Below the pieces are notes generated by a model. The model saw nothing but the letters and a program-made list of their open reading frames with translations, did not search any database and was not told where the DNA came from. A DNA stretch of 58,899 nucleotides, counting the filler, from Sphacelaria rigidula (Eukaryota), in the NCBI GenBank assembly GCA_964200075.2. It is 9 parts of 9 records of this genome, joined end to end, with 100 filler letters (N's around TTAATTAATTAA, not from the genome) between each part and the next. Parts side by side here need not be neighbours in the genome. Positions count along the whole stretch, not along the records: positions 13,113 to 19,568 come from CAXNAA020019967.1; 8 more parts are not named here. The stretch is one strand, 5' to 3'. This document shows positions 1 to 58,899 of this stretch, piece after piece. The position numbers were made by a program, and so were the translations under genes. Within the stretch, counting starts at the first letter, position 1. Every line of letters begins with the position of its first letter.

Positions 1-3000
1 AATATTGTGTGTTTTGTGGGGGGTGGGGGGGGGGGGGGGGGGGCTTTCCGGAATAACGCTTGATTACTTAATTTTCTTAATTTTGTACAAGAGAACGCCT
101 GGATAAACAGGGCATTGCCACAAACAAGCCGCGAGAGTCAGCCCTTCGCCGTCTAAGGACAACACAGCATAGTAGTATCAGCGACAAAATCGCACGTTTT
201 TGTATAGTCAAAATTAGAAGCTGTTGCGCAGCGGAACGGCGTGGCTGATACGGTGGTTTGGTTTCGTGCCTGCTGTTCCCAGGAACTCTTGCCAAGCTCC
301 CCACGGCCAACTTCGAGCACAAGTTGGCATACACAACACACGTATGAGCAGTGCGCATAGAAGCACAGTGGAAAGCGTGTCCCCCCTGCCAACCCTTGTG
401 GGTGGTACCAGAGTTGTGACGAGGTTTCCATTGCCTGAACATTTCTGCCGAGATTGACTGTACTTTCGGCTCAATGATACGGGTAGAGGGTGAAAAACAT
501 TCGCCCGTGTCCTTTCATTCATGGTGAAACGCTGCGGCACGCCCATCGACCGAAACCATTTATATCGTATTACTTCTGCCAAGGGCTCACGTCCTCCTGG
601 CGTTCATCTACCGCCTACGCAAACCATCTTCTACAACGCGCAGGCCAGTCAGCGGAAAACATATCCGAACGCACACAAGTCCAGTGTGTTCGCCACATTC
701 AAGCCAACACATTTGAACCGCGAGAGTAGTCTATCTGGATCACGCACATTTTTCTCAAGTGAAATTTGTGCAGGTTCAATACTCGTCACCACGGGCTGCA
801 TTGTTGCAATCAGCTGATGTGAGACAATCAATCAATCAATCAACACATGAGCTACGTTCACCGCACAAGGACCAAGAACGGACCTGTTGTCACCATTCAT
901 TGGATGATGACCTGCTACGCAAAGGGCATATGACAGCGTGTGACGACAAACTCGCCATACGATATCGGTGTCGATCACCAACTATGTATCGACACCGATA
1001 GACGACCAAACCGTCTCGTTCAACGTCCCACTATCTATCGCTGATCTAATTTTTACCTACAGTTATTCTTACGGGATATCTGCAGTCTACTGCGGAGCTT
1101 CCTGGGCGCAGGGTCGCTTCATCTCCTGCCGCCCAAGGTTGTGTTGCGCAGGGTATACCGGCTGAAATTCGGATATTTACGAAAGTAACAAATAGGAATA
1201 TTCATCGTCAAGTACCCTTCCGGACCATAACCGAGTGTTTGGAACTGGGCTCGACATAAGTCCCGTCGAACCACAACGGGATGTTTGATGCACACTTTGG
1301 TATGGTTTAGTATGCACAACCTTGTGTTCAGAACGCACCCACCAGAGCGTACGCCTTGCCCTACATTTCTGCGGCACCAATTCATACATCTCGGTTAGTG
1401 GCTCGAGGCATCCTGACTCATGGTTGTGCTGTACTGTCTGTTGTACTGTACCTGTGAGCACGCACTATTCAGCGGGGATGGTTAACCAGGTAGGTGGCCG
1501 TCAGGGTGGGTCATCTATTGAATCCGTCTTGCGTCTGCTTTGAATATGGATGCAAGACGCGAATAACCCAGGTTGTTCAGGCGCTAGTCAGGCGTTACAC
1601 GACTACAATGTATTTCAACTGGCGGTCGAACGGTCGAACATTTGAACATTTGACAGCCAGAGTGTGTAATCTGGGTTGCGGTGAGGATTTTTTTCAAGTG
1701 TATGTGATGCCGATTCAACACATGACGCGCTCTGGATATTTGAAGGGTCAGCGCAGCAGCAGCATCAGGCCCTGGTTGAAGTTGCCCTTTTCTCTTCACT
1801 GTCAAAGGGTGCGTAGCATGCATCGCCTTCTGTTGACTTGTTGTCGTCGTCGCTGTCTTCACATTCACCATCACTTTCTAGATTCACTGGAGGAGACTTT
1901 GTATGTACAGTACTGTAAAGTACTGCTGTTGTACGGGTACGTGTAGCCTATATCCAGATCAAGTGACAAACGTTCAAAGTTGAATGTATGTACTCGTATG
2001 GACTTCATGGGCATGGGCGTGCGCGCGGGGGGGGGGGGAGTTGTCTATTGCGTATTGGGTGACATTTCCACCTGTGTGTGGAAAAAATATTTTGATGAAA
2101 TGTACATGGCTTTGTGCGGTACAGACTGGACAACTATTGAAAGTTCGTCAAGAGCACATGTTCCCCACTCGGCTATGAATGTGCGAAATACGAATTCATG
2201 AGACTCGGGCGCTACACAATCTAAATCTAGGAACAGTAAGCGTCTGGGGTCGTAGGACACAATGTGCCGCAAAAAAAAAGACACTCGCTCCCGTTTGTGG
2301 GGCGTGAAGGACAACATAATATATCTCGGAGAGACTTGTCGTGGAGGCAATCATGATCATCATAAAATGGTTCATCTACTCGCACCGCGTGCGTGTAAAA
2401 AATATCCGGAGAAGTTTTGTTTGGCAGGATTACGGATTCCATTGATCAAGTGACTAGGACACAGAAGATGAGTCACGTCCCTTATCAATATGGTAAATGG
2501 TTTGTGTTGCAGCCGTCTGTCTTGAATTTCCCCCGAAACCTCTGATGAAGATCGGGACACAAAGCGGTGCGCTCACAAGGCGGTGTACTGAGAGCGGGTG
2601 CACAAGCACATAGCACTGGCACGACCATCTCGCCATTGTCAGGCGATCCTGTTTGTTCTGTACCGTACCATTCACCGTCGACAAACACTCGCGCCGCGCG
2701 CCCGTGATATCAAGAAGAGTACGAGTGATTCTGATTCCCCGTCCCCCCCCCATACCCAGCCCGTTGATGATAACTATTCTGAAGTTTCCATGGTTGAACA
2801 CTGTTTTGTTAAGGACATGTGTCCGTATGGCGCCGCATCGAATATTGTTGGAGCCCGCACACACGCACGCTTCTTGGCAGCAGAAGTTTCGAATCGTGCC
2901 CGGCCCGGGACTAGATACAGGATAGACAGAGCCATGTATATGTTCCCCCACTCCTGGGTGACCGTGCTATCACGCTGCGAGTATGTGTCTGATTCAGTGA

Positions 3001-3242
3001 CTCGTTTCCAAAATTCGTGGTGTGAAATATCGTCAAGCATGGTTGAGAGTTCGTCTATGATGATAGTACAACAGTTTCCTGAGAGGCGATAGCAGCGGGC
3101 GCAACTGCAGCTCGGCAAGCATCACACGTGCTACCTACGTAGATCGACCCGCGCGACCGACACCTTGAAAAATACTCATCGAAGATACACCGAGACCTGG
3201 TATAACGCAAACCAGGACGCGAAGTGCAGTGCAGTGACTTAC

Positions 3243-4691
3243 AAAAGCTTCTCGCCGTAGCGTGTGAGCAAAAACATGTTCCTGCCTGAAAAACGTGCAG
3301 CAAGAAGAACAGAGCAGTAGCACTGCCCTGCGATACGATCGCTATCTAAGACATCGACAACTTTCTACTGTGATGAGTGGGACCTCCTCGAACTACCGTT
3401 AATTACAAAACAGTAACCGTCCAGTGACAGCTGGCGGGCAGGTTGCACATACCGAAAGGTTCTTGACCAAAAAAACACCAACAGCCACAGCATACTGCAG
3501 ACAGTCACCTACCGCGGACTGCTGACTCGAGCAGTACAACCTGTACAGGATCAGGCTACACAGCAGCTGCAGTGTACAAAAACGATGCAGCCGCAGCCAT
3601 TGCAGCTGCAGATCACATCCCTGTCATCATTCATCTAACCCCCGGTCCATTCTCCCGGTATGCACCAACCAGGAACAAATTCCACAAAGCACACCTTGAA
3701 AGCACACGAGTCAGGGCACCGGGCACCTTGGGCGGTTTGCCCATGACAGCATCCTCAGCAGCGACCGCAGGAATGCTTCTGTCCTCCTCCTCTTCTGATG
3801 TCGAAACAGAAGCGGTAGTTTCTCCGCTAGCCGCGCTCTCTTCCGCCCTGTCTGCGCCCGATTTCGAGTTGGCTGGGCTAGGGGACGCGATGATTTCCCT
3901 TGGAGTCTCCCCACCACTTGTACCTAGTCCACTCTTGTCAACATCATGATCGCCCATCTTTACACCCTGTACGAATTCTCCGCTTGAGTCGAAAGCGGTC
4001 TTCGGCAACGCGCCGCGATCGGAGGTGATGTTTTTACTTTGGTGCCTGGCAGTGTGACACTGCTCTGATGGGGTCACAGCGACTGACGATCCAGTATTCA
4101 TAGACACAGTCGTATCAGCACCACCATTCTGACCCCCCTTCAAGAGGTGCGCATTGCCGTCACCCGCGTGCACAGGGGGCAGTGCACCGGCCATTTGGCC
4201 CGACTCTTTCTCTAATTTCTCTTGATCCCGAACCTCAGAGGCATCAGTGCGGACGCACAAGGGCACGCACTTCATGATGACGGCAGCGAGCCTCCCTGGA
4301 ACAAGCAAGGCAGCGCCACTAGTATGGGAAGAACCCGAGAGCCCAACCGGCGCCCTGCTGTGGTGTATGGATCGGTTGCAGCCTACTGGGTATGGTGGTG
4401 TACGGGGGTACTGCTCGATCTCTTGGCGGAAGTAACTTGCACTGAAGAAGGAAGGGGGTGGTACGCAGTGACATCACTACTCTTTGTACTGTATACAGTG
4501 AGGAACAGTAACATTAAGTGTGTTCATGTTCTCAACCACTGACGGTTGGCCTGTTTCGCGGTTTGGGTGCGGGTGTCCCGTCACCAAGCGTTCTTGCTGT
4601 GAACGACGTGTAAAAATGAGATCGTCCCGGCTCGCTGGTGTCCCCCAGATGATGTAGTGGCGGAGGAAGGCCTTGGAGTCGAGGAGGGAAG
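3243..4691 (-). CDS. Unknown spliced gene fragment; candidate exons 4691-4585, 4441-3695, 3285-3243
   Basis: Each exon has a pyrimidine tract plus CAG acceptor and a GT donor (gtgacg, gtgtgc, gtaagt). Phases are compatible (2,2,0). The 747-nt exon is open (ORF 3631..4308 extended upstream) and low-complexity S/E/G-rich. No family recognised. Confidence 0.45.
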
Positions 4692-5289
4692 CTGCGTGTA
4701 AAGAGCTACATGGGACATATATGAAGTTCGGCAGCTAAAGACAGACCAGACCGAGCAAACGACGGAGCTTACAACAGATATTCTGTATGACCTTGTGCTA
4801 TCGTTATTTTGTATGACTTTGTGCACATGGATTTTTTGTATGTGCGTGGGTCCCTATTATCCCTTCACACTACCGTACTGCCTTCGACTTTCGAAACAGA
4901 GTCCTTCCTATTCTCCCAAACTACGAGTAATACTATCCTCTGATCGTAAGCACTGCCTTCGCAATTGCGCATAGCAGTTTTAATCCGTATACCCTCAACT
5001 TTATGACTTTCTCTCCGCACTGTTCCTGCGTCCACACTGTTCGTGGGTACCGGATAATCTATAGGATCTACGACGCTGGGGTCTACGATGCAGTACGATA
5101 TGAGTGGATTTGTAGATTTGTCACAGATTTGTATGATATATTCTGACAGATTCTGACAGATCTGGCGTTTGTTGTTTGTTTGTTTGTTTGTTTTGTCTTT
5201 CTTTCTTTTCTCTCTCCGTTGAACTCGGGGGAGCTACTTCTCACCGGTTTTCGTGGCGTCGCTCTTCTTATTTATTCATTTTTCTTTAT

Positions 5290-5410
5290 TTTGGTAATGT
5301 GTCTGGTAAGGAATAGCAGGGACGGTATTGGAAAGGCGAGCATACGCCTGTGACCACGGGTTCGCGAGATCGGGCTAATGTGTGAAAATAATAATAATAA
5401 TAATAATAAT
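5290..5410 (+). mobile_element. Probable 3' end of a non-LTR retroelement with an (AAT)n tail
   Basis: Short segment ending abruptly in about 7 AAT units. It shares GCCTGTGACCACGG with the repeat at 7414 and 12977. Confidence 0.3.
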
Positions 5411-5960
5411 TCTGACGGTTACACGCGGTGGAACGCACTACGAGAACTGTCTATGATGATCGGTGTGTCCGGTGTCGGGGACATCCATCCGTGAATGTGC
5501 CGTTCTCACGTGCGTACGTGATCGACCATGACTCTCTTTTCCCTGGCAACCCCAGCTACAAGCTCTCTTTCCCAACAAGCATTGATCGAACGACTCCCTG
5601 CTGGGGCCATAACCCTCAGTCGCTCGTCCAGTGCCGGATACAACACACGCGGAAGAAAACATGAAACTCGTACTACTGTAGCACCTTGACTTATTTTTTT
5701 TCCCCTGAAGAAAGGAGCGCAAAACTGACAGTTGAACTATCACGGTTTCATTGATTGAGTTATTGATTGTCGCACTCTAATCCAGATGGACTTTACCCGC
5801 GCGGTCTACGGGTCAACCCGTACACCGACTCTAATGGGAGCCGTTCAAAATTCCTGCTCAAAACTGCCTTTTTAGCCCTTCTCAGTCGTTTTCCGCCTGA
5901 AAAGAGGGCTAGGCGGATGTTGACGCCTCGTAATGATTTCTCCATTCATTGAGGCCGTTC

Positions 5961-6157
5961 CAGGGCAACCTTGCATTTCCCGCTGGCCGCACTTTCATTT
6001 TTAACCAAACACGGATTTCCAACAAAAAACGGTCAAGCGATAAGAAAACAGGGGGAAATTTCGATCACCTGACTGTTTTTACTGAAAAGCCGTGTCTCGC
6101 TTTATTCACTTGGCCAGAAACAAAAGCGCGGCCAGCGGGGAATGCAAAGTTGCCCTA
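5961..6157. mobile_element. Small MITE-like element with ~30-bp inverted termini
   Basis: Left AGGGCAACCTTGCATTTCCCGCTGGCCGC matches the reverse complement of right GCGGCCAGCGGGGAATGCAAAGTTGCCCT. No clear TSD. Confidence 0.55.
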
Positions 6158-6456
6158 CGAGCTGGGCCAGCCTAAAAACGCATTTTAAGCTCTGAAAGCG
6201 ATATCTCGTCGACACAGAGGACGAGTTGGGCCGTGGTCCGCATATCGTATTAGTCGTCTAATCAAGGAAAAGGTGCCCATCTACTCAAAAGTTTGGGCCA
6301 ATACTTTCTGGTTAATTAAACCCCATGTCTAGTAATTCCTATACCGTACGGAGATGGTGTCCATACTAAAATCTATATGAAACCCCCGGTCGGTGCATTC
6401 AGCGGATGACGACGAATTTTGGTGTGGACATTGTCTGGAGCAAGGGGAGACGATAG

Positions 6457-6556
6457 NNNNNNNNNNNNNNNNNNNNNNNNNNNNNNNNNNNNNNNNNNNN
6501 TTAATTAATTAANNNNNNNNNNNNNNNNNNNNNNNNNNNNNNNNNNNNNNNNNNNN
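6457..6556. other. Artificial contig linker N44-TTAATTAATTAA-N44 (also 13013-13112, 19569-19668, 26125-26224, 32680-32779, 39235-39334, 45790-45889, 52345-52444)
   Basis: Eight identical 100-nt spacers with stop codons in all six frames. They separate contigs of 6456 bp (first four) and 6455 bp (last five). Confidence 0.98.
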
Positions 6557-7413
6557 TAAAACAAATTTGGACAACCTTTGAGAAACTAAGAAATTACGGA
6601 TTCTGCATACTTCTGACGCTGACTACTGTATTGCGTTGTGGTTTTGATTTTTCCAAGTCTTGTTTGCGCCTTTAAAAAATCCATAATTCTCGAGCCTTGA
6701 ACAAAAAGTGGGTCTGACCACGGAAGGCGTCCGCATCCGATGCCCTGTGCGAATGTTCCGCGCAGATATCGGGACGGCAACAACAACTGTTGTGATACCA
6801 AACTTGCCCGTAAATTGACCGTTCGTCTACAGAACAATTAAAAAAATCTATGAAGCCGTACAGGGGTACACACGAATCTGAGTTTCATGAAGCTGGGTCC
6901 CCCCGATTCGGTACAGATTCGGGACTGGCTGCTATACAAATCGGTCTTGAAGTGATAAGTATAACAGCGCAGCGCAGCATACAATAATCAATAAGACCAT
7001 TGCCGGAGGATACGCGTCAGCACTTGCTATGCGCTTGTCAAACCTCGTGCGAAGATGCTTCAGCAGCTGGTACGGGCAGTAGGCACGCCGTGCGCTCTCA
7101 CGAGACCTTCTTCTGTTGCCGTTGCAAAAATATCAAACATCTCGTATCCCACCATTGTACGTCAATACACATACGTCACGTGAAAAAAATTGGGGGAGTC
7201 ATCACGATCTCGGAAGGATTTCAACAAATCTGTGAAGCCATGCAAGGGTACACACAATCTGAGTTTCACGAATCTGGATCTCCCCGATTTGGCACAGATC
7301 CGGGTCCCGCCAGATTCGAGATGGGCTGCGATACAAGTCGGTGGTGCAATGGTTGTCCGGATCCGAGAAAAAATCGGGGAAAACCGTTCCGAGATCGTTA
7401 TGGTTTCTTCTGC

Positions 7414-7449
7414 TAGCCTGTGACCACGGAAGGCGTCCGCATAAGATGC
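7414..7449 (-). repeat. Dispersed repeat TAGCCTGTGACCACGGAAGGCGTCCGCATAAGATGC (also 12977-13012, degenerate at 6713-6745)
   Basis: Two copies are identical over 36 bp and both are preceded by TTC-rich sequence. This fits a minus-strand retroelement 3' end with an (AGA)n tail. Confidence 0.55.
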
Positions 7450-7687
7450 CCAGTACCAATGTACCGCGCAGATATCGGAACGGCTTTTAATGTGAAGACA
7501 ACAACAACAACAACAACAACAGATCGTTACTCCTCGATTTTTTCGCCCCCAACTGTACAAGTCGGTGTCCATAAAATGTGTTCCCGTTTTTTCTCCCGAT
7601 GCTAAAAAAATCGAGATTGGTGACTGCCATGAAAGATGGTATTACTTACCAACTGAGCCACCGGGACGACCGGTGTAACACTGAGAT

Positions 7688-8135
7688 CGCGGTGCGGGTA
7701 GTCCGTCTGAATCAAAGATACTTCCTTCAAGTGAAATTGATGCTGATTCAGCAGGTCACCTACCTCGCGGTCCAAGGGTCAACCCTTCCCTTCGACCGCA
7801 ACAATTAGTCACCTGCCGAATCGGCATCAATTTGACCGCGAGGGAAGGTCATCTGCTGAATCGGCAACAATTTCACTTGAAAATATTGTGATCCAGATGG
7901 ACTACGCGTATCGTGGTCAGACCGCGATGCGGGTAGTCCATCTCAATACTTTTTCAAAGTGAAAATGATACAGTTTCGACCCCTGGACCGCGATGAGCGT
8001 AGTCCGGCTGGATCACGAAACTTTTACAAGTGAAATTGATGCAGTTTCAACAGGTGACTCACCATCGCGGTCAAAGGGTCAACTCTTGGCGAGAGCAGAT
8101 CATTCGTTGAATTGGTGTCAGTTCCACTTGAAAAA
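7688..8135. repeat. Foldback/MITE-like cluster: inverted arms 7688-7760 and 7847-7915, then further direct copies
   Basis: The motif GTAGTCC(A/G)TCTG(A/G)ATCA...TTCAAGTGAAATTG occurs in both orientations. Related copies lie at about 720-780 and 5780-5806. Confidence 0.65.
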
Positions 8136-9298
8136 GTGACATACGCGGATTTTCAGCAATATGCCACTGTTTCGTGCAGACGCCAGACACGTCATTCCTG
8201 ACCAGCTTCTTGTTCGTTCTCAAGGCCCGGTCGAAAAAGGGTTAATGCCGACACAGGCAGTGTCTTATCAAACTTTTCCCCTCTAACGACTTCGTGCGGC
8301 GGAATTGATTCAGTTCGGTTTCCTACAACAGACGTTACCAACTGGTCGGAGAAAATGGTTGAAATTAAAACGTATCCGTTTTGGTGTTGGTCGGGGCGAT
8401 GGATGAAACCACCAACAGATCCAGGTGAGCAGTGATGAGCAGTAGACCCAGCTTGTCCAGAACGTGTTTTGTTCCAAAATCGGCTGAAAGGCATCTATTT
8501 GAGCTCTGGGAACGCACACTGTGCCTGAGGAGCAATTTGCACCCCCCTCGCCCGAGAGTTCACGGTATGTCTTCGTCGTGGTCAGGGTTAAGGTTCGGGG
8601 TATGTAGGAGGCACCTCATTATTCGCGTCAACCATTTTTTCCGACCAATTGGTATAGAAGCCTCTTTCTAGGTTCGTGTCCGAGCGAAAGTCGTGAAGCG
8701 GTACTTCTTTACTAATATTCAACTCACAGTACAGTGCAGCACAGACAGACTGTACCACAATGGCGGCCTTTACTGTCCAGATGGTGTGTGTTTCGCACGG
8801 CATGCGGGCGCGATATGGAAAAGAAGCGGGTAACGCGGCACACAGCAGATTTGGCAGGCAGCACAGCTTTCTGACTCTCTGGATGAAGGAGGATGCGAAG
8901 CAGATTTTGAACTACGTGTAGCTTTTCACCGACTCTACTGTTGTCCACGAGCGCGTTGGCGGTTCGATCGCCCACCCCAAGACGCGACTCCGGCGGTGGA
9001 CCGTGGCACAAAATTAGGTGTCTGAGTTTTCGCGAACAAAAAAGGAACACGTCATGCCAAAACAACTTACAGTGGTGATGTCGGTTTCCTATCACTCGAG
9101 TGGGTGCATCCCTCCATCCATACGCCCAGTTCGTGATCTACTGTGCCGCAGGGTAGAGTAAGTAGTCAATAGCTGCGAATGACCCATTTGGGCTTTGCGT
9201 TACTCTGTGAAAGGGTAGTCTCTGGCACGGTTGTCTGCAACATGGGAGTTACGTGCCGCTTCTTTCATTCCGCTGCTCGTATCGCGCGAAAAAGCTAA

Positions 9299-10068
9299 GG
9301 CGGGGTCTTATCAGAAGTGATCATCACTTTTCAAGAAATCACTGTTGTAAAAAACGACCAACGATCGGTTGCTGCGATACCACCTCCTCGAAAAGTGCCA
9401 AAAAATCACTCTTCACTTTTGCAGAAGTGATTTTGTGACACCTCGAACGGGAACATGAAACATCCCGTGGACAGGGGCATAACCGAAGTCTTGACAGACA
9501 AGTCCAGACAATCAAACGTGAACCTGGGGATCGCATTGCCCTCCCAAACTGAAACACACCGCTCCATTCATTGCTGCTCATCAGCTGACAACGCTGTTGC
9601 GTGACCTTGCTCAAATTGGTTTAGAATTCAGTGAGCAATGATGATTTGCGTGAGACGCTCGCACAGCACACGCTCAAAAACAGTCAGCAACAGCACGTTT
9701 TCGGTTGCTATTTGACACGCATGCGGCCGCCCTTCATCTTATACTGGATAGATTTTCGTCAAACAGAGGCTCTCGTGTGTAGATGATGGATAGCTAGCGC
9801 TTGAGCTAATGCGCGTGAGGGGTGGGTGTCTATGCGTCGGTTTTCGTGGCTAGGTGTGTCGGCGCTGTGCTACCTCTTTGCGTCTTGTCCCCAGCAGGTA
9901 TTGGACTAACGGCTACTTCGAGAACCGCCGCATTTTTGACCTGTGCGCAGATCTGGGCTTCGATCTGAAGACAGCTGCTTGTCGATAACACGCAGCACTG
10001 GTCGTTGTGGGGGCAATCACAAGAGTGATTTTTTTAAATGTGATAATCACTTCTCATAAAACCCCGGC
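9299..10068. mobile_element. PIF/Harbinger (Tourist-like) non-autonomous DNA transposon, 770 bp
   Basis: ~50-bp imperfect TIRs (GGCGGGGTCTTATCAGAAGTGATCATCAC vs reverse complement GCCGGGGTTTTATGAGAAGTGATTATCAC), flanked by TAA at 9296-9298 and 10069-10071. Confidence 0.8.
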
Positions 10069-11476
10069 TAAAGCTTTCCTGTTTTTGACCCTGCCCGTCG
10101 CGCGCAGTCAATCATGAAATGGACTTGAAGCCATCTAGGAACATAAATGCCGTGGGCGTATCAGATTCGGTCTCGAAACTGCGCAGATACCGGAACGACT
10201 TTTTAGTTTGTGAAGACAACAACAACAACGACAACGGCCAGTTCGACTCCACCGCATGTTTTCGAGTCGGAATTCTTTTTCATAAGACACGGCCTCAGCA
10301 GGTTACCTATTTTTGTGGTTCAATTGGGTTGACCTGTCTGCACCGGGGTGACATTTTTGGGATACGTGGACGGTAAAACAACACGCGAGCAGCCCGGCGA
10401 CTTCAAGCACGGCGGCAATCTCTCACAAGGGGGTGGGTAAACTGTATTGTCGCATGTCGAAACGCGGACCGCCTTTCGCGCGAGAAGGAGAAGAAGCAAC
10501 AGCAGCAATATCAGCAGCATCCTCACTGCCAGTAGATGTACGCGGCTGGGGGTGCGTCTAAATCAGCCGGTGCCGATACTGCTGCTGCTGCTCTTGGTCG
10601 TAGACGATCCGTGTTTCGACCGTGCGACAACACCCACGCACCTTGCGAGCAAAGGCCACCGCGCTAGACAGCGCTGGTGGTACGTACTACCCGCCGATGG
10701 GTCCATGCTCGCTCACTCGGCGAAGTTCTGGGACATATAGCTGTGCGCATCTCTCTGTGGGAGCTGTGCACGTCGAGTGTGTCTCGCAAGCGTGGCTACT
10801 GCTAGTGACGGGAACGCAACCATCTGTCCCATGAAGAGCCCAACGGCCCAATCCTTGCAACCATATGACGTTGCTCTGCGCATTCTCATGCAAATGTCCG
10901 TTCGCTCTCATGAAAATTAATTCTCAATACATTAATTTTCGTGAAAGCGATTTTGGGGGTAGGTGAAAGAATGTGGCGTCAAATCACAACCAAACGGAAT
11001 AATGAAAACAACGAAAATCCCCGACCGCCACAATCGCTTTCACTATCACGTCTTCCCACATTTTTACACTCGAAAACACGGACCCTGAGAGCTACCGATC
11101 GCACGACGTGTCATGGTGCTGGCGGATTCTCCCGTGGCCGTCCGCCGTGAAAATGGTTGCCGTCGGTCTGTTCTGTTCCCATCTTATAGCAGGTTTCAAA
11201 AGATATCCCACTTCCATCATGAGATAATATTATACAGTAGTGTTATGCGTCACGGGCAGAATCTTGGGCTCTTCACAAGTTTTCAGTTGCATCACTCGAA
11301 GAAATATTAAAATCTCTGACGTCCCCTAGGCAGAGTGCGATTTTGGTAGACCCCAAATCGGCGCCTGGCGCCCGTGGCGCTGATTTCAACGAAAATGCGA
11401 TCTACGCACGCGAGGAGCACACGGGTCTGTCAGCCACTACAATCCCAATTGTCGTTGTACGCTCTCAAATCGTTAA

Positions 11477-11615
11477 CCCTTTGGGGACTAGACCCCCAGG
11501 GAATGCTGATTTTTGTTTTGGTGAATCGGAATTATTTTCAGTCATTTTCGAGTCAAAATGATGCCGATTCACAAAGATTCACAAAACAAGAATCACCACT
11601 TGAGTTCCCAAAGGG
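11477..11615. mobile_element. piggyBac-type MITE, 139 bp
   Basis: TTAA on both sides (11473-11476, 11616-11619). TIRs CCCTTTGGG(G/A)ACT match at 12 of 13 positions and begin with CCC, as piggyBac ends do. Confidence 0.7.
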
Positions 11616-13195
11616 TTAACCATGAACATTTCCAGCCCAACGCCCGTAAACTCCGCCATGAAGTCTACTACTGTATTACACAGCATGTGGGTCCTGTGGA
11701 TGCTCACTTTATCGCACAGGTTACAGAAGATATCGTACCCCATAAACATCGCACCACTGTTGTGATTTTTTCACGCCCGAATTGTCATCACACGGGCGGG
11801 TGTGACGTCTTATACAACCTACGGTGTCTTCCTTATCACGGCTTGAAACCGTCTATCTAAGGAACAGGGGGAGGGTTTCCAAGGGCTCAACTGGCCAGAG
11901 CTACCAGTTTGCAGCCCCAGGTAGATATGTGTGCAGTGCGTGAGGGCACGCATGGAACAAGCAGTAGTGCTGATCTTCGGGTATGTGTGATAGAGAGCGT
12001 TCTCCCGATATGTGGGCTCACAAGCACCTGCTGACAAATGTCTTTCATCAGATCAGAGCAGAGAGAGGGAGTATCGGGTAGCGCTCCTTTATGGATTCGC
12101 CGTCTTTGGCCTGCAGTATACCGTCGATTGTGCACCATAGGCCAAAAGAATCACAATAGGAACGAAGCATACAAAATTCAAACGAGAACGTTCACTCACG
12201 CGATTCAGGCTCACCTGTACAAAGTGGGGGCGCAGCTATAGTCCGCAGTAGGGAGAGAGATGATCGGCTATCCCGTTGGAGATGATGAGATCCCAGCGCC
12301 ACTTACAATGAAGTACGAAGCTAAAGAGCAAGCTGCCAGAGCACAATAGTACTCGAGACCGGAGTCAAGAGAGGGGCGAGGTGAACCGCTACCGTCCCCA
12401 ATGAAGACCACGAATCACGGCGTGCGACGCGTTGTACTGTTGGGGTGTAGATGGAGCCTGACGCAAACAATGGGTGAAATTTTCGAAAAAAAGTATATTC
12501 TGTCTTCTTGTTCTTTCGAGAGCTTGTGGCAACGTGGTGAGTTTAGTTTACCGCTTGGGAGGGTGAAGAAAGTTCTGAGGAAAATTATGGTTTGGTACAG
12601 ATGAGGATGGTCCTAAAATTATTACTACGTTATACAACGGCGGGTGAAATTAATCCCTGGATCCACACAACCCCCCCTCCCCCAGTAGCTCCTCATTTGA
12701 TTTTTTTGCTCAAACGAGACAACTGTTTATCAGGCTTTGAAGCGTCACTTGCTCAGCAAGACGTTGTCGAAACAATGCGTACGAGCCGTGCATGGTTTGT
12801 TCGTGTGTTTCACAAATAAACTTGGATGGTGTGCAGTGGTTTGAGCAGTGTTGAGTGTTGTTTTCGATTAATTTATCAAAAATAGTTCTTCGATGATTCA
12901 GGATGATTTAACCCTTAGACCGCGTTTGTGAGTTTTCCACTCTGGGTCTATTTTATTTCATTGTGGTTTCTTCTTCTAGCCTGTGACCACGGAAGGCGTC
13001 CGCATAAGATGCNNNNNNNNNNNNNNNNNNNNNNNNNNNNNNNNNNNNNNNNNNNNTTAATTAATTAANNNNNNNNNNNNNNNNNNNNNNNNNNNNNNNN
13101 NNNNNNNNNNNNAAAGGATGCCCCCCCCCCCCCCCCCCCCCCCAAACACACATCACGACAGGCTGGGCCGGCCAAGCGCGACCAGGAATATTGCC

Positions 13196-13484
13196 ACGCG
13201 ATTATACTGCTCAATTTTGGATCGTTTCCAATGAAATTTTGACATGATGTACAGGGCGTACGTGCGAAGACATCATCTTTCCTCCTCTTCACTTTGTTTT
13301 CTTCGTGAGTTATTTGAGGTTCAATCTCAGAAAAAAAACTGTTCTGAAATGTTCCGTCGCCAATAACTCACGGGGTGAGTGGAGGGAATGCAGGGGAGGA
13401 AAGATGATGTCTTCGCACACACGTCCTGTACATTGTGTCAATATTTCATCTTAAACGACCCAAAATTAAGCAGTATAATCGCGT
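13196..13484. repeat. Foldback element with ~100-bp inverted arms; a third arm copy lies at about 13705-13830
   Basis: ACGCGATTATACTGCTCAATTTTGGATCGTTT...GCGAAGACATCATCTTTCCTCC matches its reverse complement at 13390-13484. Confidence 0.7.
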
Positions 13485-14319
13485 TTTCGTGTGGAAACCG
13501 CTTCCCATGTGGAGATGGATCAGCCATGACGGGAATGGGAAACTCTGAACCACGCTTAAGTTTTTTTCCCTGAAATTATGACACGATGTGCTTTAGCCAT
13601 GTTCAACGACCCTAATCCCCCCCCCCCTCTCCCCCTTGTCTTGTTTTTCAATGAGTTCTCAAGGATTTTGTCCCGAAACAAGCCTGTTCCGAAATTTGGA
13701 TTACCGATAACTCACGAAAAACGAACACAAAAAAGTGAAGGGTTAACAGGAGGGACTTTGTACATACGTTTTGTGCATCGTGTCAAAATTTCAAGGTAAG
13801 CGACTGAAAATTGAGCAGCGCAACCACGCTTTTCTGGTGAAAACCGGTTGACTTGCTATTGGGGTACAACAACCTCCGCCGGAACTTTGACGTTCTGTAC
13901 AAGCTTTTTCACCCACTACTCACTGGTTTGCACGCTACCATCAGACGCCTTGGCGCGCTGGAGGCCTCGTCTGCGTGCCATCTCAGACACTGCGCACATT
14001 CAGTACGACATGCATTGTGGTACAACCACAACTTGGGTAGCACCACCACTTTGCGGCCGCGGCACAACCGACTGCAACCGAAAATACGATTTCAGCCGGT
14101 TTTTTTTCCCTCATCCCGCCGCATATGTCACCCTCAACTGTCTACACGTCGCAGCTGACTACAGTTTGGTATTTCGTTTGGTGGGAACTTGTCGGATCGC
14201 AGTGCTACGTGGAGAGAAAGACGCGCGTTGATTTGTTGACCACCACGATGTGTTATTGTAGGCACAACTTGCGATGCATCGCCAATTAGAACTGCCTGAA
14301 GGAAAGTCGCCTAATAGGG

Positions 14320-15985
14320 CGGTCCAGCATGTATAACGTACGGAACATGTCCAGAAAAAAAAATTCAGCCATGGCTGATGAGGGTGTATGGAAGACAGTA
14401 AGGAAAGGGCAGGGTGGAATAAGGTGGGGAAGCGTAGTCGAGAACGTATGGAGGGATATGAGAGGAAACCAAGAAGAGATAATGTCCATAGGTGAATGTG
14501 AGAAGATTGGAAAAACAAAAAAAAGGGGGTAAGACAAAAAGTGAACGAGGAAGAGCACCCGAAGATATACCGGGGGTTGAAACATGGGATAGGGATGAAA
14601 ACGTATTTGCACGCCCCGATGACTACCCGAAAAAATTCACGGTTCGAACGAATTAGAGTTCATACAGGTTGACTCCTCATGAATGTTGAGTGCGAATCAT
14701 GTACCAAAGAGTCATCCGGTACGAATCACAGATGGTGGAAGTTGTACGTTCAAGGCCATACCGCACGAATCATGGACTGATAATGTGTATACTTCGGGTT
14801 GTGTAACACGAGTCAGGATTGGGAATCACGTACGAATCACGGTCCATGTGCGAATCACTGGTGGGAAACACATACTCATGATTCATCCTGCATAAACTGA
14901 AGGGTGGGGAACATGTACCTATGATTCATCCGTGAAAAATGGAAGGTGGGAAACATGTCCCGTTCATTCACTTCTCGCGAATTGCAGGTGGGAGGGATGT
15001 ACGTGTGATTCACGCCCTATCAAATGATAGGTGAAGACCATGTACCGACGGCTCATACCGTACAAGTGCATGTGCCATCCCGCATGAAGCAAAGGGCGGG
15101 AAACATGTACAGTTTATTCATCTCGCACGAACTACGCGTGGGAGAGATGTACATGCCGCTCACGTTGTATGAAATGACATGTGATAAACACGTGACGACA
15201 ATTCATACTGTGCAAAATGCATGAGGAAAAACATGTACAAGTGATTCATCCCGCATAAAGCAAAGGGGATTGATGTGTGTGCCCATGATCACGCCGTGTG
15301 AGAGGAAGGTAGGACACATGTACCTTCGACTGTGTACCGCAGAATCACGAACTCGGAATGTGTACACTCCAATTAGTGTCGCACGAATCACGAACCTATA
15401 ACATGTACAAATCACAAATAATGGACGAATCGTATGATTGATTCGTCCAAATGTTGATTATGAGTTGGATCATGATTTTATTCGTCCGAATCGTGAAAAG
15501 GTTGGAAGTAAGGTCTCGGGTGGGGGACCTGGACCTGCCAGGGAGAAGAAAGAGATATAGCGATAGTAGGGTGGAGGAGGTACATGCAAGGAATTGCCCC
15601 TGCGGCAAAGCAAAACAACAGAGAGTAGAGTTCATGTAGCGGGAGAATGTGAAGTACAGTATACAAGGAAGAACGGGACGTGTTGGAGGGAGAAATGTTG
15701 GAAATAAACGAAGTGAGATCAAATCGTCAGGTATATTAGATTGTAGCGAGAAAACGGTCCCTGACCTATGAGATAAATTGTGGCGGCCACAGGCGGGGAA
15801 ACAGGAAGGGGATGAGATATGTCAACGGTTGTGTGTCATGTATGGAAAAACCGTGACGAGCGCCCAAATGTTGAAGGTGTCTCTATTAGAAGTAGGAACT
15901 GTCCTCCGCCTCAAGAAGGATGGACAGTCAATGGTCAAACGACTAAGGTGAGCAACAAATTTTTATCCCCCCTCCCTCCCCTCCT
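14320..15985 (+). mobile_element. Decayed LINE 3' portion (ORF2 C-terminus with CCHC knuckle) ending in a C-rich tail; interrupted by a TIR element
   Basis: Fragments read VWKTVRKGQGGIRWGSVVENVW, KIYRGLKHGIGMKTYLH, then [insertion], then RVGDLDLPGRRKRY..CPCGKA..(frameshift)ESRVHVAGEC..VWKNRDERPNV. The C-x-C...H-x4-C pattern resembles the LINE ORF2 zinc knuckle. Related copies lie at 28395-28615 and 29905-30062. Confidence 0.7.
14636..15497. mobile_element. Non-autonomous TIR DNA transposon filled with a degenerate ~42-bp tandem repeat, nested in the LINE
   Basis: Termini TTCACGGTTCGAACGAATTAGA vs reverse complement TTCACGATTCGGACGAATAAAA. Internal units resemble GGTGGGAAACATGTACCTATGATTCATCCCG. 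The LINE-like coding sequence resumes immediately after the element. Confidence 0.75.
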
Positions 15986-16015
15986 TCCACACACACGGTG
16001 AACACATTTTTCTAA

Positions 16016-16133
16016 ATCCGCGTTTTTCCACACGCGGGGTGGTTGTACCGACTTTTTTTTTTTTTTCATGAATGGAATCAATATCTCGAGCGTGCGACTT
16101 CGTCATTTTCGGTAACCATGGAGGTCTGAGAAT
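16016..16133 (+). repeat. ~120-bp dispersed direct repeat (second copy 17449-17568)
   Basis: CACGCGGGGTGG..GTACCGAC..GGAATCAATATCTCGAGCGTGCGA..CGGTAACCA(T/C)GGAGGTCTGA occurs twice. Confidence 0.75.
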
Positions 16134-16872
16134 GCACGATCGGCGCAACCCGTGGCCGCTCCAGTACGGGGCGGAGCCCCCCGGATCTCACCCATCGGGG
16201 GGGACGTGCTCGGGCGCGTCAGCGCTCCCCGGTTGCCGGATGCGGCTCACTTTGCGTAAGTAACACTACTCACTTCTCACAGGAGTGCTTCCGGCGAAGA
16301 AACTGGCTCTCGTGGTGACCACCGCAACACAGCGTGGTCGCTGGCATCCATGGTGTCAAGTCCGATGGACCAACCGGGGTCCGCCTCACCTGTCCAGCGA
16401 AAGCTGTTCGTCTCTTTGACGTTTAGTTCGAGGTAGCTTCTTTCGTGGGGTCGGTGCTCCTTGCCCTGCCCACACTCTTTCTTCTGCGCGGTCCAGAGGT
16501 GCTGCCCGTCGGGTGACCGATCGGGGTCGGGTTCGCGGGGGTGGTGTGGGTGAGCGATGTACTGGTGCACTTGCCCGCATGATCCTCGGGGGCTGCCAAC
16601 GGTCTCTCCTTTGTTAGAGCTCCCATCTGTGAGATTCCTGAGCGTCGGTTGGGCTAGAATAGTCTTGGTTCGCACCATGCTGCGCTGGCTGGCGGCCCGT
16701 GTACGCATGCTCGCGGGGAAAATTGAGCTCGCGGGGTTCCCGCGTGGACGGAGCTAATATTGAGGGGGCCGGGGAATCAATATAACGATCGTTCCGCAGA
16801 GGATAGCTAATATTGAGGGGGCCGAGGAGGAACAACTCGTTTTCGTACCTGTTGTATGCCGTATAAAAAATC

Positions 16873-17441
16873 AGCCTGGTCCGGCAAAAACTCGGCGTGC
16901 TCCGTCCCGGCTTTGTAGGGACGGACCCCCGATGGGGTTGGCGTCGATTGACGATGATGCTGAGAAATACGCCACTTACTACGTAAGCTACGCAACCAGG
17001 TTACCGTTTTTTTTGCGCGCTTGCTTTTTTATTTTTGCGGTCACCATGATGATGATCGAGCTGGATCATGTTGTGCGGTGTGGGAAAACCTCAATTCCGC
17101 ACAAAGGAGATGATCGTACTACGTGGTGTCGAAACGGTGAGACACCCATGAGGCAGTGTATCAGCCATGGCTGTCTCTGGAAGTGGCGATACCAGAAAAT
17201 GAAGCAACTCATTGTAGGCTGTTATCCAAATACAAGATACTCAGTAGGCCTCGGTCCGAACCATCTCAGCAGGATGCAGCCCACCCTTTATGCGACTCGC
17301 CGAACACACCACGGTGCTTCACGCTTGGTGGTTGGATGCGAGCCTGGTCTAGCGAAAACCCGGCGTGCTCCTTCCCGGCTTTGTAGGGATGCGAGGTCAA
17401 TGATCTTATGACTATGGCTTGCATGATTACGAGCACACCCC
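16873..17441 (+). mobile_element. Family A non-autonomous retroelement (~570 bp), apparently full length, with a C-rich tail
   Basis: Collinear with 23283-23878. A ~49-bp segment at the 5' end is repeated at 17341-17389. The 3' ~70 nt are shared with the LINE tail. Confidence 0.75.
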
Positions 17442-18303
17442 TTCTAACCCCGTTTTTTTCAACACGCGGGGTGGCCGTACCGACCGTGTTTTGTCTTTTT
17501 CGTGAACGGAATCAATATCTCGAGCGTGCGAGTTCGTGATTCTCGGTAACCACGGAGGTCTGAAAATGTTCTCCACCCTCGGGGGTGCTATCCTCCGTCA
17601 TCATCTGTACCCGTGTATGTCGAACCTTGGGAGTATTTCCGTCGCCCATGGTGAGACCGTTCGATCATGTTTCTCCAAAGAAGTCATGGGGAAAGCAATA
17701 TTCAGACTATGCAGCAAATGCACGGATCGTTGCAAGTGTAAGCATCTGAGTTGAGTGAAGACAGTGTAGATGATGTATATGTTGGAGATGATGTATATGA
17801 TGAAGATGAATGTGACACCCATATGCAGACTTCATTTATGTGTATATGCCTGTATCGCAGGATGTGCTCTGTGCAAGCGAGGCGAGTCTACCAGCTCAGA
17901 CTTGAGAGCGCAAAAAAACAATATTTATGGATGAAATGCGTCAGCCCCGAGTGCAGTGAGTCTTGTCGGTTTTCGAGTGACTCCGTGTGTCAAACACGAC
18001 TTACTCTTGACGTGGTTTTAATATACAAGTACTTCTGCAGTGAACATGCCTTCTCCTTGTCAGCGTGTGAAAGTTCACCCCAATGGTCAAATGACTAAGG
18101 CAAGCAACAAATGAGTACGCCCCCCCTTCGCCCCTTCCTCCCCCCTATATCCACCAGACTGATAAGCTTGTTTTGTATGTGTATTTTCTCTCATAGCGTA
18201 GAAATAAATATTTCGCGATCCTCTCCAGTTCGCGCTGTACGGCAGGCAGTTGCCATGATATATTCCGAATGAGAGCAGGGTGTACGTGTTCGCGCGTCGA
18301 CAG

Positions 18304-18408
18304 GTTTTGGATGAGGCGGATCGGTTGCTGCAGACGGACAGCTTGGGCGAAATCATGAAGATATTCAAGAGGTTGCCCCAGCACGGTGTTGGAGACTTAC
18401 GGCTGCAG
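18304..18408 (+). CDS. DDX1: DEAD-box RNA helicase exon (motif II), DDX1-like
   Basis: CAG acceptor; translates VLDEADRLLQTDSLGEIMKIFKRLPQHGVGDLRLQ. The P....RLQ spacing before motif III resembles DDX1. The putative donor is GC (CAG/gcacgt). Confidence 0.7.
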
Positions 18409-19340
18409 GCACGTGACGAGATATTTTTGTTTCTTCATCAACACACCAGTCCAATCGAAGAGCTCCGACTCGCGGTCAAAAAACGAGTCCAGGGTTATGT
18501 GTTCGCTTTTTCCAGGGTGTCGTTTCTTTTTCCCGCTGGAGGATAAGGGTCAACCACGAGTGTAATGGAACGACGTAGTATCATTATCCAAATCACAGTC
18601 TCGGGAGGGAGGATTTGATCCAGTCATTCTCCACTAGTGTTTGTGCGGGAATATAACGTGAGTATGTACGAAGCTTAAACCGTTGAAATACACGCTGGTT
18701 TATTGAAGAGGCCATGTTTTATTGTGAAATAAAAAATATTCACATGGGTGGCAAGCAGTTTCTATCTGATTCTGTAATCGACTTCGTAATTGTCGCGTGG
18801 CCGACATTTGGACGAAGGAAGGAAGGCAAGGGTACTGAGCATCATGGCAATATATCAACGTGTATTGTAGTGTAAAACGCTGCAGCCGCAGTATCCGTCT
18901 CCTTCTCCCCTGAAAAGCACAGGTCCAGCGGATGATATCGTAGGTAGCAAACGTGTACTTGACTTAATGTAGCCTTCTAGTGAAGGACAGTAACATTATT
19001 TTCAAACATGCTCGAGACTCATGAAGATCACCTGCGAAACCGTAAAGAAGTAGTACAAAGTAGCGGAGGTATGAGTGAAGAAGCTGGACGAGGTATCCTG
19101 TAGTTAGACCCCTTGCTTCAGCGTCAATATAATGCCCTCTTCTAATATATTTGGGGCAAACCAAAAGGATCCTCACTCCGTTTGATGAAGGGGTCTGGTC
19201 CTCTGGGTGGGCGGAGCCTTGGCTGTTGTCCGCAAGAATTAAGAACGAGCGGTGCTTATCTCGTTCTCACTTGACACTGTGAAAAACAGTACAGAGTGCT
19301 ATCCAGCACTAGTACACCTCCACTCCCCTCCGACAGTCCC

Positions 19341-19568
19341 CTTTGAGGATTGGCATCGGATGGCGATGACGCTGTAAAGCACACCACTCACTGCGTGAGC
19401 TAGGCGACCAGGTTGTCGTTTTTCTTGTCTCCATCTTGAAAGTGATGCGTGGTCGATGGTCAAACGACTAAGGCAAGCAACATATGAGAATGCCCCCCCC
19501 CCTGTGATGGTGAGGCACCCATGAGGCAGTGTATAAGCTGTGGCTGTCTCGGGAAGTGGCGATACCAG
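19341..19568 (+). repeat. Stack of family A fragments and a LINE tail separated by C-runs; truncated by the contig end
   Basis: Family A internal piece 19341-19428, LINE tail 19430-19503 ending in C10, and a family A piece 19505-19568. Confidence 0.7.
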
Positions 19569-19668
19569 NNNNNNNNNNNNNNNNNNNNNNNNNNNNNNNN
19601 NNNNNNNNNNNNTTAATTAATTAANNNNNNNNNNNNNNNNNNNNNNNNNNNNNNNNNNNNNNNNNNNN

Positions 19669-19917
19669 GTGCTCCGTCCCGGCTTTGGAGGGATGTGAGG
19701 TCAATGGTCTTATGACTATGGCATGCATGATCATGAGTACACTCTAGCCCCCGATACTCCGTCTCGAAAGGGATGCATAACTAAGGCGAGTAACAAATGA
19801 GAACCCCTCCCCCCCCCCCTCACCCCCGCTCCGTCGCTCCGTCTCGAAAGGGATGCGTGGTCAATGGTCAAATGACTAAGGCAAGCAACAAATGAGTACG
19901 CCCCCCCCTCACCCCCT
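19669..19917 (+). repeat. Three tandem poly(C)-tailed 3' ends (one family A, two LINE type)
   Basis: 19669-19752, 19757-19828 and 19836-19917, each ending TGAG(T/A)AC followed by a C-tract. Confidence 0.8.
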
Positions 19918-19935
19918 GCGCGCGCAACCGGACAG

Positions 19936-22900
19936 GCTCGAAAAAAGTGATGATATAGACATCGTGGTAGGGGAATGGAGAGCAGAGGGCGACGCTGCAG
20001 GGGGTGGTGGTGCAGCAACTCCTTCGCTGGAGCATGGTGATGATATGTCGGCGGTACGGGAGCTGGAGTACATGCACCCTGTCAAGTCGCGTTTCCCCGG
20101 TATGCCGTCGCACGCGAAGACGTTCAAGACACAGCGGATTCACTACGATGCCGATAGTGATCGGCTGAACTTGATTGAGGAGAGTCGATTCAAGGGGATT
20201 CCCTATGCGAACTACTTTTCAGGTATTTTTCGTTTTTTCTTCTTCCAAGTTACGGTATTGTCGAAAAAATGACGAAGAAAAGAGAGCACTGCCTTAGAGC
20301 TACTATTTTGTTTTTTTTGCATGAGTATGATTTTGTTCTACTATAATAATAATAATGATGATGTTTGAACAAATATGAGCGAAGACAATTTTTGTTGTGC
20401 TCTTATTCCGTGGTATACGTAAGTCTCAGTGTTTCACTTATGTGAAATACGGTGTAATAGTCATTATGCATTGTTCCGCCACCAGAAAATTATTTGTTGT
20501 TCGTCTGCAAGAGAAGGGTTGTTTTTTACGTCAAGTGTGTCATGGGAAGACTTCTGGGTCGCAGCAGAGCCTTGGACTACATGAAAGTGTGTACGTGTGT
20601 GTACGTGTGTTCAATCGTGTTTTTTACGGCTTGCCTCGGCATTGCTGGGTCTGTGTATAATCAACCGATCACGTTTTTGTTTCATGCCACTGTCTCTTAT
20701 CTATGTGTGTGTGTGTGTTTTTTTTTCTCTCTCTCGCGCGCACGCCGCTGCGCGTTCGTTGTTTCATGGCCATCCAAAATCATAAGTGCACACACATTGG
20801 GCTGTTCATCCGGTGCAAGACGCCACCGACGGTGACGATGATAGTGCACATGCTATGGACGGACACCGCGGTTCGCCCCGCGCGGGTCGAACGGCACTAT
20901 TTTCGGAGGTCTCGGTGGCGGTGGGAGTAAGCTGGAAGAAACGAACCGTCTTGCGCGGCAAGGTGCGTACTGTACCATTCTGGCAAAGCATCAACGCATC
21001 CCTCTTCGTCTCCGCTTCGTCTGTCTGTCGCCCTTGCTCCCGCATCTGCACTATGAAATCAGCACGTGTTATTGGGCATCATATGTCGCGTGGGCATGCC
21101 ACGATATGTCACGCTGAAGTGCAATGTTGGGCTGATTTTGTGCGCTCTATATACATGAAATATTAAGTCCTACGGGTTGCACATGACGGAACGCAGGGCG
21201 GATATGCGCAACGCTGTCGACACAAGAACGGCCGCCTGGGGCGAGAGAGACAAAACTTGCCGTACACGTGCTGTTTTTTTTCTTCCTTTTCCTCAAGAGA
21301 TGTGTGTCGGGAAAAGGGGGAAGGAGAAACATTGCAAGGGCAGGTCGAGTAGAGTATACTCAATACTCAGTATTTTTTAAGAGTCATACTTTTAGTACTC
21401 AAATTTTGAGTAGATTATTGGAAGCCGTACTCAACGTACTCGAAATTTGAGTAGAGTATTTGAGACCATACTCAACCTACTCAAAATTTGAGTAGAGTAT
21501 TGAGGTCATATTCAAGTGATACTCTATACTCAAGTATCACTGAGAGTGCTTACTCGAAGTTTGACTAGAGTATTTGAGGTCGTACTCGACCTACTCAAAA
21601 TTTGAGCAGAGTATTTGAGACCATACTCAACCTTTTCAAATTTTGAGTAGACTATTTGAGACCATACTCGACCTACTCAAAAACTGAGTAGAGTATTGAG
21701 GTCATACTCAAGTGATACTCTATACTCCAGTATCACTGAGAGTGCTTACTCAATATTTGAGTAGAGTATTTGAGACCGTACTCAACGTACTCAAAATTTG
21801 AGTAGAGTAGTGAGGTCGTACTCGACCTACTCAAAATTTGAGTGGAGTATCTGAGGTCGGATCCGATGTACCGAAAACCTATAACTTCGACTTCGATATT
21901 CAAGTTCGTACGCAAGATACTCAAACTCGGGTAGAGGAAGTACCGAGGTATTTCTAGAGGTGCCTACCCATGATGAGTGTTGATTCAAGGTCAAACTGTC
22001 TTGTCAAACCGTAGCCAGTAGAGTCGCTCATTTTGATAATACCTACTCGATTCCTCGAGTACTCGTTTACTCGATGATGATGAGTAGCGCTCTGTACTGA
22101 AAGTGATACCGAAGGCGTTAAGAGGTATCCAGTATGAAGTGCCGTAGGTGGGGGCTGGTGAGATGGGGCGCTGGGGCAAGTAGGTTCGTTCACCTGCGCG
22201 CTTCTTGATTTTTTTATGGCCATCATTCGCTCGTACTCCTTGTTGGCTGTGATGTAATGCCACCCATCTAATTGATGGCCATCGTTCGCCCATGTATTCA
22301 ACATAGTCTGTAAACTGACGTCACGAAGTCGCCGACTATCAGGGGTACTCACCATACCCAAGGAGTACTCTATACTCAAGTATTACTGAGAGTGCTTGCT
22401 CAATATTTGAGTAGAGTATTTGAGACCATACTCAACGTACTCGAAATTTGAGTAGAGTATTTGAGGCCATGCTCGACCTACTCAAAATTTGAGTGGAGTA
22501 TCGAGGTCATACTCAAGTGATACTCTATACTCGAGTATTACTGGGAGTACTTACTCGAAGTTTGACTAGAGTATTTGAGGTCGTACTCGACCTACTCAAA
22601 ATTTGAGCAGAGTATTTGAGACCATACTCGACCTACTCAAAATCTGAGTGGAGTATTGAGGTCATACTCAAGTGATACTCTATACTCAAGTATTACTGAG
22701 AGTGCTTACTCGATATTTGAACAAGTAGAGTATTGGAGGCCGTTATCAAAATTTGAGTAGAGTATTTGAGTTCGTACTCAACCTAGTCAAGTTTTGAGTA
22801 GAGTATTTGAGGCCATACTCGATCTACTTAAACGTCGAGTAGAGTAAACACTTGAGTATTTTACTCGAGTACTCTAAAGTACATACTCTACCCGACCTAC

Positions 22901-24908
22901 CCTTGAAACATTGCACCATGGCACGCGGTTTTGGATCGCCCGGACCTTTGTTGGTGTTGTTTTCGGTGGGCGAACCCAGGTATCGAAAATTACGCTTGCT
23001 CGGCACGCTGAGCATGCTTGGTATTGTTAGATGGATATGTTACATCTCTTGCTCGGGTGGGCGACTCACTACTTGCTCCATCAGCCCTTATCAACTACTT
23101 CACCGTGCCAGGCATGTCACAAGTGTGTATGTTACATGTTTGTGCCAGTGCCTTCCGGCTTCTTGGGGGGTATGTACGCCATCGCTGCGGCGCCCGTAAA
23201 TTAGGCGGGTGATTGTTGTCATGAACCTTGAATTATGTGATGGGATGTTGGAACCCCACCCCCCTCCTCACTTCCCTCCATTAGCCTGGTCCGGTGAAAA
23301 CCCGGCGTGCTTCGTCCCGGCTTTGCAGGGACTGACCCTCTACGAGGTTGGCGTCGCGTGGCCATGACGCTGTATAACGCACCACTCACTGCATAAGCTA
23401 GGCAACCAGGTCACTGTTGTTTGTGGCGCGCTTGCGTTTTTTTTTTGCGGTAACCATGATGACGGTCGAGCTAGACATCATGTTGTGCGGTGTGGGAGAA
23501 CCTCCATTCCGCGCGAAGGGGATGATCATGCTACATGCTTGTTTAAATGGTAAAACACCCGTGAGGCAGTGTGTAAGCCATGGCTGTCTCTGGAAGTGGC
23601 GATGCCAGAAAATAAAGCAACTCATCGGAGGCTGTCTGTCATCCAAATGCAAGACAATCAGTACATTTCGGACCGAATAATCTTAGCAGGATGCAGCCCA
23701 CCCTTCACGCGACTCGCCGAGCACATCACGGCGCTTCGCGCTTGGTGATGGGTTGCGAGTCTGGTCCGGCGAAAACCCAGCGTGCTTCTACCCGGCTTTG
23801 TAGGGATGCGACGTCAATGTTCTTATGACTATGGTATGCAAGATCATGAGTACACCCTTCCCCTTCCTCACCTCCCTTTCGTTTTTTCCGAGGTCTACGG
23901 TGTAGCGTTGAATAGCTGCGCGGCTGTTGAATACACGTGGCGGCAGCGTCGAAACACCGCGTACAACACTATCTACTACATAAACTTGAGTGACATGGGA
24001 GAAGTGTTTATTTTCGTCTCGACACTTATTTTTGGCTGACTGCATGTCCCCCCCCCTTCCCAACCTCTCCCTTCCCCTCGGCGCCCTCTACACGACCGCG
24101 GCAGATTGAGAAGCAGACGCTCGCCGAGCACGGAGAGAGCCTGCAGCACTGGGCCACGGAAGCTGCCGTTGCTTGTAGATCATTATTCAAGGATGACATA
24201 TCTAGCCATGCTGACGAACAGAAGGCCAACAAAAATAACAGTCTCAGTACTACAGCGCCCCCGTCAGAAGATTCAGCAGAAGATAACGACCCATACGTCG
24301 AGGGTGGAAGATATCCCGACAGGATTTCTAGCGATGATACCGATGGTTTGGGGTCCGCAGGGGGGGGCATTGCTAGCGACAATTCCGCCAGCGCAGGCGC
24401 GGTAGTCACACCTACAAGAAATGACCAGAAATTTGAGGGAGATACGGGATATGTCAACACCGCGGTCGCCTCCATCAACAGTAACAACGAAGGCCAGCAG
24501 AGCACGCAAGAGGGACCCCCTCAGCCTAGCCAGACAAACTCCCAGGCCCATGCAGTTTCAAGAGGCGACACGGTTTTTGATAGCTGCCACAATGACAGCG
24601 AGCATGAGGGCAAAGATCTCGTCGGGGGTTCTCCCAAATCCAGAGTGGGTGGTGCTGTAAATGATGGCGATGACGTCGGGGGCATGGTGAGTGGCGGTGG
24701 GGTAATGTCCGGTGCGCCCAGCAGCAGCACTCATGAACATCCTACTGCTCTCTGCGGCGTGGGCAACAGTTGTGCTCCTCCGGGTGTCTCGGTGACCTTT
24801 TCCACAACGAAGAAAATAGACTGGGCCCGCATGATTCTAGGAAGGCGTTTTCGGGAACCTTCCTGGTGGAGGCGCAACAAGCAGCATCGCGCCGGGTGTC
24901 GGCCGTGA
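19936..24908 (+). CDS. VASt (StART-like lipid transfer, LAM/Aster/VAD1-type) domain protein, 3' part; exons 19936-20222, 20787-20962, 24105-24908 (stop)
   Basis: The spliced translation EW..RELEYMHPV..KTQRI..EESRFKGIPYANYFS/VHTHW..VAVGVSWKKRTVLRGK/IEKQTLAE..W follows the VASt pattern (PY.DYF.V..RW; V.W.K....K..IE). Junctions are GT-AG and phases are consistent. Confidence 0.8.
21335..22905 (-). mobile_element. hAT-superfamily non-autonomous transposon, 1571 bp, in the VASt intron
   Basis: Perfect 8-bp TSD AAACATTG (21327-21334, 22906-22913) and TIRs CAAGGG(C/T)AGGTCG(A/G)GTAGAGTAT. It has long subterminal arrays. A central minus-strand peptide YSLGMVSTPDSRRLRDVSLQTMLNTWAND resembles the hAT C-terminal dimerisation region. 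Confidence 0.88.
21395..21850. repeat. Subterminal tandem array of ~41-bp palindrome-containing units (second array about 22365-22830)
   Basis: The unit TACTCAAAATTTGAGTAGAGTATTTGAGACCATACTCGACC alternates with a ~50-bp variant containing AGTGATACTCTATACTCAAGTATCACT. Confidence 0.9.
23283..23878 (+). mobile_element. Family A non-autonomous retroelement, second full-length copy
   Basis: Same 5' start (AGCCTGGTCCGG) as 16873, internal repeat at about 23758-23806, and C-rich sequence on both flanks. Confidence 0.75.
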
Positions 24909-26320
24909 CTTGGACGTACGTAAAGAGGGGGTTATTGTACGTATACGCGCTCCGCCCCCCCTTTCCCTCCCTACTCCACTTCTTTGAGAACATGCCTTTA
25001 CAGGATGATTTTTTTTTTTTCTGGACGAGTGAACAGTATTTAGTTATGGAGATCATGTTAAATATGTTTTTTGTTTTGGACGAGGGGAAGGCAAAATTAG
25101 GTATAATGGCGGGTGAAGAGTCCAGCCCCTAATCTTTTGTTGGGGTAGCTTCTCCCAGGCGCAGGTTATGTCTGAAGTCACGTTAGAAGTTTTGTGTGTT
25201 CTCCCCCGCCCCCTCCCCTCACTCCTTACAGAATAAGGGGTAGGTACAAGGGTGGTGAAATGAAGCAGGGTTCAAACCGTAGGTACGGGGAGGCGGGGGT
25301 GGGTGGGGGGGTAACGGTCCTCTTTGCTTTTGATCTGCAGCATCACGGTTATTGACTGCGTGTCACCTTGCGTTTGGCACACTGCTGCTGCTGCTGCTGC
25401 TGCTGCTGCTACTGCTGTGTTGTTCGAGCGGAAATAGGGGGCACCGCGGTTCATCTACTTTCTTAGTCGAACAAGTTTAAGTTTATCGAGTGTAAATGAT
25501 CTATGCGATTTATGTAAAGTTTGGGCATAAATGGGTCGTCCGGAGGTCGACAGCGCCGTGGAAGAGTTGCCTCTACAGCTATCCTTTCTTGTGGTGCCGT
25601 GCTGTGACCCTGCTTTTTAGCTGAGCAATGAAGGGTAAGTAGTGCTGACACCGAGGCAAAGCCGGGTTCAACGTTACGTCTTCTTTTTTTTTCTTCATTC
25701 ATTTCTCGTCTCGTTTGAGTGTTTCGTCGAGGTGAACTGCGGTGCTCCAGCATGGGCATCCGGCAGGTAGTGTGTTCATCGAGTGAACTTAATTGTTGAG
25801 CGTGTGGCTATACGTAGCTCGCACTCACTCGGGTGTGGTGTGGTATGGGGTTGTTGTGAGGTTTGCGCGTTGCTAGTTGATGTTGATCTGCTTGTCTGTT
25901 CGCACACCGCATGTTGTCCTCTTTCGTGTAGTCTTGGGTACAATACAAGGTGAGTGGTGAATGGTGCCTAGATAATATTTAGTAGTGGAAGGAGGGAAGG
26001 GGGACTCCTACCCCATATCCTGTAAATGGGGGGGGGGGGGGGGGTTTTTGGGATTGCAATGGATGGGTGCCTCCCTGTTGGGTTGGGAGGGGTTTTTGTC
26101 TTGTTTGGGTTATTATTTTGCCTCNNNNNNNNNNNNNNNNNNNNNNNNNNNNNNNNNNNNNNNNNNNNTTAATTAATTAANNNNNNNNNNNNNNNNNNNN
26201 NNNNNNNNNNNNNNNNNNNNNNNNGCCGCGGCCCGGCTTAGTGGGGGTGGGGGGCCAGTGGGGGCTTGACCGGGGCATTCCGAATCATCAACTCCCCCCC
26301 CCCCCCCCTTCCCACCCTCT

Positions 26321-26575
26321 GATAAAATGAAGCAACTTCTTTGAGGCTGTCACCCAAACGCAAAGCTGTAGTACGCTTCGGGGCCGATCCATCTTGGGGG
26401 GATGCAGCTCACCCTTGATGCTACTCTCCAAACACATCATGCTGCTTCGCGCTTGGTGATTGACTGCGAGCCTGGTCCGGTGAAAACTCGGCGTGCTCCG
26501 TCCCGGCTTTGTAGGGATGCAAGGTCAATGGTCCTATGACTATGGCATGTATGATCATGACTACACCCCCCCCAT
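26321..26575 (+). mobile_element. 5'-truncated family A copy between C-tracts
   Basis: Matches the 3' half of 16873-17441. It is preceded by a long C-run and followed by C8, about 60 nt before the MutS2 acceptor. Confidence 0.75.
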
Positions 26576-26634
26576 CACACACATATCGAAAACACGCGGA
26601 CACGCCCTAATGTACGTCGGTGTTGTTGGGTCAG

Positions 26635-27989
26635 GCGCTGCTTGACGCCGGGGCGAGGATTGCTCTCACGACGCACTACACGCAGCTCAAGGAACTGGCG
26701 GCTCGGGACGATCGTTTCAGCGTGGCGGCTATGCAGTTCGTCGACGGCCGTCCTACCTATCGGCTGGTCCAGGGCGCGGTCGGGGAGTCGTTTGCGCTTC
26801 AGGTACGCATTTACACTATGTATAGTACCTGATATATAAAAATTCTGTCTCGTAAGTCAAAGTAGGTCATGTTTCATGGGGGGCTCTTTACCGTGTCGGA
26901 TGTGGTAGGCGATCACTTCTTATAAATCCTGCGGCATTTCCTTAGTTGACGGCATACATATACATGTATATATATATATATTTCTCCCCCTAAAACTCGG
27001 ATTTTTTTCATTTTTTTTTCATGAGCATCCCCGTAGTTTTGTCTCCTCAACAAATTTTACCATAGCATCGGAAGCACCTCCGTTGGGGAGGTACGGTCTG
27101 CAGCCTGCACTAGCCGGCATTTTTTTATTATAAAACAGAGGAAGTAGAAAAAAGCCGCAAAAACGCCGACGCCTCGCTTTTGCGCAAATTGTATGTGTTG
27201 ACCAACGACTCAGGATCATTTAATCGGCAGGCAATGATCGAAATGTTCAAGTATGGTTTCGTGGTTGACGTCTGTGGGTGGCTGTGCTCATGGGTCATGA
27301 TATTTTCATGTACAGTTATATATTTCCATGCTGTGATCGTGATCGGGCTCGTGGCAGAGTTGTCATGCGACGCAGGGGTTGGACGGCCGACGATGAAATC
27401 AATCGTTCGATCAATCAAGTGATCAAAATCGGCAATGGATGCTGTTTCTCAGAGCGGACGGGTACGTGAAGTAGGTAGGTAGGTAGATCGATAGGTAGAT
27501 CGATAGGTCTGTGGGGTGGAGAGTTTTCCCGTGATACCCTTGACGGGCTTTTTGGTGTGCGACATTCCCTACAGGCAGGTCGTTGTCTTGGTTAATTAAT
27601 TCGCCGTCTCCTCAAGTACGTATTGCCATTTCGCTCACATGAATGAAGACAACAACAAAAAAACATTTGCTTGTCCCATGAACATTTGGCCGCGACGGGA
27701 GTCCCACCATAAGGGGCGAAGAAAATCCAATCATTGTAAAGATTCCAAAACAGTTCGTACTTGTATACAATTCATGTACCGACGTGGGTGAGCAAAGAGC
27801 TGTTACGTCGGGGAAAGAGTTGACCGGATGTATACGTGGAAGTGTCTATTTATGCCGACTGTAGACTTGTGGATGATGGCAAAATTGTGTCTTTTCTCGA
27901 TTTGTTCGTGGTCTCCCGTGAGATTCTCACGTCCATGACGGCATGATTGCAGATTGCGGGTATCATTGCCTTCGCGCTCTCGGCGTGTG

Positions 27990-28036
<47 letters not shown>

Positions 28037-30638
28037 CGCGCGCGCGTACGTGTTCATGTGCGATTTTTATTTGATTGTCGCACTTTTACCGACCCCCCAG
28101 GGAACCAGCCGTGGTCACGTGGTTGACGTACCCGAGCCGAGATGAGGCAAAACTGAAACACTCGCTGAAGAAGAAAACAAAACAAAACAGAAGAAGTAGA
28201 ATAAAACAGAGTCGACTAGAAAAATGAAAAATAAGAAGACAGAAAGACAGGAATAAAAAAAAAAGCATGTGTGTGTGTGTGCAATATGTATATGTATATG
28301 TATATGTATTTTATTACTCGAACGGACGCCGTGGAGACGAGCTGTTGATGCCGCTCCTCTCCTGGGGGGGGTGAGGAAGTAGATGCACGAAATTGCTCTT
28401 GTGGGACAGCAACAGAGAGTGGGAGATGAGTGTGAACTAGTCAAAGGAGGAACGGGACGTGTGAGAGGAGAAGACATGCATGGAGGATCCAAACCAATGT
28501 GACATGAAAACGGTTGGTACGCTAGAGGGATAGCAACGAGAAAAAACATCACTGTACGATTAGATAGATGGTGGCCAGAAACAGACGGCTAAACAGGAAA
28601 GGGATCAGATATGTAAAAAAAGGTTATTGTGTACGAGCTGATCCAGCCAAGAGTTTCTATCGGCGATTCAACAGTTACGCCCAGCTTAATATCAGAAGTT
28701 AAAAGCTGAAACTTTGACCGGAGATTTTTGTTATCAATACGCGGAAAGTAGCTCAAGCAAAGAAAAAGAAAATAATAAGAACACAACGTCAAAAGTAAAA
28801 TGAAATCTATGTGTGTGTTGTTTTGTCGTCCCATCTATTCTGGACGCCGATCTACACCGTTCGCTATATGTGGACGCACCAGCCGGGGTCACGCAGGAGG
28901 AAGGTCGATACTGGAGCTTTTTATTTTTTTATTTCTCTTTAGTACCCCACCTTCCTTCTGCGGTGCTTGCCTTTCTTATTTTTCATCGCGAAAGGGGTTC
29001 AGCAGTCCCTTTCCCTCGTCGACCGTCAAGTCGACATTCTATCTGAACGAAAATAATGCCACAGCTCAATTTTAAGAATATATAAAATTCTATTTCTTCC
29101 ATTACGCATTTTCAATTTGATTGCAGGAAATTCTCGTATAAATTCGGATCAAAGCTCCAACAATTGAGCTGCACATGCGCATGTTTTGTGTCACACCGCG
29201 GCAGCCTGGTGGTCCAAGTGACACAGGAGACTCCAGCAATGGAGAAGTGTAAAATGAGATGAGACTCCAGGTACGGAGGGCACGAGTTCGAATTCTGAAA
29301 AACAGGCATCGGTCGCCCCGGTGGCTCAGTTGGTAACCTCGAAACCTTCTGACGGTTGGGTCGTGGGTTCAAATCTCGGTACGATCTGGGATTTTTTCTC
29401 ACGCAATGTCCGACAGTGGAGAGCGACTATAATATGTCGTGGGTGCACAAAATTCGACTTGACGGTCGACGAGGGAAAGGGACTGCTGAACTCCTCTCGC
29501 GATAAAAAAGAAAGAAAGGCAAGCACCGCAGAAGGAAGGTGAAGTACTAAAAACAAGCAGAAAAGAAAAAAAAAAACTCCTGTGTTGACCTTCCTCACGT
29601 GTGATTCCCCCGGCTGGTGCGCCCACGTATTAAACCGTATGGTGTAGATCGGCGTCCAGAATAGATGGGAGGACAACACAACACACAACACTCATTTTGC
29701 CTGCAGCATCTGGTGACGTCGTTGAGGTCATATATTTATGCGGTACATGTTTTTCCTTTTCTCCTTAACGGCGATAGAGCGTGTATCACCATCACCAGAT
29801 TAATCTGCAGTTTTTACAGCGATATGCTTCCATCGGGCTGATGCGGGAAGCCTAAAAAGGTGTTGTGTGCCCGGGGTACGCACGTCTTTTTCAGGCTGGC
29901 CCACAGCTCGTGATGCGTGGGGAAAACAACGTGACGAGCGTCCATGTGTTGGACGTGTCGGCTCTACTCGGAGTAGGAACAACGTATGCTCCGTCTCGAA
30001 AGGGATGAGTGGTCAGCAGTCAAATGACTACGGCAAGCAACAAATGAGTACGCCCCCCGCCGCCTCTCTGTGTATGTAGGTACGGCATGCAAGATCGTGA
30101 GTACACCCCCCCTCTCTCTGTCGTTGCTTTTGTGCTGCCCCTTTTCCCCCGTGCCCCCCTCCCCACTTTGTTGTTGTTATTGCTGCTGCTGCTGCTGCCT
30201 GCTGCCTTTTCTTCTAGGTTGCAGAGCGTTTGGAACTTCCAGCTTTCGTTGTGGAGCGGGCACGAAGCCTCCTAGACGAGAATACACGACAGGTGATGAA
30301 AAATAGGTTAGTCGAGTCATGGTCCTCCACTTTTCTTGTTTTGTTTTGTTTTATTTTTCGTCTTGCTTTGCCGATGCGTCAACAGCCATCATATGTTTTT
30401 TTTTCTTGTTTTTTTTTCTTGTTTTTTTTTCGCCTCTATGGGTCTTTTTTTGTTTTGATGCTGCTGCACCGTGGAGCTCCTCATGTAGTTTCGATTAATT
30501 TGTATCTTCAATACCCGGCGGTTCGTATGAGGATGACATACAATGAGTGAGGGGATATCTAAACGAGCAACTTCGTGCCGTGGTGATGGTTATCGTTGTT
30601 GCTTCTGTTGTAGGACTAGGAAGAGACGTAGGATTAAC

Positions 30639-30673
<35 letters not shown>

Positions 30674-32343
30674 ATGATGATGATGATGATGATGATGACG
30701 ACGATTATTATGGTAATGGTAATGGTAATGGTAATGGTGATGACTGATTTTGCTGATGTTTGCCTGCCGCTTTCGCTGGTCCTGCTGAACAAGCATACCG
30801 TCGCCGCCCCACAAAATCACCCCGGGATGAAAATACTAGACGTCCCCCGATGTCTTGCACATAAAAAAAAAACTCATGACCCCGAAGAAAAAGCGTGCCG
30901 TTGCCTCCAACATATTCGAGGGGAAGGGAAAAATAAATACATGAAATAAAAAGGCAAGAACAAACTTCCAACCATAGACATATTGATCGCATCGCATGAA
31001 GAACAGGTGTCGGAACTAATCCGTAAATTGGAGTCCGAGCGAGAGGAGCTGAAGCGGAACCTGGAAGCGGCCGCCATCCGCGAGGCGGAAGTTGCGTCCC
31101 AGGTGCCTTGCCTAGCACAGTAGTACGAATGTATCTCCTGTATACCAGCGTAGTATTGAAAAACATATATATTTTTAGTTGTTTTTGCTTTGTTTTGTTT
31201 TGTTTTTCTTCTTTTTTTCTTTTTGTTTCTCGTCTTTCCCTGGGTTCCCGTTCGGAGCGATGCTAGTAAATACCCCGGTCATCAGGAGGGTGTTATTGAC
31301 CGTGAAACACAGTTTTTCGGCTCCAGTGCAATGAGTAGACAGAACTTCAAAGAATAAAACCATCCTTTTTTTAGGAATATGATCGGGACAGGCTCGATTG
31401 GCCGAAAATAGCGAAGAGTAAGAATCTGGGCTGAAACGTCGCAGGACCCCCGATGACCGGTCAGCCCGTAAGTCAATGAATACTGAGTACATTTTTTTTT
31501 GCTTCGAGTGTGGAGCGGATACAAATATCTTCTGATCCTCAATGTGATGAACGGCGGCAAGCGAAAAGAGCCCGAGAAAACGCCAGTTACGAAGAAATCA
31601 CAAAATGCCTCAAAATGAATCATTAGATCGCCCACTACTGTAGGTGTGACGAAGAAAAAGCAAATATATATACATATATATATTCCGGTGCAGCTGTTGT
31701 TTTGCCCACGATCACGGGAACTTTTTTGGTTATTTTTTTGTAACGACGGCCTCAACCCAAGCCTGTATCATCGACGTGGGGACCTGATATATCACTCAAA
31801 TTACTGTTTTTTTCGTTGATGAGGATGTGATAAGTCGTTACCGCCGGCTCAAGCAATATGTGACTTCTTATCGATATATAGAGTGAGAAAAATCATTTGC
31901 TTAACTGCAAAAAGTAAGGATAAAACGGGACACACACGAAAGACTTGTGAACCTGAAGACGACTGGAGATAACCCCCCCTCCCCGGTGCCCCCCGCGGGG
32001 AAGGAAATCATTTTCATTAAGTCGATTTCTTCGCTAGGATGAACATCATCGCTAGGTGAGCCCCCCCCCCCCCCCTCTCCGCCCGCCCCAGAAACAAAAC
32101 GAAACAAAACACACAAGCTTGTGTCGTTGCATGCATTGGGTGGCTACACACGTACATACATACATTAATGCATATGTGCATACATACGTGCGTACAATAC
32201 CAACAAACTCTTCAACGTTTTCTCAGCTGGAGAAGTTGACGGCGGAGAGGGAAGAAGCGGCGGAGCTCAAGCGGACGGCCAAGCGAGACGCCGCTAAGGA
32301 GTACGCGGTCAAACTCGAAGCCAACGAGAAGAAAATGAAGGAG
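26635..32343 (+). CDS. mutS2: MutS2-like protein (ATPase C-terminal part plus coiled coil); exons 26635-26802, 30218-30292, 31007-31102, 32227-32343
   Basis: All four are phase-0 AG/GT exons. They translate ALTTHYTQLKELA..MQFVDGRPTYRLVQGAVGESFALQ/VAERLELPAFVVERARSLL../VSELIRKLESEREE../LEKLTAERE..; the THY, PTYRL..G..G.S.A and following coiled coil are typical of MutS2. Confidence 0.85.
27992..28046. repeat. (GT)n(GC)n compound microsatellite
   Basis: Read directly from the sequence. Confidence 0.95.
28395..28615 (+). mobile_element. Degenerate fragment of the same LINE family as 14320-15985
   Basis: Shares CAACAGAGAGT, GAACGGGACGTGT and AAACAGGAA.GGGAT.AGATATGT with 15610-15825. Confidence 0.6.
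28808..29035 (-). mobile_element. 5'-truncated copy of tRNA-derived SINE family B
   Basis: Reverse complement of 29452-29690, including the CA-rich tail. Confidence 0.75.
29315..29690 (+). mobile_element. tRNA-derived SINE (family B), full length
   Basis: Pol III A box TGGCTCAGTTGG at 29322-29333 and B box GGTTCAAATC at 29366-29375. The body is repeated at 28808 and 51430, and it ends in a CA-rich tail. Confidence 0.8.
29905..30118 (+). mobile_element. LINE 3' end with C-tail, followed by a short family A tail
   Basis: Collinear with 15835-15985; ends TGAGTACGCCCCCC, then GCATGCAAGATCGTGAGTACACCCCCCC. It lies about 100 nt before acceptor 30217. Confidence 0.75.
30638..30742. repeat. Compound microsatellite (GTA)n(GAT)n(GGTAAT)n
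   Basis: Read directly from the sequence. Confidence 0.95.
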
Positions 32344-32591
32344 GTGCTGTGCTGTGCTCTGCTCTGCTCTGCTCTGCTCTGCTGTGCTGTGCTGTACCGT
32401 ACCGTACCGTACCGTGGGCTGCGCTGTGCTGTGCTGTGCTCTGCCGTTTGCATGATCCCCCCGATTACGTATTTAGCGACTGGCGCAATTTCGGGAAGAC
32501 TTTGTGATCTCTCATCTGTTCATCTATCCTGCACGTGATTTATTTAATGGCAGCCCCACGTTACATGTTATAGGCGATATCATCGACCTCT

Positions 32592-32622
<31 letters not shown>

Positions 32623-33901
32623 TCCCCCACCCCCCACGCGCCCCCCCACCGCCGACAACGCCACACACACCAAAAAAAANNNNNNNNNNNNNNNNNNNNN
32701 NNNNNNNNNNNNNNNNNNNNNNNTTAATTAATTAANNNNNNNNNNNNNNNNNNNNNNNNNNNNNNNNNNNNNNNNNNNNCCGTCCCGGCTTTGTAGGGAT
32801 GCGAGGGTAATGGTCTGATGACGATGGCATGCATCATCATGGGTACCCTCCCGCCCCCCCCCCGCGTCTCCTTCACCTGCTGCTCTCTTTCTCCTTCCCT
32901 CCACTGGTTTTGGTCTCTTAACCTTACTCGTCTCGTCTTTTTTGTTTTTGTATCATGATTCGTTTGACTTGGATTCTGCTGTTGTCGTCGTCGTCGTCGT
33001 TGTTGATGTTCATGTTGGTATCGCCATTCTCCATTGTCGTCGTTTTGTCGTCGCACTGTCGTTACGGAGCTCCTGCCCAAGTACTCAAGCCCTCAAATAT
33101 ATAGCTAAGCCTTTACCTCCTTTGATGGCCTTGTCGGTTTCGTTGTGTTCTGCTTTGTTTAGATCTTGCATGACTTCCATCCTGGAAGCATGCAGAAGGG
33201 GTCTCCTGGCTGTTTTTTCACTTCTCAGTTTTCACTCTACTGTTGGGTCTGTTCTTTCCTTTACTCACATCTCACCATATTTCCGCCTTGTCGAGTTTCC
33301 TCGGCGAGTGTTCGGTTCACTTAAAAAGGGTACATGTCTACATATATTCTGCGACGACGGCCGGATTCCGAGCAAATAAGTTAGTAAACACCAATCGATC
33401 AATCAATTAGTCAATCACCCCATCATACACCCCGCTCCCCAACTAGTATTCTACTAATGCCGGGATACCTCTCCCCCCTACAAAAAGTGCGCCGGAGACC
33501 GTCTGACAAACCGGCTGCGATCCCACTATTGGGCTCGTTTGCAGCAATTTCGCCCACATGAGAGATGTGTAGCAGTCCGAAATTAGCAATAACGCCCAAA
33601 TAAGTAGCGTCGTGCAGCACGAAACCAGCTCTAACGGCATTTATGATCATTGCCTCCGCGCACTTTCCTGGCCGGTTCAGGGGAGGGGGTTATATCTCGG
33701 CAGCAGTCATTAGCAAGCGCAGGTATATTGGAACATGCGAACATCGAGTATACCGTTCCACAGGCGTGTTTCGAGAAGGACTATACGGAATGCCTCCTTC
33801 GCTGTGCGTCGGCCCTTCAACCCCGATCCAACCCCAGTGGATCCTCCAAAGGCATCTGACGTAACACCGTCCTATCCGTCCGGATTTCTTTTGCTGTACA
33901 G

Positions 33902-46489: not shown

Positions 46490-48524
46490 GTAAACGTTTG
46501 GTGCGTCAGGCGGGAATACAGGGGACCCGTGAAACTGACTGATTGCCGCGTTTCTTCTTTCTTCAATTTTACTATCATTTTTTACATACTAGTATTCTCA
46601 CTTAATACTATTGATATTGTTTATTATTGTTGCTGGTATTTCTCCTCATATTGTCACTATTATCATTGTTATTTTCACTAGTACTACTGCAATTCGTATT
46701 CGTATTCATATTGTTGAAGTTTCATTTTGTTTTATTTTCATCAACATTTTACTATACTTGTCAGTCACATCTTAGCTTTCCCCTCAGATCCATGAAGAAA
46801 AATGCTGTCTACTGCCCCGCACGTCGCGTCCCCCATCCCTGTCCCCCAGCGGGCGCTCTCACACAATGTTTTCCCTCCCAATCCACTCTTGCCCAGGAGG
46901 GACAACCCCTACTTGGCTACGTGTTGGGCACTGACTGTAGGCTCAAAACCTTCAGGGTTGAAGTGCGGGGGTGGCACAATTTTCCGCCTGAATGGAGCAG
47001 TGATAGCATCCATTCCGTCGAGCGGCCGCGCCATCATGACGAAGGTAATACACGTGAATGAATACACGCACGCGTCATCTTGTTTTTGCCTTCTTTCTTT
47101 TCTGGTGTTTATTTTTGCCATGCCTGGGGCCACTCCGGGCAGAAACGGAAATACGGCATTTGTGGATACCTCTGAGGCGCGGAAACGCCCCCGGAAACCT
47201 CACAAGAATCGCTTCGGGAAGTCCCTTTCTTTGCGCAAGTGGTTTGCACTAGTTAATGGCCAACGTGTGTAGGGCATGTTCGCTCGATGGTTCCCCCAAA
47301 CGCGGAGAGCAGGAGATCATCCAGGTTGGTTCACGATAATAATCCCAAATTCTGTCATCAGCAAATGCCTTCTGCAATACGCACACAATAGACGCACACA
47401 TGGTATCATACTGACCGCAATGAACAGACGAAGAGGGTGACATAGCCGGATTTTTTACTAAGGCTATAGCGGTGGCGTTATGGTCAAAAATGTGTCTCGA
47501 CCAATCAGCGCCTTTCAAACTGTTCCGAAATTGAAAATACGAATTTCAAGCCCAATTTCCACCGAATCTCCACATGCTTTAAATCGTGGTGACCGTCATC
47601 ACCTCAAGAATCTAACGGAATAATAGGATTTGAAAACGGTTCCAACGGGGTCGAATTATACCCGAAACCGTAATGTTTCGGTGACGTGAAGTTTGTCATC
47701 GTCTAATTTCCACTCATGATACGCAGGAAAGACCCAGGGAGCCTCGTGACGATTTCCCTTATATCTGTTGTAGAAAAGCTCAGATCATCCTCAAACTTGG
47801 CAGTTCCGTAGGTATTGATGCTCCAAATGGAAAAATTGTGTTCTTGACAAGGGTTCAAAGTTTCTCCGTTCTCTACCGGCTTCCGGAGGTCTCAGTACAA
47901 AGACCCCCGAAAGGCGGTACAGAATGACTCAGAAGAAAAAATAATCACATGATGCGTCCCAGGATGATCCAAGGAACACATGAACACTTTTTGGTAGAGA
48001 AACCCGAAAATCTCAGACTTCGTACAATATTTCCTGCCTTGACGTAAAATTCACCCTAACAGATGTTTTCATACTCAAACCAAGTAGTTGGAAGTTTGCA
48101 CGTTTTAAGCTCACATCCTCGCACAAAAGCGCAAATCTTCACGCATTTATTAGTAGTTAGACCCTGGAACTGTGCACAAATAGGGTTTGAATCATGGCGC
48201 AAGTTTCGATCAACGAGGTTTTTCTATTTCTTGATTTTTTAACCGTTTTTCGGGGGCCCGACAGGATCCAAGTCGTTTTTTTCGAAGTCATCCATTCTGG
48301 GACCCCGGAAAACCGGCAATACAGTCTTTTTTTCATTTTTTTCGCGAATGTTCTGCCGCCGCAAAACCTAAGAAAGAACCCACATAGTTTCGCGGCCAAA
48401 CTCGATTAACTGGTGCTTGAATTTTCATGTTCACGTCGAGAAAGGTCCATAAACGCCGTTTTATACTAAAATTTAGTAGTTTGCCGTTACACCGTGGCAC
48501 GACAAAGTTCGTCGCACAAACGCG

Positions 48525-48810
48525 AAAAACTTCATGCCGTTTCAAGGAGTTGGGCCCTGAAATTTTGCACAACTGTGCTATGGATCATTACGTAACTTTG
48601 CATGGACGAGATTTTTTATTTTTTGTTCTTTTACCGTTTTACGGGGGTCCGACTGGACCAAAGATTTTCCCGAAAAACTGGGACCCCGGGAAAACGGTGA
48701 AATAAGTCAAACAGAAAAAAACATCGTCCAAACGAAGTTGCGTAATGACCCATAGAACACCTGTGCAAAATTTCAGGGTCTAACTCCCTAAAACGGCGTG
48801 AAGTTTTGCC
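48525..48810. repeat. Foldback element with ~125-bp inverted arms; degenerate related copy at about 48130-48330
   Basis: AACTTCATGCCGTTTCAAGGAGTTGGGCCCTGAAATTTTGCACA matches the reverse complement of TGTGCAAAATTTCAGGGTCTAACTCCCTAAAACGGCGTGAAGTT. Confidence 0.75.
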
Positions 48811-49784
48811 GATGAGTGTTTTTTTTCGTGAACCAGCCTGTATGAGCCCCAGATTTCCGGTCCTGTATTCAAGATAGAGGGCTAATATTTAAGTTCCGCA
48901 GCTTTGATTCATGCCAGGAATGTTCCTTTTTACATGATCCTTTTTACATGGTCCTCTTCCCCGCAGGGGTACTTTGTTGCTGTTTGAGTACTTTGCAGTT
49001 TCTGGATTCTAAAGGTATCCTAGATACCGAAGGTCCGAGAAATGGGCTGATGAATACTCGGCCCGCTGGAAGGAAATGATTTCATATAAAAGCGAAACTG
49101 GGAATGTTGAATTATATCAAAACCCCGGGGCAAGAAGTGCGGGACGAAGTTGTTGCCCCCATTTGAATTCTTCTTGTAACATAGTGTCAAGAAGAGCATT
49201 GTTCAGTTATCTCGTGTAAATTCGAGAGAGTGGAGCCTCGATCCGGGACAAGCGTCCAATCTCAAGCGGGACGGGTCTTTCAAAATAGAGTACCCAAAAG
49301 GTACTTGGCGTGTCCATCTCTTGATTCTAGTGGACGGTAGTCCTTGGCGCAAGTTTATGCGTCTTTACGGCGGGAGTTTTTGTGTTGAAATGAAATCGCA
49401 CGATGGCAACTCCAGCAGTTTTCAGCTCGATGACAACGTCACTTATTTGTTTTTGTTCACAGTGATCTATTTTGTTTCCTTTAGCCAGAAGTTCCGTTTC
49501 TTCACCTGGGGTGAATATGTCCGTCTCGTTACCGCGACCGAATTGGTACGTGGCGGACAAGAAGATGCGCGACAACCAGTAATCACCTGTTGACCTTGTT
49601 GCATATGCACATGGATTCAAATTGACTGTGCTCTTCGGACTTGAAGAGTTATCCCGCCAGTTTGGAAACCGAAGATCAGAGTGACGGAATGGGTGTCTCG
49701 GGACTAGGGTTGTCGTCCATGTGTATCTTGCTGGCTCGCCGATTTTGTGTGTCCGAAGAGAGAGAGGGGGGATTTCTGTGGGTA

Positions 49785-50526
49785 CAGTGGACGTGCTCCT
49801 CGATCCCGATACAGTTGGCCCTCCGTAACTTTTGATTGCGGTTGAGGATAAAAAAAGTAAAGGCATCTCCGAAACGCCCGCGGCAAGGGACGTGAGACTA
49901 GGGAGGTCACAAAAAAAAAAAGTGTTGAAGTTGTCCGGAGGTGATCCACTGGCTGCGCCATTTCAGCTCATGTGTGTCACCTCGGGTAACGGCCATTGCG
50001 AGGCGAAAATATTTTCGTGCAGTTTTCCTGTCGACAGAGACCTTGCGAATGCTGCATCCCTCGGGAAGCGTGCTCTGCACATGTTGGTACTCCTGTGTGT
50101 CCTCATGATTGAAGCCCATATCTTCCGTGGTCTCCTTCTCTGACCCCACCAGCGCGTGCACACAGCGTGATTTTTGACAATCGCATCTTGTTTTTTTTCG
50201 GGTTCTAGCCCGGCACCCGAAGGCCCGAAACGACACTTTTTAGAACCAGTTTTCAGCGTAGATTCCGTTCCGGTATTTTTCTTTTTTTCACAGCTGCCGT
50301 GGGGCCCCGGCAAAATGACAATTTGTAATTTCCACCAGCTGCCCCGCACAGCTTCCGAGAGGCATAACTCGCGAGGTAGGTATGTTGTGAAACATGAAAA
50401 TGCCCGCAATCGAAAGCTACGGTTCTCAGCTTTCATTTGATATATAGTTTGCCGGGTTTGATGCCGGGCTACATTGAGGAAAAAAAGGAAGCTGTGCTGT
50501 ATCGGGATCGAGGAGCACGTGCACCT
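49785..50526. mobile_element. Tc1/mariner-type MITE, 742 bp
   Basis: 24-bp perfect inverted core ACGTGCTCCTCGATCCCGATACAG, TA on both flanks, and a left end TA-CAGTGG. Confidence 0.7.
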
Positions 50527-50904
50527 TAGCGGGGCACTCGACTTTATGGGGCTAGCGGAATATCACAAGGGCCTGCGGAGCATTGCACTAGGCACGATGT
50601 GTTCAAAATGTTAGCACGTCATCGCCGGACAGCATAGGTCACGAACACCTTTCTGCTAGATGTGTGACCACATCTCATGTCTTGGGCTGTACTGTTGAAT
50701 ATTATCAAAAGAGAGGCAGACGTGTGACTGCTGATTATTTGGCACCGGGACTTGTTTATAGATACAGTACAGTGCTGCACGCATTGTGTATTGTGCATTG
50801 TGGTCATTCCTCAAGGCTTTACAAGTAGTGCCGTGATGTTCACTTCCGTTGAGCGCTGTCGCACAATTCCGTTTTCCGGTGTCTTTTTTTTTGCATGCAT
50901 GCAG

Positions 50905-50954
50905 TCAGCGCGGAGGAATATCTGGAGATGCAAGAATGGCTGGGATTTTACTCG
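50905..50954 (+). CDS. Possible isolated small exon (SAEEYLEMQEWLGFYS)
   Basis: T-rich tract plus CAG acceptor, gtagat donor and a protein-like translation. Linkage to the LRR gene is unproven. Confidence 0.3.
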
Positions 50955-51429
50955 GTAGATTATGGGTTCCATTATATTGGTGCTACTGCTGTTGCTCTTG
51001 GTAGAGGGCAACAGCAGACCAAGCTTGTGATAAGCTCAGCTCCGACCGCTGAGGCGCGGGTCGCACGGTTTATGGCTGGGGTGCCACGTGCCGCGTGAAT
51101 GAACACGGGGCTTCCTGATGGGAGCGATGTACTCAGGCAGGATGCGTGACTCTCAGGACCATGCTGGTTTTCCGAAACTATGTTATGTGTGCAGTGTGTT
51201 CTCGTGTTCTTACGGCACCGCGCTATATACGCTGACACAAGGGCGTGCTGTGGGCGCTTTCGATGGCCGTGGTGGTCTTTGGGTGGCGACAGTCGTCTAC
51301 GCTTGTGTTTGGCCCGGCTCCGGGCTTTGACAATCGGATCGTGTGGTTCAGACTGGAGTCATAAGATCTGATCTTCGCACCAGGCGTTTTTGTTCAGATC
51401 CGTGGTGGAAATGTGCATAGCAAAGGGAC

Positions 51430-51655
51430 GAAATTCGACTCAACGGTCGATGAGGGAAAGGGACTGCTGGACCCCTCTCACGATAAAAAAATCAAGGCAA
51501 GCACCGCAGAAGGAAGGTGGGGTTCTAAATACAAACAAGGAAGAAAAAACTCCTGTGTTGACCTTCCTCCTATGTGAGCCCGGCTGATGCGCCCAGATAT
51601 ACCGAAGGGTGTAGACCTGCGTCCAGAGTAGATGGGACGACAACACACACAACCC
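51430..51655 (+). mobile_element. 5'-truncated SINE family B copy
   Basis: Collinear with 29450-29690, including the ACAACACACAC tail. Confidence 0.75.
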
Positions 51656-52444
51656 AAAGGAACGGGGAACAGGAGTCCTAACCCTTTCACCATTTCCGTA
51701 CAGTAGGGTGCAAAGTGTGACCATCATGACTATTTTGAGAATTGATAACTCTCGAATGAGGTACATTTGTCGTACAAGGAGCATCAGAGATGAAATTTTT
51801 ATTTTTTGATGAATGAATGCGAGGGGTTCCATATATATCAGTGCTGACATAACACCCAAGGTTTTCCTGTTAGCCCAAAACGGCGGGGGGAAGGGGGCAG
51901 AGGTACTCTGAACCCAAACAATTCGGCTGCCAGACATGGCCACGCTTCTCAACATGAAGTTGGTTCAAGTCTTGGAATTATGCTCGTGGAGTCGGAGAAA
52001 GGGTTTGCTCTATTTGCAAGACTTTGGTCCGACGTGATTACGAGTCAGAGAGGTCGGCCTGATGTGATGAAAAATAAACACCGGTGAGGCGGCTGCGTTC
52101 CGTGGGAGTTTCGTGGCGGCGGGCCCATGGGTACGGGCCAAATTATATAACACGTACACTAATTTCAAGTAATTTAATTCAAATTATCACCAGTCCCTCT
52201 ACATTATATAACGCATTATATAACGCAAACTTGATTTTAGTATTGACTCCGTCACACTCGTGATCACGGGCCTTCTGGTCCCCGCAGCCACTGCAGCCAC
52301 AGCAGCCACAGTACAGGATTGTACTGTGCTGCGGAAAGATGGTANNNNNNNNNNNNNNNNNNNNNNNNNNNNNNNNNNNNNNNNNNNNTTAATTAATTAA
52401 NNNNNNNNNNNNNNNNNNNNNNNNNNNNNNNNNNNNNNNNNNNN

Positions 52445-52518
52445 CCCAGCATTGTAGGGATGCGAGGTCAATGGTCTTATGACTATGGCATGCATGATCA
52501 TGAGTACACCCCCTCCCG
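52445..52518 (+). repeat. Family A 3' end at the contig start (similar copy at 32780-32863)
   Basis: GGGATGCGAGGTCAATGGTCTTATGACTATGGCATGCATGATCATGAGTACACCCCC. Confidence 0.8.
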
Positions 52519-53010
52519 ACTTTTGCGCTTCACGATACACTTGGGCTTCGCTAGAGCAAAACACTTGACAGTACCCATATTTATCCAGTGGAACATAATA
52601 TAAGCACCGATAGCGTCGTGCCCTCTCGCGACGCGAGCTCGAACACCCGAAAAATAATTCTACGCTATGATGGTGATGGGTTCCCCATTCGTTTTTTCAA
52701 TCTTTTTTTGAATATTGCGATTTCGGTGACAGGGATATTGTACTGTACAGCCGGCCGAGGTGACAAGGGCCGCTTTCACGCCTCACCATCCAACCCTTAG
52801 CGCTAGCCGTCATCCGATCTTGAGCCAACGTCTACACTGTGTTGCCCCCACGATACCCCACCCTACCGACGTGACACCAAACCCGGATCCTGACATTGGG
52901 TAACCCTCGGCCTAACCGTCGACCCCACCGCGCGGTAGAAATTGTCTCTTTTGCGCTCGTGTACGTATGGCTGACTCACTGCTTCCCCTCGGCAATGCTG
53001 CGTGTAGTAG

Positions 53011-55638
53011 GTCAAAGCCATGTACGGCGGGAAGGGCGGAGGGGGTGTAGGAAATACCAACATCGCGGTCTGCACCATCGAGAAGGCGACGTCCTTGGTC
53101 AACAGGATGTTGGCTGCTGGAGTGAGTGACAATAATAATAATATATATATATATATTTTCTTTTTCGGTGTCTGCACAGTGCACAGCATCTTGTCTCAAG
53201 GTAATTCATCATGGCCCGGCTTTTTTTGTTCCGACACGTGACAAAAAAAGCAGTGTCGCAAAACAGTACATTTCTTCCTTGGAATTTGGACCTTTTTTTC
53301 GTCGTGTGGAAGTGTTTTAGTTTTGTCATTTCCCACGCGACGTTTCGACGTTGGGCTGTACGGTTCTGAAAAAATTACACAGGGTGTAGTGAAGGCTTCG
53401 CGAGCTCACGGTTAGGTGCTTCTCCATATCGCGTCCTTCGTTTCTGCAATGGGTTGCGTCTGATGGCACTGCGTTGCGCTCGATTTAGTTGTATTGCCTT
53501 CGTACCAGGTGGAACTGTCCTCCACCTTAGCGTGTAGTAGAGGTAACCGACACCGCTCCGGAAGGCAAAAGTGTAATGATCGATCGACGCAGCATGGTAG
53601 GATAGATATAGCGAGCTACACTTCGAAGAGTATGCTGTCCCTTCCTGCTGCTCACGCCGCCCCTTCATCAAGGTAGTCGCATGCCCGCGGTAATACTAAA
53701 AAACACGAGTAGGGGGGGATGTCGTGTGGTCAACCACGCATGGCATGGACAGCCGATCAGAACGACTCGACGAAGTCTGCTCGAGAGCGTTTTGTATCAA
53801 ACAGACGTTGACGTCTTCACGTTTTGCGGCGTGCCTTTCATTGCGATCATAAAACAGTCCCACAAACCGGCCGTTCCAAATCCGTATGTCCGCTTGCGGT
53901 CTTCTTCAGGAGCTGCACGAGCTCACGTGCCTGGTGGTGGATGAGCTGCACATGATAGGAGACGGTGGGCGAGGGCAGACGCTCGAGCTTCTTCTGACCA
54001 AGGTAAGATGCCTCTTGGTGGTGCGTGCGGTAACTTAGTTCCTCTCCCCGTGAGCGCGCACTGCGGCACTGCCGTACCGCCGAAAACAAGCCTCTCGACG
54101 AAACCAAACAGCACTACTGTAGTATATCCGGCGGCGGTGGGCTTATATTGGACTTTTATATTTCCTGTCACTCGGTGGTACTCGTGTTGACTCATGCAAA
54201 TAGCTCCTCTAGTTTTCGATATCAAAGAAGACGTCAGGACAAACTAATTGCCAATGCCGGTTGGGCAGTTAGCTCCGGAAAGCAATGGGTCACTTTGCTC
54301 TACCTGACATGTTGTAAAATAAAAGCGGGCTAGACGAAGCCCTTGCAGGCCGACTGTTCTCTGCTTTTTCCCATACTTTTTTTCTGTTCTGTTTTTTGTC
54401 ACACTTTGAACCCGTCCCCTTCCTCGAGACAAGTCCGTGGACTCAAGGGATCAATCCATCTCTCTTGTACAGGCCTTGCATCTTGGTCGCGCGGATTGGG
54501 TCATGACAGCACTCCCGCACCGTGTCGACCCTCGTCGAACGAACTAAGTCAGAAAATAGTATTATGGTCTACTCACGCACTCACTCTTTCGACGGTGGAA
54601 ATCAGATAATTCGAAGAAAAGACGAACGCATCGGGAGTCGAACCTACGTTCTCTCCACCCTAATGGTGACAGTAGGACTATTGCATCACCGGGGCGTGAC
54701 GGCAAACACTGTGGGTACCGATATGCGACATGCGAGCACTACCTAATGGTGTACCGTTTCGTTTGTTTGAATTGTCCTTTTCAACAGGTTCTCCGAGCCA
54801 ACAGGATCGCTGCTGCTGCTGCTACCGCTTCTACTGCTGCCATTGCTGCTGCAGCCAGCCCCCCTCCGAGCAAACCAAGTGCAGAACTTCAATCGGTACC
54901 GGTGCTTGGAACGGTGCCAGAACCAGTTTCGGGAATGACTCTTAACCCCCCCTCCCCTGACGAAGCGGATGAAGTCAGCACTCAGGGAACGCAGGAAATC
55001 TCGGATGGTCATGATCAAGAGCCCGTGGCGCGTCCGTGGCGCGTGCAGGTGAACGATTTCGAGCGAGAAATGACAAAAACTGCAGTTTTGTGTTTGTTTG
55101 ATGTCACGGGATGCTGGCAGGCACCGTGGATTGAAAAGGCGAAGCATCGGGAGAGGTGAAGAAAGGATCCGCAAATCCTCTGTTTACTTCATACCCCACT
55201 CAAGAAATTGATGACACCAACGTGCCCCGAAAGTCATGCAATTGTAAATACACCTTTGAGGGTATGTCAGTATTCAAAAGTGGGGAGAACTGCTTTTCTC
55301 GCAAGATGGTTGGTGAATTTGTCACCCCAGGATGTTACACGCTGTCAGCTTTGGCAATCCGAACTCGCAATATGCACACTATATTTCCCCCCCTTGCGTG
55401 CAGGTGATAGGAATGAGCGCAACGCTCTCCAATTCAGACGAGCTTGCAGAGTGGCTTGATGCTTCCCTGCACATTTCGGACTACCGGCCTGTTCCTCTCG
55501 ACGAGCGGATACTGGTGAGTGCAACCATGGGCTAAGCAGAGGTTTGAAATCATAGGGAGAGAGTATTCTGTGAGATAAGGATTCTGAGTGAGTGGCCGTC
55601 GATAAGTTCATGCGACTCTGTCCCCAATGATGGTTAGT

Positions 55639-55671
<33 letters not shown>

Positions 55672-58108
55672 GAGCGAGCGAGCGAGCGAGCGTGCAGGCA
55701 AGCAAGCGAGCAGGCAATCGCGGACAAGAAACAGTCCTCTGATTATGTTTTGCCATGATGATGCCACTGAGTCTCATGTGCTGTGCTATGCTTAGTGTAC
55801 GATAAAAAAAAAAATGGAAGGATCGATCGAACGCTTCTTGCGATTCGTTGCCGCTGCTTGCAATGCGTTCGAGCGTTGGGACAGTTGATGATGCTTCAAG
55901 GATCTACGTTATCTACACGCCTCCTAAGGTGATTCGGGCAAAAGTGGCAGTCAGGCCAGCAACGGCGTGACTTCTTACCCCCAGCTGTGAGCCTTTTAGT
56001 CCATCTTTGTTATGACTTGAATCTCTATCACATCTTGGGCCTCTCTGTTTTGTCTCCAAGTGAAGTGAATTAGTGTTACCTACAGGATGTGAATTTCCTC
56101 AAATGTGCTGTGTGTAAAATTTTATTGTCGTGTGCATTTCTATGAATTGGTGACGACCGTTGTGTTTTCGTGATTTCGCTCAACGATGAAGACACTCGTT
56201 CTGACTCTCCGCTTTTATCTGTTTTTTTTGTTTTTCGCTGTTTTTTTTTTTTATGAAGCTGGGTATTAAGGTATACGACAAGACAGGACAAATCGTCAGA
56301 ACGTTCCAGGAACGCGCTGATCCGGAGACTGATCCCGACCACGTGGTGACTCTATGCAGGCAAGATGATCTTGAGCTTTCTGGGGGTTGTTTCCATCTAT
56401 ATCGTCTATCTCTGTTTTTTTTTTGTGAGTAGCACTGCGATTTTTCTCCGTGTGCACGACTTGACCTGTACTTGTGATGATAAACGTGCTAGCGATGCGC
56501 GAATCCGGAGGTGCGACCGGCCTAAGCAGGCGAGTTGTTTGGTCGATTGGAACTGCCGACAGCGCCCGCGAATGGCAAAAACCAAGACGAGCAATGGAGC
56601 CCAAATTTTTCGACGACTTGAATTCTTTGTGATCACTTCCGCTCACCTAGTTCTCTCTCTCTCTCTCTCTCACACACACGCACACACACACACACCGTGC
56701 AATACTACTACCCGATGGGAAAAAAGAGCATGCCACGCACACACACTAGTCGACCAAAAAATGACTGGCAAGACCCAAACAAGGGCAACTCAGCCATAAG
56801 GTAGGTGGAGAAGGACATCATCCAGCTGCCGTCTGAGAAAATCTGAACCACTGGTTCAGCTTTGACCAATGTCTCTCCGGTAAGTTCTCGATTCTCATGG
56901 ATTACCCTACACCGTATTGCTCATGGTTTTACCGAAATCCGAGTGTATCTGAGAGTTCGTCTTCTGTGGTAATCACACGTAGGATCTTACTCCGAAGTCG
57001 GCGGGTCGTGATTTGCCTCTTGATGTTGTAACCCCCAGGGAGAGCGTTCGAGCGGGAGATCAGGTCATCATTTTCTGTTCTACGAAGGCGTTCTGCCATA
57101 ACTGCGCAGCCATCGTTGCCCGCAATCTGAAGGTGCCCGCGTCCAAGGGCGTTGAGACCAAACGGTCGGCTTTGGTGGCGCAACTCGCAAAGATGCCCAT
57201 GGGCGTCGATCCGACCCTGCAGGTGTGTGGGTTTGTGTGTTGTGTATGTGTGTGTGTTCCCGGAAAGAAGGAAATTTTTTGGAATTCGCTGTATGAGAAG
57301 ACAAGAATCAGTGCGGAAATGAGTGTGCTCTTTCCTTGTTTGGCCCTCTAGCCGCTTGACATGTCGTCTGTAGAAATCTCGTCTCTTGGCCAGCAAGATG
57401 AGACTCAGTGATAGACTGCGCAATCACCATCTTGCCGTGTGTCCATGGGAATCTACGTTGAGGCGGGCAAGCGGTTTTTGAAATCGGTTCGTCGAACGAG
57501 TTAGTTGAGACCCGGAGTTGGCCCACGTGGTCGTGGCCCACGAGGGGCACACATCTCCTTCCGGGCGTACTGGTACATGGTGCACCGAACGCGCCCGCTC
57601 AAGTAGGGACACAAGACTATTTCCCCGCATGTGCATACCGCACTAGGCTTTCAAGAACTTTCTGGGCGGCGCCCGCGGACGTTTTTTCTGACGTGATTAT
57701 TTAGACCATCGACGGGTTCCAGACTAGACGACGAATAGGTGGCTCGTTTATTATATAATCCTTTGCAAGGCAAAATCTTGACTAGAGGCTTGCTTGTTCA
57801 GTGGTTGTCATTCATACGTGTATTCTATGTACTCAGGTTCACATGCCCCCGCCCTCTGTCACCCCGTCCTGGCCACATGCCGTTTTTGTTTTTGACAGGA
57901 AACCATACCCTGCGGAGTGGCAGTTCACCACGCAAGCCTCGCAGATACCGAGCGCTCGGGCGTCGAGAAAGGGTTTCGAGAGGGTACCCTGTCCGTGCTC
58001 GCTGCTACCTCTACCCTCGGCGCCGGGGTAAACCTCCCGGCTGGGCGGGTCATTTTGCGGAACTTGAACGTTGCCGGGGGAGGTCTTAGTGCCACGAGGT
58101 ATGCGCAG
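53011..58108 (+). CDS. POLQ: Ski2-like DNA helicase domain of the POLQ/HELQ family; exons 53011-53121, 53910-54002, 54788-55048, 55404-55514, 56259-56359, 57039-57222, 57899-58108
   Basis: The spliced translation has motifs in order: IAVCTIEKA, VVDELHMIGDGGRG..LELLLTK, IGMSATLSN..LAEWL..DYRPVPL, DPDHVVTLC, VIIFCSTK, GVAVHHASL..ER..VE..FREG, AATSTLGAGVNLPAGRVI, YAQ. All phases are compatible. POLQ and HELQ cannot be distinguished without the C-terminus. Confidence 0.9.
54335..54695 (-). mobile_element. Second tRNA-derived SINE (head about 54695-54628)
   Basis: The minus strand begins GCCCCGGTGATGCAATAG (same GCCCCGGTG start as SINE B), with B box GGTTCGACTCC at 54644-54634. The 3' boundary is uncertain. 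Confidence 0.5.
55638..55715. repeat. (GCAA)n(GCGA)n tetranucleotide microsatellite
   Basis: Read directly from the sequence. Confidence 0.9.
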
Positions 58109-58835
58109 GTGGAGGATCCAGGCCCGATCTCTGACGAGAGCGTCGCATTTTTTTTTTCCTTCCTATTTTTCAAGTGATCGCGACAGTTTGTTCTTGAACT
58201 TAGTTTTTTTCTTAAGATTTGATATATATTTTCGCGATCGTACTATACATTTATTCAATTTTTCGGATTTTCCAACGTATAACGGGCAGCCACGTGTTTC
58301 CCCGCATCGCATGATGCCAACTTTATTTTCAATTTTTGTTCAGATTCAGTTTTCTTCTTCGTCGATGTAACCTCATCTCGTCATGCTCAAGGAGGCATTT
58401 TGTAGGTATTGGAAAAATTGGACGAAGAATATATCACTCTCTTGTTCAGAACGGGGCCACGCGCGAGGCTGATTTTTTTTTTTTTTTCCGTCTTCCTGCG
58501 TCTGTCGTTGACGACGTTTCGTTCAGTCTTGGACACAACTCGCAAACCGAAAGAAGAGGTGTATTGTCCGTGTTCGATTCGCAGCCAGCTTTTCAATGTT
58601 TGTTTCATTTGTGTCTGTTCGGTGTTCGTGTGTTATCGTTGTGTTTTGGCTTGCCTCTCGATCATTCCATCAGAAAGGATGTTGTGAGGGGCGTGGCTGC
58701 GCATCCTAGTGACGGATTCCGGGGGGTTACAGAGTAGTTGATGAGTGCGTTCGAACAAGCGTTGCTGCTTTCAGCGACGATGTAAAGCGGAATTTTGTGG
58801 AAGAAACGGCCCAAAGTACCCACCTACTATCGTAG

Positions 58836-58899
58836 CACGTGGTCAATGGTTAAACGACTAAGGCAAGCAACAAATGAGTACGCCCCCCTCCCCCCCCCC
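58836..58899 (+). repeat. LINE-type 3' end with poly(C), at the window end
   Basis: GTGGTCAATGGTTAAACGACTAAGGCAAGCAACAAATGAGTACGCCCCCCTCCCCCCCCCC. Confidence 0.8.

Follow-up and report, generated by a model that had tools for sequence, protein, structure and literature searches.

The window analyzed here, by which we mean the whole stretch of 58,899 nt from Sphacelaria rigidula (GCA_964200075.2), consists of nine record parts joined by filler, of which positions 13,113–19,568 come from CAXNAA020019967.1; the TTAATTAATTAA linker found between N-runs in its gaps (e.g. 13013–13112) is an assembly mark and not biology. An earlier reading of this DNA, made from the sequence alone, had described positions 14320–15985 as a LINE remnant. 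A LINE is present there on the plus strand, but blastn comparison to L133, an intact relative from a metagenome contig, assigns only ~790 nt to it (14333–14617 plus 15495–15960), the rest being an 858-bp insertion with terminal inverted repeats (TIRs). The 5′ piece (14333–14637) is a truncated stretch of the region after the reverse transcriptase (RT), corresponding to residues ~1101–1210 of the related protein P0002 (54–58% by tblastn), and is 67% identical to L133 over 14333–14617. The 3′ piece (15496–15960, plus strand, 73% to L133) contains C-terminal codons, a degenerate tail and a CCHC region which, when translated, is split over two frames by a frameshift. The sequence-only reading of an ORF2 remnant with a CCHC knuckle therefore needs correction, in that the remnant spans only residues 1101–1360 of P0002, lacks the RT, and has lost its own stop codon: its end reads AACAAA-TTTTTAT-C6, where the frame has no stop and a T-rich stretch has replaced the terminal TGAGTACG ahead of a C-rich tract at 15967–15985 on the same strand. 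The copy at 14333–15960 is therefore an old, decayed 3′ remnant and a poor example of its family.

The non-coding TIR element that interrupts this remnant (14638–15495, no strand assigned) is foreign to the LINE, as indicated by dispersed relatives with identical boundaries and by its termini, which are of the CACGG...CCGTG type and are bordered by 8-bp duplication-like flanks. One relative (L285) has a perfect 8-bp flank repeat and matching termini. The element contains internal ~42-bp repeats and is dispersed in the genome, and we take it to be hAT-like, judging by the length of the duplication.

Recurrences of the tail had also been noted at 18081, 19430, 19757, 19836, 29990 and 58836. All six are present on the plus strand, with a C tract after every one, but most proved to be independent insertions of 39–65 nt rather than the ends of long LINEs. 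Tail-only copies occupy 18081–18127 (39 nt plus C7), 19429–19502 (64 nt plus C10), 19836–19916 (65 nt, with a C-led duplication in which a C-run and TCACCCCC occur on both sides) and 58838–58899 (45 nt, with a C-tract that reaches the window end), while the LINE copy at 28428–30058 is truncated to ~317 nt, interrupted by an inverted-repeat element, and ends in the tail plus C6. Three tails are nested in one region, where the 3′ end of a non-autonomous partner family (19669–19745, plus strand, its 5′ part lost in a gap) is followed by a degenerate tail copy with an internal deletion (19757–19819) into whose own C-run the next copy, at 19836, was inserted. The partner family is further represented by an element of ~570 nt at 16870–17445, which shares the tail stems and ends GAGCAC-A-CCCC, and by a second copy of ~580 nt at 23280–23862 that is 83% identical to it, both on the plus strand.

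Other features of the window lie near these copies. The inverted-repeat element at 28812–29687, inside the LINE remnant, is 876 bp long and consists mostly of long inverted arms, with a related copy at 51428–51651. Between 19836 and 20270, a tail copy and C-runs lie just upstream of a stretch coding for a VASt domain on the same strand, so this tail copy probably adjoins a 3′ splice site. The broken frames at 39287–42029 on the minus strand have retroelement-like wording (protease/RT-linker-like), and the one of them that was scanned had no Pfam match.

When a 27-mer of the tail was searched with up to three mismatches, it matched five times in the window and never in 100 shuffles, the copy at 19757 being too degenerate for this search. 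Across the 244-Mb assembly, the same 27-mer occurs without mismatch 2,627 times, compared with 0 for the reversed control. A 20-mer of the tail is followed by at least five Cs in 2,603 matches and by a non-C base in 174, a tally that counts only these two classes and so omits copies with one to four Cs; a C-rich tract lies within a few bases of the tail in most of the 30 non-C loci that were inspected by eye. Of 90 unfiltered copies, 85 have 40 nt of flank, and in these 85 the base after the tail is C in 98% and the first C-run is 0–14 nt long. The tail with its C-run is a real and abundant feature. An A-run of six or more directly after the C-run was found in 0 of the 85 copies, and neither they nor the contigs of outside sequencing runs contained a conventional poly(A)-tailed 3′ UTR beyond the C-run or, in the 85 copies, an L1-type poly(A) tail with an A-led target-site duplication (TSD). 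Beyond this genome, viral contigs gave no match by protein or by pattern, and GTDB contigs gave one (L292), which has the full tail and C-run in a bacterial metagenome-assembled genome (MAG) contig and probably represents algal DNA carried into the MAG bin.

The autonomous element to which this tail belongs was reconstructed from intact relatives and from long copies in the same genome. The C-terminal frame of an own-genome copy (L089) led to four proteins with 57–65% identity. Both P0002 (1,360 aa) and P0004 (1,328 aa, whose cluster includes Ectocarpus proteins, which makes a brown alga the most likely host) contain an APE endonuclease and an RT (Pfam PF03372/PF14529 plus PF00078) and end in ...TKASNK, and a C-terminal finger of the form C-x-C-x9-H-x4-C occurs in all four intact proteins. 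APE, FADD and CCHC motifs are present. A C-terminal CCHC finger is a feature of the RTE-X clade. The arrangement of R2 and CRE, with a restriction-like endonuclease (RLE) at the C-terminus in place of an APE, was not found, in that an APE is present, only three Pfam families were matched and ~100 residues follow the CCHC finger; 5′-truncated copies with TSDs of variable length are as in APE-type non-LTR retrotransposons. Open frames in the metagenome contigs, 1,253 codons long in L132 and 1,426 in L133, are followed by TGA, GTACG and a C-run (C10 after the 1,426 stop-free codons of L133), and own-genome copies show the same ...ASNK-TGA-GTACG-(C)n layout. Two suggestions of the sequence-only reading, that only ~5 nt separate the stop codon from the C-run and that the element has almost no 3′ UTR, are borne out by this distance of 5 nt.

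In the genome of S. rigidula itself, at least 153 matches to the APE region were found. Among 20 stretches fetched around such matches, one (L278, ~364–6057) runs for ~5.7 kb from 63-bp tandem monomers to the tail and C-run, and two others (L265 and L270) also link APE, RT and tail plus C-run, so that a LINE with an RT upstream of this very tail exists, as had been proposed. All five near-full-length copies examined contain 20–32 stop codons each, and among them no active copy was found. On the basis of sequence, we interpret the element as a brown-algal RTE-X-type LINE of ~5.7 kb with one predicted ORF (APE, RT, CCHC), the clade label being taken from a look-alike family in a published paper. 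A quick tree of 70 of the 130 proteins with RT coverage, drawn without labelled references, placed the five rows of this family together (SH-aLRT 99).

Two features at the 5′ side of the element were seen in passing. Between 4 and 11 tandem 63-bp monomers stand at the 5′ end of full-length copies (L278:417–927 as oriented, L265:302–772, L274:540–814 and L279:18–696), and these are possibly promoter units. A conserved N-terminal region precedes the APE (L133:874–1200; P0002 residues 5–100) and contains the first in-frame ATG; by eye it is RRM-like, with a best Atlas match of 0.77 that serves as a lead only and a single-sequence model of pLDDT 35.

The earlier inference that a cis signal overlaps the coding sequence gains support from a comparison of L132 and L133, which are 75% identical in amino acid sequence upstream of the last 40 codons. 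Where the two encode the same residue, they use the same codon in 21 of 21 cases within the last 23 codons, compared with 519 of 852 further upstream (p 3e-5). Of 48 windows placed upstream, the best reaches 87%, and four-fold sites are alike in 23 of 23 cases over the last 80 codons versus 185 of 321. The last 67 nt are predicted to fold into three helices, namely a closing helix (GUGCUC/GAGUAC) and two hairpins, one with GAAA and the other longer and interrupted. This fold was predicted from the LINE alone, with modest energy support (z −2.1 for L133 and −0.95 for L132).

The partner family shares these stems. It has 640 exact 30-mer matches genome-wide, its longest copies are 568–612 nt, and it also ends in C. 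LINE and partner tails are alike at 56 of 67 positions, indels excluded; across 19 partner copies, 1 of the 42 positions that are paired in the LINE fold differs, compared with at least 10 of the 25 that are unpaired (p 1e-4), a pattern of unchanged stems that is not the same as covariation. The single variable pair occurs as U-A, U-G and C-G, and its U-A form alters an encoded residue. The minimum-energy fold of the partner itself differs and is lower in energy (−25.8 vs −20.7 kcal/mol). A known ribozyme or tRNA-like RNA was considered and set aside, as no Rfam family matched L133 anywhere along its length at E values of 5 or less. The last 67 nt are thus constrained at the nucleotide level and shared with a non-autonomous partner of ~600 nt, and we take them to be a cis signal inside the ORF.

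The relationship between the C-run and the site of insertion was analyzed in 110 distinct tail copies from the first contigs of the assembly, the last 20 regions having been chosen with a CCCCC filter; 82–83 of them have a complete 5′ junction. In 64 of 82 copies, the 25 nt upstream of the 5′ junction include a run of four or more Cs, compared with 6 of 82 control windows placed 60–85 nt away, while G4+ occurs near 5 of 82 junctions and the window background for C4+ is 160 of 2,327. Flank-to-flank matches with at least six non-C bases were found in 21 of 82 true pairs and in 17 of 6,642 mismatched pairs. By a strict rule, 32 of 83 copies have clean duplications, each consisting of a C-run plus 5–15 further bases. 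Genome-wide, CCCC occurs within 20 nt upstream of 815 of the 1,460 minus-strand matches to a 22-mer (−65 to −44), the plus-strand count being left out since overlapping matches inflate it. In most cases, then, the TSD begins with the C-run, and some insertions add Cs. The sequence-only description of a LINE that terminates in poly(C) was thus right about the C-run at the end, but this run is not simply carried by the element, being usually the start of the TSD as well.

Gain of C is seen where target runs of 3, 3, 4 and 3 correspond to tail runs of 7, 14, 8 and 8 (L018, L143, L173 and L187, respectively). Among 19 simple duplications, 10 have a tail run that exceeds the target run, 2 have runs of the same length and 7 have a shorter tail run. 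These counts are only indicative, given that the copies are old, that short-read assemblies do not render homopolymer lengths reliably and that such runs also mutate once inserted. The shorter tail runs fit a nick inside the C-run. A fixed nick at the N|C border finds no support, given the same seven cases and the variety of bases that precede the run (T 17, A 8, G 7). Nesting was dismissed as the chief source of upstream C-runs, accounting for only 5 of 83. Two further observations were made at these junctions. In one case (L005), the duplication and the element are separated by ten filler bases that look like a telomeric repeat (GTTAGGGTTA). In addition, the motif CTATCGTAG recurs beside target C-runs (L005, L030, L036, L065 and window positions 58820–58835), which suggests that it is part of another repeat that supplies targets.

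The 5′ ends of the copies are also far from uniform in their distribution. In 45 of 83 copies the start lies 62–70 nt from the 3′ end, and 21 of these start at 66–67 nt, the 5′ base of the predicted closing helix. Put differently, 69 copies extend to 62 nt or beyond, and 45 of these go no further than 70 nt, while other 9-nt bins lose 0–8. The peak persists in the unfiltered subset (36 of 66). Over half of the sampled copies consist only of the 62–70 nt end. Across the genome, 415 of 2,930 exact 22-mer matches stay exact over 11 more LINE bases, a figure that divergence lowers. Contigs from four outside runs, representing three coded organisms and four studies, were aligned to L132, and among the matches listed all four runs have well-supported loose 5′ ends at −66 to −62 that are C-rich on both sides; being contigs only, they cannot show RNA ends. 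An equal peak was looked for in the partner family and not found, since at the matching helix base 0 of 26 junctions fall between 56 and 79 nt. The shared fold alone therefore does not cause the peak.

Much of this layout has counterparts in described systems. In a supplementary table on Ectocarpus from 2025, the entry for RTEX-1_Ec32 reads 'single EN-RT ORF; (C)n 3′' and that for RTEX-2_Ec32 '(C)n termini/TSD', with a 'C-rich' TSD and lengths of 5.5–5.9 kb; RTEX-N1_Ec32 is 607 bp and shares 60 bp at 83%, RTEX-1b has 3,007 copies over 1,059,065 bp (a mean of ~350 bp per copy), and the RTE-X label goes with a best blastp match to RTEX-4_NV (PMC12477816). In the main text, the term 'C-rich' does not occur (PMC12477816). 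The traits given for RTEX-1/2_Ec32 in these passages, that is, a single EN-RT ORF, a (C)n end, a C-rich TSD, a length of 5.5–5.9 kb and a partner of ~600 bp with ~60 bp of shared 3′ end at ~83%, are all found here, a likeness of described features rather than of consensus sequence, and in a different genome in which the long copies found are decayed. The passages and table rows on RTEX-1/2_Ec32 contain no mention of the 5-nt stop distance, a constrained 67-nt domain, a 62–70-nt peak or a mechanism. As far as the text seen goes, RTEX-1 is also named in Saccharina, its end undescribed (PMC4421812), and two further papers add no bearing detail (PMC5753468; PMC8501958).

RTE elements, as excerpted, have extremely short 3′ UTRs and abundant 3′-only copies (PMC2887409). 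They resemble the present element in having one APE-RT ORF, a simple repeat right after the stop and many 3′-only copies with TSDs, but their tails are di- or trinucleotide repeats and their insertion is not sequence-specific, whereas here there is a C homopolymer, a C-run target and a C-terminal CCHC. With human L1, as covered in the text seen and in PDB matches, the element shares the APE-RT-CCHC order, a homopolymer tail complementary to the nicked strand and a TSD that starts with the tail base (PMC12809410). It differs in using C/G instead of poly(A)/T-run, one ORF instead of two, and a specific 3′ signal within the ORF instead of relaxed RNA recognition (PMC12809410). LINE/SINE pairs with stringent 3′ recognition and shared tails provide another parallel in the passages available, since the partner shares the 3′ end of the LINE and a stem-loop lies near that end, but their signal is in the 3′ UTR, while here it is part of the translated sequence and also occurs as a lone, uniform mini-insertion (PMC3747384). 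The C end and C-rich targets are thus already tabulated for Ectocarpus, and a very short 3′ UTR is known in RTE. For a C-tail mechanism or uniform mini-copies, the literature searched, which was mostly open-access and did not include Repbase, yields the Ectocarpus table only. The present analysis adds a quantified relation between tail and target, a constrained signal within the ORF and a sharp ~66-nt product, which were not found in that literature.

The reading that we favor, at a probability of roughly 0.75, is that this RTE-X-type LINE uses a C/G version of the A/T insertion logic of L1, in which insertion is target-primed and the G-rich nicked strand pairs with the oligo-C end of the RNA. 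The protein would recognize its own RNA through the folded 67-nt domain, as in stringent 3′ recognition, and the endonuclease would nick the G-rich strand inside the G-run. The freed G-rich 3′ end could then pair with the oligo-C just beyond the 67-nt domain and prime reverse transcription, with slippage during priming altering the run length and second-strand cleavage taking place 5–15 nt beyond the run. Because every insertion lands before a C-run, the tail would be renewed from the target and poly(A) would be unneeded. The ~66-nt copies most likely derive from RNA that has lost its 5′ part as far as the protein-bound domain, or else from an RT stop at that point.

A close variant, to which we give not quite even odds, is that the RNA reads through the C-run into the flank, perhaps being polyadenylated further on, and that the RT starts internally at a C-run placed by the 67-nt domain, so that the 'poly(C) tail' would at no stage form the actual 3′ terminus of the RNA. 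The distance between stop and C-run has no room for a polyadenylation signal, and the C-run is genomic, inherited from the target duplication of the source copy. The DNA outcome would be identical; this account differs from the one that we favor only in the position of the RNA end. It is, by comparison, barely conceivable that errors of sequencing or assembly account for the C-runs, or that these reflect later microsatellite growth at a neutral end. Many copies do lie at contig ends and C-runs are common in the window, but the same end recurs in L132, L133, L292 and the four outside runs, C-runs accompany matching unique sequence on both sides, and a C end is recorded in the portions seen of the curated Ectocarpus models (PMC12477816).

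With regard to the ~66-nt copies, RNA that is trimmed or cut to the protein-bound domain is slightly favored over an RT stall or separate short masters, because the closing helix would be melted at initiation and the mode lies at the helix base. A stall on full-length RNA is a plausible competitor that we place somewhat below even odds: the 5′ strand of the melted closing helix (UGCUCC) would re-pair with upstream GGAGUA, and integration would finish at this hairpin. The alternative hairpin is present in a 118-nt fold and is LINE-specific, in keeping with a partner family that has no peak, and at a C/T variant there is no significant difference between short and long copies (T in 20 of 52 vs 5 of 26, p 0.12). 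Ends near −61 would be predicted from a stall at the hairpin base, but the mode is −66/−67 (21 of 83 copies), and a 6-bp hairpin would be a weak block for 65% of events. That the short copies are instead a separate non-autonomous family, amplified from masters of its own, appears quite improbable. They are less diverged (4.9% vs 6.7–10.3% in an ungapped comparison), and the T variant occurs in 20 of 52 short versus 1 of 28 long copies, but these long copies were found by a similarity search with a C-type query, which biases the comparison. Duplications, moreover, directly adjoin the −66 end without any flank having been carried along, and the 66 nt show no evident promoter, so that a defined RNA 5′ end would still be required.

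Distant relatives hint at a wider distribution of some of these features. In a metagenome relative with 36% identity in the RT region (L135), a (CT)n run begins 5 nt after the end of the ORF (L135:2494–2530), at this one locus. A C-terminal CCHC occurs in 95 of 150 distant proteins. The pattern [NHDY]G, 5–10 residues before the end, is found in 17 of 53 long-tailed proteins, 2 of 42 short-tailed ones and ~4–5% of control windows, a comparison that is a lead and not a test since the rule was set after all tails had been viewed; the pattern would fit a shared nucleotide motif that is read through by the frame. A bolder scheme, offered tentatively and in our view rather unlikely as a whole, is that the folded last 67 nt, bound by the protein, leave the mRNA as a discrete small RNA after cutting or trimming of its 5′ end back to the base of the closing helix, and that this RNA is retrotransposed alone as the commonest insertion product across brown algae, with the habit of running the ORF through the 3′ signal perhaps extending to a wider, unnamed lineage with different pyrimidine tails.

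In the text seen on human L1, the bias toward T-runs is still argued between the endonuclease and pairing of the tail with the primer (PMC12809410). A LINE with a C tail, a G-run target and intact relatives would make these two contributions separable by a swap of tail and target. The 67-nt signal would be a very compact LINE recognition element, with a potential use in RNA-templated insertion at GC-rich sites, and the ~66-nt copies are to be annotated as LINE products. Each insertion doubles a C-run and so creates a new target, which may help explain the C-runs and nested repeats in brown-algal introns.

Follow-up and report, generated by a model that had tools for sequence, protein, structure and literature searches.

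A short (C)n-tailed retroposon of a brown alga with a LINE-like tail and an internal 49-nt repeat: a probable counterpart of Ectocarpus RTEX-N1

Family A, a short retroposon of about 570 nt from a brown alga, is very probably non-autonomous, relying on an RTE-X-type LINE to copy it in trans, and the counterpart of the Ectocarpus family RTEX-N1. Apart from a 49-nt internal repeat, called R here, it is mostly ordinary and represents no new type of mobile element. The window, meaning the whole stretch of 58,899 nt that was analysed, consists of nine whole contigs of 6,455-6,456 nt each, joined by spacers of the form N44-TTAATTAATTAA-N44, and it also holds family B, a LINE with a related tail. Positions marked q are positions within the family A element, counted from the first base of R. 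Public data entered as the assembled contigs only of the runs X1, X3, X6 and X9, counted at a likeness of at least 80% to the element; X3 is labelled 'algae metagenome', X6 carries a second organism label, and no run is on record as RNA. At 19880-20269 of the window lies an exon with 100% identity to a protein that bears the label Sphacelaria rigidula.

Copies, layout and coding capacity of family A

Two full copies, at 16873-17441 (569 nt, copy 1) and 23283-23857 (575 nt, copy 2), agree in 88% of alignment columns with MAFFT and at 82.8% with BLAST. They share their first base, their upstream flanks are unrelated, and both show the layout R(49)-body(~420)-R-tail-(C)n, with R at q1-49 and q469-517, just as the earlier note had described them. 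The 28-nt core of R has four matches in the window, against none expected from 100 shuffles, while scans of two sequence collections gave 0 matches to R in viral_contigs and 0 in genome_contigs. Copies in the window end in runs of C4-C9. In the public contigs, loose ends behind positions 17423 and 17427 have a consensus of at least 20 C, drawn from 324 and 604 contigs of X1 and from 302 and 537 contigs of X3. The features are collected in Table 1.

Besides the two full copies, nine further pieces of family A lie in the window, close to the ten or so truncated pieces that the earlier note had counted. Six of them bear out its view of 5' truncation, with genuine 5' junctions at about q45, q258, q271-276, q321, q539 and q540, most of which have a C-rich run directly before them. 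Five of the nine pieces are cut at a contig border, three by a contig start (19669, 32780 and 52445) and two by a contig end (19568 and 39234); since the contigs end there, these piece ends are assembly breaks and not 5' truncations.

Table 1. Features of family A and of the partner LINE in the window (positions counted from the first base of the window)
Feature	Position	Strand	Remark
R, 5' copy, first bases of copy 1	16873..16921	+	44/49 identity to 3' R
Body of copy 1, 419 nt, non-coding	16922..17340	+	T8, T6 and T5 runs at q135-164
Candidate degenerate extra R, ~43 nt	17298-17340	+	weak similarity
R, 3' copy of copy 1	17341..17389	+	second half, from GTGCTCCGTC, opens the LINE-homologous module
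LINE-like tail of copy 1, short C run at end	17390..17441	+	85-88% to the 3' end of the LINE in L001/L002 (34 nt)
Full copy 2	23283..23857	+	R at 23283-23331 and 23758-23806
Duplication of copy 2, C/T-rich	23260..23277 and 23860..23877	+	16/18 match; 3/1000 shuffles
5'-truncated copy from ~q321	26321..26569	+	complete R, tail, C8; C15 run before
5' body piece, ~q45-129, without R	19331..19413	+	followed by a T-rich stretch, then a LINE-type tail
Copy from ~q258-264 behind C11 run	19507..19568	+	cut by contig end
Tail piece	19669..19742	+	cut by contig start
Tail-only insertion, ~31 nt, just behind LINE tail	30082..30113	+	duplication not significant; 152/1000 shuffles
Tail piece	32780..32852	+	cut by contig start
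Tail-only insertion, 24 nt of tail and start of C run	39074..39100	+	flanked by 12-nt C-rich duplication
Duplication of the tail-only 39074 piece	39062-39073 and 39100-39111	+	12/12 match; 9/1000 shuffles
Copy from q271-276, directly behind the 39074 tail	39106..39234	+	cut by contig end
Tail piece	52445..52513	+	cut by contig start
Decayed, 5'-truncated LINE copy	14332..15984 (blocks 14332-14660, 15490-15984)	+	blastn 71-75% to L001/L002; tblastn E 9e-29, 7e-21; ends in tail and C run
Second decayed LINE copy	28365..30063 (blocks 28365-28632, 29924-30063)	+	similarity to LINE
LINE tail piece, 46 nt	18081..18126	+	100% identical to L001
LINE tail piece between two family A pieces	19429..19502	+	LINE similarity
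Short LINE tail insertion	19836..19916	+	97.5% to L001; 16-nt duplication 19812-19827 / 19901-19916
LINE tail piece at contig end	58838..58899	+	LINE similarity

Family A has no ORF conserved between its copies and no Pfam domain, in keeping with the non-autonomous element that the earlier note had proposed. Copy 1 has an open frame of 178 codons, whereas the longest one of copy 2 on that strand has 92 codons. Indels of 1, 1, 2, 1 and 4 nt separate the full copies, and their substitutions are spread 29/20/27 across codon positions, without bias to any of them.

The RNA searches were equally negative. ARAGORN found 0 tRNA genes, and Rfam at gathering score found nothing in the whole window. An Rfam scan of both copies, which the earlier note had put forward as a check, gave no family above chance: even at E values up to 10 there was no pol III RNA and no ribozyme, the families without a match including hammerhead, HDV-like, twister, hatchet, pistol and others. 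Two sub-threshold matches on the minus strand were taken as chance, one to SNORD60 in both copies (19 and 27 bits, with 42 needed) and one of 22 nt to a TMV pseudoknot.

A SINE in the strict sense has a pol III head derived from tRNA, 7SL or 5S RNA and no internal terminator of four or more Ts. ARAGORN and Rfam found no such head in family A, and both copies contain internal T runs: copy 1 has T8, T6 and T5 at q135-164, copy 2 has T10 at q155. Together, the runs of T8-T10 and the missing head argue against pol III transcription of the long form, and they agree with the earlier note, which had seen no pol III A/B boxes. One of the public runs, X9, is only guessed to be RNA; a single X9 contig of 1,055 nt holds 661 nt upstream of q1, which is no proof of transcription.

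The tail, the partner LINE and the course of insertion

A metagenome scan with a pattern covering both tail types returned two contigs, L001 and L002. L001 contains, on the minus strand, an open frame of 678 codons with an RVT_1 domain (E 2.8e-33); the frame runs into the tail and closes with a TGA stop 10 nt before a C8 run; L002 has the same arrangement with a frameshift. Because the frame reaches the tail, the family B tail is made of the last ~20 codons, the stop, six bases and (C)n, and the LINE is essentially without a 3' UTR. The relatives of the LINE ORF in the PDB are R2 and LINE-1 ORF2 proteins, and the nearest relatives named for it are unnamed Ectocarpus proteins with 58-73% identity. 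Some longer relatives combine APE endonuclease domains with the RT, and a C-terminal motif ending in VVNG and a few residues, encoded by the tail, is common to the Ectocarpus and more distant proteins. The label RTE-X for the partner is probable and is based on its (C)n tail, its relatives in Ectocarpus and the C-rich character of the duplications.

Family B shares its last ~70 nt with family A. Family A and the LINE resemble each other only in the tail module, from the second half of R to the end, at 79-88% over 34-56 nt and over a further 13 nt in R. The last ~80 nt of family A are homologous to a genuine LINE 3' end, which upholds the LINE-related tail of the earlier note; judged by its sequence, this tail is LINE-derived. 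No LINE with an A-type tail was found; in the LINE that was seen the tail is of the B type and departs from that of family A at ~12-21% of aligned positions.

Upstream of the tail module the resemblance ends, as no part of the body of family A matches the final 2 kb of the LINE, the part that the comparison covers. This result counts against a possible though unlikely origin of family A as an internally deleted LINE, whose head, R included, would stem from the 5' end of an RTE-X LINE and whose tail would be the LINE's 3' end, and which would use the LINE promoter. Such a promoter would suit an element in which no pol III-type head was found and whose internal T runs speak against pol III.

It is very unlikely that family A is instead the 3' untranslated part of a longer autonomous LINE, with full copies that are 5'-truncated at a hot spot. 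Since the A-type tail differs from the B-type, there may be a further LINE subfamily that has the A-type tail, and truncation hot spots do occur, as the frequent starts near q264 in the public contigs described below show. Yet both full copies begin at the same base behind unrelated flanks, the target duplication of copy 2 lies at that base, and the LINE as seen leaves hardly any room for a 3' UTR. Nor was an RT or endonuclease domain found by Pfam in any of the 264 open stretches of at least 75 codons across the window. Loose ends before position 16873 point the same way: in about half of the contigs with such ends the sequence is the stretch that precedes the 3' R, which fits ambiguous mapping, and no new common upstream sequence appears. 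The earlier note had held that longer copies reaching upstream into RT-coding sequence would turn family A into such a 3' part; the flanks proved unrelated, and the body is without LINE similarity over those last 2 kb. The Pfam matches in the window are one VASt exon, one Helicase_C exon and a sub-threshold DUF7451; the decayed LINE bodies of Table 1 were missed by the Pfam scan of open stretches and were found by tblastn.

Among the signs of retroposition are C-rich target-site duplications of 12-18 nt. Of the 8 junction pairs tested, 3 have a significant duplication, namely those of copy 2 and of the tail-only 39074 piece (Table 1) and that of the LINE tail at 19836, which matches in 16/16 positions (0/1000 shuffles). 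The other five of the eight pairs are not significant; among them, copy 1 has no detectable target duplication (405/1000 shuffles as good), and that of the tail insertion at 30082 is reached by 152/1000 shuffles. The 5'-truncated copies with intact 3' ends match the SINE hallmarks named in the earlier note. Together with the target-site duplications, they indicate linear target-primed reverse transcription.

Pieces of family A and of the LINE also stand behind one another in chains, each member following an older C run, at 19331-19568, 19669-19916, 30058-30113 and 39050-39234. Insertion into older (C)n tails explains this head-to-tail order without any tandem or circular RNA. The distinction matters for a retrozyme-like reading of family A, in which a ribozyme in R would cut tandem transcripts that are then circularised and reverse-transcribed. 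A direct repeat near both ends invites this reading, as do the curated RTEX-N1 of Ectocarpus, which 'can be present in tandem' in the part of the source consulted (PMC12477816), and public contigs that join the tail to a downstream copy, with a joint from 17441 to 17136 in 5 and 1 contigs. It is highly improbable all the same. At the tandem joints stand (C)n and C-rich duplications, which is what insertion into older tails should leave behind, no ribozyme family matched at E values up to 10, R alone folds no better than shuffles, and truncated copies with target duplications are the mark of the linear process. The terminal redundancy from which the earlier note had drawn a tandem or circular RNA, or self-cleavage, is not supported: the 3' R is internal, Rfam gave no ribozyme match, the chains are insertions into (C)n tails, and no observation pointed to circular RNA. 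Joints in the public contigs that 'go back to 16873' or 'skip about 469' were set aside as signs of full-length arrays, as ambiguous placement of the two R copies gives the same picture.

The element is extremely abundant in the public runs. At the stated likeness, 81,605 contigs of X1, 64,602 of X3, 92,672 of X6 and 4,473 of X9 aligned to it. Summed depth over the element reached 0.7-16 million, compared with ~70-1,170 in the X1 flanks; this ratio of 10^4-10^5 is not a copy number and means only that family A is extremely abundant. Depth over q1-264 is about 5-10 times below that over most of q270-541, and poly-C stands directly before position 17136 (near q264) in 476 contigs of X1 and 445 of X3, so that a short form starting at about q264 appears to be the commonest. 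The contigs break inside the element, which helps to explain why the assemblies of such algae are large and fragmented.

These observations fit a course of events in five steps. An RNA of ~570 nt would first be made, with pol III an unlikely polymerase for the full length in view of the internal T8-T10 runs. The last ~80 nt of this RNA, which comprise the second half of R with its hairpin, the GGTCAATGGTC hairpin, GAGTACAC and (C)n, would mimic the 3' end of the LINE RNA; the two ends are homologous, and by the example of stringent LINE/SINE pairs the LINE RT would recognise the family A tail. The LINE endonuclease would then nick C-rich DNA, and the (C)n of the RNA would pair with a run of G and allow target-primed reverse transcription, if the chemistry is that of other such elements. 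Reverse transcription would often stop early and leave the 5'-truncated copies that are seen, with a start favoured near q264 in the public contigs. Finally, old (C)n tails would themselves be good targets, and for this reason copies would pile up head to tail in the same orientation, the order found in the chains.

The 49-nt repeat R

The two R copies of one element agree in 44/49 positions in copy 1 and in 43/49 in copy 2, and other pairs of R in 42-47/49. For old copies, inheritance from a master and remaking in every cycle lead to the same values of within-copy and between-copy identity. The edges of R are sharp, as similarity beyond either end is not above that of shuffles; when the sequence after the 5' R was compared with the tail, and the two stretches upstream of the R copies with each other, no score exceeded that of shuffles. 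A small hairpin is found in the second half of R, which is part of the LINE-homologous module; its loop has 9 nt in family A and is GAAA in the LINE. The first half of R has no LINE counterpart. We read R as the first half of a ~100-nt 3' module that consists of R and the tail.

Support for the predicted secondary structure of this module is weak. A further hairpin, around GGTCAATGGTC, agrees with 9/9 aligned tails, and covariation in the predicted hairpins is found at 1/15 pairs. None of the sequences folds better than its shuffles; z lies between -1.75 and +0.63 for modules of 100-101 nt and is -0.73 and -0.44 for the whole elements.

The layout of a body between two copies of R recalls an LTR/TRIM or an Ngaro/DIRS-type element, of which family A could be a small derivative with R as its repeat, and Ngaro elements with split repeats of the type 'A-int-BAB' are common in Ectocarpus according to the curated set, as far as it was consulted (PMC12477816). 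This is the least probable of the origins considered here. R measures only 49 nt, its 3' copy is internal and followed by 52 nt and (C)n, and many copies are 5'-truncated. The duplications are C-rich and of 12-18 nt, compared with 4-5 bp for LTR elements and 0 bp for Ngaro. The tail, moreover, is LINE-homologous with (C)n and is not repeated before the 3' R: in copy 1, a comparison of tail and body gave nothing (133/300 shuffles as good). The same comparison in copy 2 gave one 19-nt match (2/300 shuffles), which copy 1 did not reproduce. A candidate degenerate R-like stretch just upstream of the 3' R was seen in all three copies compared that are not independent, and between 1 and 93 of 200 shuffles did as well.

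For family A as a retroposon copied in trans, the simplest account of the 5' R is perhaps that it is a structure inherited from a master copy, in which it would have arisen once by duplication or by an RT template switch; R might then not have to be remade in every cycle. RT template jumping, which the earlier note had also raised, may have been this one-off event in the master.

A further proposal, which we regard as unlikely, gives R a function. As a promoter inside the element or as a signal for processing, R would define the 5' end of an R+tail module of ~100 nt that suffices for mobilisation by the RTE-X LINE. The 570-nt family would have come about when the RT reached the 5' end of a longer template, switched over to a mini-RNA of this type and read on to the 5' end of the latter. 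A switch of this kind would explain both sharp edges of R. If the proposal is true, the RTE-X partners of brown algae build SINE-like families modularly around a pol III-independent head.

Comparison with known systems

No literature on family A in Sphacelaria rigidula was found, and the brown-algal genome preprint (10.1101/2024.02.19.579948), taken in part and without its supplements, contains no family-level description of it. The closest relatives by description are the curated RTEX families of Ectocarpus, known here from parts of one source. RTEX-1 and RTEX-2 are each described with one EN-RT ORF, (C)n at the 3' end and target-site duplications rich in C, and the portion of supplementary file 1 consulted has no other Ectocarpus LINE row with a (C)n tail (PMC12477816). 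Family B resembles them in its (C)n tail, its C-rich duplications, its APE+RT relatives and the shared C-terminal motif; it differs in that it is seen only from the RT to the 3' part (678 codons).

RTEX-N1_Ec32 is described as non-autonomous, with a head of unknown origin and variants of 607 bp (RTEX-N1a) and 604 bp (RTEX-N1b) that can be tandem; the 60-bp 3' end of RTEX-N1a is 83% identical to RTEX-1/2, and with roughly 6,000 copies RTEX-N1 is the most abundant family of the Ectocarpus genome in the same partly consulted source (PMC12477816). Compared by description, family A and RTEX-N1_Ec32 are alike in a size of ~600 bp, a non-autonomous make-up, a brown-algal host, (C)n and C-rich duplications. 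In both, only the last ~60 bp resemble (C)n-tailed LINEs, at ~80-88%, and both combine a head of unknown origin with high abundance and tandem occurrence. They differ in that the curators' notes, in the part consulted, mention no internal 49-nt repeat, that the host of family A belongs, by the protein label, to another brown-algal order, and that the abundance of family A looks far higher on a rough comparison.

RTEX-N2 has 188 bp, and its 3' 100 bp are common with RTEX-N1 in the same portion of the source (PMC12477816). R and the tail of family A form a block of 101 nt that corresponds in size to this shared 3' end. Poly-C stands directly before the 3' R in 6 contigs of X9, which suggests that R+tail mini-elements exist; the window itself contains no such mini-element, a difference from RTEX-N2_Ec32.

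In stringent LINE/SINE pairs, such as UnaL2 and UnaSINE1 of the eel or Bov-B and the ruminant SINEs, the two partners share a 3' stem-loop. Family A is similar in that the short partner carries the 3' end of the LINE, the assumed recognition signal of the RT. The heads of those SINEs are derived from tRNA and transcribed by pol III, whereas none of that kind was found in family A, and the tail that family A shares overlaps the coding end of the LINE and closes in (C)n.

NARTc and L1Tc of Trypanosoma cruzi share a 5' block, Pr77, and have a poly-A tail. There too the partner is without a pol III head, and a 5' block could define the 5' end of the transcript. The likeness is one of arrangement, as family A has no sequence or Rfam similarity to this pair and its tail is not the poly-A found there.

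Set against these systems, family A and its LINE place a pair so far curated, in the sources consulted, only in Ectocarpus in a second brown-algal lineage, where it is apparently massively amplified. What they add is modest: a presumed LINE recognition tail that overlaps the coding end, and, in the partner, a sharp-edged 49-nt duplication that repeats the first part of the 3' module. These additions bear on the origin of the heads of pol III-independent SINE-like elements.

One-sided orientation of the RTE-X-type pieces

All RTE-X-type pieces of family A, the non-autonomous retroposon of about 570 nt, and of family B, its partner LINE, lie on the plus strand. They number about 20, occupy about 12 separate places between 13113 and 58899, and share this orientation in all five contigs that carry them (3, 4, 5, 6 and 9); the sole minus-strand exception is a weak match of 50 nt. 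GC skew is positive over most of the window from 14 kb on, and two exons are recognisable, both listed in the table. The bias could stem from insertion into introns in the same sense, or from older tails being targeted in a strand-specific way.

Coordinates of features in the window
Feature	Position	Strand	Remark
VASt exon	19880-20269	+	one of two recognisable exons
Helicase_C exon	57896-58174	+	one of two recognisable exons
Weak RTE-X-type match	38787-38836	−	50 nt
SNORD60 matches	17162-17220; 23575-23633	−	sub-threshold
Tail-like stretch	23647-23665		body of copy 2
Mosaic	19331-19568
127-nt repeat	16010-16134; 17442-17568		two copies
41-nt unit array	21393-22846
Inverted repeat arms	28812-29034; 29454-29687		~230 nt
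Third copy of inverted repeat	51428-51651		different contig
G runs	37713-37940		up to 36 long
N gap adjoining G runs	37794-37803		10 N

Composite arrangements in and around family A

Within the body of copy 2, a 19-nt stretch is similar to the final 19 nt of the tail, a score reached by 2/300 shuffles, and copy 1 holds no clear counterpart. This stretch may be left over from an earlier tail; if so, it would hint that the family-A body is a fused chain. The two full copies also carry, in a homologous place, a match to SNORD60 scoring 19 and 27 bits against a gathering score of 42, which is probably due to chance.

The mosaic opens with a piece of the A body (about q45-129 of the element); after a T-rich stretch come a LINE-type (B) tail, then C11 and finally the short form of A. 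It represents either separate insertions in a chain or a variant element that fuses an A head with a B-type tail.

Other repeats in the window

Two copies of a 127-nt repeat, 85% identical, each stand a short way or immediately downstream of a different RTE-X tail: one follows copy 1 of family A with a gap of 0 nt, and the other begins about 37 nt past a LINE copy that ends near 15973. This repeat may be a further element or a favoured target. Elsewhere, 41-nt units with a short palindrome at their core form an array with spacings of 41 and 114 nt, in which a 66-nt register has 14 copies. The arms of the inverted repeat are 85% identical and, with the third copy, look like a separate repeat family, possibly one with terminal inverted repeats. 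The G runs may be long (C)n tails viewed from the reverse strand, or an assembly problem.

A coding tail at the 3' end of the LINE

In two metagenome contigs carrying the family-B LINE (L001 694-760, minus strand; L002 1130-1200), 10 nt separate the stop codon from the (C)n that follows it, so the tail presumed to serve in RNA recognition doubles as coding sequence. The C-terminal motif specified there ends in VVNG, and both Ectocarpus and more distant relatives conserve it.

Follow-up and report, generated by a model that had tools for sequence, protein, structure and literature searches.

What short signal do a LINE and a second repeat family of Sphacelaria rigidula have in common at their 3′ ends, and what would such a signal do? 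The question arises at positions 19669-19917 of the stretch of DNA analyzed here (the window; 58,899 bases), where an earlier note had recognized two hairpins shared by the LINE and by a repeat termed family A, and had read them as the reverse transcriptase (RT) recognition element of an undescribed LINE/SINE pair. The window is not one locus. It comprises nine unrelated stretches of 6455-6456 bp each, which are unplaced contigs ordered by size, joined by N44-TTAATTAATTAA-N44 linkers (6457-6556, 13013-13112, 19569-19668, 26125-26224, 32680-32779, 39235-39334, 45790-45889, and 52345-52444), across which neighborhood is biologically meaningless. Because a contig starts at position 19669, the family A copy found there has been truncated by a break in the assembly, and what stands before 19569 does not adjoin it in the genome. 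The contigs starting at 19669, 32780, and 52445 each begin within a family A tail, which indicates that the repeat itself breaks assembly.

Positions 19669-19917 are occupied by three retrotransposon 3′ tails arranged head to tail: a family A tail, a LINE tail minus hairpin 2, and another LINE tail. The first (19669..19742, plus strand; covariance-model (CM) match 19671-19741, E 4e-10) is the 3′ tail of a non-autonomous, RTEX-N1-like element whose 5′ side is lost at the contig start. It carries hairpin 1 at 19675-19695, hairpin 2 at 19705-19718 and a terminal ATGAGTACA at 19733-19741, and is 88-94% identical to the tails at 17365, 23782, 26493, and 52445; in tens of thousands of aligned contig pieces, poly-C follows 19742. 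The second, LINE-type tail (19756..19805, plus strand; CM match, E 4e-10, and alignment) bears an internal deletion that removes hairpin 2, and a C-rich tract then extends to ~19830. The third is a 5′-truncated LINE 3′ tail (19836..19908, plus strand; CM match, 97.5 bits), with hairpin 1 at 19840-19855 and hairpin 2 at 19865-19878, the latter enclosed by a lower stem formed between 19860-19862 and 19880-19882. It closes with the former ORF stop TGA (19893-19895), GTACG (19896-19900) and a run of eight C (C8; 19901-19908), and 65 nt of it are identical to contig L003 and to the end of a 1382-aa LINE frame in contig L050.

Comparable joints are seen in sequencing runs X1-X4, where one LINE tail directly follows another in many contigs (“goes back 69-74” joints; at most 60 contigs per run for a single joint) and a family A tail is joined to a LINE tail in some. 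The second tails often begin within a few bases of 19836, where the homology with family A starts; because the truncation point of the reference itself forces this coordinate, it does not demonstrate a preferred truncation site. Directly downstream of the pile-up, at 19994-20223 (plus strand), lies an exon with a VASt domain (Pfam E 1.7e-8; frame match 19880-20269) and a GT splice-like end. Its translation is 100% identical over 78% to a Sphacelaria rigidula protein, and its position puts the tails either a short way upstream of a host gene or within the 5′ region of that gene.

The strings by which the shared signal was first recognized are all present: CGTCTC-GAAA-GGGATG at 19840-19855 and TGGTC-AAAT-GACTA at 19865-19878 in the LINE tail, and CGTCCC-GGCTTTGGA-GGGATG at 19675-19695 and TGGTC-TTAT-GACTA at 19705-19718 in the family A tail. 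A composite motif, GGGATG..GGTCNATGGTC-NNNN-GACTA, searched with at most three mismatches, was matched 10 times in the window, each time on the plus strand, and never in 100 dinucleotide-preserving shuffles; hairpin 2 alone was matched 14 times, against a shuffle mean of 2.94 and a maximum of 8. The hairpin 2 loops AAAC, AAAT, TTAT, CTAT, and AGAT had been listed and all occur in the window, with TGAT as an additional one. As a description, “stems kept, loops swapped” is apt: the consensus sequences of the LINE and of family A disagree in one of 22 stem columns, while loop 1 is replaced and loop 2 is changed.

Within the window, the LINE type is represented by tails only, ~45-210 nt long, which combine a constant 3′ end (...ATGAGTACG followed by a C run) with variable 5′ truncation, the copies beginning at ~15830, 18081, 19428, 19836, 29915, and 58838. 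Both families were aligned with the covariance model, MAFFT having misaligned the 5′ strand of hairpin 1 between them. Besides the copies in the pile-up, the plus strand holds an older tail at 15903..15967 (alignment, CM match), whose homology to the copy at 30002 reaches ~80 nt farther upstream; a tail at 18081..18134 that is truncated within the linker and retains hairpin 2 only; a tail at 29988..30060 with ~80 nt of additional LINE 3′ end upstream of it (from ~29915), after which a family A tail fragment lies at ~30080-30108; and a tail at 58838..58899, truncated just before the lower stem, that reaches the end of the window (the last three each by self-comparison, alignment, and CM match). 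A 91-aa frame (29804-30076) running over the copy at 30002 was considered as coding and set aside, as it looked non-coding. One further tail, at 19428..19500 (plus strand; self-comparison, CM match), sits inside a family A body: family A fragments flank it at 19345-19413 and 19507-19568, and the junction lacks ~135 bp of family A. The segment 19345-19568 is either an insertion with target deletion or a template-switching chimera.

Where, then, is the autonomous element from which these tails derive? No RT is encoded in the window among the 150 frames profiled against Pfam (149 of the 166 stop-to-stop frames of at least 90 aa, plus 39335-40192; five frames across an N run at 37.3-38.0 kb and 12 beyond 56.3 kb were left out), which returned only the VASt domain and a weak DUF7451 match. 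Sequence collections scanned with one pattern of 18 specified bases gave 33 loci in all, nine of them with the extended tail. Metagenome contigs accounted for 20 loci, five true (L003, L004, L008, L010, and the partial L007) and 15 due to chance; prokaryote-genome contigs for 10, of which four are true (L026, L027, L028, and L030) and represent algal contigs inside bacterial MAGs; and viral contigs for three, none of them true. A 678-aa open RT frame (RVT_1, E 2.8e-33) ends in this tail in both L003 and L008; in L050, a contig of 5259 bp, the tail closes the 1382-aa open frame and is followed by a C13 tail. All three frames end ...GCVVNGQMTKASNK, then TGA, GTACG, and a C run. Full-length relatives (1,328-1,360 aa; 90% and 76% identity) carry PF03372 and PF00078, and a protein from Ectocarpus, which has the same C-terminal peptide, shares 71% identity with the LINE frame.

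Data from S. rigidula itself agree. Upstream of the copy at 19836, the contigs that match it run on into ...GGAGGTGTCTCT..AGGAGTAGGAACGGT, with which the LINE ORF ends; a Sphacelaria rigidula gene model ends in the LINE peptide; and poly-C stands behind both the LINE and the family A tails in all four sequencing runs. The “LINE type” is therefore, as had been proposed, the 3′ end of an autonomous LINE, the same tail closing an endonuclease (EN) and RT frame outside the window. With an EN and RT ORF and a constant 3′ end combined with variable 5′ truncation, the element has the sequence features of an APE-type non-LTR retrotransposon and is classified as one. It also shows features of the RTE-X type, namely a single long frame, a (C)n 3′ terminus, and C-rich flanks (as around the family A copy at 23280-23860), the L050 contig spanning only 5259 bp; considering these descriptive matches and the 71%-identical Ectocarpus protein, it most likely belongs to the RTE-X group. 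Upstream of the LINE frame in L050, at about nt 480-560 in the orientation of the element, there is an inverted, decayed sequence resembling the reverse complement of a related tail, which may be an older insertion in the opposite orientation.

Family A, the non-autonomous partner, is ~580 bp long. Its full-length copies lie at 16870..17444 (plus strand; ~575 bp, 83% identical over 583 nt to 23280-23860) and at 23280..23860 (plus strand; self-comparison, alignment), the latter with C-rich sequence on both flanks. Apart from the tail at 19669, the remaining copies are a 5′-truncated one at 26324..26569 (plus strand; self-comparison, alignment, CM match), tails at the contig starts 32780..32847 and 52445..52517 (both plus strand), and a 5′-truncated tail on the minus strand at 38790..38845 with a C tract before it (these three by self-comparison and CM match). 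The element has a terminal direct repeat of ~49 nt, 16873-16921 matching 17341-17389 with 90% identity in the first full-length copy and 23283-23331 corresponding to 23758-23806 in the second. As this repeat contains hairpin 1, the hairpin is present at both ends of family A, and in the 5′ repeat at 16873-16921 its stem is a perfect 7 bp (CCGUCCC/GGGACGG).

With the LINE, family A shares only its last ~60-65 nt and the C tail (82% over 62 nt), and it keeps the nucleotides of this module without any reading frame. A LINE-shared 3′ end, one mark of a strictly defined SINE, is present; a tRNA, 5S, or 7SL head with a pol III promoter was not found. ARAGORN reported no tRNA in the window, and Rfam gave no match at the gathering score over the whole window, none at E<=1 on 19669-19930, and on 16800-17500 a sole match at E<=1 to SNORD60 (E 0.78), attributable to chance. 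Of the proposed LINE/SINE pair, the common 3′ end accordingly holds, but the SINE label is not justified for a family with no recognizable small-RNA head.

The whole signal sits within LINE coding sequence, a circumstance that the earlier note omits. Both hairpins fall in the last 21 codons of the ORF, whose frame ends ...V S I R S R N G A P S R K G C V V N G Q M T K A S N K stop, with hairpin 1 spanning P S R K G C and hairpin 2 spanning N G Q M T K; the TGA stop lies within AACAAATGAGTACG (window 19893-19895), and the 3′ UTR consists of five bases (GTACG) and the C run. Codons were compared between L003 and L008 and between L050 and L008, lineages with 80% identity at both the nucleotide and the protein level, with L004 left out on account of a frameshift. 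Third positions are identical in 30 of the last 30 codons, versus a fraction of 0.63 in the rest of the ORF and at most 25 of 30 in the best other 30-codon window. Nucleotides are identical at 87 of 90 positions versus 0.80, and where the amino acid is the same, so is the codon in 27 of 27 cases versus 331 of 518 elsewhere. The three differences that do exist in the tail all change an amino acid: one falls in the loop of an upstream hairpin (hairpin 0), one in loop 2, and one turns a U.G pair of hairpin 1 into U-A. Third positions being identical throughout and every change altering the protein, selection acts on the nucleotides and not on the peptide.

That the conserved feature is instead a functional C-terminal peptide of the LINE protein, the DNA of which family A merely copied, would agree with the recurrence of ...NGAPSRKGCVVNGQMTKASNK in relatives. 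However, a tail in which silent sites are frozen and all L003-L008 differences are amino-acid-changing is the reverse of what protein-level selection leaves behind, and family A has retained the nucleotides with no frame to preserve. We regard this explanation as improbable in the extreme. Recent common ancestry through 3′-end exchange, by template switching or recombination and without selection, seems very unlikely. Template jumps do appear to be frequent, judging from the tandem and nested tails (19669-19917 and the “goes back 69-74” joints) and from the terminal direct repeat of family A. Yet L003, L008, and L050 derive from separate public records, three in all, with frames that stay 20% diverged as far as about codon -33. 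The C-terminal peptide is almost unchanged in relatives at 71-76% protein identity, and relatives at 28-43% identity still show xNG within their last 20 residues (13 of 94, versus 130 of 6633 control windows; the motif was chosen post hoc and is a lead only). Due to the synonymous freeze, the sharing with a non-coding partner, and the retention in every truncated copy, the best reading is a cis-acting 3′ element, and we consider it likely that the ~65-nt module together with the C run serves template choice by the LINE RT. The proposal of a shared RT-recognition element is thus supported in part, by the strong nucleotide-level constraint in the LINE and the tail shared with family A; the hairpin fold on which it had been built is plausible but weakly backed.

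For the fold itself, several observations are favorable. RNAalifold, applied separately to nine LINE tails and nine family A tails, predicted both hairpins and the 3-bp lower stem each time. Among 15 distinct full-length tails, pair 5 of hairpin 1 occurs in three states, U.G (5), U-A (2), and C-G (7), and the same hairpin 1 stems carry the loops GAAA, UACU, GGCUUUGUA, GGCAUUGUA, and AGGUUUGUA. Common variants cluster in loop 2: in 39,228-97,528 contig pieces per run over four runs, some differences being uncounted, variants at a frequency of at least 5% affect three of the four loop 2 positions versus 3 of 57 others in the LINE tail (p=0.002) and 3 of 52 others in the family A tail (p=0.003). 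Part of this loop 2 variation (AAAC/AAAT next to G) may be CpG decay. Both stem positions that vary retain pairing (G.U to G-C and U-A to U.G). G.U pairs make up four of the 11 in the hairpins, which confines the fold to the sense strand; the reverse strands give poorer energies (-8.9 vs -14.3 and -13.0 vs -25.6 kcal/mol).

Other observations fit recognition of the module as a linear sequence with its C tail just as well, the small hairpins then being incidental complementarity of the kind usual in any 65 nt. The folding energy is ordinary (z=-0.94 for the LINE tail, with 30 of 200 shuffles as good; -2.0 to +0.5 across tails), and the minimum-energy fold of some family A copies swaps hairpin 2 for another pairing. 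Compensatory changes are found at none of 16 pairs in the LINE set and one of 17 in the family A set. Hairpin 2 stems, being invariant between lineages, show no covariation and are uninformative for or against pairing. Among S. rigidula LINE copies, 2 of 22 stem positions vary versus 4 of 39 others (p=1), and loop 1, the linker GCGUGGUCAA, and the terminal AUGAGUAC show no less constancy than the stems; a pattern of this kind is compatible with primary-sequence recognition as much as with a fold. The difference between the two consensus sequences, one of 22 stem columns versus 8 of 39 other aligned columns, falls short of significance (p=0.14). Against the linear alternative, LINE and family A have different sequences in both loops on stems that are retained, pair 5 of hairpin 1 takes three standard states, and all five recurrent stem changes keep pairing, although the last point is only suggestive given that ~64% of transitions would do so by chance. 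We judge linear recognition possible but unlikely. That the two-hairpin fold is the recognized feature is close to an even call, on which we stop just short of a yes.

An initial count of seven pairs with two-sided change on the model-fitted alignment (0 of 500 shuffles as high) was rejected as inflated, because truncated or decayed rows had unrelated or shifted sequence fitted to the stems. When the seven truncated rows (58820, 18058, 19756, 52443, 23789, 38790, and L007) were left out, one covarying hairpin pair remained; the decayed copy L010:410-475 had likewise been misfitted. The stem variants that had been cited as keeping pairing are real, but each is one-sided and consistent with wobble pairing: AGTC/GACT at 30016 changes G.U to A-U, with the adjoining outer pair broken; TGGTT/GACTA at 58847 changes C-G to U.G; and CGTCTC versus CGTCCC in hairpin 1 changes U.G to C-G. 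Decayed copies with broken pairs, also noted earlier, occur at 17401, 23818, 32811, and 15917. As for the expectation that stems should mutate less freely than loops among young copies, the common variants do cluster in loop 2, but stems are no more constant than other non-loop positions. Inserted copies decay neutrally whatever the master element needs, which makes this comparison a weak one and leaves differences between source lineages as the informative kind.

Taking the cis-acting element as the likely reading, a mechanism can be proposed. As sense-strand RNA, the module would form the 3′ end that the LINE RT binds in order to select its template, in a stringent type of recognition. The RNA would probably fold, in the model, into hairpin 1, of 6 bp with a loop of GAAA (LINE) or 9 nt (family A), and hairpin 2, of 5 bp on the 3-bp lower stem with a freely variable loop. 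Family A would have borrowed the LINE module, and the LINE protein would bind family A RNA too. The C tail may then anneal to a nicked G/C-rich target and prime reverse transcription, which would explain both C-rich target duplications and new tails landing in older C tails; a preference for older C tails could in turn give rise to the pile-up at 19669-19917 and to the tandem joints in contigs. Additionally, the R-like terminal repeat of family A could promote template jumps and tandem arrays like those of an Ectocarpus element.

That Ectocarpus element belongs to a system to which the pair described here bears a close resemblance. In the portions of its description considered here (PMC12477816), RTEX-1 and RTEX-2 each encode EN and RT in one ORF, terminate 3′ in (C)n, and have a C-rich target-site duplication, elements of the RTE-X group measure ~5.5-5.9 kb, and RTE-X is treated as a group apart from RTE. 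RTEX-N1, whose head the authors did not identify, measures 607 bp, has a “60 bp 3′ end 83%” to the LINEs, “can be present in tandem,” and exceeds 6,000 copies; RTEX-N2 measures 188 bp (PMC12477816). The likeness to RTEX-1/RTEX-2_Ec32, RTEX-N1_Ec32, and RTEX-N2_Ec32 extends over the EN-RT ORF, the (C)n end, the C-rich duplications, the tandem arrangement, and the very high copy number, and RTEX-N1_Ec32 and family A are alike in their size of ~600 bp, in a head of unknown origin, and in a last ~60 bp at ~83% to a LINE (82% over 62 nt here). The host differs, Ectocarpus there and Sphacelaria rigidula here, and the two were compared by description only. As the features match point for point, the S. 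rigidula pair is not undescribed as a kind, contrary to what the earlier note had supposed, RTEX-1/RTEX-2 LINEs with an RTEX-N1 partner being already listed for Ectocarpus (PMC12477816); it is most likely the same system in another brown-algal order. A limited search found no literature naming both Sphacelaria rigidula and RTE-X. The terms “hairpin” and “stem-loop” are absent from the main text and four text supplements of PMC12477816, and “secondary structure” from its main text, nor do these texts describe the shared tail as coding. Both the overlap with coding sequence and the structural model thus appear to be additions to the Ectocarpus description.

Two further groups of elements offer instructive comparisons. 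In zebrafish ZfL2 and other reviewed LINE/SINE pairs, the 3′ stem-loop lies in the 3′ UTR, and experiments have demonstrated both binding and retrotransposition, according to the sections of these sources drawn upon here (PMC4176376, PMC3747384). Such stringent-type pairs resemble the present one in that the partner shares the LINE 3′ end and in that the site of RT binding is proposed to be a small stem-loop at the 3′ end, ahead of a simple repeat; in S. rigidula, by contrast, the candidate signal falls within the ORF and the tail is poly-C. RTE-clade LINEs, as characterized in the parts of PMC2887409 considered, have a single ORF for an AP-endonuclease and RT, an extremely short 3′ UTR with a simple-repeat end, and frequent 3′-only copies. 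The S. rigidula LINE has the same ORF plan, a very short 3′ UTR, and 3′-only truncated copies, but its repeat is a mononucleotide C run and its 3′ UTR is only 5 nt long.

A more general proposal goes beyond the S. rigidula pair. It would hold that RTE-X elements carry their recognition signal within the last ~30 ORF codons, as a bipartite stem-loop plus C tail conserved across stramenopiles down to ~30-40% protein identity and visible as a “...VNG...” footprint; that ~73 nt plus (C)n would suffice for mobilization; and that template jumping, or serial insertion into C tails of older copies, would build the tail-only tandem arrays found in the contigs. We offer it as a speculative extension, and in its full breadth a doubtful one.

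Several other features of the window and of brown-algal sequence collections deserve mention. A satellite-like block of tandem or interspersed repeats occupies 21395-22846, with self-matches of 73-93% identity at offsets of ~41 and ~155-200 bp. A third, unclassified repeat family of ~225 bp is present at 28812-29038, 29451-29687 (inverted), and 51428-51651, with 82-85% identity and ~400 bp between the members of the inverted pair. On the minus strand, 39335-42029 holds a run of long open frames (286, 182, 211, and 197 aa) that reaches the contig edge and has no Pfam match; their last residues resemble what we take to be the start of an LTR-retrotransposon RT. Among brown-algal gene models, P0006, P0102, and P0104 terminate in the LINE C-terminal peptide or continue through it; one of them joins it to a lipase domain and another to gypsy-type domains, and they look like chimeric annotations caused by LINE tails.

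For genome annotation, the consequence is that such tails create spurious C-terminal exons (P0102 and P0006, both ending in the LINE peptide) and, as the family A tails at contig starts show, break assemblies. For the repeat family, a very abundant brown-algal pair, represented by tens of thousands of contig pieces per run, is now placed in the framework of an RTE-X LINE and its passenger. What is new relative to the Ectocarpus description, as far as the portions of it considered here extend, is that the shared tail is coding, with a 3′ UTR of 5 nt, and that frozen synonymous sites mark a cis-acting element. Template choice by a LINE RT has been settled experimentally mainly for L2-, R2-, and L1-type elements; ~65 nt and a C run would constitute a compact candidate signal for how an RTE-type RT selects its template.

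Follow-up and report, generated by a model that had tools for sequence, protein, structure and literature searches.

The window, 58,899 nucleotides of DNA from Sphacelaria rigidula, comprises nine stretches (four of 6456 nt followed by five of 6455 nt) joined by spacers of the form N44-TTAATTAATTAA-N44. These stretches are presumably whole contigs of a fragmented assembly, arranged in order of length. BLAST comparison of two long copies, tails and LINE loci with the window revealed a repeat system of 20 pieces in contigs 3, 4, 5, 6 and 9. The pieces derive from a LINE, the last coding part of which forms the "A" tail, and from a non-coding partner of about 575 nt, designated B. They are listed below with an exon of a host gene and the associated target-site duplications (TSDs).

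14332..15984, + strand: old interrupted LINE copy (14332-14634 and 15491-15984), 67-75% identical to positions 243-1043 of the LINE loci; it ends in the A tail and a C-run
16870..17446, + strand: full-length B in contig 3, with no 5' C-run and no TSD found
18081..18126, + strand: short LINE 3' fragment and C-run, 100% identical to L001/L003 over 46 nt
19345..19568, + strand: stack of B-internal sequence (19345-19413), LINE tail (19429-19492), C10 and B (19507-19568), the last B unit starting from B position ~270 and reaching the contig end
19669..19745, + strand: B 3' tail cut by the contig start, 87-94% identical to other B tails, then the degenerate C-run CTCTAGCCCCC
19757..19827, + strand: older LINE 3' fragment with an internal deletion (A48, 19757-19804), 71-73% identical to the LINE loci, and its C-rich tail, which contains the 5' TSD copy (19812-19827)
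19828..19900, + strand: young LINE 3' fragment A65, 97-100% identical to L001/L002/L003 over 73-81 nt, made of an 8-nt GCTCCGTC duplication and then the last 65 nt of the LINE, including its final codons and TGA stop
19901..19916, + strand: 3' TSD copy CCCCCCCCTCACCCCC, 16 nt, matching 19812-19827 at 16/16 positions (0/300 shuffles reach this score); it forms the C-rich tract located 19 nt before acceptor 19935
19934..20222, + strand: acceptor AG (19934-19935) and exon of a VASt-domain gene (X5 contig block from 19936; Pfam VASt)
23260..23877, + strand: full-length B (23280-23854) with C-rich TSDs, 83% identical over 579 nt to 16870-17440
26294..26580, + strand: C15 run, 5'-truncated B (26324-26565) and C8 tail, 80% identical over 247 nt to a full copy
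28365..28633, + strand: old LINE-internal fragment in the MutS2 intron 26804-30217, 67.5-70.5% identical to the LINE loci
29924..30121, + strand: stack of LINE 3' fragment (29924-30052), C6, 25-nt B tail (30081-30105) and C7
32780..32863, + strand: B tail at the contig start, with C10 (BLAST and tail comparison)
38771..38854, - strand: the sole minus copy, a 55-nt B tail (38836-38782) with an 11/11 TSD match; on its own strand, C11 precedes it and C8 follows it
39051..39234, + strand: stack within a C-run, consisting of C10-G-C7, a 26-nt B tail (39072-39097), C9 and B to the contig end, the last B unit starting at B position ~284
52445..52517, + strand: B tail at the contig start (BLAST and tail comparison)
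58838..58899, + strand: LINE 3' fragment and C-run at the contig end, 95-96% identical to the LINE loci

Repeats and host genes in the window

The 5' ends of the 20 pieces varied and their 3' end was common: every 3' end located inside a contig read GAGTAC(A/G) followed by a C-run, in degenerate form in older copies. The pieces formed 14 separate loci. As originally noted, all but one were on the + strand (19 of 20 pieces, 13 of 14 loci). As contigs are oriented arbitrarily, this strand can be interpreted only by comparison with genes, or with other copies that share the contig. Comparison of contig 4 with contigs from four sequencing runs (X1, X2, X4 and X5) indicated that the repeat is extremely abundant: in X1, word depth summed over 19669-19884 reached 7.9 million, where unique bins gave 64-104, a measure that is not a copy number. 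Beyond the window, the tail pattern was found at two metagenome loci and at one locus in a prokaryote bin, which held a single copy of the tail; viral contigs gave 0 matches.

The four splice acceptors previously proposed to lie downstream of tails (19935, 24104, 26634 and 30217) were supported by a spliced contig and by an orthologue. A 2244-nt contig from run X5 (putative RNA) joins 19936-20220, 20785-20960 and 24103-25295, with junction flanks that fit GT..AG after a 2-nt shift. The corresponding gene in contig 4 encodes a VASt domain (Pfam, E = 1.7e-8). For acceptors 26634 and 30217, the support comes from P0010, a brown-algal MutS2 orthologue: its residues 502-559 and 559-584, which are consecutive, match the two ORF pieces on either side. 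A dinoflagellate origin was rejected, since the introns are of the GT..AG type and the homologues are brown-algal. A PDB search with the 38-aa second MutS2 exon returned nothing meaningful, the 117 contig-5 ORFs of at least 40 aa gave a single, chance-level Pfam match, and ORF 54560-55156 in contig 9 had no homologues among 6688 candidates.

The LINE and its non-coding partner

Three LINE loci from public collections (L001-L003) carry the same tail as the window copies, followed by C9-C13. Their 339-aa open frames end in ...NGAPSRKGCVVNGQMTKASNK and then a stop codon, which is located 5 nt before the C-run at the 3' end. The LINE contains a single ORF of about 1360-1380 aa for an APE-type endonuclease and a reverse transcriptase. 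Exo_endo_phos and RVT_1 domains were detected in the full proteins P0002 (1360 aa) and P0003 (1328 aa). In P0002, the reverse transcriptase occupies residues 740-989 (RVT_1, E = 9.8e-31) and the endonuclease is N-terminal to it (Exo_endo_phos, 170-392; Exo_endo_phos_2, 279-414). Contig L005 has an intact 1382-aa single ORF that is 88% identical to P0002. The best PDB matches to the LINE were L1 ORF2p chains (E = 6.6e-21), and R2 chains were also among the best. Its C-terminus is 71, 48 and 51% identical to Ectocarpus proteins, and no Pfam family matched the C-terminal 339 aa. In the window itself, a Pfam search of the 59 ORFs of at least 110 aa revealed no reverse transcriptase, VASt being the sole match. 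Since an intact ORF combining the APE endonuclease and the reverse transcriptase ends in exactly the A tail, and the copies have a common 3' end and variable 5' ends, these results support the original reading of the repeats as a non-LTR retrotransposon system. The match to the published Ectocarpus annotation, compared by description, suggests that the LINE belongs to the RTE-X clade.

The two full B copies (23280-23854 and 16870-17440) have the same 5' end, and only the last ~60 nt of B are common to the LINE (77-85% identity). B had no Pfam, Rfam or tRNA match, and a 215-aa ORF within a B copy had no Pfam match. In the window as a whole, no Rfam family reached its gathering score, matches in 16800-17500 being at chance level (E = 0.78 or worse), and the tRNA search found none. 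B shares a 3' tail with its partner LINE, as a SINE would, and showed no tRNA, 5S or 7SL head with a Pol III promoter in the Rfam and tRNA searches. It is better called a LINE-dependent non-autonomous element than a SINE, a conclusion also drawn by the Ectocarpus authors (PMC12477816).

B contains an internal 49-nt repeat. A Penelope-like element or a retrozyme, considered on account of this repeat, was rejected, since the partner ORF encodes an APE endonuclease and the search for ribozyme families gave no match. A hairpin predicted in the tail displayed compensatory change in 0 of 14 pairs, leaving recognition of the tail by its structure unsupported. The presence of the LINE tail sequence in B suggests that a specific tail may be recognized.

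Introns, stacks and C-runs

The claim that copies lie sense to host genes held for 5 of 5 loci (P = 0.03) in the two strand-verified genes (VASt and MutS2). The distances from tails to acceptors were about 19 nt (19935), 61 nt (26634), 100 nt (30217) and 227 nt (24104, at the end of the 3.1-kb intron 20963-24104, in which the full-length B copy 23280-23854 sits). For four of the five loci, an acceptor is thus no more than 230 nt away (P = 0.002). The chances are about even that orientation and acceptor nearness are accidents of a small and biased sample. The sample is limited to five loci in two oriented genes, on short contigs that break at these repeats and bias the view: contig starts in or beside repeats truncate two of the five introns, and when complete introns alone are considered, no more than 2 of 3 loci fall inside the 230-nt distance from the acceptor (P = 0.026). 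In addition, among non-tail runs of at least 6 nt, the verified introns carry 5 C-runs and 4 G-runs on their sense strand, so that an asymmetry of targets fails to explain the orientation. Against a sampling accident stand the two probabilities obtained for the five loci, the agreement in strand of 8 of the 9 non-first loci within contigs (P = 0.02), and a native C9 located 48 nt upstream of acceptor 24104, which indicates that such tracts occur where a preference for acceptors needs them. Sense orientation and acceptor nearness are accordingly regarded as suggestive only.

Truncated copies were also said to pile up head-to-tail, and such stacks are present at 19345-19568, 19669-19916, 29924-30113 and 39072-39234. 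In contig 4, the order of the copies upstream of 19884 is that of the window assembly; DNA contigs from runs X1, X2 and X4 span the sequence from 19884/19887 onward, contigs anchored in unique sequence beginning at 19884-19887. The stacks might each have arisen by a single event (template switching by the reverse transcriptase from one RNA to another) or by later tandem duplication or unequal exchange, and several observations fit such an origin. The junction of a 71-73-nt unit, which leads from 19906-19908 back to 19836, recurs in 93 contigs of X1, 85 of X2, 48 of X4 and 4 of X5. The 5' junction of A65 bears the 8-nt duplication, 19345-19502 joins a B-internal piece to the LINE tail with no C-run between them, and the Ectocarpus annotation states that the partner "can be present in tandem" (PMC12477816). 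However, the neighbours within 19757-19916 differ in age (71-73% identity to the LINE for A48 versus 97-100% for A65, which is nearer the 3' flank), and a perfect 16-nt duplication of its own flanks the younger unit. We therefore consider successive insertions to be the probable origin of the stacks and the single-event or exchange origin to be unlikely.

C-rich sequence had been reported on both sides of many copies. Every 3' end inside a contig is followed by a C-run, and a C-run of at least 5 nt was present within 30 nt upstream of 9 of the 15 5' junctions located inside a contig, against a background of 3.6% computed over all positions on both strands (P = 4e-10). The six other junctions (16870, 18081, 19345, 19429, 29924 and 58838) had none. 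Five of the nine upstream runs are tails of recognised copies, so that native C-runs as first targets are represented by four cases (P = 1.6e-3).

Flanking duplications that contain a C-run, and begin with it, were found for 7 of 11 copies, with matches of 16/16, 16/18, 11/11, 12/13, 12/14 and 13/15, plus a C9 directly before 39106. The perfect 16-mer (CCCCCCCCTCACCCCC) flanks the copy 19828-19900 on both sides. The copy 23280-23854 is bounded by 23260-23277 and 23860-23877 (16/18; 0/300 shuffles reach this score). TSD-like matches flank the copy 26324-26565 (13/15, shuffle p of about 0.08) and the stack 29924..30121 (12/14). For the remaining four copies (16870, 18081, 29924 and 19429), no duplication exceeded shuffled controls. 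The 16/16 and 16/18 repeats hold non-C letters and therefore qualify as target duplications rather than two independent tails. Together with the proximity of C-runs to 9 of 15 junctions in the one window sampled, this points to C-runs as the target, in agreement with the predicted insertion at such runs. Among 15 listed joints, with a further 1677 outside the listing, none crossed either contig 4 element as an empty site might, so the argument that the run existed before insertion is drawn from the TSDs.

The C-run could instead be a mere tail, carried or added like poly(A), with insertion not aimed at C and with C-rich 5' sides that reflect an abundance of old tails. The run is indeed at the 3' side of every copy and missing at the 5' side in 6 of 15, five of the nine upstream runs belong to earlier copies, and the repeat is extremely abundant. 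This explanation is nevertheless quite improbable, because the best flanking repeats join the run to non-C letters, because four junctions have a run with no recognised copy upstream, well above the background, and because the TSDs of the Ectocarpus relatives are annotated as "C-rich" (PMC12477816). That the homopolymer runs are artefacts of sequencing or assembly at contig ends is very hard to credit. C- or G-runs do mark the starts or ends of several contigs, and one gap of 10 N is bounded by G36 and G28. However, contigs from three DNA runs of two studies reach from 19884/19887 across C8TCAC5 and differ in 0-1 letters, all four runs show loose ends, hundreds in number, that extend into at least C12 (300 behind 19742 and 310 behind 19908 in X1), and in three public contigs that are unrelated, the end of the LINE is likewise followed by a run.

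Proposed mechanism and known systems

Taken together, we consider it likely that the repeats derive from a brown-algal LINE and its ~575-nt partner, both copied by target-primed reverse transcription at C-runs. By analogy with L1, the endonuclease would nick the G-strand at the 5' edge of a C-run. The exposed 3' end of the oligo(G) would pair with the terminal C residues of the RNA and prime cDNA synthesis. A second nick 0-22 nt past the run would then duplicate the C-run and a few following bases on both sides of the copy, and incomplete copying would yield 5'-truncated copies. As each insertion would leave a fresh C-run at its 3' end, later copies could land there, building head-to-tail stacks in which the youngest copy should be nearest the 3' flank. 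Where the run is located just upstream of an acceptor, the 3' duplicate would preserve the original sequence from tract to acceptor, so that sense insertions there should be harmless to splicing. The proposal that insertion rebuilds the pyrimidine tract fits one site, acceptor 19935, where the TSD leaves the C-rich tract unchanged. A broader reading, which we regard as rather unlikely, is that in brown algae the LINE and its partner, primed by C-runs, prefer C-rich tracts just upstream of 3' splice sites, in sense orientation, and that introns grow serially at their 3' ends by this process. The TSD would re-create the tract beside the acceptor each time, and the site would thereby stay functional and stay a target.

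The element had been thought to be an unrecognised, homopolymer-C-specific retrotransposon. This part of the original prediction did not stand, since RTE-X LINEs and partners are already listed for Ectocarpus with "(C)n 3'" and "C-rich" TSDs. In the curated Ectocarpus TE library, RTEX-1_Ec32 is annotated as "single EN-RT ORF; (C)n 3'" with a "C-rich" TSD, RTEX-2_Ec32 as "(C)n termini/TSD", and RTEX-N1_Ec32 as a 607-bp element with "60 bp 3' end 83% RTEX-1/RTEX-2" (PMC12477816). As far as these annotations go, the LINE described here agrees with RTEX-1 and RTEX-2 in its single endonuclease-RT ORF, (C)n 3' end and C-rich TSDs. Likewise, B resembles RTEX-N1 and RTEX-N2_Ec32, which are non-coding, measure about 600 bp, carry an ~60-nt 3' end at ~83% and an unexplained 5' head, and occur in tandem. 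A very high copy number and a frequent intronic location are further annotated likenesses. The two systems belong to different brown algae, and at the protein level the copies described here have only ~70% likeness to the Ectocarpus matches, our elements having been set beside the RTEX consensus by description only. The main text of that study contains none of the words "orientation", "C-rich" or "homopolymer", and a mechanism of C-run targeting, orientation relative to host genes and distance to splice sites are not treated in the passages searched (PMC12477816). Because such elements already figure in the TE catalogue of a related alga, the possible preference for intron ends is all that is new. 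A literature search combining poly C tails with non-LTR elements matched nothing related.

Mammalian L1 and Alu resemble the present system in several respects: an APE endonuclease and a reverse transcriptase, priming by a homopolymer at the nick, TSDs that start with the homopolymer, truncation of copies at the 5' end, a short partner that does not code, and new copies in old tails. They differ in that the homopolymer is C rather than A in S. rigidula, the partner B carries the tail sequence of the LINE, and the LINE ORF extends to within 5 nt of the 3' end. The microsatellite-specific LINEs of the R1 and Tx1 groups (such as Waldo, Mino, Kibi and Koshi) have 3' ends that consist of the simple repeat of their target, as found here. 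Their targets are di- to tetranucleotide repeats, and they are nearly always inside them, whereas the target of the present elements is a mononucleotide run that is missing at 6 of 15 junctions. RTE-clade elements of Lepidoptera reportedly generate microsatellite families, and the insertion signature of an RTE-related SINE is said to have been studied. RTE-type LINEs and their short partners are reportedly tied to 3' simple repeats, apparently not to homopolymer C.

In its present form, this analysis amounts to routine annotation of a LINE and partner that are very abundant in a brown alga and whose C-run ends have been recorded before. Within introns, most transposable elements are known to be depleted in the sense orientation and in the vicinity of splice sites. 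If the pattern seen in the introns of the window held genome-wide, the element would be tolerated or favoured near acceptors because its own duplication restores the tract. It would then offer a natural example of homopolymer-primed reverse transcription in which C replaces A, and a concrete mechanism for the long introns, rich in transposable elements, of brown algae.

Two C-tailed elements and their relatives

The window consists of nine stretches, four of 6456 nt followed by five of 6455 nt, separated by N44-TTAATTAATTAA-N44 spacers. We infer that each stretch is an entire contig and that the contigs of this fragmented assembly are ordered by length, which would explain why several start or stop within repeats or homopolymer runs and would make contig strand arbitrary. 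Named protein matches were to Ectocarpus and other brown algae, and the sequencing runs compared with the window carry the label of an alga. The starts of three contigs share a B-tail position within 10 nt; breakage of the assembly at the B repeat would produce this pattern.

A 23-nt core motif matched the window 6 times and did not match any of 100 shuffles. BLAST searches with long copies, tails, and LINE loci revealed 20 repeat pieces, corresponding to 14 loci in contigs 3, 4, 5, 6, and 9. As originally noted, all pieces but one (38836-38782, - strand) are on the + strand. Copies are mostly + in all five repeat-bearing contigs despite the arbitrary contig orientation (chance, 1 in 16). Two types of tail were identified, type A (...GACTAAGGCAAGCAACAAATGAGTACG) and type B (...GACTATGGCATGCATGATCATGAGTACA), and every 3' end internal to its contig is followed by a C-run, which frequently has the structure Cn-T-C-rich.

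An exact-pattern scan located the A tail in two metagenome contigs and one prokaryote-bin contig, in all three of which it is the terminus of a long open frame. At these loci, the frame ends with ...CPCGKAIESR.HIV.EC... NGAPSRKGCVVNGQMTKASNK, followed by TGA, GTACG, and C9 to C13. A homologue search with a 339-aa piece of this frame retrieved longer proteins of 1360 aa (P0002) and 1328 aa, both containing Exo_endo_phos and RVT_1 domains; the best solved relatives are L1 ORF2p chains. The prokaryote-bin contig (L005, 5259 nt, whole contig) contains an intact 1382-aa ORF 88% identical to P0002. Nearly all of it (1-5259, minus strand) is one brown-algal LINE, and the contig is probably eukaryotic and assigned to the bin in error. 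Because the A tail ends a LINE ORF with APE endonuclease and reverse transcriptase domains, the A copies in the window represent fragments from the 3' end of this autonomous APE-type LINE. Two further LINE remnants were found:

14332-15984, contig 3: old, interrupted LINE copy
28365-28633, contig 5: LINE-internal fragment

Two B copies (16870-17446 and 23280-23863) have a common 5' end and are 83% identical over 579 nt; the remaining B copies are 5'-truncated. Only the last ~60 nt of B are in common with the LINE (77-85% identity), and B matched no Pfam, Rfam, or tRNA model. We class B as a non-autonomous element that depends on the LINE rather than as a demonstrated SINE. A 49-nt repeat is internal to B (B positions 14-62 versus 482-530), such that B opens with a copy of the start of its own 3' tail region with 86-90% identity (16873-16921 versus 17341-17389; 23283-23331 versus 23758-23806), possibly a trace of its origin.

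Elements of this kind are already catalogued in Ectocarpus (PMC12477816, Genome Biology 2025), in which the entries describe RTEX-1 as 'single EN-RT ORF; (C)n 3'' with a 'C-rich' TSD, RTEX-2 as '(C)n termini/TSD', and RTEX-N1 as '60 bp 3' end 83% RTEX-1_Ec32/RTEX-2_Ec32' and 'can be present in tandem', with a 'C-rich' TSD. Every feature listed in these entries was also found in the Sphacelaria rigidula elements. The published description, together with the 48-71% identity of Ectocarpus proteins without names to the LINE, suggests RTE-X membership. Thus, the LINE and its partner are a further member of the catalogued kind rather than elements of a new kind. Our search for relevant literature on poly C-tailed non-LTR elements found none.

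Insertion at C-runs

The window contains 24 C- or G-runs that are 9 nt or longer, versus 0.3 expected from composition. Most of these long runs have no recognised A or B tail attached, and a 10-N gap separates G36 and G28 runs at 37713-37878. Fifteen 5' junctions are internal to contigs, and a junction was counted as C-run-associated if 5 or more consecutive C were present in the 30 nt upstream. Such a run was present at 9 of the 15 junctions, versus 3.6% of all positions (P = 4e-10), and absent at 6. Five of the nine runs correspond to the tails of earlier copies that were recognised; the other four (23280, 26324, 38836 on its own strand, and 39072) are without a recognised copy tail and give P = 1.6e-3 alone. 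A perfect 16-mer, CCCCCCCCTCACCCCC, is present at 19812-19827 and 19901-19916, around a young copy (19828-19900), and an 18-mer with 16 matches (23260-23277 versus 23860-23877) surrounds the full B copy at 23280-23854; in each case, 0 of 300 shuffles reached the score. Flanking direct repeats were found at four further copies (11/11, 12/13, 12/14, and 13/15 matches) but not at 16870, 18081, 29924, or 19429. Since the flanking repeats start with a C-run and also hold non-C letters, they represent duplications of a target in which a C-run was already present. Together, these results indicate that the LINE and its partner insert at C-runs and that target-site duplication re-creates the run, which accounts for both the C-rich sequence on the two sides of copies and the stacks. 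The original observation is real and well above chance.

Insertion would begin with a nick on the G-strand at the 5' edge of the C-run, oligo(G) priming on the terminal C of the element RNA, and a second nick would fall 0-22 nt past the C-run. Mammalian L1 inserts at a homopolymer A target; the geometry proposed here is the same, but with C in place of A.

Head-to-tail stacks were seen at all four places where they had originally been noted. In the stack before 19935, identity to the LINE loci is 97-100% for the exon-nearest copy and 71-73% for the preceding copy, which is internally deleted. This order fits serial insertion, in which each new copy lands in the C-run of its predecessor. Template switching or tandem duplication may contribute to stacks elsewhere, as the junction of a 71-73-nt unit recurs in 93, 85, 48, and 4 contigs of sequencing runs X1, X2, X4 (DNA), and X5 (guessed RNA), respectively, and a B-internal piece abuts a LINE tail in the stack at 19345-19502 with no C-run between. 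A single duplication event is argued against for the stack before 19935, since its neighbouring copies differ in age.

The summed word depth of 19669-19884 in X1, which is not a copy number, was 7.9 million, versus 64-104 in unique bins of contig 4. Loose ends behind 19742 and 19908 numbered 300 and 310 in X1, with similar values in X2 and X4; they begin with at least 12 C, indicating that many other copies of these ends also carry C-tails.

Other sequences were found next to the tails and insertion sites. A ~125-nt sequence (16010-16134 and 17442-17568, contig 3; 85% identical) directly follows two C-rich tails, that of the LINE fragment at 15904-15984 and that of the full B copy at 16870-17446. 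Either a further element inserted into both tails with a common 5' end, or the target itself may be repeated. Two insertion sites on separate contigs (38985-39050 and 58770-58837) are preceded by ~85 nt that are ~70-75% alike and that both end with GGCCCAAA, followed by C10-G-C7 at one site and TACCCACC at the other; these upstream sequences may belong to an additional C-tailed family or may be a target present more than once.

Host genes and splice acceptors

A 2244-nt contig of X5 joins 19936-20220, 20785-20960, and 24103-25295 of contig 4; DNA-run contigs continue through the first intron. The junctions are GT..AG after a 2-nt shift, one frame is open across them, and the first exon encodes a VASt domain, confirming a + strand gene with acceptors at 19935 and 24104. 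The contig 5 ORF piece 26611-26829 matched MutS2 (PDB E = 4.8e-5; up to 87% identity to brown-algal orthologues). This piece and the one starting at 30218 align with consecutive residues (502-559 and 559-584) of the brown-algal orthologue P0010, supporting acceptors 26634 and 30217:

26635-26803 and 30218-30305, + strand: exons of a MutS2-type gene, the orthologues of which carry MutS_V and Smr

Three repeat loci lie in the 3.4-kb intron between these exons. The tail-to-acceptor distances are close to those originally noted: about 19 (19935), 227 (24104), 61 (26634), and 100 nt (30217). At 19935, the 3' duplication copy (C8TCAC5) is the sole pyrimidine-rich tract before AG; owing to the target-site duplication, the last insertion altered neither this tract nor its spacing from AG. 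Sense orientation, originally noted for five contigs, holds for contigs 4 and 5, whose genes have a verified strand.

The introns hold other repeats. The 3.1-kb intron of the contig 4 gene contains a tandem array (21393-22846) with periods of 41 nt and ~155 nt and short palindromic units (TACTCAAAATTTGAGTAG-like), a very abundant repeat (summed depth of 2-3e5 in X1). A ~220-nt family (82-85% identity) is present at 28812-29034, 29454-29687 (inverted), and 51435-51651 (contig 8), the first two of which lie in the MutS2 intron in inverted orientation, separated by 420 nt. Elsewhere, near-palindromic stretches of 200-290 nt (13196-13484, 7695-8075, and 48526-48807) match their own reverse complement and look foldback- or MITE-like.

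The intron figures are post hoc, from a tiny sample in contigs that break at repeats: sense orientation at 5 of 5 loci in the two oriented genes (P = 0.03); a copy 3' end within 230 nt of the acceptor at 4 of 5 loci versus 15% of intron bases (P = 0.002), or at 2 of 3 loci in complete introns only (P = 0.026); and non-first loci on the common strand within contigs in 8 of 9 cases (P = 0.02). The sense strand of verified introns contains 5 non-tail C-runs versus 4 G-runs of at least 6 nt, so that a simple target asymmetry is not visible. We treat the sense, acceptor-near pattern as a lead. The terms 'orientation', 'C-rich', and 'homopolymer' do not occur in the main text of PMC12477816, which seems not to have examined orientation and splice-site distance. 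The original proposal of a safe harbour in introns rests on five loci; intronic pyrimidine tracts may be a favoured, self-renewing harbour for these elements, a proposal directly testable with published annotations.
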